DNA of 64,000 nt, taken from IMG/VR virus record IMGVR_UViG_3300005617_000382, one strand, 5' to 3'. Shown here in pieces: positions 1-64,000 of this stretch. The first letter of the stretch is position 1. Each line of letters starts with the position of its first letter. Both the position numbers and the translations under genes were made by a program. The DNA comes from an uncultured virus (IMG/VR IMGVR_UViG_3300005617_000382). Lineage: Duplodnaviria; Heunggongvirae; Uroviricota; Caudoviricetes. Below the pieces are notes generated by a model. That model was not told the origin of the DNA, did no database searches, and saw nothing but the letters and a program-made list of their open reading frames with translations.

Positions 1-56
1 CTCGGCGTGATGGAGTCGAAGATCCACGCCGCGGTCCGCCGCCGCAGTGCCGCTCA

Positions 57-1535
57 CTAGAACGCGCCGAGCGTGACGTCGAAGTCGTCGCGAACGAGCT
101 GCAGGGTGATCTTCCCGTCGTGTAACTGGCCGAGGCTCACCGGTCCGACTCGCATGACCATGTGGTCAACCCCGAGCTTCGGATACGTCAGCGTGACCAC
201 GTCGCCTGGGCGGATCTGGTAGAAGTTGCGATTGACGATGACGGTCGCCGTGATCACCGGTCGCGACGCCGCGGCAGCATCCCTGGACGCCAGCTTCTTC
301 GCGAGCGCCTCGTCGCTGCACCCGGCGTAGTGAACGTCAACGCTTCGCAGGCCGCGCTGAGATTGCGAGAACGCGTTCGCGGCGTTCTGGCCGATCGCGA
401 GACCGTCGACGTAGTTGTTCTGCCGGTTGGTGAACGAAACCCGGACCTGGTTGTACGTCTCGGACACGCCCCCGACAACGAACCAACCGGGACTCGGCGC
501 CTCCATGTTGTCGGGGTTGATGTCGTCGAGGTCGTTGACGTTGTAGTCGGCGCGGATGAGCTTGAGCACGAGCTTCCCGGTCGTCGGCTCCTCGTAGAGG
601 ACAGCGCCGATCTGACGGAGCACGTCGGCGATGAGCGCGGACGCTTCCTCGACGCCGGTGATCGCGCGCGAATATCCGTGCCCTTCAGAAAACAGCGTGC
701 TCGCTGTGGCAACGAAGCTGGCGGTGTCGATCTTGCTCGTCGGAAAGCCTAGCTTCCCCCACGGTGAGGTGAGCAGGTCGAAGATCACAGCCGCTGGGCA
801 CGCGTCGTCGGCGAGCGAGAAGCCGAGATGGCTGACCGTGCCGGTCGACAGCGAACGAACCTCGAACGAGTACGACGTGAAGTTCGGCATCTCGCCGATT
901 TCCCAGTCATAGAGCAGGCAGATCGCTTGGTTCCGGTAGCCAGGCATGAGCGTCTCTTCGATCAGGGCCGGATGATCGAAGCGCCCCGGATACCACTTGG
1001 AGGTCGTCTGCCGCGTCTGCAGCACCGTGTGGTTATCGGGGTCCATGTCGTTGATGTAATCGCTGACCTGCTGATCGGGTCGGCCGTCGAAGAATTCGAT
1101 CTCGCCGAAGATCCCGCCGCCCTTGGTGTCCCCGCCGTAGACATCGAATGCGTTGACCGAGAAGTACCGGAACCGTCCCGGTCGCGTCATCGAGTCAGGT
1201 GGACGCGCTGCGATGTCGAGGTGGAAGTCTCCGGCGTAGATCGACACCAGGTCGGTGCTGCCTCCGTAGAACGGAATGCCGACAACAAAGAGCATGTCGA
1301 CAACAAAGGCAACCCCGACCGCACCGCGCGGAACGAGCAGCCAGTTCCCGATCCATGCGAGCGTCGGCGCATCGACGCGGCAGCGTCCGTAGATCATGGG
1401 CAGCGGTGCGCCCTCGTCGGTGCGAGGCACGTTGTTGACACCGGCCGGCGCCACACGATCGGGTCTGAAGAAGATGTCGTGAATCACCCACGACGTTCCG
1501 AACACGATCACTTCGCCGATGAGCAGGCCGAACAT
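57..1535 (-). CDS. Tail tip / baseplate hub protein (putative phage tail protein family)
   Basis: N-terminal PRTDEGAPLPMIYGR motif typical of tail-tip proteins; C-terminal '(R)PGDVVTL.YPKLG...MVMRV'; lies after the DUF2163-like gene. Start moved to ATG 1535, just downstream of the upstream gene's stop. Confidence 0.75.
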   Translation of the reverse strand: MFGLLIGEVIVFGTSWVIHDIFFRPDRVAPAGVNNVPRTDEGAPLPMIYGRCRVDAPTLAWIGNWLLVPRGAVGVAFVVDMLFVVGIPFYGGSTDLVSIYAGDFHLDIAARPPDSMTRPGRFRYFSVNAFDVYGGDTKGGGIFGEIEFFDGRPDQQVSDYINDMDPDNHTVLQTRQTTSKWYPGRFDHPALIEETLMPGYRNQAICLLYDWEIGEMPNFTSYSFEVRSLSTGTVSHLGFSLADDACPAAVIFDLLTSPWGKLGFPTSKIDTASFVATASTLFSEGHGYSRAITGVEEASALIADVLRQIGAVLYEEPTTGKLVLKLIRADYNVNDLDDINPDNMEAPSPGWFVVGGVSETYNQVRVSFTNRQNNYVDGLAIGQNAANAFSQSQRGLRSVDVHYAGCSDEALAKKLASRDAAAASRPVITATVIVNRNFYQIRPGDVVTLTYPKLGVDHMVMRVGPVSLGQLHDGKITLQLVRDDFDVTLGAF

Positions 1536-1537
1536 GA

Positions 1538-2386
1538 CTACGTCTGCTGGATGACGCCGATGCCCTTCGGCATCCACGGGTTGATGGTGTTGGTCATCTC
1601 GGGATGCCCGCCGAAGTTGGCGACGTTGGCGAACTTGTCACGGCATTCCAACACCGAGTGGTTGCAGCTCGCGGACACGGCCACGAGGTCTCCGTTGGCC
1701 GCGGCGTAGAACGGCTGATCGATCGTCAGCGTCGTGCCGACCTGCGCGAGCACCTGGCGACGCTCACCGGTGGCCACATGGATCACCTCGCCGGCCGGAG
1801 CCGCCCAGCCGCTCGGCTGTCCACCCATCGAGGCCACCACGAGCGTCGTTCCGCTCTGCGAGCTGATGGTGGTGTTCACCGTGAACGACGATCGCGCGGG
1901 CCCGTCGCCAGGGTTACAGCGCGCGTCGAACAGAACATGGTTACAGATTCGCTGTGCTCGGATGACGGGTAGCCGCACCTTCATCGCGTCATCGGTGATC
2001 GACGGCGTGCGCAGCATGGCGACGTTCGCGTCGCACGACATGCCGACGACGAACCCGGTGAACTGCTGCTGCGCCTGGCCGCTCTTCTCTTGCAGCCGCA
2101 CGAGCGTCACCTGAACCTCGCGCTCGGGTACGCCACGGGATGCAAAGCGCTGAACGAGCGGATGCGTGATCGGCAGGTAGACCACGAGCTCGCGACCGGT
2201 GAGATCCTGCGCGACCTGCAGATCGCTACGGCTCATCGTCAGCGCCGTGTACGTCGCACCGGCGTAGCCCACATCGACGACATGCGAGGTCAGTCGATAC
2301 GTCACCGTCGGCGTCGTGATCGTGTACAGATCGATCGGCCGGTTCTGCGATGAGCTGCGCTCGTCTTCGTCGAAGGTCGTCGCCAT
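1538..2386 (-). CDS. DUF2163/BR0599-like phage tail protein (Cys-coordinating hub/tip)
   Basis: C.H.LFDARC and 'SCNHSVLECRDKFANVANFGGHP' motifs characteristic of the BR0599 family. Confidence 0.8.
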   Translation of the reverse strand: MATTFDEDERSSSQNRPIDLYTITTPTVTYRLTSHVVDVGYAGATYTALTMSRSDLQVAQDLTGRELVVYLPITHPLVQRFASRGVPEREVQVTLVRLQEKSGQAQQQFTGFVVGMSCDANVAMLRTPSITDDAMKVRLPVIRAQRICNHVLFDARCNPGDGPARSSFTVNTTISSQSGTTLVVASMGGQPSGWAAPAGEVIHVATGERRQVLAQVGTTLTIDQPFYAAANGDLVAVSASCNHSVLECRDKFANVANFGGHPEMTNTINPWMPKGIGVIQQT

Positions 2387-2388
2387 GG

Positions 2389-2754
2389 CTACGAGGTCTT
2401 TCCGATCATGATCCAGCGCCCGGTGGAGATCGCGGCGTTGTAGCGATACCAGAGGCAGCCCGCGCCCGTTCCGCCGCTGACGTCGGTCAGCCCTGCGTTG
2501 CGAAATCGGTTCGTCGCTGCGCTCGCGGACCCGCTCTCGTGAGCGCCCGTGAACTGGAAGCTGCTGTTGTTGACGTTCGACAGGCAGACCACCATGCCGT
2601 CAACATTTCCGCCCGTCGCGAAGAGACCAAAGATCGTGACGTTACCGGTGCTAGTCAGGTTGACGATCGTGGTCCGCCCCAGCGCGAGTACGAGCTCCTG
2701 GTTGCCCGTGAGAATCGCGGGCGTGAGCACGGTGGTGAACAGGTTGCCAGCCAC
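2389..2754 (-). CDS. Tail-associated protein, paralogous to C-terminal domain of 2791-4668
   Basis: Shares GMV.C..N.N...HE...RF.NAGL...LWYRYNAA..RWI with the neighbouring ORF; late promoter motif upstream. Confidence 0.6.
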   Translation of the reverse strand: MAGNLFTTVLTPAILTGNQELVLALGRTTIVNLTSTGNVTIFGLFATGGNVDGMVVCLSNVNNSSFQFTGAHESGSASAATNRFRNAGLTDVSGGTGAGCLWYRYNAAISTGRWIMIGKTS

Positions 2755-2790
2755 GAGATCAGCGTCGCCGTCCGTCGGCCGTGGGGCGAT

Positions 2791-4668
2791 TCACAGGATC
2801 TGGATCCAGCGCTGGACCGCGGCGTTGTACCGGTACCAGAGCGACTTGCCGGCGCCGCCCTGCGAGATCAGCCCCGCGTTGTGGAAGCGGCGCAGCGCTG
2901 GCGTGATGCCGGTGTCCTCGTGGTTGCAGCTCGCGGCGAACGCAGCCGTGTTGTTGTTTGCGATACAGAGCACCATACCGTCCTCGGCCTCGACGGTCCC
3001 GGCGCCTACCAGGACGCCGCCGAAGCCGAGCGTCCGATCGCTCGTGAAGTTGAAGAGGTAGGTGTGGCCGCCGGCCGGAATCGAGAACGGCTGCGTCGTC
3101 GGCGGAGTGTCCGGCGGGATCCCTGAGTAGGCGAAGTTTTGCGTAACGATCCGGTCGAAGATGAACCTCGACGGAACGTCGAGGGCATCCTGGCATACGC
3201 TCACCGGCTCGTTGATCTCGAAGGTGCCACCGTCCCACATCACCTCGATGTCGTCGCGTTCGAATCGGACCTGCTCTAGGAATGAGACCTTGGTGACGGT
3301 GCCGGACACGCTGACGTCGAGCGCGATCGTCAGCGTACCGTCGAGGTTGTCGGTCACTCCGAGGACCTCGAAGTACCCGACCTGTCCGCTCGCGGTGATA
3401 GCGAGCCGCCGGTGCGCGCCCGAGGCAAACCAGCTGACGTAGTCACCGGCACCGGCCACCGACGAGCTCTGCACCTTGATGCCGCCGGACACCGTCGTGA
3501 TGAACACCAGGTCCGGCGTATTTGTCGACAGCGCGAACACCCCCTGGCGACCGCGTAGATGCCGGATGAACGCCTTGAACCACGCCCAGTCGGCCACCGA
3601 AGACGACCGGTATCTGACCGACCTGGCCCAGTCCGGCGTGTCGCGCGCGCCGATGTTGAACGGCAGCGCTCCGAGATCCACGACCTCGTTACCGCCGTCC
3701 AGCGCCTCGGATGTGGTGTCCTCGGTCGCGTTGATCCGATCCCAGATCAGTAGATCCTCGTCGGTCAGGCTCGCGAACGGAACGTTGGGCCCGTCCGTGA
3801 ACGTCGTCATCAAGCCACCGACGCCCATCGCATCGGAACCGGCGTACCCGAACCCGGCCGCTCGAGCCCTTATTGACCATAAGTCAACAGACACCGGATA
3901 CCGCGTGAACCCTTGCTGCGGATCGAGCAGCACCGGGATGATCGGCATGAGCCTTCCGCCGGCGCGGCCCGCGGTACCCAGTGTTGACGCAATGACGTTT
4001 CCGTTCGCGTCGACGCGTGCGACCGTGATGGTCGTGCTGGTGCTGCCCTGGATGACTACGCCTACCGAGGTCCCGTCCGGAGCCAACACGATGCACCGTT
4101 GGCCGGGGATATCCCAGTCGGTGTCCACGGACACCTGAACCGCAATGACGAGCCCCGGAGAGTCCGCGGTGATCACGATCTCCTCGAACGGCAACGCGAG
4201 CATGAACGTCGAGCCGGCCGCCGCGGTACGCATCAGGGTACCGCGAATGTCTCGGCTGCTACCGTCGAGCAGGAACGCCGTGCCCTCGAACCGTCGCTTG
4301 GGTTGCGCGAACGGTGAGATGCGCTGCTCGGTCCCTGAGTACATCGTGATGATTGAGGTCGACCAGCTGTAGATGACCTTGGTCCCGGGCTCGAGAGAGA
4401 GAACGAACGTCGTCGATCCGATGTCGCCGGATCCGGAAATCGCCAGCTGTAGGCCCTCGTCGACGAATGCCTGGTATCCGCGCAACCAGGGCTCGCGCCA
4501 GTACGGCCAGTGGTGCTGCGGCTTGCCACGATCGAAATCGATCGTCATCGGCGGCCCGGGGCCGGGCATGTTCGGCAGATCGTCGTCGGCGATACGCCGA
4601 ACGATCGGACTCGGCGTCGCCCACACCACTGATCGCGGTGGTGGCGGATCGTCGTCGAACATCGTCAC
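2791..4668 (-). CDS. Minor tail protein (distal-tail-like) with C-terminal accessory domain
   Basis: 'WSTSIITMYSGTEQRI' and 'F..HLRGRQGVF' motifs seen in tail proteins upstream of DUF2163 genes; synteny. Confidence 0.6.
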   Translation of the reverse strand: MTMFDDDPPPPRSVVWATPSPIVRRIADDDLPNMPGPGPPMTIDFDRGKPQHHWPYWREPWLRGYQAFVDEGLQLAISGSGDIGSTTFVLSLEPGTKVIYSWSTSIITMYSGTEQRISPFAQPKRRFEGTAFLLDGSSRDIRGTLMRTAAAGSTFMLALPFEEIVITADSPGLVIAVQVSVDTDWDIPGQRCIVLAPDGTSVGVVIQGSTSTTITVARVDANGNVIASTLGTAGRAGGRLMPIIPVLLDPQQGFTRYPVSVDLWSIRARAAGFGYAGSDAMGVGGLMTTFTDGPNVPFASLTDEDLLIWDRINATEDTTSEALDGGNEVVDLGALPFNIGARDTPDWARSVRYRSSSVADWAWFKAFIRHLRGRQGVFALSTNTPDLVFITTVSGGIKVQSSSVAGAGDYVSWFASGAHRRLAITASGQVGYFEVLGVTDNLDGTLTIALDVSVSGTVTKVSFLEQVRFERDDIEVMWDGGTFEINEPVSVCQDALDVPSRFIFDRIVTQNFAYSGIPPDTPPTTQPFSIPAGGHTYLFNFTSDRTLGFGGVLVGAGTVEAEDGMVLCIANNNTAAFAASCNHEDTGITPALRRFHNAGLISQGGAGKSLWYRYNAAVQRWIQIL

Positions 4669-4674
4669 CGGAGA

Positions 4675-5154
4675 TCACCACTCCTGGTGCTCGGCCGCGA
4701 ACTCGAACAGCATCGAGACCGCAGCTCCAACATCCTGGCAGGAGATCGACCCGCCGTTTCCCGCAGCGATGCCGACCATGTGATCCGGGTTGAGTGCGAC
4801 CCATTGGTTCGGGCTCGTGGCTCCACAGGTGACGATCGGCCCGGCGTTAGTCCGCGTGGTCCCCGAGGTCGGCCGACTAGCTCCAGTGGTCACGGCTGCC
4901 GGCATCCCGGCATCCTTCGGAACGATCGCCAGGCCGGTTCCCGCAGTCGACGCCGTTCCCCATTTCATGACACGAAGCGCGATCGCCGACAGCGACGTGA
5001 CTGCCGACCCCTTGCCACCGGCCATCAGCATCGCCAGGTACGTCGATCGCGTGGCGCCAGGCTTCAGAAAGAACGTCTCGGTCTCCGTGTTTGCGGTGCC
5101 GTTCGTCGTCAGGTTTCCGGCGGTGGCGAGGGAGTCCGTGTAGATGAACGGCAT
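4675..5154 (-). CDS. Hypothetical virion structural protein
   Basis: Thr/Gly/Ala-rich 159 aa ORF in the tail module, preceded by the late promoter motif. Confidence 0.5.
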   Translation of the reverse strand: MPFIYTDSLATAGNLTTNGTANTETETFFLKPGATRSTYLAMLMAGGKGSAVTSLSAIALRVMKWGTASTAGTGLAIVPKDAGMPAAVTTGASRPTSGTTRTNAGPIVTCGATSPNQWVALNPDHMVGIAAGNGGSISCQDVGAAVSMLFEFAAEHQEW

Positions 5155-5189
5155 GCCCTACGGTCGCGTTCGTAGGCGCCCGGGGCGAT

Positions 5190-6026
5190 TCACGGGATGA
5201 CAGTGACCTGGATGTCTCGGCCGGTGAGCAGGAGCTTGACCTCGCTGGATCCCTGGCCGCCGATCGCGATGTCGAACGGCGTCGTGTTGATGTTCGGGAT
5301 CAACGACACAACGGCCGGCGCCAGCCGATCGGCCAACATGACAACCCCGGCCGGGGTGAAGTGCGCGCCGTCCAGCGTCGGGATTCCGGACGAGCTGACG
5401 AGCGCACACCGCGACGTCTCGGCCGCGAATGAGGCCGCGGCGTCGACCACAAGTCCGGTACTGCCGCCCGTGTACGTCGACGGGATCTGGTACAGCACGA
5501 TACCTGCACCTGGGTAGCGCGGACGGACCGCGGCGCGGAACGCCCGCATGTTAGCCAGGCAGTTTGTGGCGTCGGGCGACTCGTTCGCATCGGCCTCCCC
5601 GAGGACCGGGATCCAGATGTCAGGCGACGCGTCCATCGCCGCCATCTGCTCGTCGACGAAATCGAACAGCTGGCCCAGCAGCGGCGGGCCACCGGCCGGG
5701 AAAGCCGGATTCATCCACTCGTCTTCCCAGCCCGATCCCGAGACGGTCATCTTCACGAACGCCCACGAGTCCGGCCGAATCGCGTCAAGCAGCCGACCGA
5801 GGCGCAGCTCGGGGCCAGCGCACCCGGCTGGCACCCCGGCTACGGCATGATCCCTTGCGGACAGCACGCGTAGATCCTCGTTGACCCACTCCGTTGTCGG
5901 CCCGGCGGCTGCGTTCCGTTCGGCCAGCGGGACAGCCGAGTACGGCTCCGCGAGGCCCATATCGGAAGCCAGCACGCGACCCAGTGCCTGGCTGTGACCG
6001 AACAGGACGACTCCGGTTCGGGTCAT
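5190..6026 (-). CDS. SGNH-family carbohydrate O-acetylesterase (sialate O-acetylesterase-like)
   Basis: Block I 'LFGHSQ', 'GPELRLG', 'LGEAD' and catalytic 'DGAHF' (DxxH). ATG 6026 overlaps the upstream stop (ATGA). Confidence 0.7.
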   Translation of the reverse strand: MTRTGVVLFGHSQALGRVLASDMGLAEPYSAVPLAERNAAAGPTTEWVNEDLRVLSARDHAVAGVPAGCAGPELRLGRLLDAIRPDSWAFVKMTVSGSGWEDEWMNPAFPAGGPPLLGQLFDFVDEQMAAMDASPDIWIPVLGEADANESPDATNCLANMRAFRAAVRPRYPGAGIVLYQIPSTYTGGSTGLVVDAAASFAAETSRCALVSSSGIPTLDGAHFTPAGVVMLADRLAPAVVSLIPNINTTPFDIAIGGQGSSEVKLLLTGRDIQVTVIP

Positions 6027-7177
6027 GCTGGCCTCAGCGCGAGCATGATGCTGGCCCGGGTGGATGTCGTCGCCAGCGCAGCCGTGGTGGCTCCGAACGT
6101 GCCAGCGCTCTCCTTGACGCCGGTGGCGACCGCGACGCCGTAGCCGACCGACACGGCGCTCTGCGCGTCGCTCCGCTCGGTGAGCCCGGCCAGCGCCGCG
6201 TTCGTCCAGCCCGACACCTGCGGCGCCGAGCTGTCGATGCGCAGTGCGGAGATCAGCGCGATCAGGCACTGGGGCACCGTCGTGATCCCTCCGGGCACCG
6301 ACAGCGTGGTACTCGTGCCCGCCGTGTCCCCGTGTGCGTCGTCGATCGGGCTGCCGGTGGCGACGCAGCCACGCACCACGAAGATCTGTGACACCTTGGC
6401 GTCGTCGATGATGTCCGCGACGACCGGATTAGCGGGTGCAGAATCAGCAGCCCGACACCAGGCGACCTGCAGCCGGGCGTTCAGGTCAGCTGCGTTGTCG
6501 TGCTGCGGGGACGCGTTATTGAGCGTCACCTCCGAGAACCCACCTACGTTGACGTTGTAGGTGTTCGATCCGAGCGCTGAGAGCACCAGGATGCCGATGT
6601 CGCCCGCCTGCACCTGACCAGCCGGCCACGTTGGCGCCGCCGGCTGCGCGCTGCTCGCGACGTTCAGCGGTCCCGCAGCCACGAACACGGGCGGATTCGA
6701 GCTCGCCACCGCGACGTCGTGGCTGACCGATCCGGTCGCCCCAAGATCGTCGGTCACGGCAAGCGTCACGGTGTACGTTCCGGCGCTCGTGTAGGTATGT
6801 TGCGGGTTCTGCTCCGTCGAAGTCCCGCCGTCACCGAACGTCCAGGCCCAGCCGACAACGAAGCCGTCCGGATCTCGGCTGGCGTCGGTGAACGTCACCG
6901 CGAGCGTCGCGGACTGCGCAGAGAATGCTGCGATCGGATTCGCGGTCCCCGACGGCGGCGCCAGCGAGCTGCACCCACGATCAACTCCGTTGTCGTAGAT
7001 GGCCCGGTACATCCTGATGTTGTCCGGTACTTCCATGGAGTAGCTGCCATCGCCGCCGTTGACCGCCGTCGTGCCGATCACCGCCACCGCGCCAGTCAGC
7101 GCCACGACCTGCACCGGAGTGTCGTCCGGCGCAGGAAGCCCGTCGATTGTGACCGTCCCGGCCACGATATATGTCAT
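6023..7177 (-). CDS. PKD (Ig-like) domain virion protein
   Basis: 'PIAAFS...VTFTDASRDPDGFVVGWAWTFGDGGTSTEQNPQHTYTSAGTYTVTLAVTDDLG' is a canonical PKD domain. Confidence 0.85.
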   Translation of the reverse strand: MTYIVAGTVTIDGLPAPDDTPVQVVALTGAVAVIGTTAVNGGDGSYSMEVPDNIRMYRAIYDNGVDRGCSSLAPPSGTANPIAAFSAQSATLAVTFTDASRDPDGFVVGWAWTFGDGGTSTEQNPQHTYTSAGTYTVTLAVTDDLGATGSVSHDVAVASSNPPVFVAAGPLNVASSAQPAAPTWPAGQVQAGDIGILVLSALGSNTYNVNVGGFSEVTLNNASPQHDNAADLNARLQVAWCRAADSAPANPVVADIIDDAKVSQIFVVRGCVATGSPIDDAHGDTAGTSTTLSVPGGITTVPQCLIALISALRIDSSAPQVSGWTNAALAGLTERSDAQSAVSVGYGVAVATGVKESAGTFGATTAALATTSTRASIMLALRPA

Positions 7178-7199
7178 GCCTCGAGCGTCACACGCTGGT

Positions 7200-7550
7200 T
7201 CATCCGGGGCGATCGCGCGCCAGCCTCGCGAGCGAGCTGCTCGGGTCGTCTAGCACTCGCGCCTGCTCGGCGTCGGTCAGGATCCGACCGTAGGTGTCCA
7301 GCATCTCGGCAGTGGCGACCTGCGCGAACGCTTCGTCAGGAACCAGCATCGTACCGACGAGCGGCGACCAGCGCTCGGCGCATGACTCGCACAGGTACCC
7401 GACGTATCCACTGCCCGGCTCCGGCTCGTTGCGGTACCCGTGCTGCTTGTGGCAGTTCATGCAGAACAACGGGATGCACCAGGTGCCGTTGATCTGGATA
7501 CGGCCGCGAACCTCGCGCGCCGTGCAGATGGGCAGGATGTCGACGCTCAT
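7200..7550 (-). CDS. Hypothetical protein with two CxxC motifs
   Basis: CMNC...CESC; start overlaps the tape measure stop. Confidence 0.5.
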   Translation of the reverse strand: MSVDILPICTAREVRGRIQINGTWCIPLFCMNCHKQHGYRNEPEPGSGYVGYLCESCAERWSPLVGTMLVPDEAFAQVATAEMLDTYGRILTDAEQARVLDDPSSSLARLARDRPG

Positions 7551-10378
7551 CGACGAGTCCCCGAGTAGCTGCGCACGGCCGGTGCATTGCGACGCATCTG
7601 GTTCACGGTGATCTGCTCTCCCTCGCGACTGTCCATCGCAGCATGAATCTCAGCCCGATCGAACACGTTGACGATCTTCACGACGGTCCCGGACGATGCC
7701 GACGACGAACCTGCGAACGCGGTCCCCGCGGCCGGCATCGGGTAGACTCCCGGCCCGGTACGCGCGACCTGACCGGGCAGGGTAATCGGAGCGTTGACGC
7801 CCGGGATCAGGCCACCGCCACCGCCGGAGATCGCATTCACCCCGAGGTTGATGAGCCCGATCGCGAGCTGCCGCGCCGCGAGCCGCCCCAGGTCGATGAT
7901 CATCGCGTCGACCATCTTGCGCCAGCTGACCTCGCCGTCGAATGCCATTGTCACGAGCGCATCGGAGAGCTTGCCGACGTCGTCGACGAGCGTGTCGGCG
8001 ATCTGCTGACCGAAGGACTGCGCCTCGATCTTTGCCTTCAGGAAGGTCTGCTCGAGCGCACCGGCAAACGTCTTGCCGTCCGGTGCCGCCTGCAGGTACG
8101 CCGATCGGATCTGATCAACGGCCTGACCGTACTGCTGAGCGTTGATCCGGCCATCTCTGAACGCCGCGCTCGCCGCGCGGAGCCCATCTTCGTAGCGCTT
8201 CTGCGGGCCCTCGAATTGCTCGACGATCGAGGCGTAGCCCGCGAGGTTGTCCTTCGCGGCCTGGTAGCCATCCTTGGCCTGCTCGGTGAGCTGGTTCGCT
8301 CGCTCCTGCGAGATCGCGTGCAGCGCCAGCGCTCCATTGATCGCCTGGAGCGATTTTTCGTACTCGAGCTCCGCCCCGGCACCCTGGCCGGCGAGCTCGA
8401 ACTGACGCGCGTACGCCTCGTTGAGATCGCGTAGCGCCACCGCCTGCTTGCTGAGATCGGCGGGCTGGAGAGCAGCGGCCGATTCGGTGAGCGATTCTAC
8501 CGGACGAAGCGCCGCTTGCTCTCGAGCGGCAGCGGTGACGTAGACGCCGGACGCGCGGGGACCGATCGACACGCCGCGCATCGCTTGTTCCTGAGCAATG
8601 GTCTCATGACGCAGCTTGGCCATCGCGTCGTTGATGGCGTTCATCCGCGTGTTGTATTGCGCTGCTCCGATCCCGCCGCTCTCGAACGCTGCGTTCAGCG
8701 CGGCGACCGCTTCTGCGTTGTCGCGGATCGGATCGTTGAGCTCATGCCACAGCCTGATCGTCGCCGGTAAACGTCCGTCGTTGATGGTGGTCACGAGCTG
8801 CTCGTACTGCTTTCGATACTCGTCCGCGGTGATCTGACCTCGGACGTGCTCGGCTCGCAGGTTCTGCAACTGAATCCTCGCGTCCTCGATGGGCTGACGA
8901 ATCGATCGGAGCATCTTGATCTGTGCCCCGAACCCCACCTTGTCATCGCCCCATGGGTCGGAGAGGATTCCAGAGACGCGGCCGAGCTGGTCACCGTATC
9001 CCTTCAGGAGATCGATGGACGCCGAGATATACGCGGGTGCCTCCATCAGGTTCTTGACCAGCTTGTGAAAGATCGCATCACCGGCGCGGTCCGCCGCCTT
9101 GGCGATGCTCTCGGCCTTCTCCTGGAAGTCGACAGCGAGATCCGCCCACGACTTCCGAACGAGCTCCGGGTGTATCGTCTCGAGCGCCTTGCCGATGCTG
9201 CTCTCCCAGCCGTACCCCTTGCTCTTGAACATCTCGATCGTCTCGTTGAATTCGGCGCGCACCTGCGCACCTGTCCGCTTGATCTTCTCGAAGTTCTTGT
9301 CGACGGTGCCGTAGTCGGTGGCAAGAGCTGCCACTAGGTCATTGACGCTGATCTTTCCTTGCTGAACCAGATCGAGCAGCTCCTTTCGGGTTTTGCCGAA
9401 CTTATCGATCCACAGTTCCGCGATGTCCGGCACCTGCCGCATGATCGTGTTCAGTTCGCGCTGCTCGATCGTTCCACGGGCAGCCGCATAGGAGAGGCGC
9501 TCGACGAGACCACCTACGCTATCGAGCGATCGGCCGGCGACCTGTGACGCCTTGCCGAGCGTCTCCAGGATGCGGACCTGATCACGGTGCGAGAAGTTGA
9601 GCTCGTCGGTGCCGTCGCGAACCGTGTCGTACAGACCGATCGTCGTCCTGAAGTTCGAGTGCAGCTCGTGGGCAACGGCAATCTGCTCGTCGACCACTCG
9701 ATTCACATCGCGGGTTGCGTCGACAAACTTGATCGCTGCGTTGCTGACCTCGATCCAGACGTCATGTATGTCTTGGAACGCGTGCACCATTCCCTGAATC
9801 TTGTTGGCCCCCTCGGTGAGCGCATAGGTCGCGATGCCAATCCCAGCGAGCCCAGCGCTCACGGCGAGCGCGCGCTCCTTGAGGCCGGGCATCTCTGGAG
9901 CCGCTCCGGTTCCGATCGTCTGCGCGGCCTGCGCTGCACTGCTGGCCCGACGCGACGCGGTCAGCCGCTCCATCTCCGCCGTGAACTCCGCTGTCGTGAG
10001 CGCGCCGCGCTTGTGCGCCATGTCCAGCGCGACCAGATCGGCGTAGTACTCGCGAATCGGTCCGCGGATCCGCTCGACGACAGCCTGCTCACGCTCGATG
10101 GCTTCGCTCAGCTTCGCGAAGCCGCGAGCTGCTGGGTCCAGAGCCTGAGCCAACATGTCGTTGAGCGCGCGCTGTGCCGTCCTGAACTGGTCGGCCATCT
10201 TCTGGCCGATCGACTGAGTGCTCTTGGCGAAGCTCACCGCTCGTTCTGTCGCCTTGTCGAATTCGGCACGCAGCCGAGACGCCTCAGAGCTGGCACTGTC
10301 GAGGGCCGCTGGGATCTTGTCGATCTCCGTTGCCGCCTGCGATGCCCCGGGTGCCGTGATCTTGATCTCGAATGGCAT
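7547..10378 (-). CDS. Tail tape measure protein
   Basis: 943 aa, Ala-rich and helical; tape-measure-type N-terminal domain (LSYAAARGTIEQRELNTIMRQVP); follows the tail chaperones. Confidence 0.85.
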   Translation of the reverse strand: MPFEIKITAPGASQAATEIDKIPAALDSASSEASRLRAEFDKATERAVSFAKSTQSIGQKMADQFRTAQRALNDMLAQALDPAARGFAKLSEAIEREQAVVERIRGPIREYYADLVALDMAHKRGALTTAEFTAEMERLTASRRASSAAQAAQTIGTGAAPEMPGLKERALAVSAGLAGIGIATYALTEGANKIQGMVHAFQDIHDVWIEVSNAAIKFVDATRDVNRVVDEQIAVAHELHSNFRTTIGLYDTVRDGTDELNFSHRDQVRILETLGKASQVAGRSLDSVGGLVERLSYAAARGTIEQRELNTIMRQVPDIAELWIDKFGKTRKELLDLVQQGKISVNDLVAALATDYGTVDKNFEKIKRTGAQVRAEFNETIEMFKSKGYGWESSIGKALETIHPELVRKSWADLAVDFQEKAESIAKAADRAGDAIFHKLVKNLMEAPAYISASIDLLKGYGDQLGRVSGILSDPWGDDKVGFGAQIKMLRSIRQPIEDARIQLQNLRAEHVRGQITADEYRKQYEQLVTTINDGRLPATIRLWHELNDPIRDNAEAVAALNAAFESGGIGAAQYNTRMNAINDAMAKLRHETIAQEQAMRGVSIGPRASGVYVTAAAREQAALRPVESLTESAAALQPADLSKQAVALRDLNEAYARQFELAGQGAGAELEYEKSLQAINGALALHAISQERANQLTEQAKDGYQAAKDNLAGYASIVEQFEGPQKRYEDGLRAASAAFRDGRINAQQYGQAVDQIRSAYLQAAPDGKTFAGALEQTFLKAKIEAQSFGQQIADTLVDDVGKLSDALVTMAFDGEVSWRKMVDAMIIDLGRLAARQLAIGLINLGVNAISGGGGGLIPGVNAPITLPGQVARTGPGVYPMPAAGTAFAGSSSASSGTVVKIVNVFDRAEIHAAMDSREGEQITVNQMRRNAPAVRSYSGTRR

Positions 10379-10770
10379 CAGCGTGCTGCCTTTCTCTTGT
10401 CTTCGATCGCCCGCCGCGTCTGCTCGGACTCGGCCCGTTCGATGTCGAGCGTGCGGATCACGTGAACCACGATCATGGTCGCCTCGCGGTCCAGCTCGTT
10501 AAACTCACACCAGCGGACGATCTTGTCCCACGGTATCGGCCCGGTGGCCATGCCGATGCCGCGGGTCGTGGATAGATCGCCCCAGGCTTCGATGCAACGA
10601 GTGACCGCGAAGTCCCTGGCCGGCTCGGTCCGGCGGATCTCGGCGAGCTTGCCAGCAGCCTGCGCGCGCTCACCAGGTGATGCCTGCTTGCGGTCGATTG
10701 TCCGCTGAAAGGAACGGATGCTCGCGGCGTTGGCCTCGTTCCACTGCAGCCACGCCGCTACCCTTTTCCC
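10378..10770 (-). CDS. Tail assembly chaperone C-terminal extension (gpT-like), expressed by -1 frameshift
   Basis: The -1 frame after G-GGA-AAA is open to TGA at 10378-10380 and reads ...WGDLSTTRGIGMATGPIPWDKIVRWCEFNELDREATMIVVHVIRTLDIE...; not in the supplied ORF track. Confidence 0.75.
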   Translation of the reverse strand, partial: GKRVAAWLQWNEANAASIRSFQRTIDRKQASPGERAQAAGKLAEIRRTEPARDFAVTRCIEAWGDLSTTRGIGMATGPIPWDKIVRWCEFNELDREATMIVVHVIRTLDIERAESEQTRRAIEDKRKAAR

Positions 10771-11195
10771 AGAGCGACTGCGTCCCCCTGAGGTGCCGGG
10801 TCGAAGTTAGTCCGCGTGATGACGTAACCGACGACGCGGCGCCAGACGTCCGGGCGGTACTGGAGCAGCTCGGTGAGGAACCGCGCGACGGCCTCCGGTG
10901 TACACGGTGCCGAAGCACCGTCCTCGGCAACCTGTTCCCAGTCGGCCACGACCTGTGACTCGGCGATGGTCTCGATCGTGCGCGCGTTCGTGGCGTCCGG
11001 ATCGGGCGCGTCGGCGGTGGGCTCCTCGCGCTTCGCTACCGCGCGTCGGAACATAGCGTTTTCCCAGAGGCTGTTCCCGGTGCCGCAGTACCGGACGATC
11101 AGCGTGAGCGGCTTCGCTGGATCGATGCTGACTTCGGGGAGCTCGAGGCGCCGCGTGATGGCGCCGAGATCGAAACGCTGCAGGCCAAATCCCAT
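10758..11195 (-). CDS. Tail assembly chaperone (gpG-like)
   Basis: Between tail tube and tape measure; ends ...ALGKG at the slippery site. Confidence 0.75.
   Translation of the reverse strand: MGFGLQRFDLGAITRRLELPEVSIDPAKPLTLIVRYCGTGNSLWENAMFRRAVAKREEPTADAPDPDATNARTIETIAESQVVADWEQVAEDGASAPCTPEAVARFLTELLQYRPDVWRRVVGYVITRTNFDPAPQGDAVALGKG
10764..10770 (-). other. Programmed -1 ribosomal frameshift slippery site G GGA AAA
   Basis: CTG GGA AAA GGG TAG at the end of the chaperone gene; XXXYYYZ heptamer in the correct phase; lambda gpG/gpGT-like position. Confidence 0.8.
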
Positions 11196-11257
11196 GCGTC
11201 AGCGTCGCTGGCGGGAGGAGATGGGGCGAGATGAGGAGCCATGGTAGGATGGCTGTG

Positions 11258-11602
11258 ATGAGCATCGATCTGGATCGCATCGAGCGCGCCGCGCGGGCAG
11301 TGCTCGAGAGCGCGCCGACATTCGAGGAAAACGCCGCCCGCGCGCACGAGCTCGAGGTAGAGACGCCACCTGAAACCATCGTCGACTTGGTTGCCTTGGC
11401 GCGCTGGGCGCATACGTCGGGTACGGTCTCCGACGATGACGTGCGCGCGCTGCAGGCAATTCGCGTCGTTATCGCTGACGCCTTCGGACATCCAGCACGC
11501 GATGCGGCGATCGCGGCGATCGACAGGCTGGTGGCGTCGAGCGTCCGTCGCGAAGACGGTGCAGCAACTGGCACGGCTGCTCAGCGAGCCGCCGCCGACT
11601 AG
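11258..11602 (+). CDS. Hypothetical (Ead/Ea22-like N-terminus) moron gene
   Basis: Opposite strand inside the tail operon; 'IDLDRIERAA...PPETIVDLVALAR'; TAGGAT 7 nt upstream of ATG. Confidence 0.5.
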   Translation: MSIDLDRIERAARAVLESAPTFEENAARAHELEVETPPETIVDLVALARWAHTSGTVSDDDVRALQAIRVVIADAFGHPARDAAIAAIDRLVASSVRREDGAATGTAAQRAAAD

Positions 11603-11930
11603 CGGCCTGAGTGCGGCACCGCTGTGCCGTCGCTGCAGGAAAGGCACGCTAGTGCACGATTTCGCCTGCCGCGAAGATCGCTGTGCCAGTTGCGGCGTGC
11701 GGTACGCCTACAACTGCGGCGTTGACGGCGAGGAGCCGATCATGCAGGTCTGCTCGGTGTGTGACGGCATCATCGACAGTTGCGCTGGCTGGCTTCACAG
11801 CGTGAAGCGTGGCGCGCGGTACGAGCGCGTTCTGACGTGCTCGGCGCTCGGCTGCCGCAAGCGGGTTAGTCCACTGTGAGCACGTCCTGCACGCGCGTGC
11901 CGCGCTCGGACCGCTGCCCGCCGTCAGCCA

Positions 11931-13472
11931 TCAGCTCGTCGGCAGGAACGGGAACAGCGTCACGCCCAGCGTGATGTTCAGCGTCGCGTCCCGGAATCCC
12001 GCCGACTTCAGGTCCAGCGAGACCGGCCCGTTGCCCGGGAACTTCGGTGGCGCGTCGGTGCACTTCACGCTGGGTACGTCGAAGAAGATCCCACCGTCGG
12101 TGTTCCGCAAACCCACGCCGAGCTGCAGCGTGGTGTTCGCCGAGCACGCCAGGATCGCGTCGGGCTGCGTCAGGTACGCCATGATGTCGGCCGACACCTC
12201 GATCTTGCCAACCACGTCACGCGCGGTGCCGAGCGTGCCGATCTGCTTCTGCGGCGTGATGTGGTTCATCACCATCAGCTTCAGGTTGTCGATGTCGTTT
12301 GAGACCACGCTATCGTCGCTCTGCTTCGAGAGCTTGACGTACGGCGTTCCGGTGACCGTGTTGTAGCGGTCGATCGCGAGCAACCCGCCCGCCGTCGCGG
12401 CTCCGGCCGCCCGGCTCGTCGTTGGGTCGCCGATCGTCGTACCGATAAACGACAGATCGATCGTGACCAGGTTCTGCCCGGGGATGTTGATCGTCCACTG
12501 GTCGCATAGGTTCCCGGCGCTGTACACGTACTCATCGGTGGTTCCCGAGAGCAGCTTCGGATACGAGAGCTCCATGTGGAAGCTCTGCTCAAGGTAGTCG
12601 GCGCTGTCGAACGCGACGTTGCGCAGCCAGCGCCCCCAGTACAGATCGATCGTCTTGGTTGCGCCGTTGTCCGCGGCAGCAACCGTCCACTGTCGTCGAG
12701 TCAAGGGAATCTTCGTCGCGGTGATCGGGCCTTTGATCTTCGCGAACCCACGATACGCCGCGGTGGCAAACGCGAACGCCGAGCCGACCGTGCCGCCCAC
12801 CCAGATCCACTGTCCGACGGTGAGGCCCATCGTCGTGAAGTCGGCCACGGTCGAGATCAGGTCACCGGTGGCGTCGAGCTGGATGTCACCCGCGGCGCCG
12901 CGGAACCCCGCCACCTCGAGCGTCACCGTGTACGCACCCGCCGGCGTCTCGGCGACGCCACCCGCGACCGTGATGGACGTCGCGCCAGATGCCGCTCCGA
13001 CCACCTGCAGCGTGCCATTCGCCGTAGCGTTGGCGCCTGTCACCCAGCCGCGCGGCACAACGAGCGTCCCGGCCTGTAGTGCGCCCCCGGCGTTGACCGT
13101 GTAGGCCGTCGTGGTGCGCGCCGTGATCATCGGTGTCGACGCCTGATTCGTGAAGTACGCGACGCCGGTCCCGCCCGGGTGCTTGGCCAGCGCGAGGAGC
13201 AGCCCCTGGCCGATCTGGTCCATCAGATCCTTGGTCAGGTCGTGCGTCAGCTTCGGCGTCGCGTCCAGGTCGACGATGACCGGCGCCTCCATCTGACGGA
13301 ACTTCGAGAGCGGTGCCGGGGCGACCGTCTTGATGTGAGGGTAATACTCGCCGATCCCGTCGGGGTTCGGCTGGAGCGTCTGCCAGGCGACGGTCGGCTG
13401 CGTCCCGAGCGTAGTCTCTTTGGCGATCAGGAGCGTGACGGCTTCTGCCCGTTGGACGGGAAAACTCGACAT
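11931..13472 (-). CDS. Major tail (tube) protein
   Basis: 513 aa; N-terminal 'IAKETTLG', C-terminal 'FFDVPSVK...P.FPGNGPVSLDL' tail-tube pattern; synteny. Confidence 0.75.
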   Translation of the reverse strand: MSSFPVQRAEAVTLLIAKETTLGTQPTVAWQTLQPNPDGIGEYYPHIKTVAPAPLSKFRQMEAPVIVDLDATPKLTHDLTKDLMDQIGQGLLLALAKHPGGTGVAYFTNQASTPMITARTTTAYTVNAGGALQAGTLVVPRGWVTGANATANGTLQVVGAASGATSITVAGGVAETPAGAYTVTLEVAGFRGAAGDIQLDATGDLISTVADFTTMGLTVGQWIWVGGTVGSAFAFATAAYRGFAKIKGPITATKIPLTRRQWTVAAADNGATKTIDLYWGRWLRNVAFDSADYLEQSFHMELSYPKLLSGTTDEYVYSAGNLCDQWTINIPGQNLVTIDLSFIGTTIGDPTTSRAAGAATAGGLLAIDRYNTVTGTPYVKLSKQSDDSVVSNDIDNLKLMVMNHITPQKQIGTLGTARDVVGKIEVSADIMAYLTQPDAILACSANTTLQLGVGLRNTDGGIFFDVPSVKCTDAPPKFPGNGPVSLDLKSAGFRDATLNITLGVTLFPFLPTS

Positions 13473-13524
13473 GCCTCAGCGTCGGGCACGAGGCGCTCTG
13501 GGGCGATTCACCGGCGCGCGGCCG

Positions 13525-13950
13525 TCACTTCGTCTCAGTCCACCAGCACGGCACCCTGACCATCGACATCGACCACCGGCCGTCCTCGCCGATCGGCTGG
13601 GTATGACCCGCGAACGTGACGATCGGCTCCTCGCCGGCCACAGGAGACGGCAGGGCCACCATCTCCAGGATCACCCGGACCTTGTCGGCCAGCGCTGCCA
13701 GGCCCGCTGAGCCCGCGTTTGCGGGCCCCCACAGCTTCACGACAATCCAGCCGTCCCGGCGCGTACGGCGAATCCCAGCGCGCCCAAGGGTCATCTGGGC
13801 GCTGGTCGTGGGCGTGATCGCCAGGAGCACGAAGCTGTCGGCGGATGGGCGCGCCTCGTTTTCCAGCACCAGCGGAATCCCGGGCGCCGCCGTGGCCCAC
13901 GCGGCCACCATCGCTGCGCTGACGACCTCGCGCATCTGGGCCTCGGTCAT
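13525..13950 (-). CDS. Tail terminator-like protein
   Basis: 'LENE...RRDGWIVVKLWGPANAG...LADKV' pattern; position upstream of the tail tube. Confidence 0.6.
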   Translation of the reverse strand: MTEAQMREVVSAAMVAAWATAAPGIPLVLENEARPSADSFVLLAITPTTSAQMTLGRAGIRRTRRDGWIVVKLWGPANAGSAGLAALADKVRVILEMVALPSPVAGEEPIVTFAGHTQPIGEDGRWSMSMVRVPCWWTETK

Positions 13951-14120
13951 GGACGCCCCCCGCGCTGGCGTGCAGGAGCGGAGTCCAGAGCGCTGACATG
14001 CCACACCGCCATGGCCAGATTGAGCGCAGCCCAGCCGTAAGCATGCATCCACGCGTATGCCGCAGCGCAGCTCAGTTGCATCAGCGTCAGCGACAGGTCG
14101 ATCGCTAGCCGTGTCTTCAC
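13947..14120 (-). CDS. Small hydrophobic protein (57 aa)
   Basis: GTG overlaps the upstream stop and TGA overlaps the downstream ATG; MKTRLAIDLSLTLMQLSCAAAYAWMHAYGWAALNLAMAVWHV... Confidence 0.45.
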   Translation of the reverse strand: MKTRLAIDLSLTLMQLSCAAAYAWMHAYGWAALNLAMAVWHVSALDSAPARQRGGRP

Positions 14121-14593
14121 TCCTCACCTCCGAACGGCGAGTACGCGCCGGCCAGTCCGAACGCAGCCGCTGCACCGCGCTCGCTGACCAGACCTGAGGT
14201 CGTCACGTCGATCGTCACCCCGTCGTAGCGCGCCTGCACCGCGGCCACTGCGCGGTCCACCGCGGCGATGTCCCACCCTGGCGGCGCCTGATCGCTCGAA
14301 CCGCCGATGAGTGGTCCGATGTAGGGCACGTTGTTCGTCACGTGGATGTCGCCGTCGACGAGCGTGTAACCGAGCACCGCGGCCTGTCCGGCGATCTGCG
14401 CGGCGCCATCGTCGACGCCCTCGAATGGGACACCCAGCGACGGGACGAAATTCCGTCGCGCGTGACCCGTATCGACCGGACACGCCTCGATCAGTGCGGC
14501 CGTGATCTCCATCGTCAGCGACTTCGCGACCCCGGCCAGCTCGGCCCGGAGCCGAACCCCGATCGCGGCGGCTTGCGGGTCGCGGACGGCCAC
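14117..14593 (-). CDS. Neck protein, HK97 gp10-like
   Basis: 'CPVDTGHARRNF' and 'TNNVPYIGPL..GSS.QAP.GW'. Confidence 0.75.
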   Translation of the reverse strand: MAVRDPQAAAIGVRLRAELAGVAKSLTMEITAALIEACPVDTGHARRNFVPSLGVPFEGVDDGAAQIAGQAAVLGYTLVDGDIHVTNNVPYIGPLIGGSSDQAPPGWDIAAVDRAVAAVQARYDGVTIDVTTSGLVSERGAAAAFGLAGAYSPFGGEE

Positions 14594-14597
14594 CAGG

Positions 14598-14819
14598 TCA
14601 CCGGCGCGGCGGAGGCTGCTTGACAGAGGGCTTCGAATCGGTGGTCGGAGCCGGCGTCACGAAGTCGATCAGGTTGGCCAGCCACAGGCCGCGGAGCGAG
14701 AACTCGCTCAGCTTGAGCTCGCGGTGCGGAAACGGATCGCCGCGCTTGCACTGTACCCCGGCGTGGATGAAGTCCGTTGCGACCACGGCATCGAGCGCTG
14801 GCACGAACACGCGGCTCAT
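14598..14819 (-). CDS. Small hypothetical head-module protein
   Basis: ATGA overlap with the capsid stop; MSRVFVPALDAVVATDFIHAG... Confidence 0.5.
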   Translation of the reverse strand: MSRVFVPALDAVVATDFIHAGVQCKRGDPFPHRELKLSEFSLRGLWLANLIDFVTPAPTTDSKPSVKQPPPRR

Positions 14820-15862
14820 ACGTTCATGTTCCTCATCAGGCTTCCGAGGTCGGCGCTGATGAGCTTCATGTCGGTGGCCATCTCGATCTCGTAGCGCGTC
14901 GACTTGCGATCCTGGTTGTACCAGCTCGCGATCGTGTTGCCCTGCGAGCCGACGAGGCCGTCGGCGACCCAATTGAAGCTGTAGAGCGCGCTCGGGATGA
15001 GCAGGCCCGGGGTCGGCGGCACGTAGAGCAGGAGCACCTGGCCGGCCGTCGCCATGAACGCCATGGTGTCGGTCTGGCCTTCGTTCGAGGTCGTCTCGAC
15101 GCCGCGCGCGATCAGGACCTTCTCGATGCCGAGCCAGCCCGCGACCATGTTCGTGGTCACCTCGGCCGGACCGCCTGGCGTCTGGCCGTTGTTGACGCGA
15201 GAGATCACCGTCGGGTGCTCGGTGAAGATGTCCCACAGATCGCGCGAGAAGATGCAGATGTTCGGGATGTAGCCGGTGCGGGCCTCCATCGCGAAGATCC
15301 GGCTCTTGATCGCCTTGATGGGCTGCGCCGTCGCGTCGAGCCAGCCCAGCGTGTTCGCCGCAACCGTACCGCCGCCACCGCTGGTCGCGCCGACGAGGTC
15401 GGACGTCCAGACGCCGGCCTTGAAGTAGTTGCCGAGGAAGATCTTCTCTTTCCTGATCAGCGCCTTGTTCGTGCACAGCATGGTCGCGGCGCGGTCGACG
15501 TCGACAGCCTTCGCGTTGGCCCGGACCTGAGGACCGATGTCGGTGTGCCATGCCCAGACGTCGGCGAAGTAGCTCGCGGTATTGTCGACCGCGAAGCCAC
15601 CACCGGCACTCTCGGCGCCGTCGGTGCGCAGCTGCATATCGTCGCGGAAGAAGAAGCCACGCGGGTACTGTGTGTACTTCGCGCTCTGCTGCTCGACCTG
15701 GATGCCGGGCGCGACGAGCCCGGCGATCAGCGAGGACGGCTGCTGCATGAACGCGACGCTCATCTGCGTGAGCAGCGGCTGAACGTAGACGTCGGATTGT
15801 CCGGGCTGACCGAGCTTGCGGATCTGTGCCGCCAACGGGTCCCGGTGAGTGAAGTCGGTCAT
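14816..15862 (-). CDS. Major capsid protein
   Basis: 'YVQPLLTQMSVAF...IA..VAP', 'PNICIFSRDLW...HP.V'; position after decoration and scaffold genes; RBS AGGAG upstream. Confidence 0.85.
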   Translation of the reverse strand: MTDFTHRDPLAAQIRKLGQPGQSDVYVQPLLTQMSVAFMQQPSSLIAGLVAPGIQVEQQSAKYTQYPRGFFFRDDMQLRTDGAESAGGGFAVDNTASYFADVWAWHTDIGPQVRANAKAVDVDRAATMLCTNKALIRKEKIFLGNYFKAGVWTSDLVGATSGGGGTVAANTLGWLDATAQPIKAIKSRIFAMEARTGYIPNICIFSRDLWDIFTEHPTVISRVNNGQTPGGPAEVTTNMVAGWLGIEKVLIARGVETTSNEGQTDTMAFMATAGQVLLLYVPPTPGLLIPSALYSFNWVADGLVGSQGNTIASWYNQDRKSTRYEIEMATDMKLISADLGSLMRNMNV

Positions 15863-15894
15863 CTGCTGCTGCTCCTGGTGACGTGAGGTTGGGG

Positions 15895-16602
15895 CTACGA
15901 GAGCGACGAGCCGGTTCCGCCGAGTGCGCTGGTTGCGCGCCAAGCTGCTCCGTCCCAGATGAGATCGACGATGGTGCCGACCGCGGTGCCGAGAGCGAGC
16001 GTGGTCGCCGCTGCGCCCGCGAGCGTCTTGAACGTGCCGGTGATCGTACCGACCGGCGAGCTCGCCGCGACGTTCTGGACGATCCGCTTCGTCTGGCCGG
16101 TGCTGACGCCGTTGGCGAGAACGCCCGTGACAGTGCCGGTCGTGGACACGAACGTGACCGCGGTGAGGTTCGACGGAGCCGTGGTCCCGAGCACGATGGT
16201 GTCGAAGCCAGCGCCAGCGACCGCGTTACCGGCCGCGCCGGTCAGAACGCCTTCACCGATGTCGTTGAGTGCGCCGGCCTTGAGCGCCGTCGCGACCTGG
16301 AACCCCGAGGCAACATCGGCCGCCGATGCCGTGATGAACTTCCCGGCGCTCGTGACCTTGAGCGGATCCATGACGGCGACGGTCCCGCCGTACTTGAGCT
16401 TGAGCTTCCCGCGACCCACCGTCTCGATGCCGCAGGCGAACTGCCCACCGGTGCCGGCCGTGTACAACACGCCGATGATCGACGCGTTCGCCGCGGGCAG
16501 CGCGACGAGGCCCGCGGTTGTGACCGTGACGCCGCAGAACAGCGACGCGGACAGGTCCGAGCCTGCCGGCAGGGAGATCGGGTTTCGTTGCTCGGTCGAC
16601 AT
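15895..16602 (-). CDS. Capsid decoration/cement protein with C-terminal extension
   Basis: 'AGSDLS...IIGVL...GGTVAVMDPL.VTSAGK...ATALKAG' (DUF2190-like), immediately upstream of the capsid gene. Confidence 0.65.
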   Translation of the reverse strand: MSTEQRNPISLPAGSDLSASLFCGVTVTTAGLVALPAANASIIGVLYTAGTGGQFACGIETVGRGKLKLKYGGTVAVMDPLKVTSAGKFITASAADVASGFQVATALKAGALNDIGEGVLTGAAGNAVAGAGFDTIVLGTTAPSNLTAVTFVSTTGTVTGVLANGVSTGQTKRIVQNVAASSPVGTITGTFKTLAGAAATTLALGTAVGTIVDLIWDGAAWRATSALGGTGSSLS

Positions 16603-16632
16603 CGTCGTGTGCTCCTGGTGATCGTGGTGTGA

Positions 16633-19600
16633 CTACGAGGCGCGCGCGGCGTCGTAGAGCTTGCGAATGTTGGGGTCGCTCTCGGTCGACTTCATGAGCG
16701 CGATCTCGTAGCTGGGCAGCTTGTGATCGTCCTGGTACTTCTCGACGGCCTTGCGAAGCTGCGCGGACGGCGCGTTGGCCAGCTCGGGGTCGTCGCCTGC
16801 GTAGCCGCGCGACTTCGTGGTGAGGCCGAGCGCGTAGTTCGCGCCCTTGAGCGCCGCCATCGCTTCCTCGTACTCGGCCGGATCGACGAACTCGGTGTTG
16901 AGCGCCTTCATGATGCGGGCACGGACGTTGCCCTTGGCGCCCTTCGCGAAGTTCGTGAGCACCTCGTCGCCGCGCTTGGCGAACGTGGCTTCGCGCTCGG
17001 CCGCTTCAGCCGCACGCTGCTTCGTGATCGCCTCGTCGGTCCGCTTGGCCATCTCGATGAGCCGGCGATCGTCGCTCTTGCGGTACACCGCGCCGTCGAT
17101 CGGTGACGTGTACACGGCTTCGTCGGCCTTCGCGATCTCGCTCAGCACGAGGTCCCTCTCGTGGCTCGACTTCGCGAGGAACGAGTCTGCCTCCGAACCG
17201 GATAGCTTCCCGAAGTGGATGCGCTGTGCATCGCTCATCGAGCTCAGCTTCTCGAGCCTGGCATTCTGCTTCTGAAGCTCCGCGATCTTGTTCTCTTGCT
17301 CGGTGGCCATTACTTGCTCCTGTGATTTCACGGTAGGGGTGGCCCCGGACCGGGGCGAATTGGCGCGCGCGGAGACAACAACCACCGACGGCGCGGCAGG
17401 TGTCGCGGGCGCAGACGGAGCCGGTGCGCCATAGAGGCTCACGCCGCAGTAACAGCAGTAGCGATCGCCTTCGTCGCACTCGGCGCCGCAGCTCGGGCAC
17501 TGCTTGCCATCGTCGTCGGCCGCTTCGGCCATCACCTCGGCCGGAACGACCTCGTCGGTGGTGTGCGTGTGGTTGGAGTCCTCGCCGATCGTGATCGCGC
17601 CGGTCGTCGCGTCGTACGTCCATGGGTGCGAGTGGCCTTGGTCGGCGCCCTCGGACGTCGCGTAGGACGTGGACAGCATCGTGGTCCACGCGTGCTCCGG
17701 GTCATCTAGGCAGATCGCGTGCTGATGCCCATCGGTGATGGACGTCAGCACGGTCATCTTCGAGACGCGGCGCTTGTAGGGCACCCACTTTTTGTCCTTG
17801 CCCTTGCCCTTGCGGCCCTTCATCAGCTCACGGATCCCGGCCCCGGCGATCGAGACGCCGTTGAACTCACCGGCGCGGACCTTCGCGAGCTGCTCCGTCG
17901 TCGGCCGAATAGCGACCATGAGGCCACTGATCTTCGTCGCGGACCCCGCAGCCTTGCCGAGCATCGCGGAAGCAATCTCGCTGTCCATCGGATACGCGAA
18001 CGCGATCCGCGACTTCTGCGCGCCGTCGTGCATCTCGTCGACGGCGCCGCCTGCCTTGACGAACTCCTCGGCTGCCCTGATGAAGTCCGGGCTCACCGCG
18101 TCGCCCTGCAGATCGTGATACGGCTGGCCGCTCTCGTCGGTGCAGGTGAACGCCCAGCAGTACAGAAGCGGATCGTCGCCCTCGCCGACCTTGACGATCC
18201 GGGCCAGCATTGCCGCCTCGACGGACTCCTGCGCACCGGCGCGCTTGATCAGTCGGATCGATGCAGTCTGCTGCGCTGGATGGTCGACAAGCGACAGGAA
18301 GTCCAGCTTCGAGAGCGTGAGCTTGAACCGAGCCGCTGGTGCCATGTCTCCGACGCTCTCGCGGGTCACCCACCCGGGGCGATTCGCAGACTTCTTCGTG
18401 CGCTTGGGCGGCTTGGCCAGCTTCGCCGGTCGCTTGTTGTACTTCGCGAGCTCCTTGATCGCGTCAGCGGTCTCCCTGATGGACTCCTTCAGGGCCTGCT
18501 GGGTGTCTTCGTCGCCGCGGAATCCCTCGTCCTCGATCGCCTGACGTGCGCTGTCGACGTCACGCTCGTAGGCGCGACGCGCGTGCGAGTACAGCGCGTC
18601 GACCTTCGGATCGGACCACTGGCCCTCGTCCTCGTCGAACGATGCCTTGCCAGCGAACTTCTCCTTGGTCCTCGCCAGAACCGCATCGTCATCGTCGGTG
18701 CTGTAGTCCTCGAGCTCCGCCGTGTCTTTCGCGTACTTCTTCGACGTGTCTTTCAGCTTGCCCAGCGCAGCAACCTGCTTCTCGTGTAGCGCCTCGAGTG
18801 CGTCCTGCGCCTCGATCGCCTTCGCATCGAACTGCTTGCGACGCTCATCACGCGCTGCGGTGTACTCCTTGGTGCTGCGCTCGTGCTCAGTCCGCCGTTG
18901 CTCGTAGTCGGCGAGGTCAGCGTCGAATTGCTCCTGCTCGTTGTCCTCGTACTGGAACCGCTCCGGCTTGTCGGCCTTGTCCCACTTGACCGGATCGCCA
19001 TCCTCGAGCTCGATCCCGAAGTCATCGAGGTTGGTTGATCTGCTGTCGGCTGCACGCTCGGCGATCGCCGCGTACTCGTCGCTCCTGTCATCGCCGTGTA
19101 GCGCGTTCGACGCCTCGCCCACGTGACCACGAAGCGCGTCGACGTCAATCTCGACATCGGCTCCGACGTCGTGCTCCTCGCTGCGGAGCGCCTCGAGCTC
19201 ATGGACCGCGGTCAGCGCCGCCTTGTGATTCGGCTCGATGTCCACTGCGATCTTCGTGATCTCGTTGTTCGCTTCGACGGCTCCCTCGCGCGCGCGGTGG
19301 ACGACGCTGGGCAGCGCGGGCACGAGGTCCGCCTTGCGCGCCTGTTGCTCCCCGATGATCTCGGCCGCAGCCGCATGCATCGCGCGCGCTCCCGCGGCCT
19401 GCGCGTCCTCGTGGCTCAGCCTGATGATCTGTCCCGAAGCGCTGTCAAGCCGCCTGCCCGCGGAGTCGGCCGCTTCCTTGAGCCGCTTGCCGTGCTCAGC
19501 GAGGAAGCTCTCGTCGGCGAGCGCGTGCTCGGGGCTCTCATGTTCCTTGCCTCCGATGCCGCCACCGCCGCTCGTGAACTTCCCGCCTTCCCCGCGCGGA

Positions 19601-19635
19601 TGCTTGTCTTCCTCGAAGTCGCCGAACCCGGCCAT
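16633..19635 (-). CDS. Multidomain head protein: acidic N-terminal region + XkdF-like prohead protease + zinc ribbon + scaffold
   Basis: 'FEEDKHPRGEGGKF' N-terminal motif; 'LSLVDHPAQ', 'YHDLQGD...EMH...GEFNGVSIAG' (XkdF-like serine peptidase); CPSC...CCYC; coiled-coil C-terminus. Confidence 0.75.
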   Translation of the reverse strand: MAGFGDFEEDKHPRGEGGKFTSGGGGIGGKEHESPEHALADESFLAEHGKRLKEAADSAGRRLDSASGQIIRLSHEDAQAAGARAMHAAAAEIIGEQQARKADLVPALPSVVHRAREGAVEANNEITKIAVDIEPNHKAALTAVHELEALRSEEHDVGADVEIDVDALRGHVGEASNALHGDDRSDEYAAIAERAADSRSTNLDDFGIELEDGDPVKWDKADKPERFQYEDNEQEQFDADLADYEQRRTEHERSTKEYTAARDERRKQFDAKAIEAQDALEALHEKQVAALGKLKDTSKKYAKDTAELEDYSTDDDDAVLARTKEKFAGKASFDEDEGQWSDPKVDALYSHARRAYERDVDSARQAIEDEGFRGDEDTQQALKESIRETADAIKELAKYNKRPAKLAKPPKRTKKSANRPGWVTRESVGDMAPAARFKLTLSKLDFLSLVDHPAQQTASIRLIKRAGAQESVEAAMLARIVKVGEGDDPLLYCWAFTCTDESGQPYHDLQGDAVSPDFIRAAEEFVKAGGAVDEMHDGAQKSRIAFAYPMDSEIASAMLGKAAGSATKISGLMVAIRPTTEQLAKVRAGEFNGVSIAGAGIRELMKGRKGKGKDKKWVPYKRRVSKMTVLTSITDGHQHAICLDDPEHAWTTMLSTSYATSEGADQGHSHPWTYDATTGAITIGEDSNHTHTTDEVVPAEVMAEAADDDGKQCPSCGAECDEGDRYCCYCGVSLYGAPAPSAPATPAAPSVVVVSARANSPRSGATPTVKSQEQVMATEQENKIAELQKQNARLEKLSSMSDAQRIHFGKLSGSEADSFLAKSSHERDLVLSEIAKADEAVYTSPIDGAVYRKSDDRRLIEMAKRTDEAITKQRAAEAAEREATFAKRGDEVLTNFAKGAKGNVRARIMKALNTEFVDPAEYEEAMAALKGANYALGLTTKSRGYAGDDPELANAPSAQLRKAVEKYQDDHKLPSYEIALMKSTESDPNIRKLYDAARAS

Positions 19636-19672
19636 GCACCCAAGCGTCGCTGCGCCTACATATCCGGGGCGA

Positions 19673-20647
19673 TTACGCGGCGTTGAGCCGTGTCGTCACC
19701 GTGCATCGGCACCCGATCGTCTCCTCGGCCCCGGCATCCGGATCCCCGGGGTAGCGCAGCTCGACGCCGCGACCGCTGACGAATGGCTCATCCCATCCGC
19801 GCTTCTGGCCGTGCATCTCGCGATGGAACTCTCGCTCGTTCGCCTTGTTCCTCGCCCGCGGGCTGTGCACCCAGGTCCGCTCTATCTGGTCGGCCGAGAT
19901 GTCGCCCCGCGAGATGGCCTGCCGGTACAGCTCGGCGCTGCCCTGGTGCGCCACGCGCTGTGTCTCGGTGCGGGCGATCGTCTCCGAGCGCAGCGTAATA
20001 AAGTTGTCGCGGTACCGGTTCACGGCGAGATCGATCTGCGCGGAGGTCAGCGGCTTGTTGGCGCGCATCGCGGCTCCGATCGTCTGATCGCTGGCGCCGC
20101 TAGACAGTTCGCGCTCGAGCGCCGCCGCGAGGTCGCCGCCCTCGAGCTGGCGACGGTAGTTCTGGACGATCTCCTCCTGTGCCGCGGTGAGCCCGATGCT
20201 GTTGCGGAATTCTCGCGCGATCACGATCGGATTCGCGCCGCTGCGCGCGCCGCCGATGAGCGCCTGCCGAATCAGGTCGCGCTGCTCGACGGTAAGGTCT
20301 CGGATCAGCTGCAGACGATTCGCCTCGGCCCACTGCAGCGCAGGCGGATCGAGCGCGTCGAAGTGAGGGAGCTTCTTGCTGACCCGGGCGGACTTCGAGA
20401 TCTCGCCCGCGATCCAGCGCGCTGAGGTCTGGCCGGCCGAGACGTACGCGGCATGCTGGGCCGCCGCGAAGCTGGCGACCGCGGCATCCCAGCCGCGGAG
20501 CACGAGGCTCGGCTCCTGAGCGTAGAGCCGTCCGGCGATAGACTCGGCGGGGTTCTCGTCGAGCAGGTGCTGCCACATCGCGAGCCACGCGCGGTTCAGC
20601 TCGCCGCGCGTGCGCGCGAGCATGCGGTCCATGGCGTCAGCATCCAT
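19673..20647 (-). CDS. Head morphogenesis protein (MuF/SPP1 gp7-like)
   Basis: 'RSETIARTET', 'H..MHGQ...EPF...LRYPGDP...ETIGCRC'. Confidence 0.85.
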   Translation of the reverse strand: MDADAMDRMLARTRGELNRAWLAMWQHLLDENPAESIAGRLYAQEPSLVLRGWDAAVASFAAAQHAAYVSAGQTSARWIAGEISKSARVSKKLPHFDALDPPALQWAEANRLQLIRDLTVEQRDLIRQALIGGARSGANPIVIAREFRNSIGLTAAQEEIVQNYRRQLEGGDLAAALERELSSGASDQTIGAAMRANKPLTSAQIDLAVNRYRDNFITLRSETIARTETQRVAHQGSAELYRQAISRGDISADQIERTWVHSPRARNKANEREFHREMHGQKRGWDEPFVSGRGVELRYPGDPDAGAEETIGCRCTVTTRLNAA

Positions 20648-20697
20648 GGGTCATGTCCTGTGGAATCGCGGAGATGCAGGTCTCATGGTGGGTGGGC

Positions 20698-20732
20698 TTG
20701 CGTTCGGTCGAAGGTGTAGCTACACTTTCAAT
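20698..20732 (+). promoter_or_regulatory. Sigma70-like leaderless promoter with overlapping palindrome
   Basis: TTGCGT-N17-TACACT-N6-ATG(20733); perfect palindrome GTGTAGCTACAC overlaps the -10. Confidence 0.55.
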
Positions 20733-21023
20733 ATGAGCAAGGCGTCCAATAAACACTCCATTAAGGCGCTGCCTGCGCTGCGCGCGTCGCTGATCTGGTT
20801 CAAGCGCGAGACCGTCCGCTCCCTGAAGCGTCGCGCCCTGGAGATGTCGTCGCCCCGGATGCGCATGACTCTTTTCGAGAAAGCGCGCAAGGTCGCTGCC
20901 ACTGACCTCGCCGATCTGCGGCTTGCCTACCAGGCCAACCGCGTGAGCGAGATTAGGAAAGCTCGGAGGTTTGAACTGGCACGAGTGGTGCCTGGTATCG
21001 TGTGGCTCGAGGCCTCCACGTGA
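20733..21023 (+). CDS. Basic hypothetical protein
   Basis: ORF after the promoter; stop overlaps the next GTG. Confidence 0.5.
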   Translation: MSKASNKHSIKALPALRASLIWFKRETVRSLKRRALEMSSPRMRMTLFEKARKVAATDLADLRLAYQANRVSEIRKARRFELARVVPGIVWLEAST

Positions 21024-21205
21024 CCCGCGGCGGCGCTCGCCAAAACTCCGGCTACGAGCCTCACGCTGGCACGCCCCGAGAGCGCACACTGCGGTTCCGG
21101 GTCTCCGAGGCTGAGGGCGCGGAGATTGACGCAGCTGTGCCAGATGGTGAGCTGAGCGACCTGTGCAGGACGCTGCTACTCGCCCACATCCGATCCCGCC
21201 CGTAG
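21020..21205 (+). CDS. Small ribbon-helix-helix-like DNA-binding protein
   Basis: 'RGGARQNSG...RERTLRFRVSEAE..EI...LSDLCR'. Confidence 0.55.
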   Translation: MTRGGARQNSGYEPHAGTPRERTLRFRVSEAEGAEIDAAVPDGELSDLCRTLLLAHIRSRP

Positions 21206-21208
21206 CCA

Positions 21209-21586
21209 TCACGTCCTGCACTGACAAACGTAGCAAGCGCTCGCAGGATCTCTGGTCACCCCGCCAGCCACGATCGTGCTCGTCACGCCTTCCATCGAGA
21301 TGTGGTCGCCCGGCTCCGGCACGATGCCGACCGGCAGCCGCGCGCCGTACAGCCGGATCACGCGGTCTGCGCCGGTGATCAGCGTTCCCGAGAGCATCAG
21401 CGTGTGCACGTCGACCGGGATGCCCACCGCAGGATAGCTCACCGTGGTCGGGTTGGTCCCCGCGGTCACGCTGCCCGGCGTGCGCGTGCCTGGCGTAACC
21501 TTGATCAGCGTCGCCGGCTTCGACATGCCAGCGCCGATCAACGCATCGGCCACCAGCTTCGCGATGTCGCCGTCGAGGAAGCCCAC
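21209..21586 (-). CDS. Head closure / head-tail joining protein
   Basis: 'ATLIKVTPG...PEPGDHI...VTRDPASACYVCQCR'; synteny. Confidence 0.6.
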   Translation of the reverse strand: MGFLDGDIAKLVADALIGAGMSKPATLIKVTPGTRTPGSVTAGTNPTTVSYPAVGIPVDVHTLMLSGTLITGADRVIRLYGARLPVGIVPEPGDHISMEGVTSTIVAGGVTRDPASACYVCQCRT

Positions 21587-21891
21587 TATTTCTCCTCGCG
21601 GCGGTAAATCGACACCGGGCACACATCGAACGCGTAGCTGTCATCGAGTCCGCGACCCCGCGGGTGCTCCCACTCCGCCGCGAACCGAGCGCACCCGAGC
21701 GCGTCACGAAGCACGTGGTACAGCGGGTTGTCTTCCGTGATGCGGACGCGCACATCCTGGCCCTCGCGACCAGCGCGTAGCTCGAGCGCGTCGGCCTCTT
21801 CGCGCAGCCACAGCGAGCGCCGTCCTACCGCATCGATGCGCCCGATCCGGTGGAATCCTTCGCGCGCGAGTCCAACGTCTACGTCGTTCAT
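21586..21891 (-). CDS. Hypothetical protein
   Basis: Translationally coupled on both sides. Confidence 0.45.
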   Translation of the reverse strand: MNDVDVGLAREGFHRIGRIDAVGRRSLWLREEADALELRAGREGQDVRVRITEDNPLYHVLRDALGCARFAAEWEHPRGRGLDDSYAFDVCPVSIYRREEK

Positions 21892-22490
21892 TCGGGCCTC
21901 ACCAGCGCGAACCCAGCGGCAGACCGGAACGACGAGACGCAGTTCCCGCCGTGCGAGTCACCGCCCTCGACGGCGCCCGACGACGAGATCGCCAGGAACT
22001 GACCTACGAGCCGCTGAATCACGATCGGCATAACGCTGGCCGTCCCCGATCGAGCGGACGTCGCGTTGAAGAACGTCACCCCGACACCGCCACCAGACGA
22101 GACCGACTGGATGTTCGAGCCCTGATCGGCCTTGCTGACCACAGACGGATCACCGGCGACGAGCAGCGCGAGCTCGAACGTCGCCTGCACGATCTCGATC
22201 GGCACTGACAGCTCCGACACTGGCGTCCCGCTGCCGGTCGTGACCCCGGACCGCGGCCACTCGAGCGTGGTCACGTCGACGCCGACGAGCCCCGTTCTCG
22301 TGCCGTCCCACGGCTGCACGTCCAGATACCGCGTGGCCTCGACGAGCGTGCGACCGCGATCGTCGGTAGACAGCGCGCCCCACGCCGCGGGCGCCGGTCC
22401 GAACTTACCGCCGATGTACACCGCGGCTGCGGTGAGCCCGCCGTAGACCTCGTAGGTGTTGGCACCGATCGTGACGGTGAAGATGGCCAC
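21888..22490 (-). CDS. Head-tail adaptor (DnaT-like family)
   Basis: 'LVEATRYLD...W.G.R...LEWPR...VPIEIVQATFELAL'. Confidence 0.7.
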   Translation of the reverse strand: MAIFTVTIGANTYEVYGGLTAAAVYIGGKFGPAPAAWGALSTDDRGRTLVEATRYLDVQPWDGTRTGLVGVDVTTLEWPRSGVTTGSGTPVSELSVPIEIVQATFELALLVAGDPSVVSKADQGSNIQSVSSGGGVGVTFFNATSARSGTASVMPIVIQRLVGQFLAISSSGAVEGGDSHGGNCVSSFRSAAGFALVRPE

Positions 22491-22527
22491 ACCTCAGCGT
22501 CGCGCGCAGCCTGCTACGGGGTCGAGA

Positions 22528-24270
22528 TCAGTGCTCCTGCTTGTTCTTCGCGCCGTCGCTCGCGTTGCACGACCGACACAGCGCTTGAAGCTTCACGCCG
22601 TCGTCGTACTCTTCCCAGTACTTGATGGCTCGCTGCTTCCGGGACAGCGCGGCCGGATCCCAGTTGCGCCCGTCGACGTGGTCGATCTCGAGCCTGTGTC
22701 CGGTCTCACTACACCCCGCGCACTTGCCACTCGGAGCGAGCTTATCGAGGAGTGCAGCGATGGTGCGATCGGTCTTTACGACCCCCGCCTCGTCGATGAC
22801 CGCATCCTCCTCGCTGCTCGCTGGATCCGGCGATCCGCCTTCATCCACGAAGCCCGGCACCTGCACCTGCGGTCCGCGGCGCAGTGCGCCGAGCATCTCC
22901 GGTGCGAGTTCGGGCTCCGGTGGCAGGTGGAGCCGCTCGCGGATGATGTCCCGCGCCGGATCGTCGGGCGCCAGCGCCGCCATCGAGAGCAGCTGTAGCG
23001 CGCGGCACGTCTCGGCCACGGCCTCGGTCGAGATCGGCTGGGCCACGAGCGTCGGGGTAGCGCGGCGGACGTCGAGCCCGGCGAGTCCGACGAGCGGGGC
23101 CGCGAGGTCGTTCGTCGCGAACGCGGCCATCTCCGTCAGGGTCGTCTGCAACGACGTGGCGAACAGCGTCGTCTTGTCGGCCGAGAGCGCGAACGATCCG
23201 GCACCATCCGCACCCATCATCGCGAACTCGATGCCGAGCACGCGCGCCATCTCAAGCTGTCGCCGGCGGATCGCGTTGTCGATCTCGGTGAGTCCGGCCG
23301 CCTCGCCCTTGAGCAGTTCGATCTCCCATCGCCTGATCGATGAGATCGTGTTCGGATCCGTGCCCTGGTACGTCGATGAGTCGAGGAACAACGACTGCAG
23401 CTTCTCGGGCGACTTGACGATGTTCAGCAAGAAATTTCGAAGGTTAACCGTCCGGTCGGAGACATGCGCTGCGATCTTCGCCGCGTCCTTCCCGACCTCG
23501 GCCTCGGCGTCACGCAGCAGCTCGCGCAGCGGCGCCCGGCCGATCGGCACGCCACGCAGGTCGGTCTCGAACGCGAACCCCTCGATCCCCTCGAGCGTCT
23601 TGACCTGGTCAACGAGATCGACGATGTGGCGCAACAGGCCGACGCCGTCGGGCTGCTCGGTCAGCAGCGAGTCGACGCAGTAGAACAGCCGGTTGCGCGG
23701 AACGACGTACGCGTGGCCGGCGATCGTGCGCTGACCGATCGCCGACCACGGCTCCTGCTCGGACGGCTTCTCCCACCGGTCGATCGTGTACTGCGGCCGG
23801 TGGTGTAGCCCCGTGAACGCCCACTCGTCGTTGAGCCCGACGCGGTCCGCGGTCCACTCGTGCAAGCTGAAGCCGAACAGCTTGTACAGCGACGCCTTGC
23901 GCACCACGGATCCCCATGGGGTCCCCATGCGTGCCTTGAGCAGACCGCGCGTGACGATCTCGGCGCCGAGCACCGCTTCGGGCCCGCCTGCGTCGTTGGG
24001 CTGTGCCGACCACTTCGTGCCCGCGAGCAGGTCACAGCGGTAGCGCACACCGGTCGCGACGATCGCCGCGTTCACCGCGTTGGCGTAGGTGATCCACTTC
24101 TGCGGGCCGACGAGCCGCGGGTTGGCCTCGGGCGAGGACAGGTAGCCGCCCCACGCCATGACGCCGTCGCCACCATTGGGACGCTGCGGTGGCGCGGGGG
24201 CAGCGGCCGCCTGTGTGCCGTAGCCGAACAGACCGCCGATGGCGCGACCGACGGTGTTGAAGAGTCCCAC
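22528..24270 (-). CDS. Portal protein (DUF935/Mu gp29-like) with C-terminal HNH domain
   Basis: Portal motifs 'LFGFSLHEW', 'PDGVGLLR', 'RDLRGVP'-like, 'GSFALS'; C-terminus CAGC...LEIDHVDG...LQALCRSCN. Confidence 0.8.
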   Translation of the reverse strand: MGLFNTVGRAIGGLFGYGTQAAAAPAPPQRPNGGDGVMAWGGYLSSPEANPRLVGPQKWITYANAVNAAIVATGVRYRCDLLAGTKWSAQPNDAGGPEAVLGAEIVTRGLLKARMGTPWGSVVRKASLYKLFGFSLHEWTADRVGLNDEWAFTGLHHRPQYTIDRWEKPSEQEPWSAIGQRTIAGHAYVVPRNRLFYCVDSLLTEQPDGVGLLRHIVDLVDQVKTLEGIEGFAFETDLRGVPIGRAPLRELLRDAEAEVGKDAAKIAAHVSDRTVNLRNFLLNIVKSPEKLQSLFLDSSTYQGTDPNTISSIRRWEIELLKGEAAGLTEIDNAIRRRQLEMARVLGIEFAMMGADGAGSFALSADKTTLFATSLQTTLTEMAAFATNDLAAPLVGLAGLDVRRATPTLVAQPISTEAVAETCRALQLLSMAALAPDDPARDIIRERLHLPPEPELAPEMLGALRRGPQVQVPGFVDEGGSPDPASSEEDAVIDEAGVVKTDRTIAALLDKLAPSGKCAGCSETGHRLEIDHVDGRNWDPAALSRKQRAIKYWEEYDDGVKLQALCRSCNASDGAKNKQEH

Positions 24271-24314
24271 CCTGAGGAGGGTGACCGCGGTAAGGGTGGC
24301 GGGGCGAGATGGCG

Positions 24315-24479
24315 TCAGGGGCGGAGCGACGGCATCATCGCAAGCTCGATCATCCGCTGTCGTAGGCGCGCGAGGCACTCGGCCACCTCAGGCGCGTCGC
24401 GCGGTGCCACGTACGCACCACGTGACCTATACCGGTCCGCGTCATCGCGCCACCAGCGGACGGGTGACGTCTTGCTCAT
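24315..24479 (-). CDS. Hypothetical protein
   Basis: ATGA-coupled small ORF. Confidence 0.35.
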   Translation of the reverse strand: MSKTSPVRWWRDDADRYRSRGAYVAPRDAPEVAECLARLRQRMIELAMMPSLRP

Positions 24480-24730
24480 GGCTCCTCGCATGCCAGCATC
24501 AGCGCGCGCTCGAGTGTTGCGGCCGCTACCGAGCAACTGCCCACGGGGGAATCCGGGTGCCAGCTGATCTCCCAGACCTCGCCGGTGGCAATCATCTGCG
24601 TGCGATCTTCGGGCTCGATGGTACAGGCGTCCAACGCGTCAATCTTCTCTAGCCACTGGGTGACGGTCTCGTAGCACACGGCGTGCGGCTGGTGTTCGAT
24701 CCTCAGGTTGAGGTGGCGCGGCAACTTCAC
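24476..24730 (-). CDS. Hypothetical protein
   Basis: Coupled ORF; 'WEISWHPDSPVG' conserved-looking motif. Confidence 0.5.
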   Translation of the reverse strand: MKLPRHLNLRIEHQPHAVCYETVTQWLEKIDALDACTIEPEDRTQMIATGEVWEISWHPDSPVGSCSVAAATLERALMLACEEP

Positions 24731-25491
24731 TCGGCTGCCTCGAACGCCGCCTTGAAGTCATCGTCCTGCATCGCAACTCGCATGACGCCATCGAACTCGA
24801 CCACCCAATCGCCGTCGCTGATCCGAACCTCGCCGCGACCGGTGTCCAGCCGATGACCGTCAGGGAAGCCGTCATCGCGTCCGAACGGGCTGTCCTTGAT
24901 GTAACCCTGCCTGATGCCTTCCGGCCACGGCTTGACGTCTCGAAAGAACCGAACCGCGGCTATTGCGACACGCGGACGGATGTTCACTCCGACACCGCCT
25001 GCTTGGCCCGTGCTGCCAGTGAGGATCGCGATGAGATGCTGGGCCTTCTCTCCGATGTCTTCGACACCGAGTTCCAGGGCCAGTCGGTGTATGGCGTTAT
25101 ACCACGGAGTGGCCGGCATCGGCGACAGCTCGAGGTCGAGTCGGCTAACCAGGACAGACTTCACTCGGCCGAGTCGTCCGGCACGTAGACGGTATGCACG
25201 CTCCGCACGTTCCTCGGTCACCTCGAGCGAGTCGAAGCCGTAAAGCTCGCACACGGCGTACACGTTGAAGTGCTCCGGAGGCGTCAGCTTGACGTGCGGG
25301 CCGTGCCACACGACAACGCCCGGACCGGACGTCACAGTGATCGTCCTCGAGCCGGGTGCCGTATCTGACACCTTCGAGATCCTGTCGATCGCCGCGATCG
25401 CCGCATCGCGGGCCGGATGTCCGACCGCATCGGCGATGACCGATCGAGCCGCAACCAGCGCAGCGACGTCTTCGTCGGAGATCGTCTTCAT
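24727..25491 (-). CDS. Hypothetical protein
   Basis: Coupled ORF; N-terminal motif shared with 11258-11602; C-terminal 'LDT..GEVRISDGDWVV'. Confidence 0.5.
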   Translation of the reverse strand: MKTISDEDVAALVAARSVIADAVGHPARDAAIAAIDRISKVSDTAPGSRTITVTSGPGVVVWHGPHVKLTPPEHFNVYAVCELYGFDSLEVTEERAERAYRLRAGRLGRVKSVLVSRLDLELSPMPATPWYNAIHRLALELGVEDIGEKAQHLIAILTGSTGQAGGVGVNIRPRVAIAAVRFFRDVKPWPEGIRQGYIKDSPFGRDDGFPDGHRLDTGRGEVRISDGDWVVEFDGVMRVAMQDDDFKAAFEAAE

Positions 25492-25694
25492 GCCGAGATC
25501 TCGATGGTCACGCGTCCGCCGCGGTCGAGCCTCGTAATGACGTCACGGACGATCCATCTCTGGAACACGGGATCCGTATAGGCAAGCGCGGTGACTTCGA
25601 CGTCGACCTTGGACACCGATCGACCGGTCAGGTTGGCTCCGACGCTGCACTCTTCACTCGTTCCATTCGGGTAGGTCACCAGCACTCGGTTCAT
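25488..25694 (-). CDS. Hypothetical protein
   Basis: RBS GGAGGAG upstream; coupled to the next gene. Confidence 0.4.
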   Translation of the reverse strand: MNRVLVTYPNGTSEECSVGANLTGRSVSKVDVEVTALAYTDPVFQRWIVRDVITRLDRGGRVTIEISA

Positions 25695-25707
25695 CTCCTC
25701 CACCCTA

Positions 25708-27156
25708 TCACGCGCACCAGTCCACGCGCACACGATCTCCACCCTCCGCCGCGCGTGCCGGCGTCGACCCGTCGATCAGCTCACCGCCGTGGTTCGTGCC
25801 ATCGGCCGGTGCCAGGATCAGCGCGTAGTAGGCACCCGCCATCGCGTCGATCTGATCCTTGACCTTGCCGGCCGGAGCCATCTCGTGCTCCTCGAGGAAC
25901 TTCCGGTTCCATGGGCCGCGCACCAGGTGCACGTTCTTCGCCTCTACCTGCGACACATACGGGTCCCACCGGACCTGCTTCGCCTCGCGCTCGTGCTCGA
26001 AGTGCACGGTCCAGCCGTTCAGCAGTCGGCCGTAGTGCGGCCGCTGCGAGAGTCCGGCCTGCCCCGGATCCTGCGGTAGCCAGACCTCCACCTTGCGGCC
26101 GTCCTCGCGCGCAGTCCGCAGGATCGTCGCGTCGCGCTCGGCCGGGCCCCACTGCCCGCGCCGCATGTCGGCCACGAACAGCGCGCCTTTGACCAGCCCG
26201 ACCAGCGGACCCGCGGTAAACGCCGCGCTGGCATCCGTGCTCGCGGCAAGATCCCAGCGGCGGACCCATCGTCCACCGGCCGGGGGCTCGTCGACGATCT
26301 GGAAGTCGGCACACTTGAACAGACCGCCACCGCGCGGGGCGGGGCGCTGCTGAAATAATGACCACCAGCCGTACTCTCCCCTCATCCGGATCCTGGCGAG
26401 CCGCGCGAGATCCCACACCTTGGGCCAGATAGAGCGCACGTCTGGATCGATCCGCTCGTCGGCCGCGAGGCCGTCACGGCCGATCACCGCCGGGATCTCG
26501 ATGTGGATCCAGTCGATGCCGAGCGAGTCCTCCTTGAGCCGGCCGATGATGTCGTCCTGGTGCCAGCGAGCCTGGGGAATGATCATCGACGCACCCGGCT
26601 CGAGCCTGCTCATCAGGTCATCGCGCAGGTAGTCCCACGCGGTGTCGCGGATCGTCTTGCTCTCGGCCTGCGCGCGGCCCTTGATCAGGTCGTCGGCTAC
26701 GATCAGGCCACCCTTGCAGCCGCGGCCGGTGACGTCGCCGCCGACGCTCGTCGCCTTGAGCCCACCGTCGAGCGCCGTGCGCCAGTCGTTGACCGCCTGC
26801 GCCTCGGGGCTGAGCGGCATGCCGGCCGCGCGCACCAGCCGCCGAATCCGCCGCGACGTGTGCATGGAGAGTCCGCTGCCGAACGTGGAGTAGAAGTTCA
26901 GCACCGCCGGGTCGTAGACGATCCGCTGCGCGAGCCCGTGCGCGATCGTCTCGGTCTTCCCCATGCGGACCGGCTCGGCGATCGTCGCGAACACCTCGCC
27001 GTCGCGCGCGGCGTCGAGCACGTCGCAGATCTGTTGCAGGTGATCGGGCACCGGCGCGTACTTCGGCGTCATCCGCGCGATGAACTCGGCGGTGGTCTCG
27101 ACGTGCTCGTTCAGCGCCTCGAGCGCGCCCAGCTCGACGAGTTCACTCGGTGTCAT
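25708..27156 (-). CDS. terL: Terminase large subunit
   Basis: Walker A-like 'PVRMGKT', 'TGRG...IVADDLIK', 'RWHQDD', nuclease 'WDLAA' and 'KDQIDA'. Confidence 0.92.
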   Translation of the reverse strand: MTPSELVELGALEALNEHVETTAEFIARMTPKYAPVPDHLQQICDVLDAARDGEVFATIAEPVRMGKTETIAHGLAQRIVYDPAVLNFYSTFGSGLSMHTSRRIRRLVRAAGMPLSPEAQAVNDWRTALDGGLKATSVGGDVTGRGCKGGLIVADDLIKGRAQAESKTIRDTAWDYLRDDLMSRLEPGASMIIPQARWHQDDIIGRLKEDSLGIDWIHIEIPAVIGRDGLAADERIDPDVRSIWPKVWDLARLARIRMRGEYGWWSLFQQRPAPRGGGLFKCADFQIVDEPPAGGRWVRRWDLAASTDASAAFTAGPLVGLVKGALFVADMRRGQWGPAERDATILRTAREDGRKVEVWLPQDPGQAGLSQRPHYGRLLNGWTVHFEHEREAKQVRWDPYVSQVEAKNVHLVRGPWNRKFLEEHEMAPAGKVKDQIDAMAGAYYALILAPADGTNHGGELIDGSTPARAAEGGDRVRVDWCA

Positions 27157-27649
27157 CGGAGGTCACGGGCGCGGCTGTCGCCGTGAGCATCCGCGCGCGA
27201 AGCTCCTCGATGCGTTGGCGTCTCTCGTGCGGCGACATCTTGAGCGCCTCGAGCATAGCGGCTTGCTGCGGGGTCAGCTCCACGCCGGCGAACAGCACAT
27301 CGATATCCTGCGGCGCCTTGCCCGCGACGCGCTCGGTGAGCCAGTTGTGGCAGTACATGCGACTCTTGGGGTCGGTGGGAAGATCGGTGAAGGTGAACTG
27401 CGGCGCGTCAGCGGGGACAGCAGCTGTCGGTGCAGCTGCTGCGCTGGCCTCACCGGTGGTTGCCTTCGGCTTCTTCCCGCGCATCACCGCCAGCGCGAAC
27501 GCGACGAGCTCGGCGCCGTCCTCGGTCTCCCTCGCGATGATCCGCGCCATCTCGGCCTTGGCCTTCGAGCGCCCGCCGGGGTTACCTGAGACGCCTTTCT
27601 GGAAGCCGTGGCCCTTGAGGTAGGTGATATCGCCGACGCCGCGGGGCAT
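27143..27649 (-). CDS. Terminase small subunit (DUF5681-like N-terminus)
   Basis: 'FQKGVSGNPGGR' and 'ERVAGKAPQ'; directly upstream of terL. Confidence 0.7.
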   Translation of the reverse strand: MPRGVGDITYLKGHGFQKGVSGNPGGRSKAKAEMARIIARETEDGAELVAFALAVMRGKKPKATTGEASAAAAPTAAVPADAPQFTFTDLPTDPKSRMYCHNWLTERVAGKAPQDIDVLFAGVELTPQQAAMLEALKMSPHERRQRIEELRARMLTATAAPVTSDDTE

Positions 27650-28005
27650 TACGGACGCTCCGGTACAGCAGCGGCAGCACGCGTGCACGGTCCGCAGAAA
27701 CCGTTGCCGCGCTCGCGAGCCGAGAACAGGAGCGGCGCACCGCAGGGGCAGATGGGATCTCCGGGCGCAAACCGCTCGATGGCGCCGCGCTGGGCCGGGG
27801 TCTCGCGGCGCACACCGGTGACCAGTTCGGCCGCATTGACAAGGTCCGCCAGCCAGCGCGGCGGGTTGACGCACGCGGCGTCCGGGATCGCGGCAAGTGC
27901 GCGGCGCAGCGCTGAGAGGTCGATCGGCTCGGCAGGCGGCGCTGTACCGCCGTGGTAGGTCACCGGCTGCCCGGGGTTCACGGTGCGTGCGTCGGTCATG
28001 ACCAC
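27649..28005 (-). CDS. Hypothetical protein with CxC/CxxC
   Basis: Coupled ORF. Confidence 0.4.
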   Translation of the reverse strand: MVMTDARTVNPGQPVTYHGGTAPPAEPIDLSALRRALAAIPDAACVNPPRWLADLVNAAELVTGVRRETPAQRGAIERFAPGDPICPCGAPLLFSARERGNGFCGPCTRAAAAVPERP

Positions 28006-28268
28006 CTCTGCGCTTCCACGCCATTCTCCTGCGCGTACCGCAGTCTCCTCTCACGCTCTCGATCGCAATCGATCCTGGCCTGCGCCCATGCTGCCGATAG
28101 CAGACCCGCCGCGAGCCCGGCGAGAAACACCAGCGCGATCAGCGCCTGCGTCCCGACCACCGTGCGCTGGCACCCGGTGCACCAGAAGATGTCCACGAGC
28201 GCATCGGCACCGAACCAGATCAGACCGAGGATCGCGGCGAGGCAAATCAGCGAGCGGATGACGGTCAC
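27996..28268 (-). CDS. Small membrane protein
   Basis: Two hydrophobic segments. Confidence 0.45.
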   Translation of the reverse strand: MTVIRSLICLAAILGLIWFGADALVDIFWCTGCQRTVVGTQALIALVFLAGLAAGLLSAAWAQARIDCDRERERRLRYAQENGVEAQRWS

Positions 28269-28513
28269 ATGGCACCATCATCGTCGGTCGACCGACGGCT
28301 CATCCGTCCGAGCGCGAAGAAGCATGCCGTGAGTACACCGGCCACGATGCCCGCGGCCACGTACTCGGCGAAGTGCGCCCACTGCTCGGTGGTACCGACA
28401 AGCCGCGCCACAGCGAGAGCGACCAGACCTGCTCCGGCCGACAGCCCGCAGGCGACGAGGGCCAGGAGCAGGACGATCGCGAAGATCGCGAGCTCCGATC
28501 GCGGCCGGATCAC
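28265..28513 (-). CDS. Small membrane protein
   Basis: Hydrophobic; GTGA-coupled. Confidence 0.45.
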   Translation of the reverse strand: MIRPRSELAIFAIVLLLALVACGLSAGAGLVALAVARLVGTTEQWAHFAEYVAAGIVAGVLTACFFALGRMSRRSTDDDGAM

Positions 28514-28749
28514 GCGGCACCTCCGGGCTGCTTGCTGGCTGGGCGTCGTCGAGCCTCGAGAAACCCGACCGCAACCAAGAACCCCACCGGAGCGAGCATC
28601 AGCACGATCTTCCAGACGGTGCCCCAGAATCCCGGCGGCCATGTGATGCGGATATCCCACGAGAACGCACCGATGTAGGCTTCACGCGCGAGACGCCTGG
28701 ATTCGATAGATCTCGCGCGACGAAAGCGCACGATGTCAGATGCGGTCAT
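28510..28749 (-). CDS. Small membrane protein
   Basis: One C-terminal hydrophobic helix; ATGA-coupled. Confidence 0.4.
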   Translation of the reverse strand: MTASDIVRFRRARSIESRRLAREAYIGAFSWDIRITWPPGFWGTVWKIVLMLAPVGFLVAVGFLEARRRPASKQPGGAA

Positions 28750-29435
28750 TCCCCGTCTCTCTTTCCGTGCTTCTGCTTGAAGTGCCCCAGCCTGTCGGCC
28801 ACGACGTCGATGATGTCGCCGACCCGATTCCCGAGCAGGCACACCGCATCCTTCGCGGCCTGCTTCTGTACCGGCGGCAGTCCGCGCACCTCCTCGGTGG
28901 CGAGCAACCGGACGCCCATCTTCCAGCGCGCAAACGCGGCCTCTGCCATTTCGATCTCCTGCTCGTTGAGCAGCGCCTGCGGCTGGTTGCCGCGCTTGAG
29001 CGTCCCGTGGTAGCGGACGCGGCCGGTCGGATCGACCTTGGTCGCCGCGGCGATCCGGGACGCCTTGTCTGTGGGGGCACCGGTAGGGGTCTTGCTCGAC
29101 GCCAGGGGGACGCCATCGAGGATCGCACAGGCAGTGCACCGGTAGGTCGCCGATGGCGTCTCGCACCTGACGCATAGACCCCGCGCACGGAGCGACGCGC
29201 GCAGCGCCCGATCCCGCCGACGCCGCTTCGCGTTGACCCGCTGGCGGTGCCACCGGCAGAGCTGCTGCTCGGGGTTCGGCCACCCTTCCGCGCGTCGTTC
29301 GCACAGCCCGTGCGTGCACCAGCCGGACTCCTTGCGCTCGTAGTAGTCACGCGGCGGGGTCTCGGTGGTGGCCTCCGTAGCGGTCCTACCCGTCGGGGCC
29401 GCGTCGACTGTAACGGCCTCGTCTCGGAGTGTCAC
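28746..29435 (-). CDS. Cys-rich basic hypothetical protein (zinc-binding)
   Basis: GWCTHGLC...LCRWH...GLCVRC...CTAC. Confidence 0.5.
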   Translation of the reverse strand: MTLRDEAVTVDAAPTGRTATEATTETPPRDYYERKESGWCTHGLCERRAEGWPNPEQQLCRWHRQRVNAKRRRRDRALRASLRARGLCVRCETPSATYRCTACAILDGVPLASSKTPTGAPTDKASRIAAATKVDPTGRVRYHGTLKRGNQPQALLNEQEIEMAEAAFARWKMGVRLLATEEVRGLPPVQKQAAKDAVCLLGNRVGDIIDVVADRLGHFKQKHGKRDGE

Positions 29436-29534
29436 GCGCCGGTCCTCGGCTTGTCGGCCGTCGTGAGCCTCACGTCAATTCTAACCGCGCTCATGCTGGA
29501 CGAGCGTACCCGGTTCAGTACAGGTAGCGCAAGT

Positions 29535-29900
29535 CTACGGCGGTGGCGTGCGGAACGACGGGCTGGGAACCCCGAAGGCTGCGGTCCCGGCGTTGGGCGC
29601 CCGCGTCGCCGTCGCGAGGTCGGAGAGGTTCCGGATCGTGCCGTCGTACGGCGAGGTGTAGCGCGCGTGAAAGTTCGCACCTGTACCGACAGCGGTTCCG
29701 GCGGACATGTCGACGCGGATCGACCGCGCCGGGTTCGCGACGCCCGGCGTCGGATCCGGGTAGACCACGTTGACCTTCGTCGGGTCGTCGGATGTCACGT
29801 TGGTCAGCGCCGTGGTGGTATCCGGGACCGCCGGCGCCGGCCCGTCCGTGATCTCGACGGGGACGCTGACACTGAAGCCCTGCTCGATTGAGATTGCCAT
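29535..29900 (-). CDS. Hypothetical beta-rich protein
   Basis: Preceded by the late promoter motif. Confidence 0.5.
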   Translation of the reverse strand: MAISIEQGFSVSVPVEITDGPAPAVPDTTTALTNVTSDDPTKVNVVYPDPTPGVANPARSIRVDMSAGTAVGTGANFHARYTSPYDGTIRNLSDLATATRAPNAGTAAFGVPSPSFRTPPP

Positions 29901-29939
29901 CGCTCGGCAGGATGCATGCCGGACGATAGACGGGGCGAA

Positions 29940-30251
29940 TCACCCGAAGAACCACGTGCAGTCGACGTCACCGTCCGTGGTCTCCCAACAGGTGACGACG
30001 AGCAGGTGACCGGGCAGATCGATCGAGAGCGTACAGTACTTCCGACCGTCGGAGTAGGCGGCACAGTAGACGGGTGAGCCCGACGCTGCCGGATCAACGT
30101 CGACGGCGGTGTCTCTGGTGCGCCTGGCAACCACGAGCTCGCACGTGCCAGCGTTCTGATCTTCGATGGTGCAGTATTCCTGCTCAGTAGTGGAGGTCGA
30201 CAGCGCACACGAGGTGACGAGTAGGAGGGCTAGAGTTGAAGTGGTTTTCAT
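29940..30251 (-). CDS. Putative Cys-rich lipoprotein
   Basis: MKTTSTLALLLVTSC signal/lipobox-like, plus six further Cys. Confidence 0.55.
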   Translation of the reverse strand: MKTTSTLALLLVTSCALSTSTTEQEYCTIEDQNAGTCELVVARRTRDTAVDVDPAASGSPVYCAAYSDGRKYCTLSIDLPGHLLVVTCWETTDGDVDCTWFFG

Positions 30252-30490
30252 GTACCGCTGACGATAGGTGCCAGTGACTCGCGGGACTATATGTGCATCT
30301 ACATCGCACCTGTAACTAAATTACACCTGTACATCCCATGCGAATGGCCGAACCTGTAGTCATGGACAAGACGCAACCGCTCCCCGTGTTCCGCTCGCTC
30401 TACCCGATCGCGCAGCCTGAACCGCGACGCAGGTATCCGCGCGACACCGCGAGTCAGGCGGTGACTGTCAGGATCCCGGTCGTCAGGTAG

Positions 30491-31909
30491 TCAGCGACAA
30501 CGGCGGAGACGGGCCCACGGAGGAACCGGTGGAGTCGGGGCCCCGGACGCGATCGACCTGCGCGCCTCGGTTATCTCCAGCGCATCCTTCGCTGCCTCGG
30601 ACGCCTGGACTGGCGACACCATCGGATCCGCTGCGAGCTCGCGATCGACCAACGCGACAACCTCGTCGTGCGTCAGCGTCGACCGCTGCGCGATATCGCG
30701 GACCACGCGCCGCCTGGAGTCACCTCGCTCGAGCGCCCTCCGGATCTCGGCGCGGACCAGCAGCTCGTAGGCGGCCGGCGATACGAGATCGGGATGACGT
30801 GGTAACGAACGCTGGATCGCCTTGGAGTGCGCGCGTATCCAGCGTGCAACGTCTACGGTCATCGGCGGTGGCTCGCGATGGTCGGCCAGCGGCACGGGAC
30901 GCTGGTTGTACTCGGAGTACCAGCGGCGCTCGGCAGGTAGTAAATCGCCGCTCGAGTCCAGATCGAGATCTCCATCTATCCTGATCTGTCCGTCACCGGC
31001 GACTGACCACGCCACGGTCTCCGGCGGCTCGCGCGGACGATCGGAGACCTGAAACCAGACCCTGTCCCCTCCGCCGTGTACCTCGCCGACGACCGTACAC
31101 TCGACGGATTGCCCCGGGAAGGCACTCGAACACGCGAGCCGAACGCCGATGGGCTGCCACTCGGTGTCGCTATCCCAGCGGCGCGCTACGGCATAGCCGC
31201 CACGACCGTTGGGAATCTGCAGCACCGCGTCCCCCTTCCTGACACCCCGCTCCTCGAACCACACCCGATCACGGTCACCCCACGCGCGCCACGCGAGCAG
31301 GCGGACGAGTGGGTCGCTGTCGATGCCGCCGCGTTGACGAGTGGCCGTAGGGACATCACGGGGATCGACGTTGATTCCAGATGGCCCGAACGGGGCCCAC
31401 GGCCGACGAGCGACAGCCGCCCCGATGATTCCGCACAGCTCGTCGGATTGTGCGTTGGTCAGCCACAGCTCACTTCGAATCAGCGTGTCGGTCTGCTCCT
31501 GCGTCAGTGCGCGACCGTCGGCGCCGTCGTCGCCGAACCACGTGCCCGGTCGCTCGGTGTCCGCAATGATCAAGCGCTCGTCGGCTTGCACGGCGGGGTC
31601 GTCGGAGTGGTCGAGCAGCGAGCACGGCAAGTCGCGCAGCGCTCGGTCGAGAGCCAGCCAGCACCGGTCGAAGCTCCATGGCGCCTCCACCACGAGAAGC
31701 TCTCGGTCGAACAGCTCGAGGGTTGCTTGATGTCCATCGCGCTCAGCGACGAAGACGAAGACTCGCCTGCGCTCGTCCCTGTACCGCTCGACGTAGTCGA
31801 AGCGAAATGCGTTGCGCGCCGCGGGGTCGTCATATGTCACATGGATGCGCGGGGCGACGGCGACGCGGGTGATGACTGGGGTCAGATGGAGGGTCACAGC
31901 AACCTCCAT
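30491..31909 (-). CDS. Hypothetical protein (472 aa)
   Basis: Long ORF with no motif recognised. Confidence 0.5.
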   Translation of the reverse strand: MEVAVTLHLTPVITRVAVAPRIHVTYDDPAARNAFRFDYVERYRDERRRVFVFVAERDGHQATLELFDRELLVVEAPWSFDRCWLALDRALRDLPCSLLDHSDDPAVQADERLIIADTERPGTWFGDDGADGRALTQEQTDTLIRSELWLTNAQSDELCGIIGAAVARRPWAPFGPSGINVDPRDVPTATRQRGGIDSDPLVRLLAWRAWGDRDRVWFEERGVRKGDAVLQIPNGRGGYAVARRWDSDTEWQPIGVRLACSSAFPGQSVECTVVGEVHGGGDRVWFQVSDRPREPPETVAWSVAGDGQIRIDGDLDLDSSGDLLPAERRWYSEYNQRPVPLADHREPPPMTVDVARWIRAHSKAIQRSLPRHPDLVSPAAYELLVRAEIRRALERGDSRRRVVRDIAQRSTLTHDEVVALVDRELAADPMVSPVQASEAAKDALEITEARRSIASGAPTPPVPPWARLRRCR

Positions 31910-32277
31910 CGCTCAACCACTGCAGCAAACCTGGACCACTTCATCGCGAGATCGTCCGCCTTCAAGTAGTAGCCCACGCGCCCGTCGATCTCTGTTGCCC
32001 AGTCGGCCACACGCATGAGTTCCTCATGGAATTTCCAGCAGCCAAGATCGCGATACCGAATCGACACGTACCCAGTGGTGTTCGGCCGGTGGCACGTCGG
32101 ATCCGGATGGTCGTTAGCGTTGCGCGGCGCCGTCCCGGGTCTGCCGTATCCAGCGCAGCTGTGCGTCGTGCGAAGCACGAACGGCAGAGCGTTGATCGCG
32201 GCTACCAGATCACGGATCTCGACGTCGACGATCTCAATGCCGTGGTGACCGAGGTCGATCGAGTGCGTGTCGTCCAT
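31894..32277 (-). CDS. Hypothetical protein
   Basis: 'VDVEIRDLVAAINAL...TTHSCAG' recurrent phage motif. Confidence 0.5.
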   Translation of the reverse strand: MDDTHSIDLGHHGIEIVDVEIRDLVAAINALPFVLRTTHSCAGYGRPGTAPRNANDHPDPTCHRPNTTGYVSIRYRDLGCWKFHEELMRVADWATEIDGRVGYYLKADDLAMKWSRFAAVVERWRLL

Positions 32278-32288
32278 GGCCCACGCGC

Positions 32289-32639
32289 TCACAGCTTCAA
32301 CCCCTCCCATGCCTGCTCCGAGAACATCGGCCGCAGCTCGGCCACGCTTCTGGCGAACCAGACTTCGACGTCACCGCCGTACGCGTCGCCGTGGAAACCA
32401 GACCCGGTGACGTCGCTCCACGACTCCCACCCGACGAAGCGCCCGTCGTTGAGCTCGATGACCGCATGCTCGCTGCGGTCGAAGTCCGAGCCGCCATCGT
32501 GCGCCACGATGCGCTTGACGTCGGCTGCTGCGATCAGCGAGGTCGGATATCCGCCGACGGAGATCGGCCGGTACTCGGCAAACTCGGACCACGGGAATTC
32601 ACCGTAGGTGCTGTCTCTGGTGCTGCCGTGAGAGGTCAT
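32289..32639 (-). CDS. Hypothetical protein
   Basis: Coupled ORF. Confidence 0.5.
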   Translation of the reverse strand: MTSHGSTRDSTYGEFPWSEFAEYRPISVGGYPTSLIAAADVKRIVAHDGGSDFDRSEHAVIELNDGRFVGWESWSDVTGSGFHGDAYGGDVEVWFARSVAELRPMFSEQAWEGLKL

Positions 32640-32956
32640 GGCTCAACCTTAGCGAGTGCCACTTCCATCTTGTGCCACGCATTGGTCGATGCATCCCAGT
32701 CCTCACGCAGAATTGCATCACGCCTTGCCGTGGAGGCCTCTGCGATCTCGATCAGCACCGGTACGGCGTCGTTCAGAGTGTGGAGTCGACGAACGACCCA
32801 GGCCAAAAGGCTGGTACTCACCGTCATCGTCTCATGGATTGCGGCACTGGATGACGCAACCGAACCGGTCAGCTCTACGAGGCTGGCGTGTGACCCGATC
32901 TCTCGAAACAATGACTCCAGCTCGCTCAGTTTGATCTTCTCGGTCATCGTCGCCAT
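32636..32956 (-). CDS. Hypothetical protein
   Basis: Coupled ORF. Confidence 0.4.
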   Translation of the reverse strand: MATMTEKIKLSELESLFREIGSHASLVELTGSVASSSAAIHETMTVSTSLLAWVVRRLHTLNDAVPVLIEIAEASTARRDAILREDWDASTNAWHKMEVALAKVEP

Positions 32957-33145
32957 CCTATCTCGCTCGCACTGCGAGCGCTCGTTGCTCGTAGTCAACC
33001 GACACATCGATCACCCGTGCGCCTCGCCTGTCGGGATCGGCGATGCGCACGTAGACACGGACGCCTTCGAGGCCAGCAGCCATAGCGCGCGCCTTGACCT
33101 CGGCCGCGATGTCCCGGCGTAGCTCGTCGAGGTCGACCCAGCGCT

Positions 33146-33523
33146 TCATGCTGGCTCGCGATCGGTCAGCGGCGGGTCATCGCAGGCCGGTTCGCCGAGT
33201 GCTATCGCGACCATCTGTTCGGCGATCATCAGCAGCGCGCCGCGATTATTGAACTCGACGTTCGCGTGCATCGCGCCGAGCAGCACGTCGTGAATCAGAC
33301 GCAACGTCGGCTCGGCGAAGTCGACGGCTATCCAACAAGAACCCTCGTGCTCGTGTTGCTGACGTCCGCAACGAACGCAGAGGCCGTGCGGATCATGGCG
33401 ATTCTCGAACGCATGACCAAGCGCTGTCGCCGGCGTTGCCGCGCGTCTCTTGTATGGCCGCGGTGGCGACCTACTCATCGCCAGGAATCGCGCCGCGCTG
33501 TCCGCGCTCGTCTCTCGCCTCAC
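33146..33523 (-). CDS. Hypothetical protein
   Basis: GTGA-coupled; 'HAF...CVRCG...HEH'. Confidence 0.4.
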
Positions 33524-33821
33524 CTCTCCCTCCCTGGCAACGGATCCATCGCCAGACCCGCATCCAACCTGCTCGGCCCCGCGGCGCACTGCTGAGACGC
33601 GAGCAGGACGGCAACGCAGCCGATGACCGCCAGGACGACCTGACGCGCGGTCAGGATCCGGCGAACCGGCCACACCTCGCGGTTGAGCGTAGGCTGCCCG
33701 TGGCGCGATCCGGGCTCCTGGGCTTCGACGCTGACGTCCCGATGCGCTGTAGGCCAGCTGGAGCGCGATTTTGGGGCGGCTGGACGGCTGCGAACGGCGC
33801 ACTCGGCGCATTCACATGTAG

Positions 33822-34349
33822 TCACAGCTCCTCCACCTCTCCGCGCAGCTTCCAAAGCGCTCTGGTCTCAACCTGGCGCACGCGCTCCCTGGTCAGGTTG
33901 ATCCGCTCGCCGACCTCCTCGAGCGTCAGCCCTCCGTTGGCCGTAAGGCGCAGGGCACAAGGGTGCTCCAGCTCCTCGGGCTCGAGATCGGGGAAGTTCA
34001 GCTTGATCGATCCGGTGTCCGGGTTGACGTCTAGATACAGGTGATGCTTACAGGAAACCCATGCGCATGGTCCGGTGCGCTCAGAGCACTCGCCCCAAGT
34101 TCGCGGGCGATCGGTTAATGCGGCGAAATCCTCGTCGGTCAGGAGTGCCGCCTGCGACCGAAGGTACTCGCGAGTCAGATGCTTCGTCGCGGTCGTTAGT
34201 CCGCGGCGTCCGAGCCGTGGACGTGAGGAGCGATCCGGGCGGCCGAGGCAATCGGCGTGCGCTCGGCTACCGTCGGGCGCGACGGCGTGCATGCCACGGA
34301 AGGGCTGCGAGCAGATGGAACATCGCGGGCGCGTGCGTGCGTCGATCAC
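33822..34349 (-). CDS. Sigma-70 region-4-like HTH regulator with Cys/His-rich N-terminal domain
   Basis: 'RPRTWGEC...[31 protein letters not shown]...CAL...[28 protein letters not shown]'; resembles a myxobacterial family from recall. Confidence 0.8.
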
Positions 34350-34588
34350 GGTCGCCACCCTTCGCGCAGGCGCTGGGCGGCTTCGGCGGACCGGTACACC
34401 ATGCCCGCTCCGTGTTTTCTGACCGCCTGTCTTGCAAGCACTGCCAAGCCGTGCGAGCTCGCCGTGACCCCAAGGTCGAAGCGCAGTAACACCAACCGAG
34501 TCGAGACGTCCCACGCAGCCTGACTCGCGTACACATCGAGCAACTGAACCGCCTCGTCGACGGTGCCCTTGGAGTAGCGGGGTTTCAT
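34346..34588 (-). CDS. Hypothetical protein, paralog of 48051-48299
   Basis: MKPRYSK...EA...AEA...GWRP. Confidence 0.5.
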   Translation of the reverse strand: MKPRYSKGTVDEAVQLLDVYASQAAWDVSTRLVLLRFDLGVTASSHGLAVLARQAVRKHGAGMVYRSAEAAQRLREGWRP

Positions 34589-35052
34589 GGTGTCCTCGTC
34601 GGTTGCGGGTCCTCGTGTCGCTCGTCGGTTGCGTGCTCGCAGTTCCTGACGGCGTTGTTCCAGCAACCAGCGCCGCACAGGTTGCACATCGCACCACTGC
34701 ACATCGGACAGTCGGGCCCCGGGCACTCGGGTTCCAGCGGAACTATCATCGCTTGTCCTCCGCCTGCTCAAGGCAGGACTTCGCTGCAGCCTCGTCGATC
34801 GCCGCGGTCAACGCGTCACGCAGCGCGATGGCGCGCTTGATGCTGAACACCCACTCCTCGCCGCCAAGGTCGAGGAGGACGCGCCAGCCGCGGCCGTAGT
34901 TCTCGGTGAAGGCTCTCATCTGGTCGCTCCGATTGCCCGCGACCTCGACGCTCGTTCGTCAGTCCTCGTCAGTCGGTGCTTGGACTTGCTGACGAGGAGT
35001 TGACGACGCCAGAATTTCTGCTTGGCCCTGGCGGCGGCTACCGGCTTCCGGA

Positions 35053-35280
35053 TCACCTCGCCACCCGCTTCAGATCCTCGAGCACCGCGTCGACGTCGAG
35101 CCGCTCGAGCGCGATCCTGAGCAGCCAGCTCCGGTTCATCGCGCGGATGCCAGCGCGCTTGAGCTTCGCGACTGCAGCATCCAGGGCTCGCAGGGCGTCT
35201 GGGTTCGTTGAGACGCACACGGTCACGATGGCGAACTCGGTGGTCCGGGCTGCGGCCCCAGCGGTGATCGCGCGGGTCAT
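35053..35280 (-). CDS. Small RHH-like protein
   Basis: 'VCVS...ALRALD.......MNRSWLLRIALE'. Confidence 0.45.
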   Translation of the reverse strand: MTRAITAGAAARTTEFAIVTVCVSTNPDALRALDAAVAKLKRAGIRAMNRSWLLRIALERLDVDAVLEDLKRVAR

Positions 35281-35299
35281 CGGGCGCCTACTGACTTCA

Positions 35300-35455
35300 G
35301 GTCAATAGGGTTCCTGTGAGCAACCGGCGGATCAAATACCGTGCCAGCACTGGAATGGGATGGAATGGGTATTTCCCTATGGTGGCTTTTTATACTTCTG
35401 AATATTTTGGCCCTATGAGGTGGTATCCCATTCCAATCATATACCAAAATGTTCA
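35300..35455. other. AT-rich non-coding segment with repeats; candidate replication origin
   Basis: TGGAATGGGA/TGGAATGGGT tandem (35351-35370), inverted copy TCCCATTCCA (35426-35435), ATTTTGG/CCAAAAT inverted pair; directly downstream of the helicase. Confidence 0.45.
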
Positions 35456-36976
35456 TTGGCTTACGAACTCCTGCTGTAACAAACCGATTCCATTGTACAT
35501 ATAGGATCTGGACTCGCCATCCCTGGGGTGAGCCCTGGAAATCTTCGGAAAGGCAGCGGCAAGAGCCACGCCAAACCTCGCCTTGTTCCCTGGCTTCTCG
35601 TTTCCGTTGTCCTTGCACCATGACACCCAGCGCTCGTACAGCGTGTGGACCGGCACCGTTGCCGCGATGCTCACCACGCAGCGCTCCTCCACGAACTGCC
35701 TGATCGGCGACCCCGTGGCGACCATGTCGTTGACTAGGGTCGAGCTGCTCGCTGGCTGCACGAATCGACCGCGCTCCTGAAGCATCTCCCAGCCGTCAAC
35801 GGCCCACTGCAGGATCCCTGGTAGCTCGGCGAGTAGCTTCGCCTCGAGCCCGAGGTCCTCGTTACCAAGAAAATTTCGAGTCAGGCGTAGCATCACGAAC
35901 CGGCTTACCAGCGCACCACTGCTCTCGTATAGAGCCGGAACCTCATTAGACAACAAGAGAAGACGAGTACGCAAGCGTGTAGTGAATAGCGGCTTGTTTT
36001 TTTGGTTGATAGTCACCGAGTCCTCACCAGAGATCTGGAGAAGCAGCTCCACGATCTTTGCCTGATCGGTTTGCTTCCCGATCCGGGCGTCACCGAGAAT
36101 CGCCAGCGTTTTCCCGACGAGCGGGGCTAGTCCATGGTCCGAACTGAGCGTGCTGATCATCGGATTGGTTACTGCCCGTGGTCCACCGAGAAGTGCAGTG
36201 AGCACTCTGGCGATGGTTCCCTTTCCACTACGAGGTGCGCCGATCAGCGCGAACAGCTTCTGTTGACTCGTGTCACTGGTGAGTAGATATCCGAAGATCT
36301 CACGCAGTGTCTGAATACTCTCTTTGTCGTCACCCCACAGGTCGCCCAGGAACTTGAGCCAGGCCGTGCACGGTTGGGGTTCCTTGCGCCACGCTGCACC
36401 GACGCTGGACGTCGTAAACAGACGCGGTGTGCGTGGCCGCAGCTTGCGCTCGCTGATGTCGAGCAGGCCGTTGGTGCACGCCACGAGCCGACCGATCGGC
36501 GGATCGCGGTAGTCGTTGGCAACCCACTGCGGGGCGTCACCAACGACGAGCGGGGCGACGCTGACGAGCGCGTCGCTGACGTTGCTAACCAGGGACGATT
36601 TCACAACGAGCCGGGCGATGATCGCCTCGCCTTCCTTGTTGGTGGTCTCGATGTCGACGCGGTCGAGTACGCGCCAGAGGTCGGCTCGAAACTCCTCGGC
36701 CGAAAACTCTCGGTAGGCGCCCAGATCAGCGTCGTAGCGCCACCAGCTGCCTGCCCAGCGCACGATCGCGGGCTCGTCGTGGAACCGGCACTCGTCGAGA
36801 TAGAGCTCAGCGAACCGACGTGGATCCTTCCCGTTGGCCACGATTCGCTCGGACATCAGCGCGGCCATGACAGACGGCGCCCCGGGCTCAGGTTCCGGGG
36901 CGAAGCGCTGACGACGGCGCTGTGACCTGGGTTGACGTCGGCGAGGCTCAAGATCGTCGGCTGCTTCTTCGCTCAT
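35453..36976 (-). CDS. P4/D5-family SF3 replicative helicase
   Basis: 'CTNGLLD', 'FGYLL...QQKLFALIGAPRSGKGT' (Walker A), 'ISGED.V.INQK.K', 'LSNEVP', winged-helix C-terminus. Confidence 0.88.
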   Translation of the reverse strand: MSEEAADDLEPRRRQPRSQRRRQRFAPEPEPGAPSVMAALMSERIVANGKDPRRFAELYLDECRFHDEPAIVRWAGSWWRYDADLGAYREFSAEEFRADLWRVLDRVDIETTNKEGEAIIARLVVKSSLVSNVSDALVSVAPLVVGDAPQWVANDYRDPPIGRLVACTNGLLDISERKLRPRTPRLFTTSSVGAAWRKEPQPCTAWLKFLGDLWGDDKESIQTLREIFGYLLTSDTSQQKLFALIGAPRSGKGTIARVLTALLGGPRAVTNPMISTLSSDHGLAPLVGKTLAILGDARIGKQTDQAKIVELLLQISGEDSVTINQKNKPLFTTRLRTRLLLLSNEVPALYESSGALVSRFVMLRLTRNFLGNEDLGLEAKLLAELPGILQWAVDGWEMLQERGRFVQPASSSTLVNDMVATGSPIRQFVEERCVVSIAATVPVHTLYERWVSWCKDNGNEKPGNKARFGVALAAAFPKISRAHPRDGESRSYMYNGIGLLQQEFVSQ

Positions 36977-38046
36977 CGTGGTCTCCAGCCTGCACACCAG
37001 GCGTCGTTGAGGTCTTTGGCCTTGCCGAGATCGACGATGACGAGGTCACCGCCGAGCCGGAGTCCGGCCTGTAGCGCCACGCGCGCACCGGGAATCACCG
37101 CCTGCTCGCCCTGGCGACGCTGGTCCGCGTGTGGAACCAGGAGTAACCGAGCTCGGGCGTCGCGAACCCGGCGCGCCACGAGCCCGATGATGTTCGGCAG
37201 CGGACCGACGCCGTTGGCACCCAGGACGATAGTCTCTGGCCACGCGAATAGCGCTGTCATGGTATCCGCGATTCCCTCGGTGACGACCACGTCGCGATCT
37301 TCGTCGATGTGATTAAGGGCGCCGGCCATGGTTCCGTTGCCGCAGCAGCCGGTAAGCGTTGGCGCCTTGACGCCACGAGCGCACGCGGCGACCACCTCGG
37401 GTAGTCGACGTCGAACCACACCGGAGATTCCCCGGGCGCGCAGGTCGTGAATGGCGAGGCTGGGCGCGCCGTCGCTGCTCCAGGTGTCGCGGCCGGAGAC
37501 CGCGGCGATGTCGAACCGGATCGCCGGATGTCGGCCGAGCCCGCGCCGTGCGAGGTATCGCTCTCCGGCCGGGTGAGATGCCGGCAGCTCGCCCCAGTAC
37601 GCCGAGGCCGTTGCGATCGCGCGCTGGTCGTCGGCTTCGGCCTGAGCGGTCTCTCGCTGCTCGCGCTCGGTCCGAGCCGCTCGTATCTGCTCAACGCGGC
37701 GCGCGCGCTCGTCGGGTGGTGTGATAGTCGGGACCACACCGGCGATCTCGGCAGCGCGCGCCAGGACGGCCGGCCAGTCGGATCCGCAGTCGAGTCCCTC
37801 CATCTCGGCGATGAAGGTGAAGGCGTCGCCCTTGGTCCCGCAGGTGAAGCACTGCCAGCGCTTGTTCGACTCGTTGAACCGGAACACCTGGTCGGAGTGG
37901 TCGCTGCGACTCGGGCACTCCCTGGACTGCAGCTCGTTCTTTCCGCCGCCGCGACGAAACCTGAAGCCGTAGCTGGTGAGCAGAGTAGAGACGGAGATCG
38001 CCTCGCGAACCTCGTCTCGCAGATCGGTGTTCGACGGTTCGATCAT
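36973..38046 (-). CDS. Primase: CHC2 zinc finger + TOPRIM
   Basis: 'CP...DH...WQCFTCGTKGDAFTFI' and 'VVTEGIAD...HAD...GE...KDLND'. Confidence 0.85.
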   Translation of the reverse strand: MIEPSNTDLRDEVREAISVSTLLTSYGFRFRRGGGKNELQSRECPSRSDHSDQVFRFNESNKRWQCFTCGTKGDAFTFIAEMEGLDCGSDWPAVLARAAEIAGVVPTITPPDERARRVEQIRAARTEREQRETAQAEADDQRAIATASAYWGELPASHPAGERYLARRGLGRHPAIRFDIAAVSGRDTWSSDGAPSLAIHDLRARGISGVVRRRLPEVVAACARGVKAPTLTGCCGNGTMAGALNHIDEDRDVVVTEGIADTMTALFAWPETIVLGANGVGPLPNIIGLVARRVRDARARLLLVPHADQRRQGEQAVIPGARVALQAGLRLGGDLVIVDLGKAKDLNDAWCAGWRPR

Positions 38047-38048
38047 CG

Positions 38049-38291
38049 TCAGCGTTCAGTGATTGCGGTCGCCAGTTCCCCGAGGCCTCCGAGTCCTCCG
38101 AGGCCTGATGCTATGTTGTTGCCCGCAACCTCGATGGCTTCGGCGATGCTCATGCCTGTGTCTTTGCTGTATTTTAATCCGTACAGCAGTTCATTGGTGG
38201 CGCCTGCTAGCGCAGCGAGTTGAGCCGCGACATTCAAGACGGCGTTGACCATCGGATCGTCGTGGAGTTCAGCCGGTTCCCAGTTACTCAT
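38049..38291 (-). CDS. Hypothetical protein
   Basis: Coupled ORF. Confidence 0.4.
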   Translation of the reverse strand: MSNWEPAELHDDPMVNAVLNVAAQLAALAGATNELLYGLKYSKDTGMSIAEAIEVAGNNIASGLGGLGGLGELATAITER

Positions 38292-38512
38292 TGTGTTTCT
38301 CCGTCAACGGCATGGAGCTCTCGGAGCAGCTCGCGCGCGACCGCGCGATCTGCGATGGCCGCGGCGAGGTCAGCGCGGTGTTTCTTTAGCCGATCCGAGT
38401 AGTGCGGAACCCCACCAGCGAGTAAGCGCACGAACGCCGCGCGGGCTCGGTCAACGCGCACGACGCAGTCGTGGAGCACCGACTCGAGTCGAGCGCGAAC
38501 GGGGTCGGTCAT
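38288..38512 (-). CDS. Hypothetical protein
   Basis: Coupled ORF. Confidence 0.4.
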   Translation of the reverse strand: MTDPVRARLESVLHDCVVRVDRARAAFVRLLAGGVPHYSDRLKKHRADLAAAIADRAVARELLRELHAVDGETQ

Positions 38513-38940
38513 TGATCCGCCTCCCCACGCAGCCGCCCGAGCAGCTCCACGGCATCCCGCTCGGTCCGAACCAGCGCGTAGATTCCGTTCTGCCTGACCA
38601 CCAGCGCCTCGAACGCGACCTGGTCTGGCTCCTGCGTCCCGCGCTGCGTTTTGAACTCGACGCCGACGAACCGACCGGTGCGCCACAAGCCGATGTAGTC
38701 CGCGCCGCCCGGGGTGCCGACGCCGTAGCGGATCGGCGCCTTGCGTCTCTCACCGGTCGGCCAGTGCGTGTTCAGCCCCGCGTTGTTGCGCCAGAGGACG
38801 AGTCCCGTTCCGCCGCACAGGATCTGAAGGAGCGCGGGAATCAGCTGGTCCTCGAGTACGTTCTGACCGCAGGTCGCGCAGATGCCATCGGGTTGCCATG
38901 CGCGGCGGACGCGTGTGCAGGTGCAGCCGCGAGAACTCAC
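38509..38940 (-). CDS. VRR-NUC-like PD-(D/E)XK nuclease
   Basis: 'WRNNAG...RYG...GGADYIG...GRFVGVEFKT..G.Q.PDQ..F'. Confidence 0.8.
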   Translation of the reverse strand: MSSRGCTCTRVRRAWQPDGICATCGQNVLEDQLIPALLQILCGGTGLVLWRNNAGLNTHWPTGERRKAPIRYGVGTPGGADYIGLWRTGRFVGVEFKTQRGTQEPDQVAFEALVVRQNGIYALVRTERDAVELLGRLRGEADQ

Positions 38941-40295
38941 GCTGCCGTCTCCTGCGCACGGCGGCAGTCGACGTGCTTGGCTTTCTTCGCGACCGTCGCC
39001 CAGAAGATCTCGTCGCCGCGCGCGACGGAGCGACCGCACTCGGAGCAGGTGCCATGATACTTGGACTTGATGCGGACGACGTATTCGCGGCGAACCGCAG
39101 GTTGACGATCGGCCAGCGCGACCACACCTCGGCCATCGCTGGTCGTCGTCGCTGACCACGGCCGTACCGGATAGACATCGCCGCAGTACGCGCATGCTGT
39201 CGGTCCGGTAAGCGAGATCGATCCGCACGTCTTGCACTGTCGAATCTGATCGCGAACCACCACGGACCGGATCCCGCGCCCGTCGAGCGAGTACGTTCGG
39301 TCGAGTTCCGGCGGACCGAACTCGTCGCCGAGTGCCGATCCGAGCAGGTCGACCACGGTCGAGCGCGTCTTGCCCGGGAATGGGCGCAGCGTGCGGCCGA
39401 TCGCCTGGAGATACGGACCGGGGTGGCCGAACTTCCGGGCAAGGATCGCCGCGCTGCAGGCAGGCACGTCCAGGCCTTCGACGAAGCAGGCGACGTTCAC
39501 GAGCACACGCGTCTTGCCCGCCGCGAACCGCCGCGTGGTCGCCATGCGTTCGTCGTCGGGTGTGGTCCCGGTGACGAGCTCGGCGCGGATTCCTGCGGTG
39601 CCGAACTCGGCCTCCAGCTGGCGTGCATGTTTCACGCTGGTTGCGAACACGATGGCGAGCTGGCCCGGGGTGTGCCGCTGGTATGCCTCGACGACTGGCA
39701 GCGCGAGGCGGTTGCCGTCACTGGCCGGCACGAGCACGTCGCACGGCACCAGGTGACCAGCGGAAGTCAGCTCGGCGACCGATGCCGCCACGACGATGTC
39801 GTCAAATCCAGCGCTGCGCAGCGCGCGCCCGTCACCGCGCGCCGGGGTCGCAGTCAAGCCGAGCCACCGTGCCGTGGCATATTTTGCGAGTACCTCACCG
39901 TATGTCCGCTCGGCACAGGCGCGATGGCACTCGTCGATGATCACGAGGCTGGCGTCGGGCAGCTGCGCTTGCCACCGCGGCAGCGCCAGAGTCCAGATGC
40001 TGGCAACGACCACGGGTGCATCGGCCGGTCCGTCGTCGCGGTCTGACTGGATGATGCGCACCGGCACGCCGCAGTTGCCGATCTCGCGGATCAGCTGCTC
40101 GAGGATTTCGAGACGAGGGGCGAGCACGAGGACGCGATTGCCGAGCGCCACAGTCAGCGCGCAGATTTCAGAGGCCATGCGAGACTTGCCGGATCCGGTC
40201 GGGCTGACCAGAATTGGTGCGCGTCGACCGGAGCGGTACGCAGCACGGAGCGCGGAAATCGCGGCGGACTGATATGGGCGGATAGCGGAGTTCAC
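38937..40295 (-). CDS. SF2 DEAD/DEAH-box helicase
   Basis: RPYQ, PTGSGKS, DECH, TATP, EGLDVP, QAIGRTLR; C-terminal zinc motifs. Confidence 0.9.
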   Translation of the reverse strand: MNSAIRPYQSAAISALRAAYRSGRRAPILVSPTGSGKSRMASEICALTVALGNRVLVLAPRLEILEQLIREIGNCGVPVRIIQSDRDDGPADAPVVVASIWTLALPRWQAQLPDASLVIIDECHRACAERTYGEVLAKYATARWLGLTATPARGDGRALRSAGFDDIVVAASVAELTSAGHLVPCDVLVPASDGNRLALPVVEAYQRHTPGQLAIVFATSVKHARQLEAEFGTAGIRAELVTGTTPDDERMATTRRFAAGKTRVLVNVACFVEGLDVPACSAAILARKFGHPGPYLQAIGRTLRPFPGKTRSTVVDLLGSALGDEFGPPELDRTYSLDGRGIRSVVVRDQIRQCKTCGSISLTGPTACAYCGDVYPVRPWSATTTSDGRGVVALADRQPAVRREYVVRIKSKYHGTCSECGRSVARGDEIFWATVAKKAKHVDCRRAQETAA

Positions 40296-40458
40296 CCGTG
40301 CTGCCCCTGTCTCAGCTTCGACGCTGGCCGTCGCGTCGGCTTGGCCTCAGCGCGTCGGAGGTGACACGCTACGCACTGACCTTCGAGCACAACGTTCGTC
40401 TCGCGGCTGCAGCGCTGACAGGTGACCGCTACGGAGCGATGGATCTGGAACGAGACGG

Positions 40459-40863
40459 TCACGCGGCGCCTCGTGGACGCAGCAGGGCATCCTGCGCCTT
40501 GCGCTTGGCGTCACGCGCGTTGAGTTCTTCGTTGCGCTTCGCCTGGCGTTCGGCGAGCTCAGCTCGGTCAAGCTTCAGACAGGCCGGACACAGGTCGTGG
40601 GCCGTGGTGCGCAGTCGGCCCGCGCGCTCGGGCTTCGCTGGCCGGGCTCGCTCGATCGCCCTGCCAGATGCGTCGCGGATCGTCTCGGTGGCCGGCTCGG
40701 CTGGCCGGTAATCCTGGCCCGGATCGGATCCGCGCCCCCATCCGAGCTTGGCGAACCACTTGCGATTCTCGCGGCGACCACACATCGCGGTCTGCACCGT
40801 GGCGCCGCACCGGTTGCAGGTCAGCTTGACGCCGTATTCTCGAGGAAGAACTGTTGCCGTCAT
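40459..40863 (-). CDS. Hypothetical zinc-binding protein
   Basis: CNRCG...LGW...HDLCPAC. Confidence 0.45.
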   Translation of the reverse strand: MTATVLPREYGVKLTCNRCGATVQTAMCGRRENRKWFAKLGWGRGSDPGQDYRPAEPATETIRDASGRAIERARPAKPERAGRLRTTAHDLCPACLKLDRAELAERQAKRNEELNARDAKRKAQDALLRPRGAA

Positions 40864-41402
40864 AGCTTCGTCCACAGTCTCGACGGTTGCGGCATCGGGT
40901 CTCTTGCCAGCTGACCGTAGGTCGTCGTCTCCTTGGTGGCATATCGACGCTCCACCGGTCCGCTCACCGTGTGATAGGTGAGCTGACCGATCTTGATACC
41001 GGCGTAGATCCTGACCGGCTGGACCGTGGTGATCTCCATCGTCCAGTGGTTGCAGAATCCGACGTCACCGCGGCCGGCAGTAGCGTGGATCGAGATACCG
41101 AGTCGTCCGATGCTCGAGCGGCCATCAAGGTACGGCACATGCTGATGTGTCTCGGTGTACTCGACCGTGGAGCCGAGGTAGAGGGTACCCGGCATAAGTA
41201 CGAGTCCGGTGTCCGGTATGGTGATGTCGATTGTCTTGTGCTCGCGAGCGCAGTCGATCACGACTGCTGTGTCGTACACGCGCAGCACTGGACCGAGGCG
41301 CACGTCATAACTGTTGCCCCCGAGTGATGTGATATCGAACGGGTCAATCACGATGTGCCCGTGCTTGATGTGACCAAGGATCTCGGTGTCGCTAAGAATC
41401 AC
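40860..41402 (-). CDS. dcd: dCTP deaminase
   Basis: 'ILSD..I', 'NSYDVRLG', 'GRSSIGRLG', 'GDVGF...WTMEI', 'IGQL'. Confidence 0.9.
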   Translation of the reverse strand: MILSDTEILGHIKHGHIVIDPFDITSLGGNSYDVRLGPVLRVYDTAVVIDCAREHKTIDITIPDTGLVLMPGTLYLGSTVEYTETHQHVPYLDGRSSIGRLGISIHATAGRGDVGFCNHWTMEITTVQPVRIYAGIKIGQLTYHTVSGPVERRYATKETTTYGQLARDPMPQPSRLWTKL

Positions 41403-42037
41403 GTTGGCTTCCTTCCGATAATGGAGCGAAGTTCTTCGTTGGTGGCGTGTTCGACTGCCAGGTATTTCCGCGCCCAGGAGAGCAACGCCGGAACGTCCAT
41501 TAGGCGGATGGAGTCGCGCTTCGACTTCAGCGGACAGATGGCGCACGTGAGCGCACCGGTCTCGTCGATGTAACGGGCGGTGTTACCGCACGAGCAGGTC
41601 ATGCAGCCTCGCTTCCATTCCTGATGTCCACAGTCACCGCTCGACTCGGCTCCACTGCCTCCGCCGCACCCGGAGTCCTCGCCGCGAGCTCGGTCCGGCA
41701 CGCCGGGCAGGTGTTGTGCGGCAGCCTGTCGTAGGCAGATAGGTCGACCGTCGCGACGCACACGGCGACGTAGTCGATGGCATCGCAGCACAGGGTGGTG
41801 ATGCGGCCGCCGGGATACGCTTGGCGGAGGACGTGCCATGCGTTGGGGAGGGTGAAGTGGATGAGGGTGATGGTCATGGCTTCCCCTCGTACTTAAGTCC
41901 GCCAATAGCCGCCGCCGTCAGCAGCACCCCGAACCCAGCGATACCGATCACAACGGTCCAGCTACCGACGAGCCACAGCACAGTGACCAGAGCGACCAGC
42001 AGGGAGGCGAAGAGGAGGAGCATGAGGAGGTCGAGGC

Positions 42038-42256
42038 TCACGGCCGGCTCCTCAGCGCGTAGGGATTCGGTATCTCGGAAGTGATGAGCTTGGTCAGTGC
42101 GACTGCTCCTGAATTTGCCCCGATGCTGTCGAGACGCTCAGCCGCGTACAGCAGCGCTGCGGCTCGGAGCGCACCAAACCTGTCGGGGTTGTCGCTGTTG
42201 CCGAACGCCTGTGCTGCTCGTGACAGGGCGTCCTCGGCATATTCGAGAGCGTTCAC
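42038..42256 (-). CDS. Hypothetical protein
   Basis: Coupled ORF. Confidence 0.4.
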   Translation of the reverse strand: MNALEYAEDALSRAAQAFGNSDNPDRFGALRAAALLYAAERLDSIGANSGAVALTKLITSEIPNPYALRSRP

Positions 42257-42521
42257 GGCTCCACCTCATCGCGCCACACTGCCATCCACTTCTCGCGCTC
42301 AACATCCTCGTCAGTCACCGCGAGCTGCTTGGCGGCGCACCGGCACTGCGAGCGGTCGCCGACGCAGCAGTCGGGGTCGGCTGAGGCGGTGCACCATGAA
42401 TAGTGCATGCCTTGACGTCCAAGACATCGACTGCATACGTCGCGCGCCTCGACGATCCGCTTCGCTTCATCCCATGCCGCGGCGAGCTCGGGATCCTCAG
42501 GCCTCGGCACTCTGACTGTCT

Positions 42522-43097
42522 TCACGCTGCCCTCCTTCTCAGACTCCACGCATTCGCTTCTCGCGGGACTGCGTAGTGCTTCGCTCGGTAGCTCCTCGCC
42601 GCGTTGCACCCGTCGCACAGACGGTGCCCATCGCGTGGCCGCACCACTGCGCACTCCGTGCAGACACCCGCGGCGTAGCGGTCGGCTCGCAGCGCCACGT
42701 TGAACGCCTGGCTTTGCTCGAGCTCGCACCACACGCAGTACTGCTCTTTCCATGGAGCCGGATCGATGTTCGGCTCGCGGCAATCCCAGCACAGCCCATC
42801 ACGACGCAGCTCGATCAGCTCGCGGACCACAGCGTCATCCGGGTACTCGATACCGGTACCGCGCAGGTAGCCGACGTCCTCGATGCCGGTGTAGTTGTGG
42901 TGGTTCGGGGCGAGCCTGACCGCAATACCTCGCTGCGTCAGCCACGCGAGTTGCCGCCACAGCCGACGCTCGTCGATCGTGCCGATGTCGTCGAGGATGA
43001 CACGAAATAGCTGCGGCGCTGACTTCGGCGTGCGCGAGGACAGGGCATCGCGGAGTGCGTCACGGATTGCCCACGTCTCGGAGTTGTGGGCGCTCAC
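42522..43097 (-). CDS. Hypothetical wHTH + Cys-rich protein
   Basis: Four CxxC motifs in the C-terminal half. Confidence 0.45.
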   Translation of the reverse strand: MSAHNSETWAIRDALRDALSSRTPKSAPQLFRVILDDIGTIDERRLWRQLAWLTQRGIAVRLAPNHHNYTGIEDVGYLRGTGIEYPDDAVVRELIELRRDGLCWDCREPNIDPAPWKEQYCVWCELEQSQAFNVALRADRYAAGVCTECAVVRPRDGHRLCDGCNAARSYRAKHYAVPREANAWSLRRRAA

Positions 43098-43287
43098 GGA
43101 AGCTCACCTCTGAGGTCGTCGCGCGAATCAACGGCGCCACCTGCGATGACGCGCATACCACGCGGTCCGCCGTCCGGTGTCCGTGCACGCCAGTCGTTGC
43201 GCTCGGCATCGGTGCCAACGCGCGAGAACCAGACCTCGGTGGGCCAGAAGCGCGCGAGAATGGTGTAGTCGACGGTGTCGAGGTCAG

Positions 43288-43893
43288 TCACGCTACCACC
43301 TCCGTTCCGAACGGACGCACGAACTCGACGATTCGGAACAGCTCATCCCAGCTGTTCGTCGACCACCCGTTCCATCGGTCACGGCGGTTGTGCGGCGTCT
43401 GCCACTGCACCGCGGTTCCGGTCGGGTGGTGCTCGAGCCACTTCGCTAGCGTCTCGGTGCGATCGTCGACGAACACGTCACCAACGCAGATGTGCTTAGC
43501 AGCGGTGAAGACGATGTCGTGATGGCCGATGTCGAAGTGGCGTTTGAGCCAAGCCTTGCGGTCGAACTCCCACGTCTCGTTGCTATCCCAGCTCGACGTA
43601 ACCACGTAGATCTCGGCGATCTCGCGAATGCGACGCACGCCATCTACGGCCCCGGGATACACGTTCAAGTTGGCAGCGAGCCGCGGCGTTCTACCGATGC
43701 TTCGCTTCACCGCGGAAGCCTGATCCGGTGTCAGCTTCAGCGCTGCGGCGAAGCTGAATTCGGTGACGTCGTCGACGGTGTAAGACGTTTCCAGAATCGA
43801 GTTAATGAGCGGCATGACGCCACCCATGAAATCAGAGAGAACGCCGTCGCAGTCCAGTAGCACGCGTGCGGTCACAGGAAATCTCCTCATCAA
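43288..43893 (-). CDS. 5'(3')-deoxyribonucleotidase (HAD, NT5C-like)
   Basis: 'LLDCDGVLSDF', 'YVVTS', 'KAWLKRHF', 'K...GDVFVDD', 'PHNR'. Confidence 0.85.
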   Translation of the reverse strand: MMRRFPVTARVLLDCDGVLSDFMGGVMPLINSILETSYTVDDVTEFSFAAALKLTPDQASAVKRSIGRTPRLAANLNVYPGAVDGVRRIREIAEIYVVTSSWDSNETWEFDRKAWLKRHFDIGHHDIVFTAAKHICVGDVFVDDRTETLAKWLEHHPTGTAVQWQTPHNRRDRWNGWSTNSWDELFRIVEFVRPFGTEVVA

Positions 43894-44154
43894 AGAATCG
43901 TTACCCGCCGCCCTCGGTCGCAGTCGCAGGTCAGAGTCGTCGACGCTGGATCTCCATCGCCGTCGCCCGTCCCGCGTCGAGCACTTCGATCACCTCGGAG
44001 TCGGTCACCGGCCGGTTGCCGTCGTCGCGGACCCACAGGCAATCGCCGTAGAGCGCTACGGTGTAGACGCGAGCGCGGCGCCACCACGAACGATCGGTGA
44101 CGGTGGCGATCTGGAGCGAGGCGTCCTGGAAGGCGACGGAGATGGAGCGACGGT

Positions 44155-44922
44155 TCAACATCTCGCCACTCCGGATTCGCGGGAGTGTCCACCGACGAGG
44201 ACACTGTTCGAGTGTTCGGATTGTGCGTGGGGTATTTGGTAGTTATCGCTGGCTCCGTGAAACTCTTGCTCCTCGTCGCTGCCGGCTCTGCTGTCCTCTA
44301 CGCGCTCGCACGCGTCATCTGGCAGGGTGGCGACGCTGAGCTCGGCGCGGGGCTCGCGGTTCTGACAGCTGCGGTCTGCACCGGGAGCGCTGGTGTTATC
44401 GAGGCGATCGACAGGGCGAGACCGAAGGTCGTGAGCAGCGACAACGGGGCGAGGAAGGATGGCGGGGGGTCGTGAATACTTCGGTCTTTTTTTGCCGGTG
44501 TTCCCGTGAGGTGGGCTCTTGTCGCGCACGATTGCGCGCCACGTTCTGTCGGCCGCGTCTTCGTCGTTTGGGCCAGGTAGACCGAGGTCGGCGAGTAGCC
44601 GACAGTCGTTCCCTCGGTGGGCCGGCGCCCGTCGGTTGTACTCAGGACGGAACGCTCGAATCAGCGCTCCTTCGTAGGATTCCATGACGTCCGGATGGAG
44701 TTCGATGTGAAGCGCGCGGTCGAATACCTTAGGTTCCCTGTCGAAGCTGTAACTGTCGATGGCTCCGCATTCGTGCTGGAAAATTCTCAGGTCAACATCG
44801 TTGGAGGAGCCGATGTAGACGACGGAACCATTGAGGATGAGCAGGTACACGCCGGACCTAGCGGCGGTTTTGCTGAGTTCAACTTCTCTCGCGCGCTGTG
44901 CGATGAACTCGAGGGCGTTCAT
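44155..44922 (-). CDS. GIY-YIG domain protein
   Basis: 'SGVYLL...VVYIGSS..V..RI..H...E..LIR.FRPEYN'. Confidence 0.7.
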   Translation of the reverse strand: MNALEFIAQRAREVELSKTAARSGVYLLILNGSVVYIGSSNDVDLRIFQHECGAIDSYSFDREPKVFDRALHIELHPDVMESYEGALIRAFRPEYNRRAPAHRGNDCRLLADLGLPGPNDEDAADRTWRAIVRDKSPPHGNTGKKRPKYSRPPAILPRPVVAAHDLRSRPVDRLDNTSAPGADRSCQNREPRAELSVATLPDDACERVEDSRAGSDEEQEFHGASDNYQIPHAQSEHSNSVLVGGHSRESGVARC

Positions 44923-45152
44923 GCGGCCCATCCGTTCAGCTCGGCAACCGACACACCGAGCTGCCTAGCGAGGTCGGACTGGATCCCAGGTGACGGGATC
45001 CGTGTGCCCTTACGCCAGTGGTAGATGGTGCTGCGGTTCGCGCCAAGCCGCTCCGAGAGCACCTCTACGTCGAGATCGACCGCATCCATTAGGGCGCAGA
45101 TACGTTGCCCCCACGCAGTTTTGTCGCGCTTGGGGCGACGCCGTTTTGTCAT
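44919..45152 (-). CDS. Cro-like HTH regulator
   Basis: 'LSERLGANRSTIYHWRKGTRIPS...LARQLGVSVAEL' (HTH_3-type). Confidence 0.8.
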   Translation of the reverse strand: MTKRRRPKRDKTAWGQRICALMDAVDLDVEVLSERLGANRSTIYHWRKGTRIPSPGIQSDLARQLGVSVAELNGWAA

Positions 45153-45159
45153 CCTATAC

Positions 45160-45176
45160 GTCTACGTCTTGTAGAC
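45160..45176. promoter_or_regulatory. Operator O1 (GTCTAC-N5-GTAGAC)
   Basis: Palindrome between cro and repressor, overlapping a putative minus-strand promoter (TTGACG 45187-45182). Confidence 0.7.
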
Positions 45177-45238
45177 GCCGCCGTCAATCACCGTCTACGA
45201 GAAGTCTCTAACTATGCGTGTTAGCAAGGTGAACCCAG

Positions 45239-45607
45239 ATGGCCAGCCCACGACATCACAAGCCGTATCCTCGTGGCGACCGCAACCAGATGACACCGGA
45301 GTGGAAGGATAAGGTACGCGCTGCGTTGAAAACGCGCGGAGTGAGCGAGCAGTGGCTGGCGGATCAGATCGCCAAGCGACGCGGTCGCGTCATGAAGCGC
45401 GACACCGTTAACAAGTTGTTGCGCAAGCAGCAGTCCAGCGCGCTTGTGCCTGACATTTGCGCAATCCTTGGCCTCCCACCACCGATGGTCTCCACTCCCG
45501 ATGAGGACAGCGGGCGAGCGCTGGAGCGCATCATGGCCGCATCACCAGAAAAACGTGCCGCGATCCTGCTCCTGTTGGAAGACAACAAAGACGATTCCAG
45601 CCGGTAA
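45239..45607 (+). CDS. Repressor-like HTH protein
   Basis: Divergent from cro; 'VRAALKTRGVSEQWLADQI...RDTVNKLL...SS.LVPDIC.ILG'. Confidence 0.65.
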   Translation: MASPRHHKPYPRGDRNQMTPEWKDKVRAALKTRGVSEQWLADQIAKRRGRVMKRDTVNKLLRKQQSSALVPDICAILGLPPPMVSTPDEDSGRALERIMAASPEKRAAILLLLEDNKDDSSR

Positions 45608-45786
45608 TAGTTTCTGGTATTAGCTGTCAGATGGGACGTCGAGGCCGTGTCAAGCAGCGTGTGCAGTCCACTCGGGACAACGATCGCTTACGCTGCTTGC
45701 TGCTGCGCCTGATCCGAGATGACCGTCCGGCCTTCGATGCTCTGGACCGCCTGGTCAGCCGAGCAGTTCCTAGGCCTTGCGCGAAA

Positions 45787-45803
45787 GTCTACAACTCGTA
45801 GAC
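45787..45803. promoter_or_regulatory. Operator O2 (GTCTAC-N5-GTAGAC)
   Basis: Same palindrome as O1, upstream of the early operon. Confidence 0.7.
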
Positions 45804-45827
45804 GATTCCCCTTGCGTTCGAGAAGCT

Positions 45828-45844
45828 GTCTACGCATAGTAGAC
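45828..45844. promoter_or_regulatory. Operator O3 overlapping the early-operon promoter
   Basis: GTCTAC-GCATA-GTAGAC overlaps TTGCGT-N17-CATAGT-N6-ATG(45847). Confidence 0.7.
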
Positions 45845-45846
45845 GC

Positions 45847-46809
45847 ATGCTCAACGTCTCCCTCCTCGCCGCGCCGCCCGTAGCAGCGCTCGCCATTTAC
45901 GATTCTCTCGTCGCACTCGGCCTCGGCACCATCGGTGCCTGGACCGACTGCGCTCGGCGGCTCGACCTCGCTGCAGCCGAGGCGAAGCACGCTGCTCAGG
46001 CCAGGAAGATGCGCGCTCGCGCGGATGACTGCCGGGCCAGGGCAAGGCGGATGGTTGTGGTGGAGGTGGTGCTGTGATCCCGACGGCGGAGCAAATCCTC
46101 GCTGCAGCAAACGGTGACCGTGAGTTCGAAGACGCCATCGAGCGTGCTGTTCGGATTCAGAACGCTGGCGAGGACGCCGGACTGACCGAGTCGTCCATCG
46201 CCGCTCTGATCACGGCAGACCGGCTTCGCATCGAACTGCAGGGTATCCGCGAGGATCTCCAGGACCTGCGTCAGGCGGTGCGGTCGTGACCTCGTCGGTG
46301 ACTCGCGACGAGGCCCTCGTCGATCTGTACCGCGACGTGCTGAAGATGAAGCAGGATGATCGCGCTCCGGTGTCTCCGGCCGGAACGCCCGGCACCGGCC
46401 GTAGCTGCAAGCCGAACCGCTTAGTGCCGTCGAAGCGCATCAAGGCGCTGCATCGGTCACGCGGTGACGGCGTCTCGCTCAAGGCGTTCGCGCGCTCGAT
46501 CGTTCACAACCTGAACTCGCATTCCGCGGACGACAAGATCGCAGCGGTGCGCTGGCTTTCGACGAAGGGAGCACGGCCGTGACTACCCGCCAGCTGACTG
46601 CAGCACAGGAAGGCGCGATCGATCCGGTCCTACATCTCGAGAGCAAGCCGGGTCGGTCGTACTGCGGTCGCAACCTGCCGACTGCCGGATTCTTCACCGA
46701 CAACGAGGCGATGTTCGAGGAGCGCGAGGGATCCCGCTGCAAGGTGTGCTGGCGAGTCCTGCAGTGCAGGGCCGAAGCCAAGGCGGCGGTGGCCGCGGCG
46801 TTGTCCTGA
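45847..46809 (+). CDS. Four small coupled early ORFs (45847-46077, 46074-46289, 46286-46582, 46579-46809)
   Basis: GTGA-type start/stop overlaps; no motif recognised. Confidence 0.45.
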
Positions 46810-46883
46810 GCCGTTCCCGGAGCGCTCTCGCAGAGCGTTGCGACAACGGCTCAGGGCAACGACCTAAGGGGAGGTCAAAGACA

Positions 46884-47150
46884 ATGGAAAAACTTCAAGC
46901 ACTGCTCACTGCGTTTGCCGACCTCGGCGCCACCAGCGCGACGCTTGGCACCAACTACGTTCACGTGGCCGTCAGGTCGGACGACGCGCTCAAGCTGATT
47001 GCGCGCCAGCTCGCTGTCACGCCGGAGTCTCGGGCGGACGGCAACGAGCACTGGTTGTCGATCACGGCACGCCACGACGGGACCTCTCTGTACGTCACGG
47101 GTCCGATGCGCGCGATGCCTGCCGCAGCCCTCAGGCCGGAGGGCGCCTAA
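46884..47150 (+). CDS. Hypothetical protein
   Basis: RBS GGAGG upstream. Confidence 0.5.
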   Translation: MEKLQALLTAFADLGATSATLGTNYVHVAVRSDDALKLIARQLAVTPESRADGNEHWLSITARHDGTSLYVTGPMRAMPAAALRPEGA

Positions 47151-47152
47151 CC

Positions 47153-47851
47153 ATGACCTCCATCATCAAACTCCACCCAGACGATGAGCCTCGCACTGTC
47201 ACCGCGGGCTACTACTTCCCGCCGGCTCGCCCGACCACCGTTCCTCCGGCTCATCTCTGCGAACGTGAGGATCTGCAGGACGTAGCTGCCGGCGCGGCCC
47301 AGCACCACGATCAGCTCTGGGCCCTGCTCGGATCCAGCGAGCACGTCAAGGCAATCTGCCGCGACTACGCCGAGAGCGAGTATCGGCACGCACGTGAGCT
47401 GCTCACGCTGCAGAGGCAGCTCGCTGCAGCGCAGGGCGTGTGCTTCGCGCTGCAGGCGAAGCTCGAAGCGAACCGCAACGCATCCCGCGTGCTCGTGGCG
47501 CAGCGCGACCGGATGGCACTGGATGCCGGGTCTCAGCGCGCCGAGAACGCATCGCTCCGCCGCGAGCTCACTGCCGCGCTCACCCCGCGGCTAACCGCAT
47601 CGTTCGAGCGGCTCACGCTAACGGTCACCGGTGAGAGCTACGCCGTCGTGGCGCACCGGCTGACCGCGGCCGTGTATGCGGTGGATGAGAAGTTCGATCA
47701 GAGCGAGGCCATCGACGTTCCGCAGGTGGACGGCAAGCCGCTGGTCGAAATGCCGGACGTTCACAGCGAGCCGACACAGAGCGGTCCGGTGGTTGATCCG
47801 GATCAGACACTCGACATGGAACCAGAGGAAGAAGAGGGAGGTGAAGGGTGA
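47153..47851 (+). CDS. Hypothetical coiled-coil protein
   Basis: 232 aa with an acidic tail. Confidence 0.5.
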   Translation: MTSIIKLHPDDEPRTVTAGYYFPPARPTTVPPAHLCEREDLQDVAAGAAQHHDQLWALLGSSEHVKAICRDYAESEYRHARELLTLQRQLAAAQGVCFALQAKLEANRNASRVLVAQRDRMALDAGSQRAENASLRRELTAALTPRLTASFERLTLTVTGESYAVVAHRLTAAVYAVDEKFDQSEAIDVPQVDGKPLVEMPDVHSEPTQSGPVVDPDQTLDMEPEEEEGGEG

Positions 47852-48050
47852 GCGAGACTGCTACCACCCTCCCCCTCTCCGACCACGAGATCGCCATCGC
47901 GTTCGCCCAGTTCCCGGAGACCTGGTCGCTCGTCCGCGCCTGCCGAGAGCTGGTCGTGCTGCGCCAGCTGCGCGGCGTGGTGCAGGAGATGCTGGCTGAC
48001 AGGCGGATGGATCTTGGTGACTACAAGCAGAGACTCGAGGAGTTGGTGAG

Positions 48051-48299
48051 ATGAAGAAGCGATACAGCAAGAAGGTGCGCGAAGAAGCGGCGCTGATCTG
48101 CGCAATCGCGGCGAGCGGTGGCTGGAAGTCGATGGAGTGGTCCTACGGATCGGCCGCCAGCGCCCTCGGCATACGAAGCGAGACCGCTATCTCACTCGCA
48201 TGGAACGCGTGGATGACGCTTAGCGATTCGTACGGACAGACTGACCGAGAACGTGACGCCGAAGCCGAAGCCCTCATCCGCACCGGATGGTCGCCATGA
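48051..48299 (+). CDS. Hypothetical protein, paralog of 34346-34588
   Basis: MKKRYSK...EA...AEAE...GWSP. Confidence 0.5.
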   Translation: MKKRYSKKVREEAALICAIAASGGWKSMEWSYGSAASALGIRSETAISLAWNAWMTLSDSYGQTDRERDAEAEALIRTGWSP

Positions 48300-48493
48300 C
48301 CACGATGATCTTCCTCTCCGGCTGGCTCTGCGGCGCCCTGACGATCGCCGTCATCCGCTACGCAATCGGTCCGCTCCACGAGCACCGGGCCAGATTGCTC
48401 GATTTCCCGCATCGGCCGTGGTCCGCCGGCAGTGTTCTGCCGTCCCCCTGTTCTGCGGCCGATGCGGGGCCATCAACCAGGAGGACAGTGTGA
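48296..48493 (+). CDS. Small protein with N-terminal hydrophobic helix
   Basis: Coupled to the first RiPP-like gene (GTGA). Confidence 0.4.
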   Translation: MTTMIFLSGWLCGALTIAVIRYAIGPLHEHRARLLDFPHRPWSAGSVLPSPCSAADAGPSTRRTV

Positions 48494-48642
48494 GGAGAAA
48501 ACTGAAACTGGATAGCCAGATGATTCGCCATCTTCGGACTCTGGATCTCCGCGATGTCGTCGGCGGAGTCGTCATCGACACCTGGACGAACCCGATCCCG
48601 GACTCGTTCAAGCCGTGTTGGCCGGATACGCCACCGCGCTGA
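48490..48642 (+). CDS. RiPP precursor-like peptide 1 (double-Gly leader)
   Basis: MRRKLKLDSQMIRHLRTLDLRDVVGG|VVIDTWTNPIPDSFKPCWPDTPPR; RBS AGGAGG. Confidence 0.7.
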   Translation: MRRKLKLDSQMIRHLRTLDLRDVVGGVVIDTWTNPIPDSFKPCWPDTPPR

Positions 48643-48649
48643 GAGCACC

Positions 48650-48808
48650 ATGAAGCGAACCAACAACAAGCGAATCACCCTCGCACGCGAGACGGTCAGA
48701 GTCGTCGCCGGGCTGGAGCTCGTCGTCGGCGGGGGGCAGACCGATGTCGATACGAGGCCCGAGAAGTCGACATGCTGGCCGCCACCCGTGAAGGGTGGTG
48801 AAGGATGA
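48650..48808 (+). CDS. RiPP precursor-like peptide 2
   Basis: MKRTNNKRITLARETVRVVAGLELVVGG|GQTDVDTRPEKSTCWPPPVKGGEG. Confidence 0.7.
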   Translation: MKRTNNKRITLARETVRVVAGLELVVGGGQTDVDTRPEKSTCWPPPVKGGEG

Positions 48809-48999
48809 AGAGGCTCAAGCTCAGACGGGAGACCGTCCGCTTGCTCAAGGATGTCAGCCTACATCTGGCACAAGGGGGGCTCCCCGGAACCGGAAGCCCC
48901 ACGCTCTGCCACTGCACTGAAGACCCCTGCCTCCCCGGTGGGACGTTCTCCTGCGCAACGTGCCAGGCGAATAGCAACTGCGGCTGCACCTACGACTAG
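48805..48999 (+). CDS. RiPP (lanthipeptide-like) precursor 3
   Basis: MKRLKLRRETVRLLKDVSLHLAQGG|LPGTGSPTLCHCTEDPCLPGGTFSCATCQANSNCGCTYD (7 Cys, 9 Ser/Thr in core). Confidence 0.8.
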   Translation: MKRLKLRRETVRLLKDVSLHLAQGGLPGTGSPTLCHCTEDPCLPGGTFSCATCQANSNCGCTYD

Positions 49000-49037
49000 C
49001 GCGGAAAGCGATCTTTACCGCCACGTTCTGAGGACAA

Positions 49038-49238
49038 ATGAAGCGAACCAACAGGCGACTCACCATCTCACGAGAGACGATTCGCGGTTTGACCGACCTG
49101 ACAGTCGTGCATGGCGGACTCGGGGATAGCGACAATCAGATCTGCTCCGAGGCCGGCGCCTGCACGCAGGGCTGCAGAACCCAGGGTCAAGGCACGACCT
49201 GCCCGCGATTCACTTGCCTGAATACCTGCACGGGCTGA
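49038..49238 (+). CDS. RiPP (lanthipeptide-like) precursor 4
   Basis: MKRTNRRLTISRETIRGLTDLTVVHGG|LGDSDNQICSEAGACTQGCRTQGQGTTCPRFTCLNTCTG (6 Cys, 9 Ser/Thr in core). Confidence 0.8.
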   Translation: MKRTNRRLTISRETIRGLTDLTVVHGGLGDSDNQICSEAGACTQGCRTQGQGTTCPRFTCLNTCTG

Positions 49239-49318
49239 GCACTCCGCGAACAGCAGTAGGCCTCGCCGTCGGGCTGGCGACCCAGATGTGCACCGAGAGC
49301 TACCCGGAAAACAAAACC

Positions 49319-49621
49319 ATGGCAAAGACCGAACACAGAGTCAGCGTCGACAGCGGCAAGTACACGTTCGTGGTACCCGCCGACGACTACCGCGTGAGCA
49401 TCTTGCGCTACGGAGAGCCGTGGCACGGCCCCCAGGGCGAGGCGTCGAAGGCATTGCACGCGATCATGTGCGAGCTCGACGCGGCGCGAGTGGTGCTCGC
49501 GGAAGTACGCGCGCTCACGGCGAGCTGGCGAGCTGGCGCGCAAGCTCGCCTCGAAGACGCGCTCCGCAAGCATGACGCCCTCGTCTCCGACAACACGCCC
49601 CCCAGCGAGTGGACTCGCTGA
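49319..49621 (+). CDS. Hypothetical protein
   Basis: 'DSGKYTF......SILRYGEPW' recurrent phage motif. Confidence 0.5.
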   Translation: MAKTEHRVSVDSGKYTFVVPADDYRVSILRYGEPWHGPQGEASKALHAIMCELDAARVVLAEVRALTASWRAGAQARLEDALRKHDALVSDNTPPSEWTR

Positions 49622-49623
49622 GC

Positions 49624-50781
49624 ATGGCCACTCAGCTCTACACCTCATCGCGACTTCGCGTCATGCGCTCTTGCCTGCGCCTGCATTTCTATCGCTACGT
49701 GCTCGGCATCATGACTCCGCCGAACGACACAATGCGGTTCGGTACGGTCGGTCACTCGGCGCTCGAGGCGTATTTCAAGGCGTGGATAGCATACAACACC
49801 GAGGCTGCGCTGTGGGCACGTGCTCGGACCGAGCAGACCGACGGAGGGCGGCCGCCCGATCCACGACTTCCAGCCGCGCTCTCAGTCGTCGACCAGTCTG
49901 GCCTCTCCCCATGGGATCGCATCAAGCTGTCCATGCTCGTCCGCGCCTACGATGCGCGCTGGGGTGGCGAGGACTGGGAAGTCATCGCCGTCGAGCAGGA
50001 GTTCCGATACTTCCTCGGCGAGGTAGAGATCGGTGGAAAGATCGACGTCATCATCCGCGATCGCAAGGATGACCGCGTCTACGTCGTGGAGCACAAGACG
50101 ACCGGTGTGGATGCCAGCCTGGGGGGCGCGTACTGGGAAAAGCTGACCATCGACACCCAGGTTTCGATCTACATCGACGGCGCTGGCATGCTCGGCTACG
50201 ACGTCGCCGGCTGCATCTACGATGTGCTCGTCCGCCCCAAGCATGAGCCCAAGCTGGCTACTCCTCTCGACAAGCGCGAGTACACAAAGGGTAAGGGGTG
50301 CAAGGGGTGCGGCGGCTCAGGCGGCGGAAAGGCTGGCATCGTCCAGGGGCGCGGCTATTACATCGTAAACTTCACGAGCGTTGAGCAGATACCGTGCACT
50401 GGATGCGACGGCACAGGCTGGCTCAAAGACGCCGCTGGCGTACCTCAGGCGCCGCGGCTCCACGCGAACCAGCGCGACTCCGATGAGACGTCCGAGGCGT
50501 TCGAGGAGCGGTTGGTCGAAGCGATCGCGGATGCGCCCGACGCGTTTCTTCTGCGCGGTGTGGTCGTACGGCTCGAGCACGAGTTGCCCGGGATGCGCCA
50601 GGACCTGCTCGATCAGATCGCTGTCGAGCAAACCGGCCTGACTCCGCGGAACCCTGACAGCTGTTCGCGCTACGGCGTGCTGTGCCCGATGTTCGATGTG
50701 TGCGCCGGCCGCGCCAGCATCGACGACCTGGAACGCTTCCCCCGCGGTCGAGTTCATCCCGAGCTCGATGTTGCGGCCTGA
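49624..50781 (+). CDS. PD-(D/E)XK exonuclease (RecB/Cas4-like)
   Basis: 'SCLRL..YRY', 'FGTVGH..LE', 'VEQEF', 'GKIDVI...VVEHKT', 'Q...Y', C-terminal C...CP..DVC. Confidence 0.85.
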   Translation: MATQLYTSSRLRVMRSCLRLHFYRYVLGIMTPPNDTMRFGTVGHSALEAYFKAWIAYNTEAALWARARTEQTDGGRPPDPRLPAALSVVDQSGLSPWDRIKLSMLVRAYDARWGGEDWEVIAVEQEFRYFLGEVEIGGKIDVIIRDRKDDRVYVVEHKTTGVDASLGGAYWEKLTIDTQVSIYIDGAGMLGYDVAGCIYDVLVRPKHEPKLATPLDKREYTKGKGCKGCGGSGGGKAGIVQGRGYYIVNFTSVEQIPCTGCDGTGWLKDAAGVPQAPRLHANQRDSDETSEAFEERLVEAIADAPDAFLLRGVVVRLEHELPGMRQDLLDQIAVEQTGLTPRNPDSCSRYGVLCPMFDVCAGRASIDDLERFPRGRVHPELDVAA

Positions 50782-50810
50782 CACCTGACGAGCGAAAGAG
50801 GCTCACGACA

Positions 50811-51962
50811 ATGGCAACACCGACACCAACTCCAGTACCCAAGCCAGCCGACAACGGCGTTGCTCCGGCTCCGGCCCAAGCCGTTCGCCCGGCGCCCGCC
50901 GCGCCACGACCAGTCTCCGCGCTTCCAACGCGCCCACCAGCTGCGCCGGTCAAGCCGAAGTCCCGGCTCGGCCAGGTCCAGCGCGGCATTCAGCGCGTTC
51001 CGCTGCGCCACCTGTTCTACGGGCCGCGCGGCGTCGGCAAGACGTCACTCGGCGCCGACGCCCCCAACCCGCTGTTCATCGACGTCGAAGGCGGATCGCT
51101 GACGTTCAACGCCACGCGATACACGTTCCGCGACGAGCCCGGCGGACACGTGCCGAGAACCTACGAGGAATTCCTCACCGCGATCGACGACCTGATCGCG
51201 AATCCAGGGCACGGGTACTTGTCGCTGGTAATCGACACCATGGATGCGCTCGAGACCTTGATCCATGAGTACATCTGCCGCCGAGACGGCAAGGCGAACA
51301 TCGAGGCCTACGGATACGGCAAGGGCTACAAGATTCCGCTCGTCGAGATTCGCGTCCTGCTCGAGCGTTTCGACCGCATCATCCATTCGGGGGTTGCAAT
51401 CATCATCCTGGCCCACTCCGACGAGAAGACGTACAAGAACCCGCGAGGCCCCGATTACGATCGATTCAAGGCGCAGCTCAACGAGATCGCCTGGGGGAAG
51501 TTCGCGGCGTGGTGCGACGTCTGCGGTTTCATCAACTTCGAAGGCGGCGGCGCCGCGCTCAAGGGCGACGAATCTCAGGCCAAGCGCGCACGGGGTTGGT
51601 CCACAGGCCGGAGGATGATCCAGCTGACGCCGGACGCTGCCGCGCCTGATGTGAAGTGCCGGCTGGCGCTGCCGACCGAGCTTGAGCTCGGCGAAGCGCA
51701 CCCGTGGGCTCCGTTCGCCAGTGCGAAGCTCAAGGCCGAGGAAGCCACCGTCGAGACGCTCACCGTCGACATTCTTGCCGAGGTCGACCGCATCACCGGT
51801 GGTGACCACGCCGTCGAGTTCACCACCGATGCCGGAACGAAGACATCACACGCCGCGATCCTCGATCTCGCCACCAACAGTGACGCGAGCGTGCTCTCGC
51901 GTGTGCTCGCCGGCCTGAAGGCCACCGCTCCAATCGTCGCAACCCAGGAGACCACGCCATGA
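50811..51962 (+). CDS. AAA_24 / Sak4-like ATPase (ssDNA annealing)
   Basis: 'FYGPRGVGKTS', 'FIDVEGG', 'LVIDTMD.LE', 'IE.YGYGKGY', 'ILAH', 'WCD..GF'. Confidence 0.85.
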   Translation: MATPTPTPVPKPADNGVAPAPAQAVRPAPAAPRPVSALPTRPPAAPVKPKSRLGQVQRGIQRVPLRHLFYGPRGVGKTSLGADAPNPLFIDVEGGSLTFNATRYTFRDEPGGHVPRTYEEFLTAIDDLIANPGHGYLSLVIDTMDALETLIHEYICRRDGKANIEAYGYGKGYKIPLVEIRVLLERFDRIIHSGVAIIILAHSDEKTYKNPRGPDYDRFKAQLNEIAWGKFAAWCDVCGFINFEGGGAALKGDESQAKRARGWSTGRRMIQLTPDAAAPDVKCRLALPTELELGEAHPWAPFASAKLKAEEATVETLTVDILAEVDRITGGDHAVEFTTDAGTKTSHAAILDLATNSDASVLSRVLAGLKATAPIVATQETTP

Positions 51963-52531
51963 CGCTACCGATGCAGAAGGCCACCTATCGCGCGCTCGCC
52001 ACCTCGGCGCCAATTAAGTTCGGAAAGTCCAAGAACGGCAACGTTCAGATCGCCGTCGAGTTCGAAATCCTCGACAAGAACGAAGCGGACGAGGACGTGT
52101 CGACCGGTGAGTACATCACTTGGATCGGTCACTTCACCGACAAAACGGCGAACCGCACGATCGAGTCGCTGCAACACGCGGGCTGGCAAGGTGATGATCC
52201 GTCTGACCTGAATGGCGTCTCAGCGTCATCCGAACTGCTGACTCCGGTCGAGCTGGTGTGCGAGCCCGAGGAGTGGGAGGGCGCACTGACACTCAAGGTG
52301 CAGTGGGTGAACAAGCCGGGCGCGGGCCGGTTCGCGTTCAAGGAGCCCATTAGCGACAACGAGCTCAAGGCGTTCGGTGCCCAGCTGCGCGCAAACGTGA
52401 AGGCTGTGCGTGCGGCCGGAGGTGATCCGCGCGCGCCACGGCAGCAGAGTGCGACGTCAAGGTCGAGCGGCAGCAGCGGAGCGCCTCGACATCCGAACGC
52501 GCCTGGCGCCGACGACGATATTCCGTTCTGA
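51959..52531 (+). CDS. Single-stranded DNA-binding protein-like
   Basis: OB-like body, disordered tail ending DDDIPF; follows the Sak4-like gene. Confidence 0.75.
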   Translation: MTLPMQKATYRALATSAPIKFGKSKNGNVQIAVEFEILDKNEADEDVSTGEYITWIGHFTDKTANRTIESLQHAGWQGDDPSDLNGVSASSELLTPVELVCEPEEWEGALTLKVQWVNKPGAGRFAFKEPISDNELKAFGAQLRANVKAVRAAGGDPRAPRQQSATSRSSGSSGAPRHPNAPGADDDIPF

Positions 52532-52543
52532 CCCAGGAGCGCC

Positions 52544-53101
52544 ATGTCAATCACTATCAACACCAACGCCCTCGCCGCTGTCGCCAAGTGGGCGCTTCCG
52601 ACGTTGGACCGTCCGCACCTCCACATGGTGCTGTTCACCAATGGCGAGTACGTCGCCTGTGACGGCCATCGGCTGGTTCGGGTGCCATGCGCATACGATG
52701 GCGAGCCGTTCGGCGTGGACCGATCGTATCTGCTCGCGACAGCGGCGGCACAGCAGGCATTGCCGAACCACGACGATGATCTGGCGATCGAGTGCAAAGA
52801 CGGTTGCATCTACCTGACGATCGCCAACGGCGTGAAGTTCGCTGTACCGGCACGCGATCCGACCGTGTATCCGCCGTACGAGCAGGTGATGCCGAAGCCT
52901 GGCACGCCAGATCAGCCCAGACCGAACGGCTACGGATTCAATCCCCGATATCTCGCCGAGATGGATGCGATCAACTCGGCGATCTCCGAAGGCGACAATA
53001 ACTACGTGAAGCTTGTGGCGTGGAATTCGGACCGTCTCGGTGCTGTGCTGTTCGAGGGCGCCGGTGGAGTTCGGTTCGTCATCATGCCGGCGAGGATATA
53101 G
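52544..53101 (+). CDS. Beta sliding-clamp-like protein (half length)
   Basis: 'VACDGHRL', 'YPPYEQVMP', 'GFNPRYL', 'FVIMPAR'. Confidence 0.7.
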   Translation: MSITINTNALAAVAKWALPTLDRPHLHMVLFTNGEYVACDGHRLVRVPCAYDGEPFGVDRSYLLATAAAQQALPNHDDDLAIECKDGCIYLTIANGVKFAVPARDPTVYPPYEQVMPKPGTPDQPRPNGYGFNPRYLAEMDAINSAISEGDNNYVKLVAWNSDRLGAVLFEGAGGVRFVIMPARI

Positions 53102-53273
53102 CGATGCTGACCGGACACGCTGCCCGACTCGCCGGTGCCGTACGCCGTAACTTCGAGCTTCTGCGAGAGCTCGAGAAAACCGAGCCGGCTGCCGTCGATG
53201 CGATCGTGGCGATGATGGCGGCACACCTCCGCAGCTGGAAGCCATTGGCGTTGATCGCTGCGCAGGTGACGCC

Positions 53274-53570
53274 GTGAGCGGTCGTCTCGTCTCCTACACC
53301 TGCCGCAAGCACGGCGACTTCTCGGTCAAGGTGCGCTGTGGCTACGGTTATGGACCGGCGCCGAAGCAGCAAGAGTGCCCCGTACCGGAGTGCTTCCGGC
53401 TGGGCGACCGGAGACACGATGCCGAGGCACGCCAGCGCCGCGACACCGTCCGGTCGATCGCGGTTCCGACGCCGGTGTACGACCGTCTCAAACAGCACTG
53501 CGACGCACATGGAATCTCCATGGCTCAATGGATCGACGCGCACACAACGGACATCGGAGGTGGCGAGTGA
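53274..53570 (+). CDS. Zinc ribbon + RHH-like protein
   Basis: YTCRKHG...CPVPEC; 'RSIAVP..VYDRLK..C..HGISMAQWI'. Confidence 0.5.
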   Translation: MSGRLVSYTCRKHGDFSVKVRCGYGYGPAPKQQECPVPECFRLGDRRHDAEARQRRDTVRSIAVPTPVYDRLKQHCDAHGISMAQWIDAHTTDIGGGE

Positions 53571-54476
53571 TGAAGGACCTCGACGAGGACGAACTAGCAG
53601 AGTGTACCGACCCAGGCGACGGAAGCTGCGAGCATCTAATCACGGCAAGGATGGCTGCGGAGATCAGGAGGCGCCGCGACGCCTTCACCCCGGATGCTGT
53701 AATCGCCGTCATCGACTACGTGCTCGATGAGAGCGGCCTGGGGCCGAAGTCGAGAGCGTCGGTTCGTGCGTTCGCACTGCAGATGCTGGCGAGGAGCACG
53801 CCATGGCCGACTTGACCGACTACGACCTGGAGCACTCGATCGTCGATCTCGGCGGGATCGATGTCGTCAACGCATCCAACGCCGAGTGGTGCCGCGTGCT
53901 CGCCGAGCTGTACCGGCGCCGTGCCGCGGTCAAGGCGTTCGCCGATACCGTCGATGCGGCCGTCCGCGCCAACGCTCGGCGCGGTCAGGGCGGTCAACAG
54001 GTTTCGTTCCACGGCGACTTCTGCGCGGCGACACCGGGCGTGCTTAACCGACTCGAGTGGTGGGCGCGACACCTGAAGGGAGAATGAAGATGGCGGATTT
54101 GACGGATGAGGAACTGGCGGAGCACCTGGCGTGCTGGACACCGGGATCAATTCTGCATCGACTATGCACCGAAGTGACGCGTCATCGCTCCGCCCGTGCC
54201 ACCGACGAGGAGCGGGTGCGGAGCGTGGTGCGCGAGGCAGTGATGGACGTATGTGAGCACTGGCGATACGAAGGCAAGGCCGTCGAGACCGCCGCAACGC
54301 TCATCGCCACCCGCGCCGCGAAGCAGCTGGCCGTGGCGGTGGTGAGGCTGGATCTGACCGAAGGCGAACTACAAGTCATACAATGGTTGATCGATGATGC
54401 GCCCGCAACTCATCGAGGCGATCTGATCCGGCGAGTCTGCCGAAGGGTTCTCCTCGCCACCCGGAGCGCCCCATGA
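53570..54476 (+). CDS. Three tandem small ORFs with related N-termini (53570-53815, 53803-54087, 54084-54476)
   Basis: MKDLDEDEL / MADLTDYDL / MADLTDEEL. Confidence 0.5.
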
Positions 54477-54808
54477 TCATCACCCTCGCCACCATCCGCG
54501 GACCGGTCAGCGTCGACGCCACAGTCACCGGTGAGTGGGCCAGCCATCGCGATCCATTCGACACTGGCATCGCCGGTCCGCACGAGCGCTGGACGGTGAC
54601 CCACGTCCCGACCGGTCTTCGTATTCCGCGTCTTCTGACCAGCAAGAGAGCTCGCGACCTGGCTGAGCGACTGTCGAAGGAGGTGCCGACGCTGGGTGTC
54701 CCGGCAACGATAGTACCGACCAGGCAGGTCAGGGTCGACGACCTCGGACCGGGATACGCAGCAGTCCTCGCGCGTCTGACCGGAATCGTCGACGAGGTGT
54801 GCACATGA
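54473..54808 (+). CDS. Hypothetical protein
   Basis: 'WTVTHVPTG' recurrent phage motif. Confidence 0.5.
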   Translation: MIITLATIRGPVSVDATVTGEWASHRDPFDTGIAGPHERWTVTHVPTGLRIPRLLTSKRARDLAERLSKEVPTLGVPATIVPTRQVRVDDLGPGYAAVLARLTGIVDEVCT

Positions 54809-55323
54809 CACTCGACGACTACCACATCAAGCACGCGCTTAAGGTCGCATCGCGTTCGCCGTGCCGAAGTAAGCGCGGCGTGGTGCTATTCAACGCTACG
54901 ACTGGAGCGCACCGCGGCGAGGGCCATAACGGACCGCCGTCGCCGTTGACCTGCCCGGGTCGAGAGCGCTGCGCCGGTACGTGCGGTCAGCGGTCTGTGC
55001 ACGCAGAGATGCGGGCGCTGCGCGATGCCGAAGGCTATCGCCGATATCACGAAACCGGACCATACGAGCTACTTCACGTCGAACTCGCGCCAGATGGCGG
55101 TGTCGTCGCCTGCAGCGGTCCGAGCTGCTGGCAGTGCGCGAGGGAGATTCTTGACGTCGGCTTCATCGATGGTGTGTGGCTGTACGAGCGAGCCGGATGT
55201 CCACACTGCGAGGCCGGTGAAGTAGCCCAGGACAAGCAATGTCCGCGCGGATCCGGCGGCTGGCGCCGCTACACCGCCGAAGAGTTCTACCGCGTCACGC
55301 TCGTCAACTGCGGAATCACATGA
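54805..55323 (+). CDS. Zinc-dependent cytidine/dCMP deaminase-like protein
   Basis: 'SPCRSKRGVV', 'GHNGPP', 'HAE', 'SCWQC'. Confidence 0.75.
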   Translation: MTLDDYHIKHALKVASRSPCRSKRGVVLFNATTGAHRGEGHNGPPSPLTCPGRERCAGTCGQRSVHAEMRALRDAEGYRRYHETGPYELLHVELAPDGGVVACSGPSCWQCAREILDVGFIDGVWLYERAGCPHCEAGEVAQDKQCPRGSGGWRRYTAEEFYRVTLVNCGIT

Positions 55324-56193
55324 GACCCACCGACACCCCGTCACCGACGTCGCACTACTACCCGTCGTGGCTCACCGCGAGGCAGTCGCTGTACCACGCG
55401 TGCTGCGCGCGAACTGCGGCGCATCGATTCGACTGTCCGGTGGTGCGGCCGGAGCGCAGGGAGCGCGGTCCGGTGTGGAGGAGGAGACCGTGAGCCGCCG
55501 CCGGAAGTTCCGTCCGATCGTGTCGAAGATCGGTTCAGCCGCGTTCTGCGACAACGGAGCGATGATCACGTATGACGACATCGACGCGGCGCTCGACGCT
55601 GACCGCTCAGCCGGGTTCCGGGACCCGACAACCGAAGAGGTTGACCTGCTGGTGTTCGGCGACGACGACGGACGTATACCGCGCAGACTGATGAAGCTGC
55701 ACCCGGCGCTGAACGCACTGCTCACCAGGGAGATGACATGACCTGGTACCTGCTCCCCATCGCCGCCTCGCTCCTCGCCTGCCTGCTGTCGTACCGCGTC
55801 GGTTGGCGACGAGGAGATCGTGCAGCTCGTCGACGTCTCGTGCCGATGCTGGACCAGCGCGGGCGGGACCTACGGGCCGCGGAGTACAAGGTGGCGCGGT
55901 TGGAGGAGAGGAGCGGGCCATGGGTGTGAAGCTGACGAAGCAAGGCGTCCGCGACCTAGGCGGAGCACGGCCGCCGCGTCGCCGACTGGTCTACACGTGT
56001 CCGCACATCTGGGAACGTGAAGTCGAGTGGAGCTGCTGGAGCGGATGGGACGAGCAGTTCAGGGCGATCTATCGGTGCGGGCTGTGCCAGGAGATCCGTA
56101 GGTGACCACCACCGCCGCGCTGCTCGAGGCAATCCGCGCTGTTGTGCGCGAGGAGCTTGAACGCGATCGGCACTCCCGGGTATCCGAGGAACC

Positions 56194-57237
56194 ATGCGAA
56201 CCACCCCACGTATCAACGGTCCCTACAAGCACGGTCGAAAGTGGCGCGTCCAGTTCACTACAGGAAGCGGCAGAGATCGGTCGACGACATACAAGGTCTT
56301 TGATACGCGCGCAGCGGCGGAGGCTTGCGTCGACGGCGCTCGGGACGAAGCGCAAGGCGTCACGGTGAAGATGGCCGTTGACCAGTGGCTGACCGAGAAG
56401 CGTGCCGCTGGCTTGGCCGACGTCACGATCGCGGGCTACCGGGCACGACTGACGGCGCTGCTGGGGCCAGCGCTGAGCCGACCGCTGCGCTACGTGCGGA
56501 CCCGCGGCGCAGAGCTCTACATCGGCGTGCTCAACGGCCGGCGCCCCGACACGCATCAGCACGCGCTCGTGATCGGCGGCATGTGGGGCCGCTGGTGCGT
56601 GAAGCGCAAGCTGCTCAAGGAGAACCCGTTCGCCGACGTCGACCCGGTCGGCCGCAAGACGCTCGGCGCCGACAAATCGCGGCTCACTGTGGACGAGTCG
56701 CGCATTCTCTACGGCTGGTGTCTCGAGCAGCCGGACAACGCTGATGCGATCCTGACGCTGGGCTACCTGCTGCTCGGCTCGCGCGCATCGGAGCTGACGA
56801 AACGCGACGTCCGTGACCTGGACGACAGCGGCCGGATGCTGTGGATTCGCGCAACCAAGACTGCCGCGGGTCGCCGTCGCCTGATCGTGCCACCCGAGCT
56901 GGTGCCACTGCTACTCGGCCTGTGCGGCGATCGCAGGCCTGACGCACCGATCTTCGCGCACCCTGATGGGTCCCGCTGGACACGACAGCTCGCGCGCCGC
57001 AAGGTGATGTCGTGCTGCAAGGCCGCTGGCGTTCCGGTGCTGCCACCCCAGGCGCTGCGCAGGACGCAGGCCACGCTCGCGACCGAAGCAGGCGAGACGG
57101 CTCTCGCGGTGGCGTACCACCTCGGCCAGGCCGTCAAAGCGGCGCCTGCTGTTACTACGAGGTCGTACATTGGACGGGACGCGGCGCAAGAAGCGACGGC
57201 GCATCGGGCGAGGAAGTCGATTCAGGGGCTGAACTGA
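56194..57237 (+). CDS. int: Tyrosine recombinase / integrase
   Basis: 'NPFADV', R in 'GSRASEL', K in 'TKT', 'QALRR' (HxxR variant), 'HLGQ', Y in 'TTRSY'. Confidence 0.85.
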   Translation: MRTTPRINGPYKHGRKWRVQFTTGSGRDRSTTYKVFDTRAAAEACVDGARDEAQGVTVKMAVDQWLTEKRAAGLADVTIAGYRARLTALLGPALSRPLRYVRTRGAELYIGVLNGRRPDTHQHALVIGGMWGRWCVKRKLLKENPFADVDPVGRKTLGADKSRLTVDESRILYGWCLEQPDNADAILTLGYLLLGSRASELTKRDVRDLDDSGRMLWIRATKTAAGRRRLIVPPELVPLLLGLCGDRRPDAPIFAHPDGSRWTRQLARRKVMSCCKAAGVPVLPPQALRRTQATLATEAGETALAVAYHLGQAVKAAPAVTTRSYIGRDAAQEATAHRARKSIQGLN

Positions 57238-57398
57238 TGACTGGGTACACCACTGGAAGCACATTGGGAGCAAACGACCGATCGCAATGAAATCCTCGTC
57301 GGAAACTGCTCTTCATTCCAGCACCCGTTCTACTGGTACGACCGACGAGGTCAACGATGCCGTGATCCCACGGCCGACGACAAAAGTTGGAAACCACC

Positions 57399-57749
57399 AT
57401 GAACCACGGACGACGTCAGCGACACCCGGACAAGTACACGGCAGCCATCTACTTCGCGCAGTGCCAGGACGAGAACGGCTACATCAAGATCGGCTACACG
57501 AAGGACGTGAACGCGCGGATCGCCAGCTTCCAGTGCGGCTGCCCGTATCCGATCGTGCTGATCGCGTGGTTCACCAGCGACGACGCCAAGAACGTCGAGG
57601 CCACGCTTCTGGAGCGCTTCAAGCACCTACGCGTGCGCTGCGAGTGGTTCCGGCCTGAGCTAGAGCTCTTGGATGCGATCGCTCAGATCGGCAGCGTGAA
57701 GAGTGCATCGTCCAGAGTAGCGGCAGCGCTCGGTTACGCTGGTGGGTGA
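57399..57749 (+). CDS. GIY-YIG-like (T5orf172/MUG113) protein
   Basis: 'IYF......IKIGYT...RI...Q.GCP...E..L..RF...R...EWF'. Confidence 0.8.
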   Translation: MNHGRRQRHPDKYTAAIYFAQCQDENGYIKIGYTKDVNARIASFQCGCPYPIVLIAWFTSDDAKNVEATLLERFKHLRVRCEWFRPELELLDAIAQIGSVKSASSRVAAALGYAGG

Positions 57750-59740
57750 AACCCGGTGGGTATCGACGACGAGCACAGCGTTCAGGTTCGCTCACCAACG
57801 AACAGACAGCAGAACTCGAAAGGACACCGAGGATGAAAACGCATAATACGCGCGGCCTCAAGGAGGCCAGCAAAGAACGCTCAATGGTCAGCGGAACCGG
57901 AGGCGGCAACCGTTCCAAAGGCAAGCCACGCCGGATCAGGGGTACGTCTACGATCTATGGCGGACCAAACATGTACCCGCTCGCCGGCTGCCCTGGGTGG
58001 TTCACGAATTCTCCTCCGCCGCACCTGCAGACCGACGAAGACAAGTTCGTCATCCGTTGGAACCTCGAGCCCAAGAGCTACTTCCGTCAGATGACCGGCA
58101 TTGGTCCGGCGTTCGGCGTCTCACTCGCAGAAACGCCGCGGTTCGACAGTGCGCTCGAAGCTCAGCGCGTCATCGATCGCTTTCCGATGGTGGCCGAGGT
58201 TGGCTCCGAGGTAGAGACGGTTCGGGGCCGACTCAGCTATGCGTTGCGTTCCGGAGACGCCAAGCCATGACCAAGGAACGAGACCTCGCTCTTCTCGACG
58301 CTGCTGTAGAACCTGAAGGGGGACACGCGGTTGCGGGTGGAGGGGATGAGCGTGTACCGGCTATCTACCCCGATGGGCTGTCGGATGCGATCCGTGTCGC
58401 CACACGAGACGCGGTTCGATTGGTCCTCGATGATCAATCCGCCACCTTCGTTGTGGGCGGCTGTGTGCTCGATCTGCACGGCCTTCGGCGGAGGCAACAC
58501 CTGGCGTTCGTGGCGGATGTTGTCGCGTCTCGAGTCGCCGATGCCGTCGCCGGAAAAGGAACGAGATGAACGAAACGAACGAGACGAAGAGGCGCATCAT
58601 GAAGCTGATCGAGCAGTACGGCACCGCGCGCTCCCAGGAAGAGTTGGCCGGCTCTCGTGATGCTCCTGGGTCGGTTGTCAAGCGACACTACGACCGCGGA
58701 CAGCAGGCGTGGGAGGAGATCGGCCAGGAGATCGATGCACTGCTGACCGCCACCCGCCCCACGCAGAAGGATGGATGAGATGAGCGAGACGATCTACGAC
58801 AGCGCGCCGCAGCCCGACCCAACCGACCCCGAGATCTTCCAGCACGGCGTAGCTGTGTTCATGGTCGCATCGCCACGATCGATGACCATCGAGAAGTGGG
58901 TCCGGTCGGTCGCAGCCGAGACCGGGCTGCGCATGGACTGGCGCATGATAGGTGGCCGCGGTACGGTTCTCGTTCTTGGCGACCGCGCTGACTGCGAGCG
59001 CGGCCAGCAGGCATGCGCTGACGCGATCGACAGGCTGAAGGAGATGTACATGGCCTGCCCGTACAACTTCACCAAGTCACCGTCGCCGGACGACGTCGTC
59101 TATCGCACGCTCGACATCGAGGCCCCATGACCCTAACCACCTCTCAGCTCGACGATCTCGAGCGCGTTATCCGGTCCGAGCGAGATCCGCTTGACGTGCT
59201 ACAGGCTCATCCGCTGCTCCAGCTCGTGGCGATCGCGCGGGCGGCGCTGGCGCATGTCGATCGCTGGCATACCGATGAGCTAGACGATACGATGGACGCG
59301 CTCGTGGCTGCACTGCATGGTGACCCATGACCACCGACGCCCGCGCTCTCATCGCGGAGTGGGTGCGACAGGAAGAGTCGTTCGACAACCCAGCGTCGAC
59401 CGTCGAATACGGTCGCGCACAGAACTGGATCAGGACCAACCTCTCGGCCCTGCTCACCGGCTACTCCGCGGCGCTGGACGAGGTGGAGCGGCTACGACCG
59501 GTAGAGCCATGGGTGGCGGAGCTACAGAAGGAGCTGGACGCCCTCCGCACCGAGCTCGGCGAGGTGAAGCTAGTCATCGAGCAGCAGGACCGGGATCTGG
59601 AGCGGATGCGGGCAGGGCTGACTGAATTCCGCGAGGCTGTCGAAAAGAACTACGACGATGACATCCGTCGATCTTGGGTACGCGACCAGATCGATGACAT
59701 ACTCGAAAGGACCCCATGCACGGACACGACGACGAAGTGA
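57746..59740 (+). CDS. Run of small coupled hypothetical ORFs (57746-58270, 58267-58569, 58566-58778, 58771-59130, 59127-59330, 59327-59740)
   Basis: ATGA/GTGA coupling; no motif recognised. Confidence 0.45.
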
Positions 59741-60771
59741 CGCCCGAGATGGCCGCAGCCTACATGCGCAACCTGGACAAGTTCCGCGAGGCGATGTGCA
59801 AGGAGTTCCCGGAGCCACTGATCGTCATCGGCGTCGACTACGGCTCCGAGCCTGCCACCACGGTAGTCCACCACAAATGCGCCCGGTGCGAGCAGGTGCT
59901 GCCGGTCATGCGCTGCGGCCTGTCGGAAGCGGCGGCCCAGGCGAACCTTGACGCGGCGCTCGCCGCGCACCAGGAGCGCTGCTTCCGCCCCGGTGATCAC
60001 GTCAGATGGGAATGGAAGAAACACGGTCGCTGGGCCGAAGGCGACTTCGTCGGCGCCCTGAAGTGCGACGGCTGGACTCGCTACACGATGATCGTTGCTG
60101 GAGCGTCGGTCGGAAACTGGAGCGCTCTGTCGCCCAGTCTGCCGATCGGCAAGGAGCACCAGTTCGGCGTACGCGTCGACGGTACCGGACAGGACATCCG
60201 CCGCATCCCGCGCCCGGAGCAGAAGGTCGAGTTCGGGACGTATCAGGAAGGCTTCGACAGACAGGCGGAGCAGCCGACCCTCTCCGCTCGCCTCGGCCAC
60301 CTCAAGCACGGACCCGGCGGCTCGGGGCCCTCCGGTCCGTGCGATGCGGACTGCAGGAAGTGCGCGGCCGAGAGGAAACCGCAGGAATTCCATGCAGTCG
60401 ATTGCCCGTACTACGACAGCGTCGACGCGGAATGTATCTGCAACGGTCCACCGCCCACGATCGAAACGCCGTGGATCACGCCCGGTGGCCCGAGGCCCGA
60501 CCCACTCGACACGAAATACGACGGCCAGACCCTCCGCGACCTCCTCGCCGCGGACCTCGCCATGAGCCGCGAGACGCTGATCTCCGACATGCCGCTGTGG
60601 TTCCGCATCCAGGACGGCTTGACGCGGACGCAGCGGCAAGCGGTGAGCGCGTACAGGAGCGCGGAGTTGAGGGCCAAGATCGCCGCCTCGCGTGAAGCCG
60701 AGCGATGCGCGGTCAGGGTGGATGACGATCTGTGGCTGGCGAACTGTAAGGATGTCGATGAAGATCTCTGA
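59716..60771 (+). CDS. Hypothetical multi-module Cys-rich protein
   Basis: 351 aa with several Cys/His clusters. Confidence 0.45.
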   Translation: MHGHDDEVTPEMAAAYMRNLDKFREAMCKEFPEPLIVIGVDYGSEPATTVVHHKCARCEQVLPVMRCGLSEAAAQANLDAALAAHQERCFRPGDHVRWEWKKHGRWAEGDFVGALKCDGWTRYTMIVAGASVGNWSALSPSLPIGKEHQFGVRVDGTGQDIRRIPRPEQKVEFGTYQEGFDRQAEQPTLSARLGHLKHGPGGSGPSGPCDADCRKCAAERKPQEFHAVDCPYYDSVDAECICNGPPPTIETPWITPGGPRPDPLDTKYDGQTLRDLLAADLAMSRETLISDMPLWFRIQDGLTRTQRQAVSAYRSAELRAKIAASREAERCAVRVDDDLWLANCKDVDEDL

Positions 60772-61165
60772 ACTGAAGGTCGGCGACCGCCTCGAGAATT
60801 ACCGAACCGGGACAACAATCGTCGTCGAGAAAATCGAACCGTGGTCGGGTGGCAATGGCGACATCAGCTTTCGCGAAGGCCTAACGTGGGCACGCCAGCG
60901 CTCAATGACGTTCAGGCAATTCGAGCGCCTGAAGTTCATCCGGCGACTCGGCGATCGACGCATACGCCTGACCGAACAGCAGTGGCGCGACGTGTTCAAG
61001 ATCCGCTGCCGCTCGAAGCGCGGCGAGGCCATCTCGGCAAGTGACCTGGCCATGTGCGAAGCGGCGCTCAAGGATGACCCCAAGCGCTACAGCAACTCCG
61101 AAGTCGACGTGTTCAACGCGACCGTGCCGTTCGGATCGAACGTCCGACGAGTCAGAACACCTTGA
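60758..61165 (+). CDS. Hypothetical protein
   Basis: Last ORF of the plus-strand run. Confidence 0.45.
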   Translation: MKISELKVGDRLENYRTGTTIVVEKIEPWSGGNGDISFREGLTWARQRSMTFRQFERLKFIRRLGDRRIRLTEQQWRDVFKIRCRSKRGEAISASDLAMCEAALKDDPKRYSNSEVDVFNATVPFGSNVRRVRTP

Positions 61166-61310
61166 TCACCTTGCTCGCGACCGTGAACAGCGTCACAAGC
61201 AGCCCGCACCAGAACAGAGCGCGGCCGACTTCGACGACCTTGGCGTTGGCCGCGAGCACGTAGATGAGCAGACCGACGATTGCGGCCAGGAGCGGGATGA
61301 TGGCGATCAT
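61152..61310 (-). CDS. Small two-TM membrane protein (52 aa)
   Basis: MIAIIPLLAAIVGLLIYVLAANAKVVEVGRALFWCGLLVTLFTVASKVIKVF; TACGCT 6 nt upstream. Confidence 0.6.
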   Translation of the reverse strand: MIAIIPLLAAIVGLLIYVLAANAKVVEVGRALFWCGLLVTLFTVASKVIKVF

Positions 61311-61388
61311 GGAGACAGCGTACCCTGTCAGACGCTGTTAGCTAACGTACCGCGTGTTTCCGCCAACCAGTCGACATAGAAGCAGTCG

Positions 61389-61397
61389 TGCTATAAC
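61389..61397 (+). promoter_or_regulatory. Extended -10 promoter for tRNA-like genes
   Basis: TG-C-TATAAC about 35 nt upstream of the first tRNA-like element. Confidence 0.45.
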
Positions 61398-61429
61398 TTC
61401 CTGGCACGTCCAATCGCAGCGAGCCCACA

Positions 61430-61500
61430 CGCAATGTTGCCCCATGGTGGGGCGACGGTCTTGTAAACCGTAGGGGCTGGTTCAATTCCAGCACTAAGCG
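61430..61500 (+). tRNA. tRNA-Thr(TGT)-like, degenerate acceptor stem
   Basis: D arm GCCCC/GGGGC, anticodon arm ACGGT-CTTGTAA-ACCGT, T arm GCTGG-TTCAATT-CCAGC; three mismatches in the acceptor stem. Confidence 0.6.
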
Positions 61501-61524
61501 CTCGCCGCACTCGGACGTGCAACA

Positions 61525-61593
61525 TGCAGGGAGAGGCAGACTCAACCGCGGCTCATAACCCCGGTTCTGCCGGTGCGACTCCGGCCCCTGCTA
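61525..61593 (+). tRNA. tRNA-Met(CAT), initiator-like, atypical
   Basis: Acceptor TGCAGGG/CCCTGCT (1:72 mismatch), anticodon loop CTCATAA, T arm GCCGG-TGCGACT-CCGGC, short D arm; no encoded CCA. Confidence 0.6.
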
Positions 61594-61596
61594 CGA

Positions 61597-61929
61597 ATGG
61601 GAACCACCTATTACCTCGCGCGCCCGGACAGCGGCACGCTGTTCGACCTCGGGAAGTCGTACGAAGCGGCTCGCACGTGGCGCGGCGAGGTTGACCGGTT
61701 CACCACCGTCGTCGTGGACACCTCAACCGGAGCGCTCGCCAAGGTGCTGCGAACCGGCATGGGGTTCGAGGCTGAGACGCCCTACCTGTGTGAGGTTATC
61801 CGCCGGATTCGCCGGTTCGCAGACGGTCGCGAGGTGCATCTGCTAGACGAGCATGATCTCGAGGACGATGCGTTCCGCGGTGAGGGCGGCGAGCTGCGTG
61901 TAACCGGATCGCGATTCGATGACGGCTGA
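61597..61929 (+). CDS. Hypothetical protein
   Basis: MGTTYYL...FDLGK; immediately after the tRNA. Confidence 0.5.
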   Translation: MGTTYYLARPDSGTLFDLGKSYEAARTWRGEVDRFTTVVVDTSTGALAKVLRTGMGFEAETPYLCEVIRRIRRFADGREVHLLDEHDLEDDAFRGEGGELRVTGSRFDDG

Positions 61930-61930
61930 C

Positions 61931-62236
61931 CTATTGCCTCCCCCAGTGAACCCCGCAGCTGCATCCCTGCTCGACCGCAGCGTGCGCGTGGATCCTAACC
62001 AGCATGAATCCCAGCTCGACAAGCGCGGCCACGTGCTCCGGTAGGTCCGCCGCGCCGAACACGTCGATCGACTGCTCGTACGGGTCGAAGTTCCACCCGG
62101 GGCCCCACTCATCGCTGAAAATCCGGTTGAGCTCGGCCTCGAGCTGGTGTTCGACGGTCAGCGCATGGGCCTCGGACGCGAATAGCACCATGGCCAACGG
62201 GACGACGATCTCCGGTCTTGACTCGACGGTCTGCAT
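61931..62236 (-). CDS. Hypothetical protein
   Basis: RBS GGAGG upstream. Confidence 0.45.
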   Translation of the reverse strand: MQTVESRPEIVVPLAMVLFASEAHALTVEHQLEAELNRIFSDEWGPGWNFDPYEQSIDVFGAADLPEHVAALVELGFMLVRIHAHAAVEQGCSCGVHWGRQ

Positions 62237-62238
62237 GC

Positions 62239-62520
62239 TCACCCTCCACTGTCGAAGCCGTGAAGCTCGGCGATCAGCCAACGCCCCGCGACGTGATCGG
62301 TAACCGCGAGCTCGTCTGGTCCGCGGTTGTGGGCCGCGAGCCACAGTTCTCGCGGCGTGAGACCGTTGCTTCGAGCGAGCTGCTCGAGAGTCCGGTCATG
62401 GTTATCCTCGATCTGCGTGCGCCACCTCTCGACGAACGCCCACGGCACACGGCTCGGCCACGAGCGCCGGACCGCAGCCGGAACGGTCGTGTAGTCGTGC
62501 GAGATCGGGAAATGCGTCAT
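62239..62520 (-). CDS. Hypothetical protein
   Basis: 'VPW...NHDRTLEQLARSNGLTPREL'; ATGA-coupled. Confidence 0.5.
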   Translation of the reverse strand: MTHFPISHDYTTVPAAVRRSWPSRVPWAFVERWRTQIEDNHDRTLEQLARSNGLTPRELWLAAHNRGPDELAVTDHVAGRWLIAELHGFDSGG

Positions 62521-63266
62521 GTCCGGTCGATCTCCACGAGGTCGCGCATCAGCTGCCGCAGGTTGAATCCCGACGGCGAGAGCATCGTGGTGTCGTCGAT
62601 CCACTGCTCGTCCAGAGCGGCCCACGCCTCGGAGGTGTAGCGCTCCGACCACTTGCGGGTTGCGACCTTGAGCCCGCCCCAGGTCACGTAGATGTCGAAC
62701 GAGCGATCGTAGCTGAGCTTCGCCATCGCGTGCGGACCACGACTGTTCGGCTCGTAGCGCCGGCCGATGCCGACGTCCCACACGGTCTGGTCGAACGTGG
62801 CCAGCGGCAGGTCGACGCCGCAGTAGACCCATCCGGTGAGGTTCAGTGCCGCTTCCATGTGCTCGCGGTTTGCTGGATCGACGGCGACGAACGCGCCGAA
62901 CCGGTGGCCGCAGAGCCCGACGGCGCGCATCTCGGTGAGCACGTCGAGCATCTCGGCGCCCTGATCGGTCTCAGGTCGCTTCGGGTCGTAGCCGCTGACA
63001 TCCTGGTAGAGCCGGATCACATCTCCGCCGATGATCGTCAGCGGCCGGCCGGTGTTCGCGGACTGAGCCTGCAGGTAGTGACCGATCGCGGCGCACGTGC
63101 AGTCGCCGAGGGAGTCGTTCGCGAACATCCCGAACGCAGGCGCATCCTGTGGGTGCGCCCAGTCGCGCGCGGGTGGGCTGGCCGGAACGTCCTGCAGCGA
63201 GACGTATCGCGCGAACTGCAGCGTCCGTGGATCGGTCCGCGACGGTATCCGGCCGAGCTTCAACAC
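62517..63266 (-). CDS. Papain-like cysteine peptidase (putative)
   Basis: 'MFANDSLGDCTCAAIGH', 'TDQG...LDVL', 'GPHAM', 'VTWG'. Confidence 0.65.
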   Translation of the reverse strand: MLKLGRIPSRTDPRTLQFARYVSLQDVPASPPARDWAHPQDAPAFGMFANDSLGDCTCAAIGHYLQAQSANTGRPLTIIGGDVIRLYQDVSGYDPKRPETDQGAEMLDVLTEMRAVGLCGHRFGAFVAVDPANREHMEAALNLTGWVYCGVDLPLATFDQTVWDVGIGRRYEPNSRGPHAMAKLSYDRSFDIYVTWGGLKVATRKWSERYTSEAWAALDEQWIDDTTMLSPSGFNLRQLMRDLVEIDRT

Positions 63267-63376
63267 TGCCGTAGCACCGCGCCGACGACCAGCACCGCGA
63301 GCAGACCGAGCGCTGTGATCACGATCGGCATCGCCCACAGGGATACCAGATCTGCACGCCTCAACCACGCCCGCAT
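63260..63376 (-). CDS. Small single-TM protein (38 aa)
   Basis: MRAWLRRADLVSLWAMPIVITALGLLAVLVVGAVLRQC. Confidence 0.4.
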   Translation of the reverse strand: MRAWLRRADLVSLWAMPIVITALGLLAVLVVGAVLRQC

Positions 63377-63378
63377 CG

Positions 63379-64000
63379 CTAGAGGTTGCCGGCGGCCGTC
63401 TTGAAGGTCGCACCGTTGGCTTGCGTGGCCCGGAAGTCCTCGAGCGCAGCGCGGGCAGCGCGTCCCTGCTCGCCGGCCGGTGCTGCCCTGCCCTTCGGTG
63501 GAGCCAGGTAGTGTTGGACGACCTCAGCTAGCGCGCAGCCGCCGAGGTCTTTCCCCGCTGTGATCGCCTGACTCTCAACGTCCTTCCAGCTACCGCTCGA
63601 GGTAAACACGGCCCACAGTGAGCCGACCAGCTCCATCAGCTGCGTCTGATCCTGCGCAAGGCAGTCGATCACGACGGCGCCACCGGTGACCACTGCGGGT
63701 GTACCGCAGGCGGGCTGCATGGACAGGCCCAGCGAGACGACCAGTAAGGCGACGAGTGACCCGCGGGTCGTGAACTTCGGGGTCGACATGATCGTCACGG
63801 GCGCTGCGGACGCTGCCGTCTTGACCATGGTGCGGCTCACGGTGTAGCCAAGGGCGCCAAGGATCGCTGCGGCCATGCCGGCGATCGCCAGCGCAGTGCT
63901 GTTGGTGAGCGCGCCGCTGGCGTACAACACGGTCAGCGCGAGCGCGGCCAGCTTGAGCCAGAACTCCGAGGTGCGCCAGCCGGGCGCTGGTAGCGCCGGC
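63379..64000 (-). CDS. Holin-like membrane protein with lipoprotein-like C-terminal half (5' end outside window)
   Basis: Frame open to the window edge: 'PGWRTSEFWL..AAL.L..LYASG...LGYTVSR..VK'; then a hydrophobic stretch ending 'QPACG'. Confidence 0.55.
   Translation of the reverse strand, partial: PALPAPGWRTSEFWLKLAALALTVLYASGALTNSTALAIAGMAAAILGALGYTVSRTMVKTAASAAPVTIMSTPKFTTRGSLVALLVVSLGLSMQPACGTPAVVTGGAVVIDCLAQDQTQLMELVGSLWAVFTSSGSWKDVESQAITAGKDLGGCALAEVVQHYLAPPKGRAAPAGEQGRAARAALEDFRATQANGATFKTAAGNL

Follow-up and report, generated by a model that had tools for sequence, protein, structure and literature searches.

The phage DNA analysed here, a stretch of 64,000 nucleotides that we call the window, carries a compact array of four small genes. 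Profile comparisons indicate homology between the leader of the encoded peptides and the LxLx(K/R)x5L...GG leader found in class I lanthipeptide precursors (NF038153, PF28317). Genes of this kind, unaccompanied by the enzymes, occur in phages of several lineages. We favour, with a probability of roughly 0.55, the reading that the genes are precursor cassettes whose products host enzymes would mature and export in trans.

The array encodes four double-glycine peptides with unrelated cores

The array consists of four tightly packed ORFs on the + strand (positions 48490-49238) that encode peptides of 50, 52, 64 and 66 aa. Peptide 1 (48490..48642, +) begins with a GTG codon, 5 nt upstream of which a ribosome-binding site, GGAGGA, can be read in the sequence (48480..48485, +). 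It comprises a leader of 26 aa and a core of 24 aa with the motifs IDTWTNP and CWPD. Peptide 2 (48650..48808, +) follows after 7 nt and has a 28-aa leader and a 24-aa core containing CWPPP. The ATG of peptide 3 (48805..48999, +; 25-aa leader, 39-aa core) overlaps the stop codon of peptide 2 (ATGA), and peptide 4 (49038..49238, +; 27-aa leader, 39-aa core) begins after a gap of 38 nt. The first 16 nt of the peptide 4 gene are identical to those of the peptide 2 gene. The leaders are basic, 25-28 aa long and end in Gly-Gly in all four peptides, and the cores are unrelated. Each core combines Cys with Ser/Thr, as ring formation needs, the numbers in peptides 1 to 4 being 1, 1, 7 and 6 for Cys and 4, 4, 9 and 9 for Ser plus Thr. 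Peptides 1 and 2, which share CWP, could form at most one ring each, since each has a single Cys. The preliminary description of this DNA had given these ORF sizes, the common Gly-Gly leader, the unrelated cores, the CWP motif and the Cys and Ser/Thr counts, and every countable detail was reproduced. Its reading of the layout as that of RiPP precursors also held, a conserved leader, a Gly-Gly site and Cys/Ser/Thr cores all being present.

Alignments and residue positions placed the LxLx(K/R)x5L motif and the Gly-Gly leader end in the peptides, with peptide 1 the most divergent, and the best-conserved part of the leader was its N-terminal half, LxLxRETxRxL. At the cleavage site, position -4 is V or A and position -7 is L in all four peptides; D stands at -8 and L at -12 in two of the four each. 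For C39 peptidases, the recognition pattern described (Bobeica et al. 2019, PMC6363468) has L(-12), E(-8), L(-7) and V(-4) ahead of a Gly-Gly site, and the residues at -4 and -7 would fit it. C39 recognition does not require the N-terminal half of the leader, whose conservation suggests another binding partner.

Natural variants indicate that the genes are real and constrained

A variant roughly 95% identical was found on contigs of sequencing runs X4 and X5, which come from two studies sharing one year and habitat. Among the 40 substitutions listed of a total of 72, the peptide codons hold 10 synonymous and 5 non-synonymous changes, the latter being D19E, T10N, V16I, R36K and R12S. Peptide 1 of the variant shows D19E and one synonymous change. 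In peptide 2, seven codons are changed synonymously and three conservatively, and its core accounts for four of the synonymous changes and one R-to-K replacement. The indels among those listed lie in the spacer after peptide 4, outside the four ORFs. Peptide 3 is exactly missing from the variant: position 48803 is joined to 49039 with 5 letters between, leaving an overlapping stop and start between peptides 2 and 4. Copy number, which the preliminary description had proposed to compare among related phages, is thus variable in nature. Elsewhere, the sequence P0003 keeps the core of peptide 2 unchanged and has five substitutions in the leader, and the relative P0006 retains the C-terminal core of peptide 3. 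The four genes are real and under constraint.

The X4 variant contig also has 690 other letters in place of 11 bases at window positions 47851-47863, which is the second such cassette-like change within this operon.

The leader is related to that of class I lanthipeptide precursors

None of the NCBIfam and Pfam models matched the four peptides even at E<=10 (the Pfam set scanned lacked PF28317), so the link to lanthipeptides is made by profile only; neither the curated cut-off of NF038153 nor any match to TIGR04149, a model for radical-SAM-modified RiPPs, was reached by the four. A profile of nine phage-type peptides was searched against 1.84 billion representative sequences and recovered 1443 proteins at E<=1e-3. 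The relatives inspected are about 45-90 aa long, with the leader pattern MKKTxKKLxLxRETLRxL...VxGG ahead of a core rich in Cys, Ser and Thr. The core motifs seen in peptides 1 and 2 (IDTWTNP, CWPDP/CWPPP) also occur among them, including in many non-phage members of this wider family. NF038153 (lant_leader_L1a, 'class I lanthipeptide') matched 30 of the 35 relatives scanned at E<=1, 14 of them above the 22-bit cut-off; the two phage-type proteins are among the five that it did not match. PF28317 was present on 29 of 114 relatives from a second search; two carry the NCBI name 'class I lanthipeptide' and come from Phycisphaerae and Thermoanaerobaculia MAGs. The leads obtained from the ESM Atlas were all under 0.9, one being a cluster in which 63% of the members carry PF28317.

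Comparison of seven phage peptides with 12 NF038153-positive peptides by hhalign gave a probability of 98.35% (E 1.1e-14) over 30 leader columns, the 12 peptides having originally been recovered with a profile that contained phage peptides. An independent leader HMM was built from these 12 non-phage peptides, each of which passes the NF038153 cut-off, and was used to search 5422 six-frame segments taken from the window and from two related phages described below, C867 and G032. The top seven matches were exactly the four peptides of the window, the one of C867 and the two of G032, and the eighth match had an E-value of 0.09. Within the window, the E-values were 4e-5, 2e-7, 3e-7 and 3e-9 for peptides 1 to 4. 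A leader with LxLxKx5L and Gly-Gly has been described in class I LanAs of Bacteroidetes, whose clusters often encode a C39 protease (Walker et al. 2020, PMC7268733). The resemblance to lanthipeptide leaders that the preliminary description had pointed out was therefore upheld by the hhalign comparison, by the relatives matching NF038153 and PF28317, by the 12-peptide HMM and by homologues that adjoin LanC and LanB.

These homologues came from cellular genomes. Of 300 further genomes sampled from the phylum to which the MAG that holds C867 (G001) belongs, with at most 21 candidates scored per genome, two contained family members: G170 (public) and G039 (unpublished). In G170, LanC (143090-144199, 135 bits) and LanB (144391-146334, 527 bits) come immediately after two tandem peptides (C33:142453-142804). 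G039 contributes two further peptide loci with adjacent LanC and LanB, so that these enzymes adjoin the peptides at all three cellular loci examined. The preliminary description had made its case depend on an association of leader homologues with RiPP enzymes, and the association is present in these cellular genomes. The C39 exporter of both G170 and G039 lies on a different contig from the peptide-LanC-LanB cluster, and its separation from LanA-LanC-LanB in G170 suggests that export is a separate module. A scan of metagenomes added five loci of 1.3-2.4 kb, too short for neighbouring genes.

Several phage lineages carry such peptides without enzymes

No LanB, LanC, LanM, radical-SAM, YcaO or C39 protein was detected among 84 ORFs of the window scanned with PHROGs and 49 scanned with Pfam; the 64-kb window covers all but about 6.4 kb of the source contig of about 70.4 kb. 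Pfam scans of 87 ORFs of C867 and 102 ORFs of G032 contained no RiPP enzymes. LanC and LanB searches were negative in C867, in G032 and in the viral genomes G037, G038, G337, G338, G339, G340 and G341, and the same searches were positive in G170 and G039 at 135-566 bits. C39 (PF03412) had no match in G001 including C867, nor in G032, G037 and G038, and Radical_SAM had none in Pfam scans of the window, C867, G032 and G038. The lack of cognate enzymes that the preliminary description had remarked on is therefore confirmed for the ORFs scanned in the window and extends to related complete genomes.

C867 is a related phage of 91.7 kb with a capsid protein 72% identical to that of the window, and is taken to be circular because of a 141-nt terminal overlap. 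It encodes one leader peptide (L002:1489-1653), at a map position different from that of the window array and 12 nt after a gene for a 1132-aa Ser/Thr kinase-WD40 protein (L014:7572-10967, +). Kinases dehydrate Ser/Thr in the synthesis of class III/IV lanthipeptides; no lyase or cyclase domain was seen in the kinase-WD40 protein. The next gene after the peptide gene is a convergent Amidase_2 lysin gene. G032 (83.7 kb, with terminal repeats, complete by CheckV; capsid 57% identical) encodes two leader peptides, about 1.1 kb from a homologue of the window gene at 49319-49621. Pentapeptide-repeat proteins and a HAMP-domain protein are also encoded in C867 and G032 (L005:12772-13740, +; L028:12012-12752, -; L006:4156-5091, +; L028:17269-18321, -).

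Two pattern scans of IMG/VR, giving 4 and 25 loci, yielded 2 and 5 loci with such peptides, of which those of G037 and G341, one from each scan, are weak. G038, an unrelated myovirus of 118.7 kb (49% GC), encodes five to six scattered peptides that have the same leader type and Cys-rich cores (L045-L051; at about 12268-12620, 99130-99363, 110961-111412 and 116064-116279, -). Three peptides were found in G337 and one each in G339, G340, G341, G338 and G037. In the six of these seven genomes that were compared (G037, G337, G338, G339, G340 and G341), no capsid like that of the window was found. Five unrelated complete viral genomes (CheckV 100%) carry such peptides without LanC or LanB. A scan of viral contigs for 'LNRETIRA' gave 14 pattern matches and no relative.

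The array lies in a temperate siphophage near recombination genes

The window (65% GC) encodes tail proteins, a tape measure, a major head protein, a portal, a large terminase, a primase and a helicase. Because these structural and replication genes are accompanied by recombination genes and by a tyrosine integrase (56194..57237, +; PHROGs/Pfam), which marks temperate phages, its gene content identifies it as a temperate siphophage. Metagenome runs from soil and rhizosphere contain this DNA. Among 50,697 records of cultured phages, no DNA match and no credible protein match to the window was found; two protein matches at E 0.9 were antisense to annotated genes and were taken as chance.

Directly upstream of the array, a 68-aa ORF (48287..48493, +; GC3 0.80) has a hydrophobic N-terminal stretch, and its stop codon overlaps the start of peptide 1 (GTGA). 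It had no family match in PHROGs or Pfam and no homologue in C867 or G032. The ORF, which is translationally coupled to peptide 1, could be an immunity-like membrane protein and may belong to the peptide system. Downstream, the gene at 49319..49621 (+; phrog_3052), homologues of which are 58% identical in C867 and G032, serves as a synteny anchor. It is followed, in the same + strand block as the array, by recombination genes for a PD-(D/E)XK exonuclease and a Sak4-like AAA_24 protein (49609..51962, +). The operon had been described as repressor-controlled, a claim that our analysis did not support: its sole sign was a weak HTH_32 match in 45239-45607 (E 0.0058, below the cut-off), and a search of 43500-50000 revealed no promoter-like site. 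No match to Rfam attained the gathering score of its family.

Several other features of these phages were recorded. A related phage fragment (L011), whose exonuclease is 64% identical, encodes small Cys-rich proteins upstream of the exonuclease (574-885, +; 17-466, +), roughly at the position of the window array; one has a lipoprotein-like signal, and there are no Gly-Gly leader peptides. The window has tRNA genes for Thr (TGT) and Met (CAT) at 61430-61499 and 61525-61594 (+). A 1000-aa protein of the head region (16633-19635, -) contains an XkdF-like protease segment and also matches a methyltransferase-like PHROG, and a phage protein with sigma-70 region 4 (33822-34697, -) is a possible phage sigma factor. 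Genes for a dCTP deaminase-like protein, an NT5C nucleotidase and a dCMP deaminase-like protein (40860-41546 and 43288-43893, -; 54799-55323, +) hint at altered nucleotide pools or modified DNA.

The relatives of the capsid are metagenomic contigs of phage size, of which one is named: the MAG G001, holding C867, is labelled Mycobacterium sp., and this label may reflect binning only. G001 had no LanC, LanB or C39 match, and no family member was found in 30 of its relatives. No support emerged for a host in the Myxococcota, in which the preliminary description had proposed to search.

Discussion

The four genes resemble class I lanthipeptide (LanA) precursors in having a basic LxLx(K/R)x5L leader, a Gly-Gly site and a payload core, and we propose that the phage contributes the substrates only. 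After infection, or in the lysogen, the leader would be bound by a host dehydratase and cyclase (LanB/LanC), which would join Ser/Thr and Cys residues of the core into thioether rings. Cleavage behind Gly-Gly, and export, would fall to a C39-peptidase ABC exporter of the host. A host pathway already tolerant of many precursors would in this way gain new products from the phage, and the benefit could lie in action against competitors or against other phages. Host enzyme action, ring formation, product export and any biological role are inferences. The preliminary description had likewise inferred use of host modification and export machinery, for antimicrobials or signals, and its interpretation is supported in part.

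The peptides might instead be unmodified double-glycine peptides, bacteriocin-like or acting as signals, which a host C39 exporter would only cut and export and whose cross-links, if any, would be disulfides. The residues before the Gly-Gly end, V/A at -4 and L at -7, would fit the C39 pattern as described, the exporter of G170 is on a contig separate from LanA-LanC-LanB, and peptides 1 and 2 have a single Cys each, all of which would agree with such peptides. However, C39 recognition does not call for the leader half that is best conserved, LxLxRETxRxL, homologous leaders adjoin LanC and LanB, and there was no match to Bacteriocin_IIc. We therefore regard unmodified peptides as unlikely.

The preliminary description had also raised the possibility that the phage makes decoys. 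Here the peptides would occupy the leader-binding site of an anti-phage lanthipeptide pathway of the host and thereby block that pathway. Anti-phage class I lanthipeptide clusters are reported in Actinobacteria (Shomar et al. 2024, bioRxiv 10.1101/2024.06.26.600839). The location of the array among early or recombination genes and the presence of such genes in several phage lineages would also suit a decoy. It is the cores that are conserved, however, and the leaders that vary, whereas a decoy has no need of a conserved core; moreover, the core motifs IDTWTNP and CWPDP are common to many non-phage members of the family. The conserved cores thus favour a working product over a pure leader decoy, which fits these data poorly and seems to us quite unlikely.

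Maturation of the precursors by host LanB and LanC is also to be weighed against modification by another class of host RiPP enzyme that uses the same leader type, for example a radical-SAM enzyme as for TIGR04149. Family members match this model, two tandem-fused ones above its 25-bit cut-off, and since the leader type scores for it, another enzyme class could be the partner. In nearly all members, however, NF038153 outscores TIGR04149, and it is LanC and LanB that adjoin the peptides at the three cellular loci, which makes such a partner distinctly improbable. Finally, functionless passengers acquired from a host chromosome might vary in position and number between related phages and lose a gene in a natural variant, as was seen, but most of the changes listed (40 of 72 substitutions) are synonymous, the genes have start-stop overlaps and a strong ribosome-binding site, and they recur in unrelated complete phage genomes, so that this explanation is very unlikely indeed.

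If host enzymes do mature the phage precursors, phages would spread and diversify peptide natural products without moving large enzyme genes, the chemical output of a host would depend on the phage it carries, and genome miners would have reason to search viral contigs for precursors. A broader proposal, which we advance as speculation and think rather improbable, is that enzyme-less lanthipeptide precursors represent a general strategy of several phage lineages to reprogramme a peptide-modifying pathway of the host, with products that serve the phage. Were it true, it would be the first example of a natural-product pathway whose substrate comes from a virus and whose enzymes come from the host. 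Possible uses would be the exclusion of other phages, the killing of uninfected competitors of the lysogen and the diversion of an anti-phage lanthipeptide pathway of the host. The system is easily testable, with short peptides and a cognate-type LanB/LanC pair available from cellular genomes that have the same leader, and it offers a concrete test of lanthipeptide pathways as a battleground between phage and host.

Parts of this picture are already known. Precursors with an LxLxKx5L...GG leader and precursors encoded far from their enzymes have been described (PMC7268733), as have complete, prophage-borne lanthipeptide clusters that act against phages (bioRxiv 10.1101/2024.06.26.600839). Full-text searches, mainly of non-subscription journals, brought up no paper about precursors that phages carry without the enzymes. 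The closest relatives are the class I lanthipeptide precursors (NF038153, PF28317, PMC7268733), which, as described there, have the same leader motif, Gly-Gly end, hypervariable Cys/Ser/Thr cores and tandem arrangement. Unlike these, the present peptides are encoded by phages without LanB, LanC or a C39 exporter, score below the curated HMMs and have R for K in the motif. The C39 double-glycine substrates as described (PMC6363468) would share the Gly-Gly site with hydrophobic residues at -4 and -7 (and -12); the present peptides differ in having a conserved N-terminal leader half and no exporter in the phage. Lanthiphages (bioRxiv 10.1101/2024.06.26.600839) likewise involve class I lanthipeptides in phage-host conflict, with some clusters on prophages. 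By that account, however, theirs are complete clusters with enzymes, in Actinobacteria. The prochlorosins of marine cyanobacteria, which are class II, are similar in that diverse precursors are encoded far from one tolerant synthetase, ProcM, according to the account in PMC7268733. They differ in having a Nif11 leader, another enzyme class, and precursors and enzyme that are both chromosomal in the same cell, whereas in the arrangement proposed here the substrate and the enzyme would sit in different genomes.
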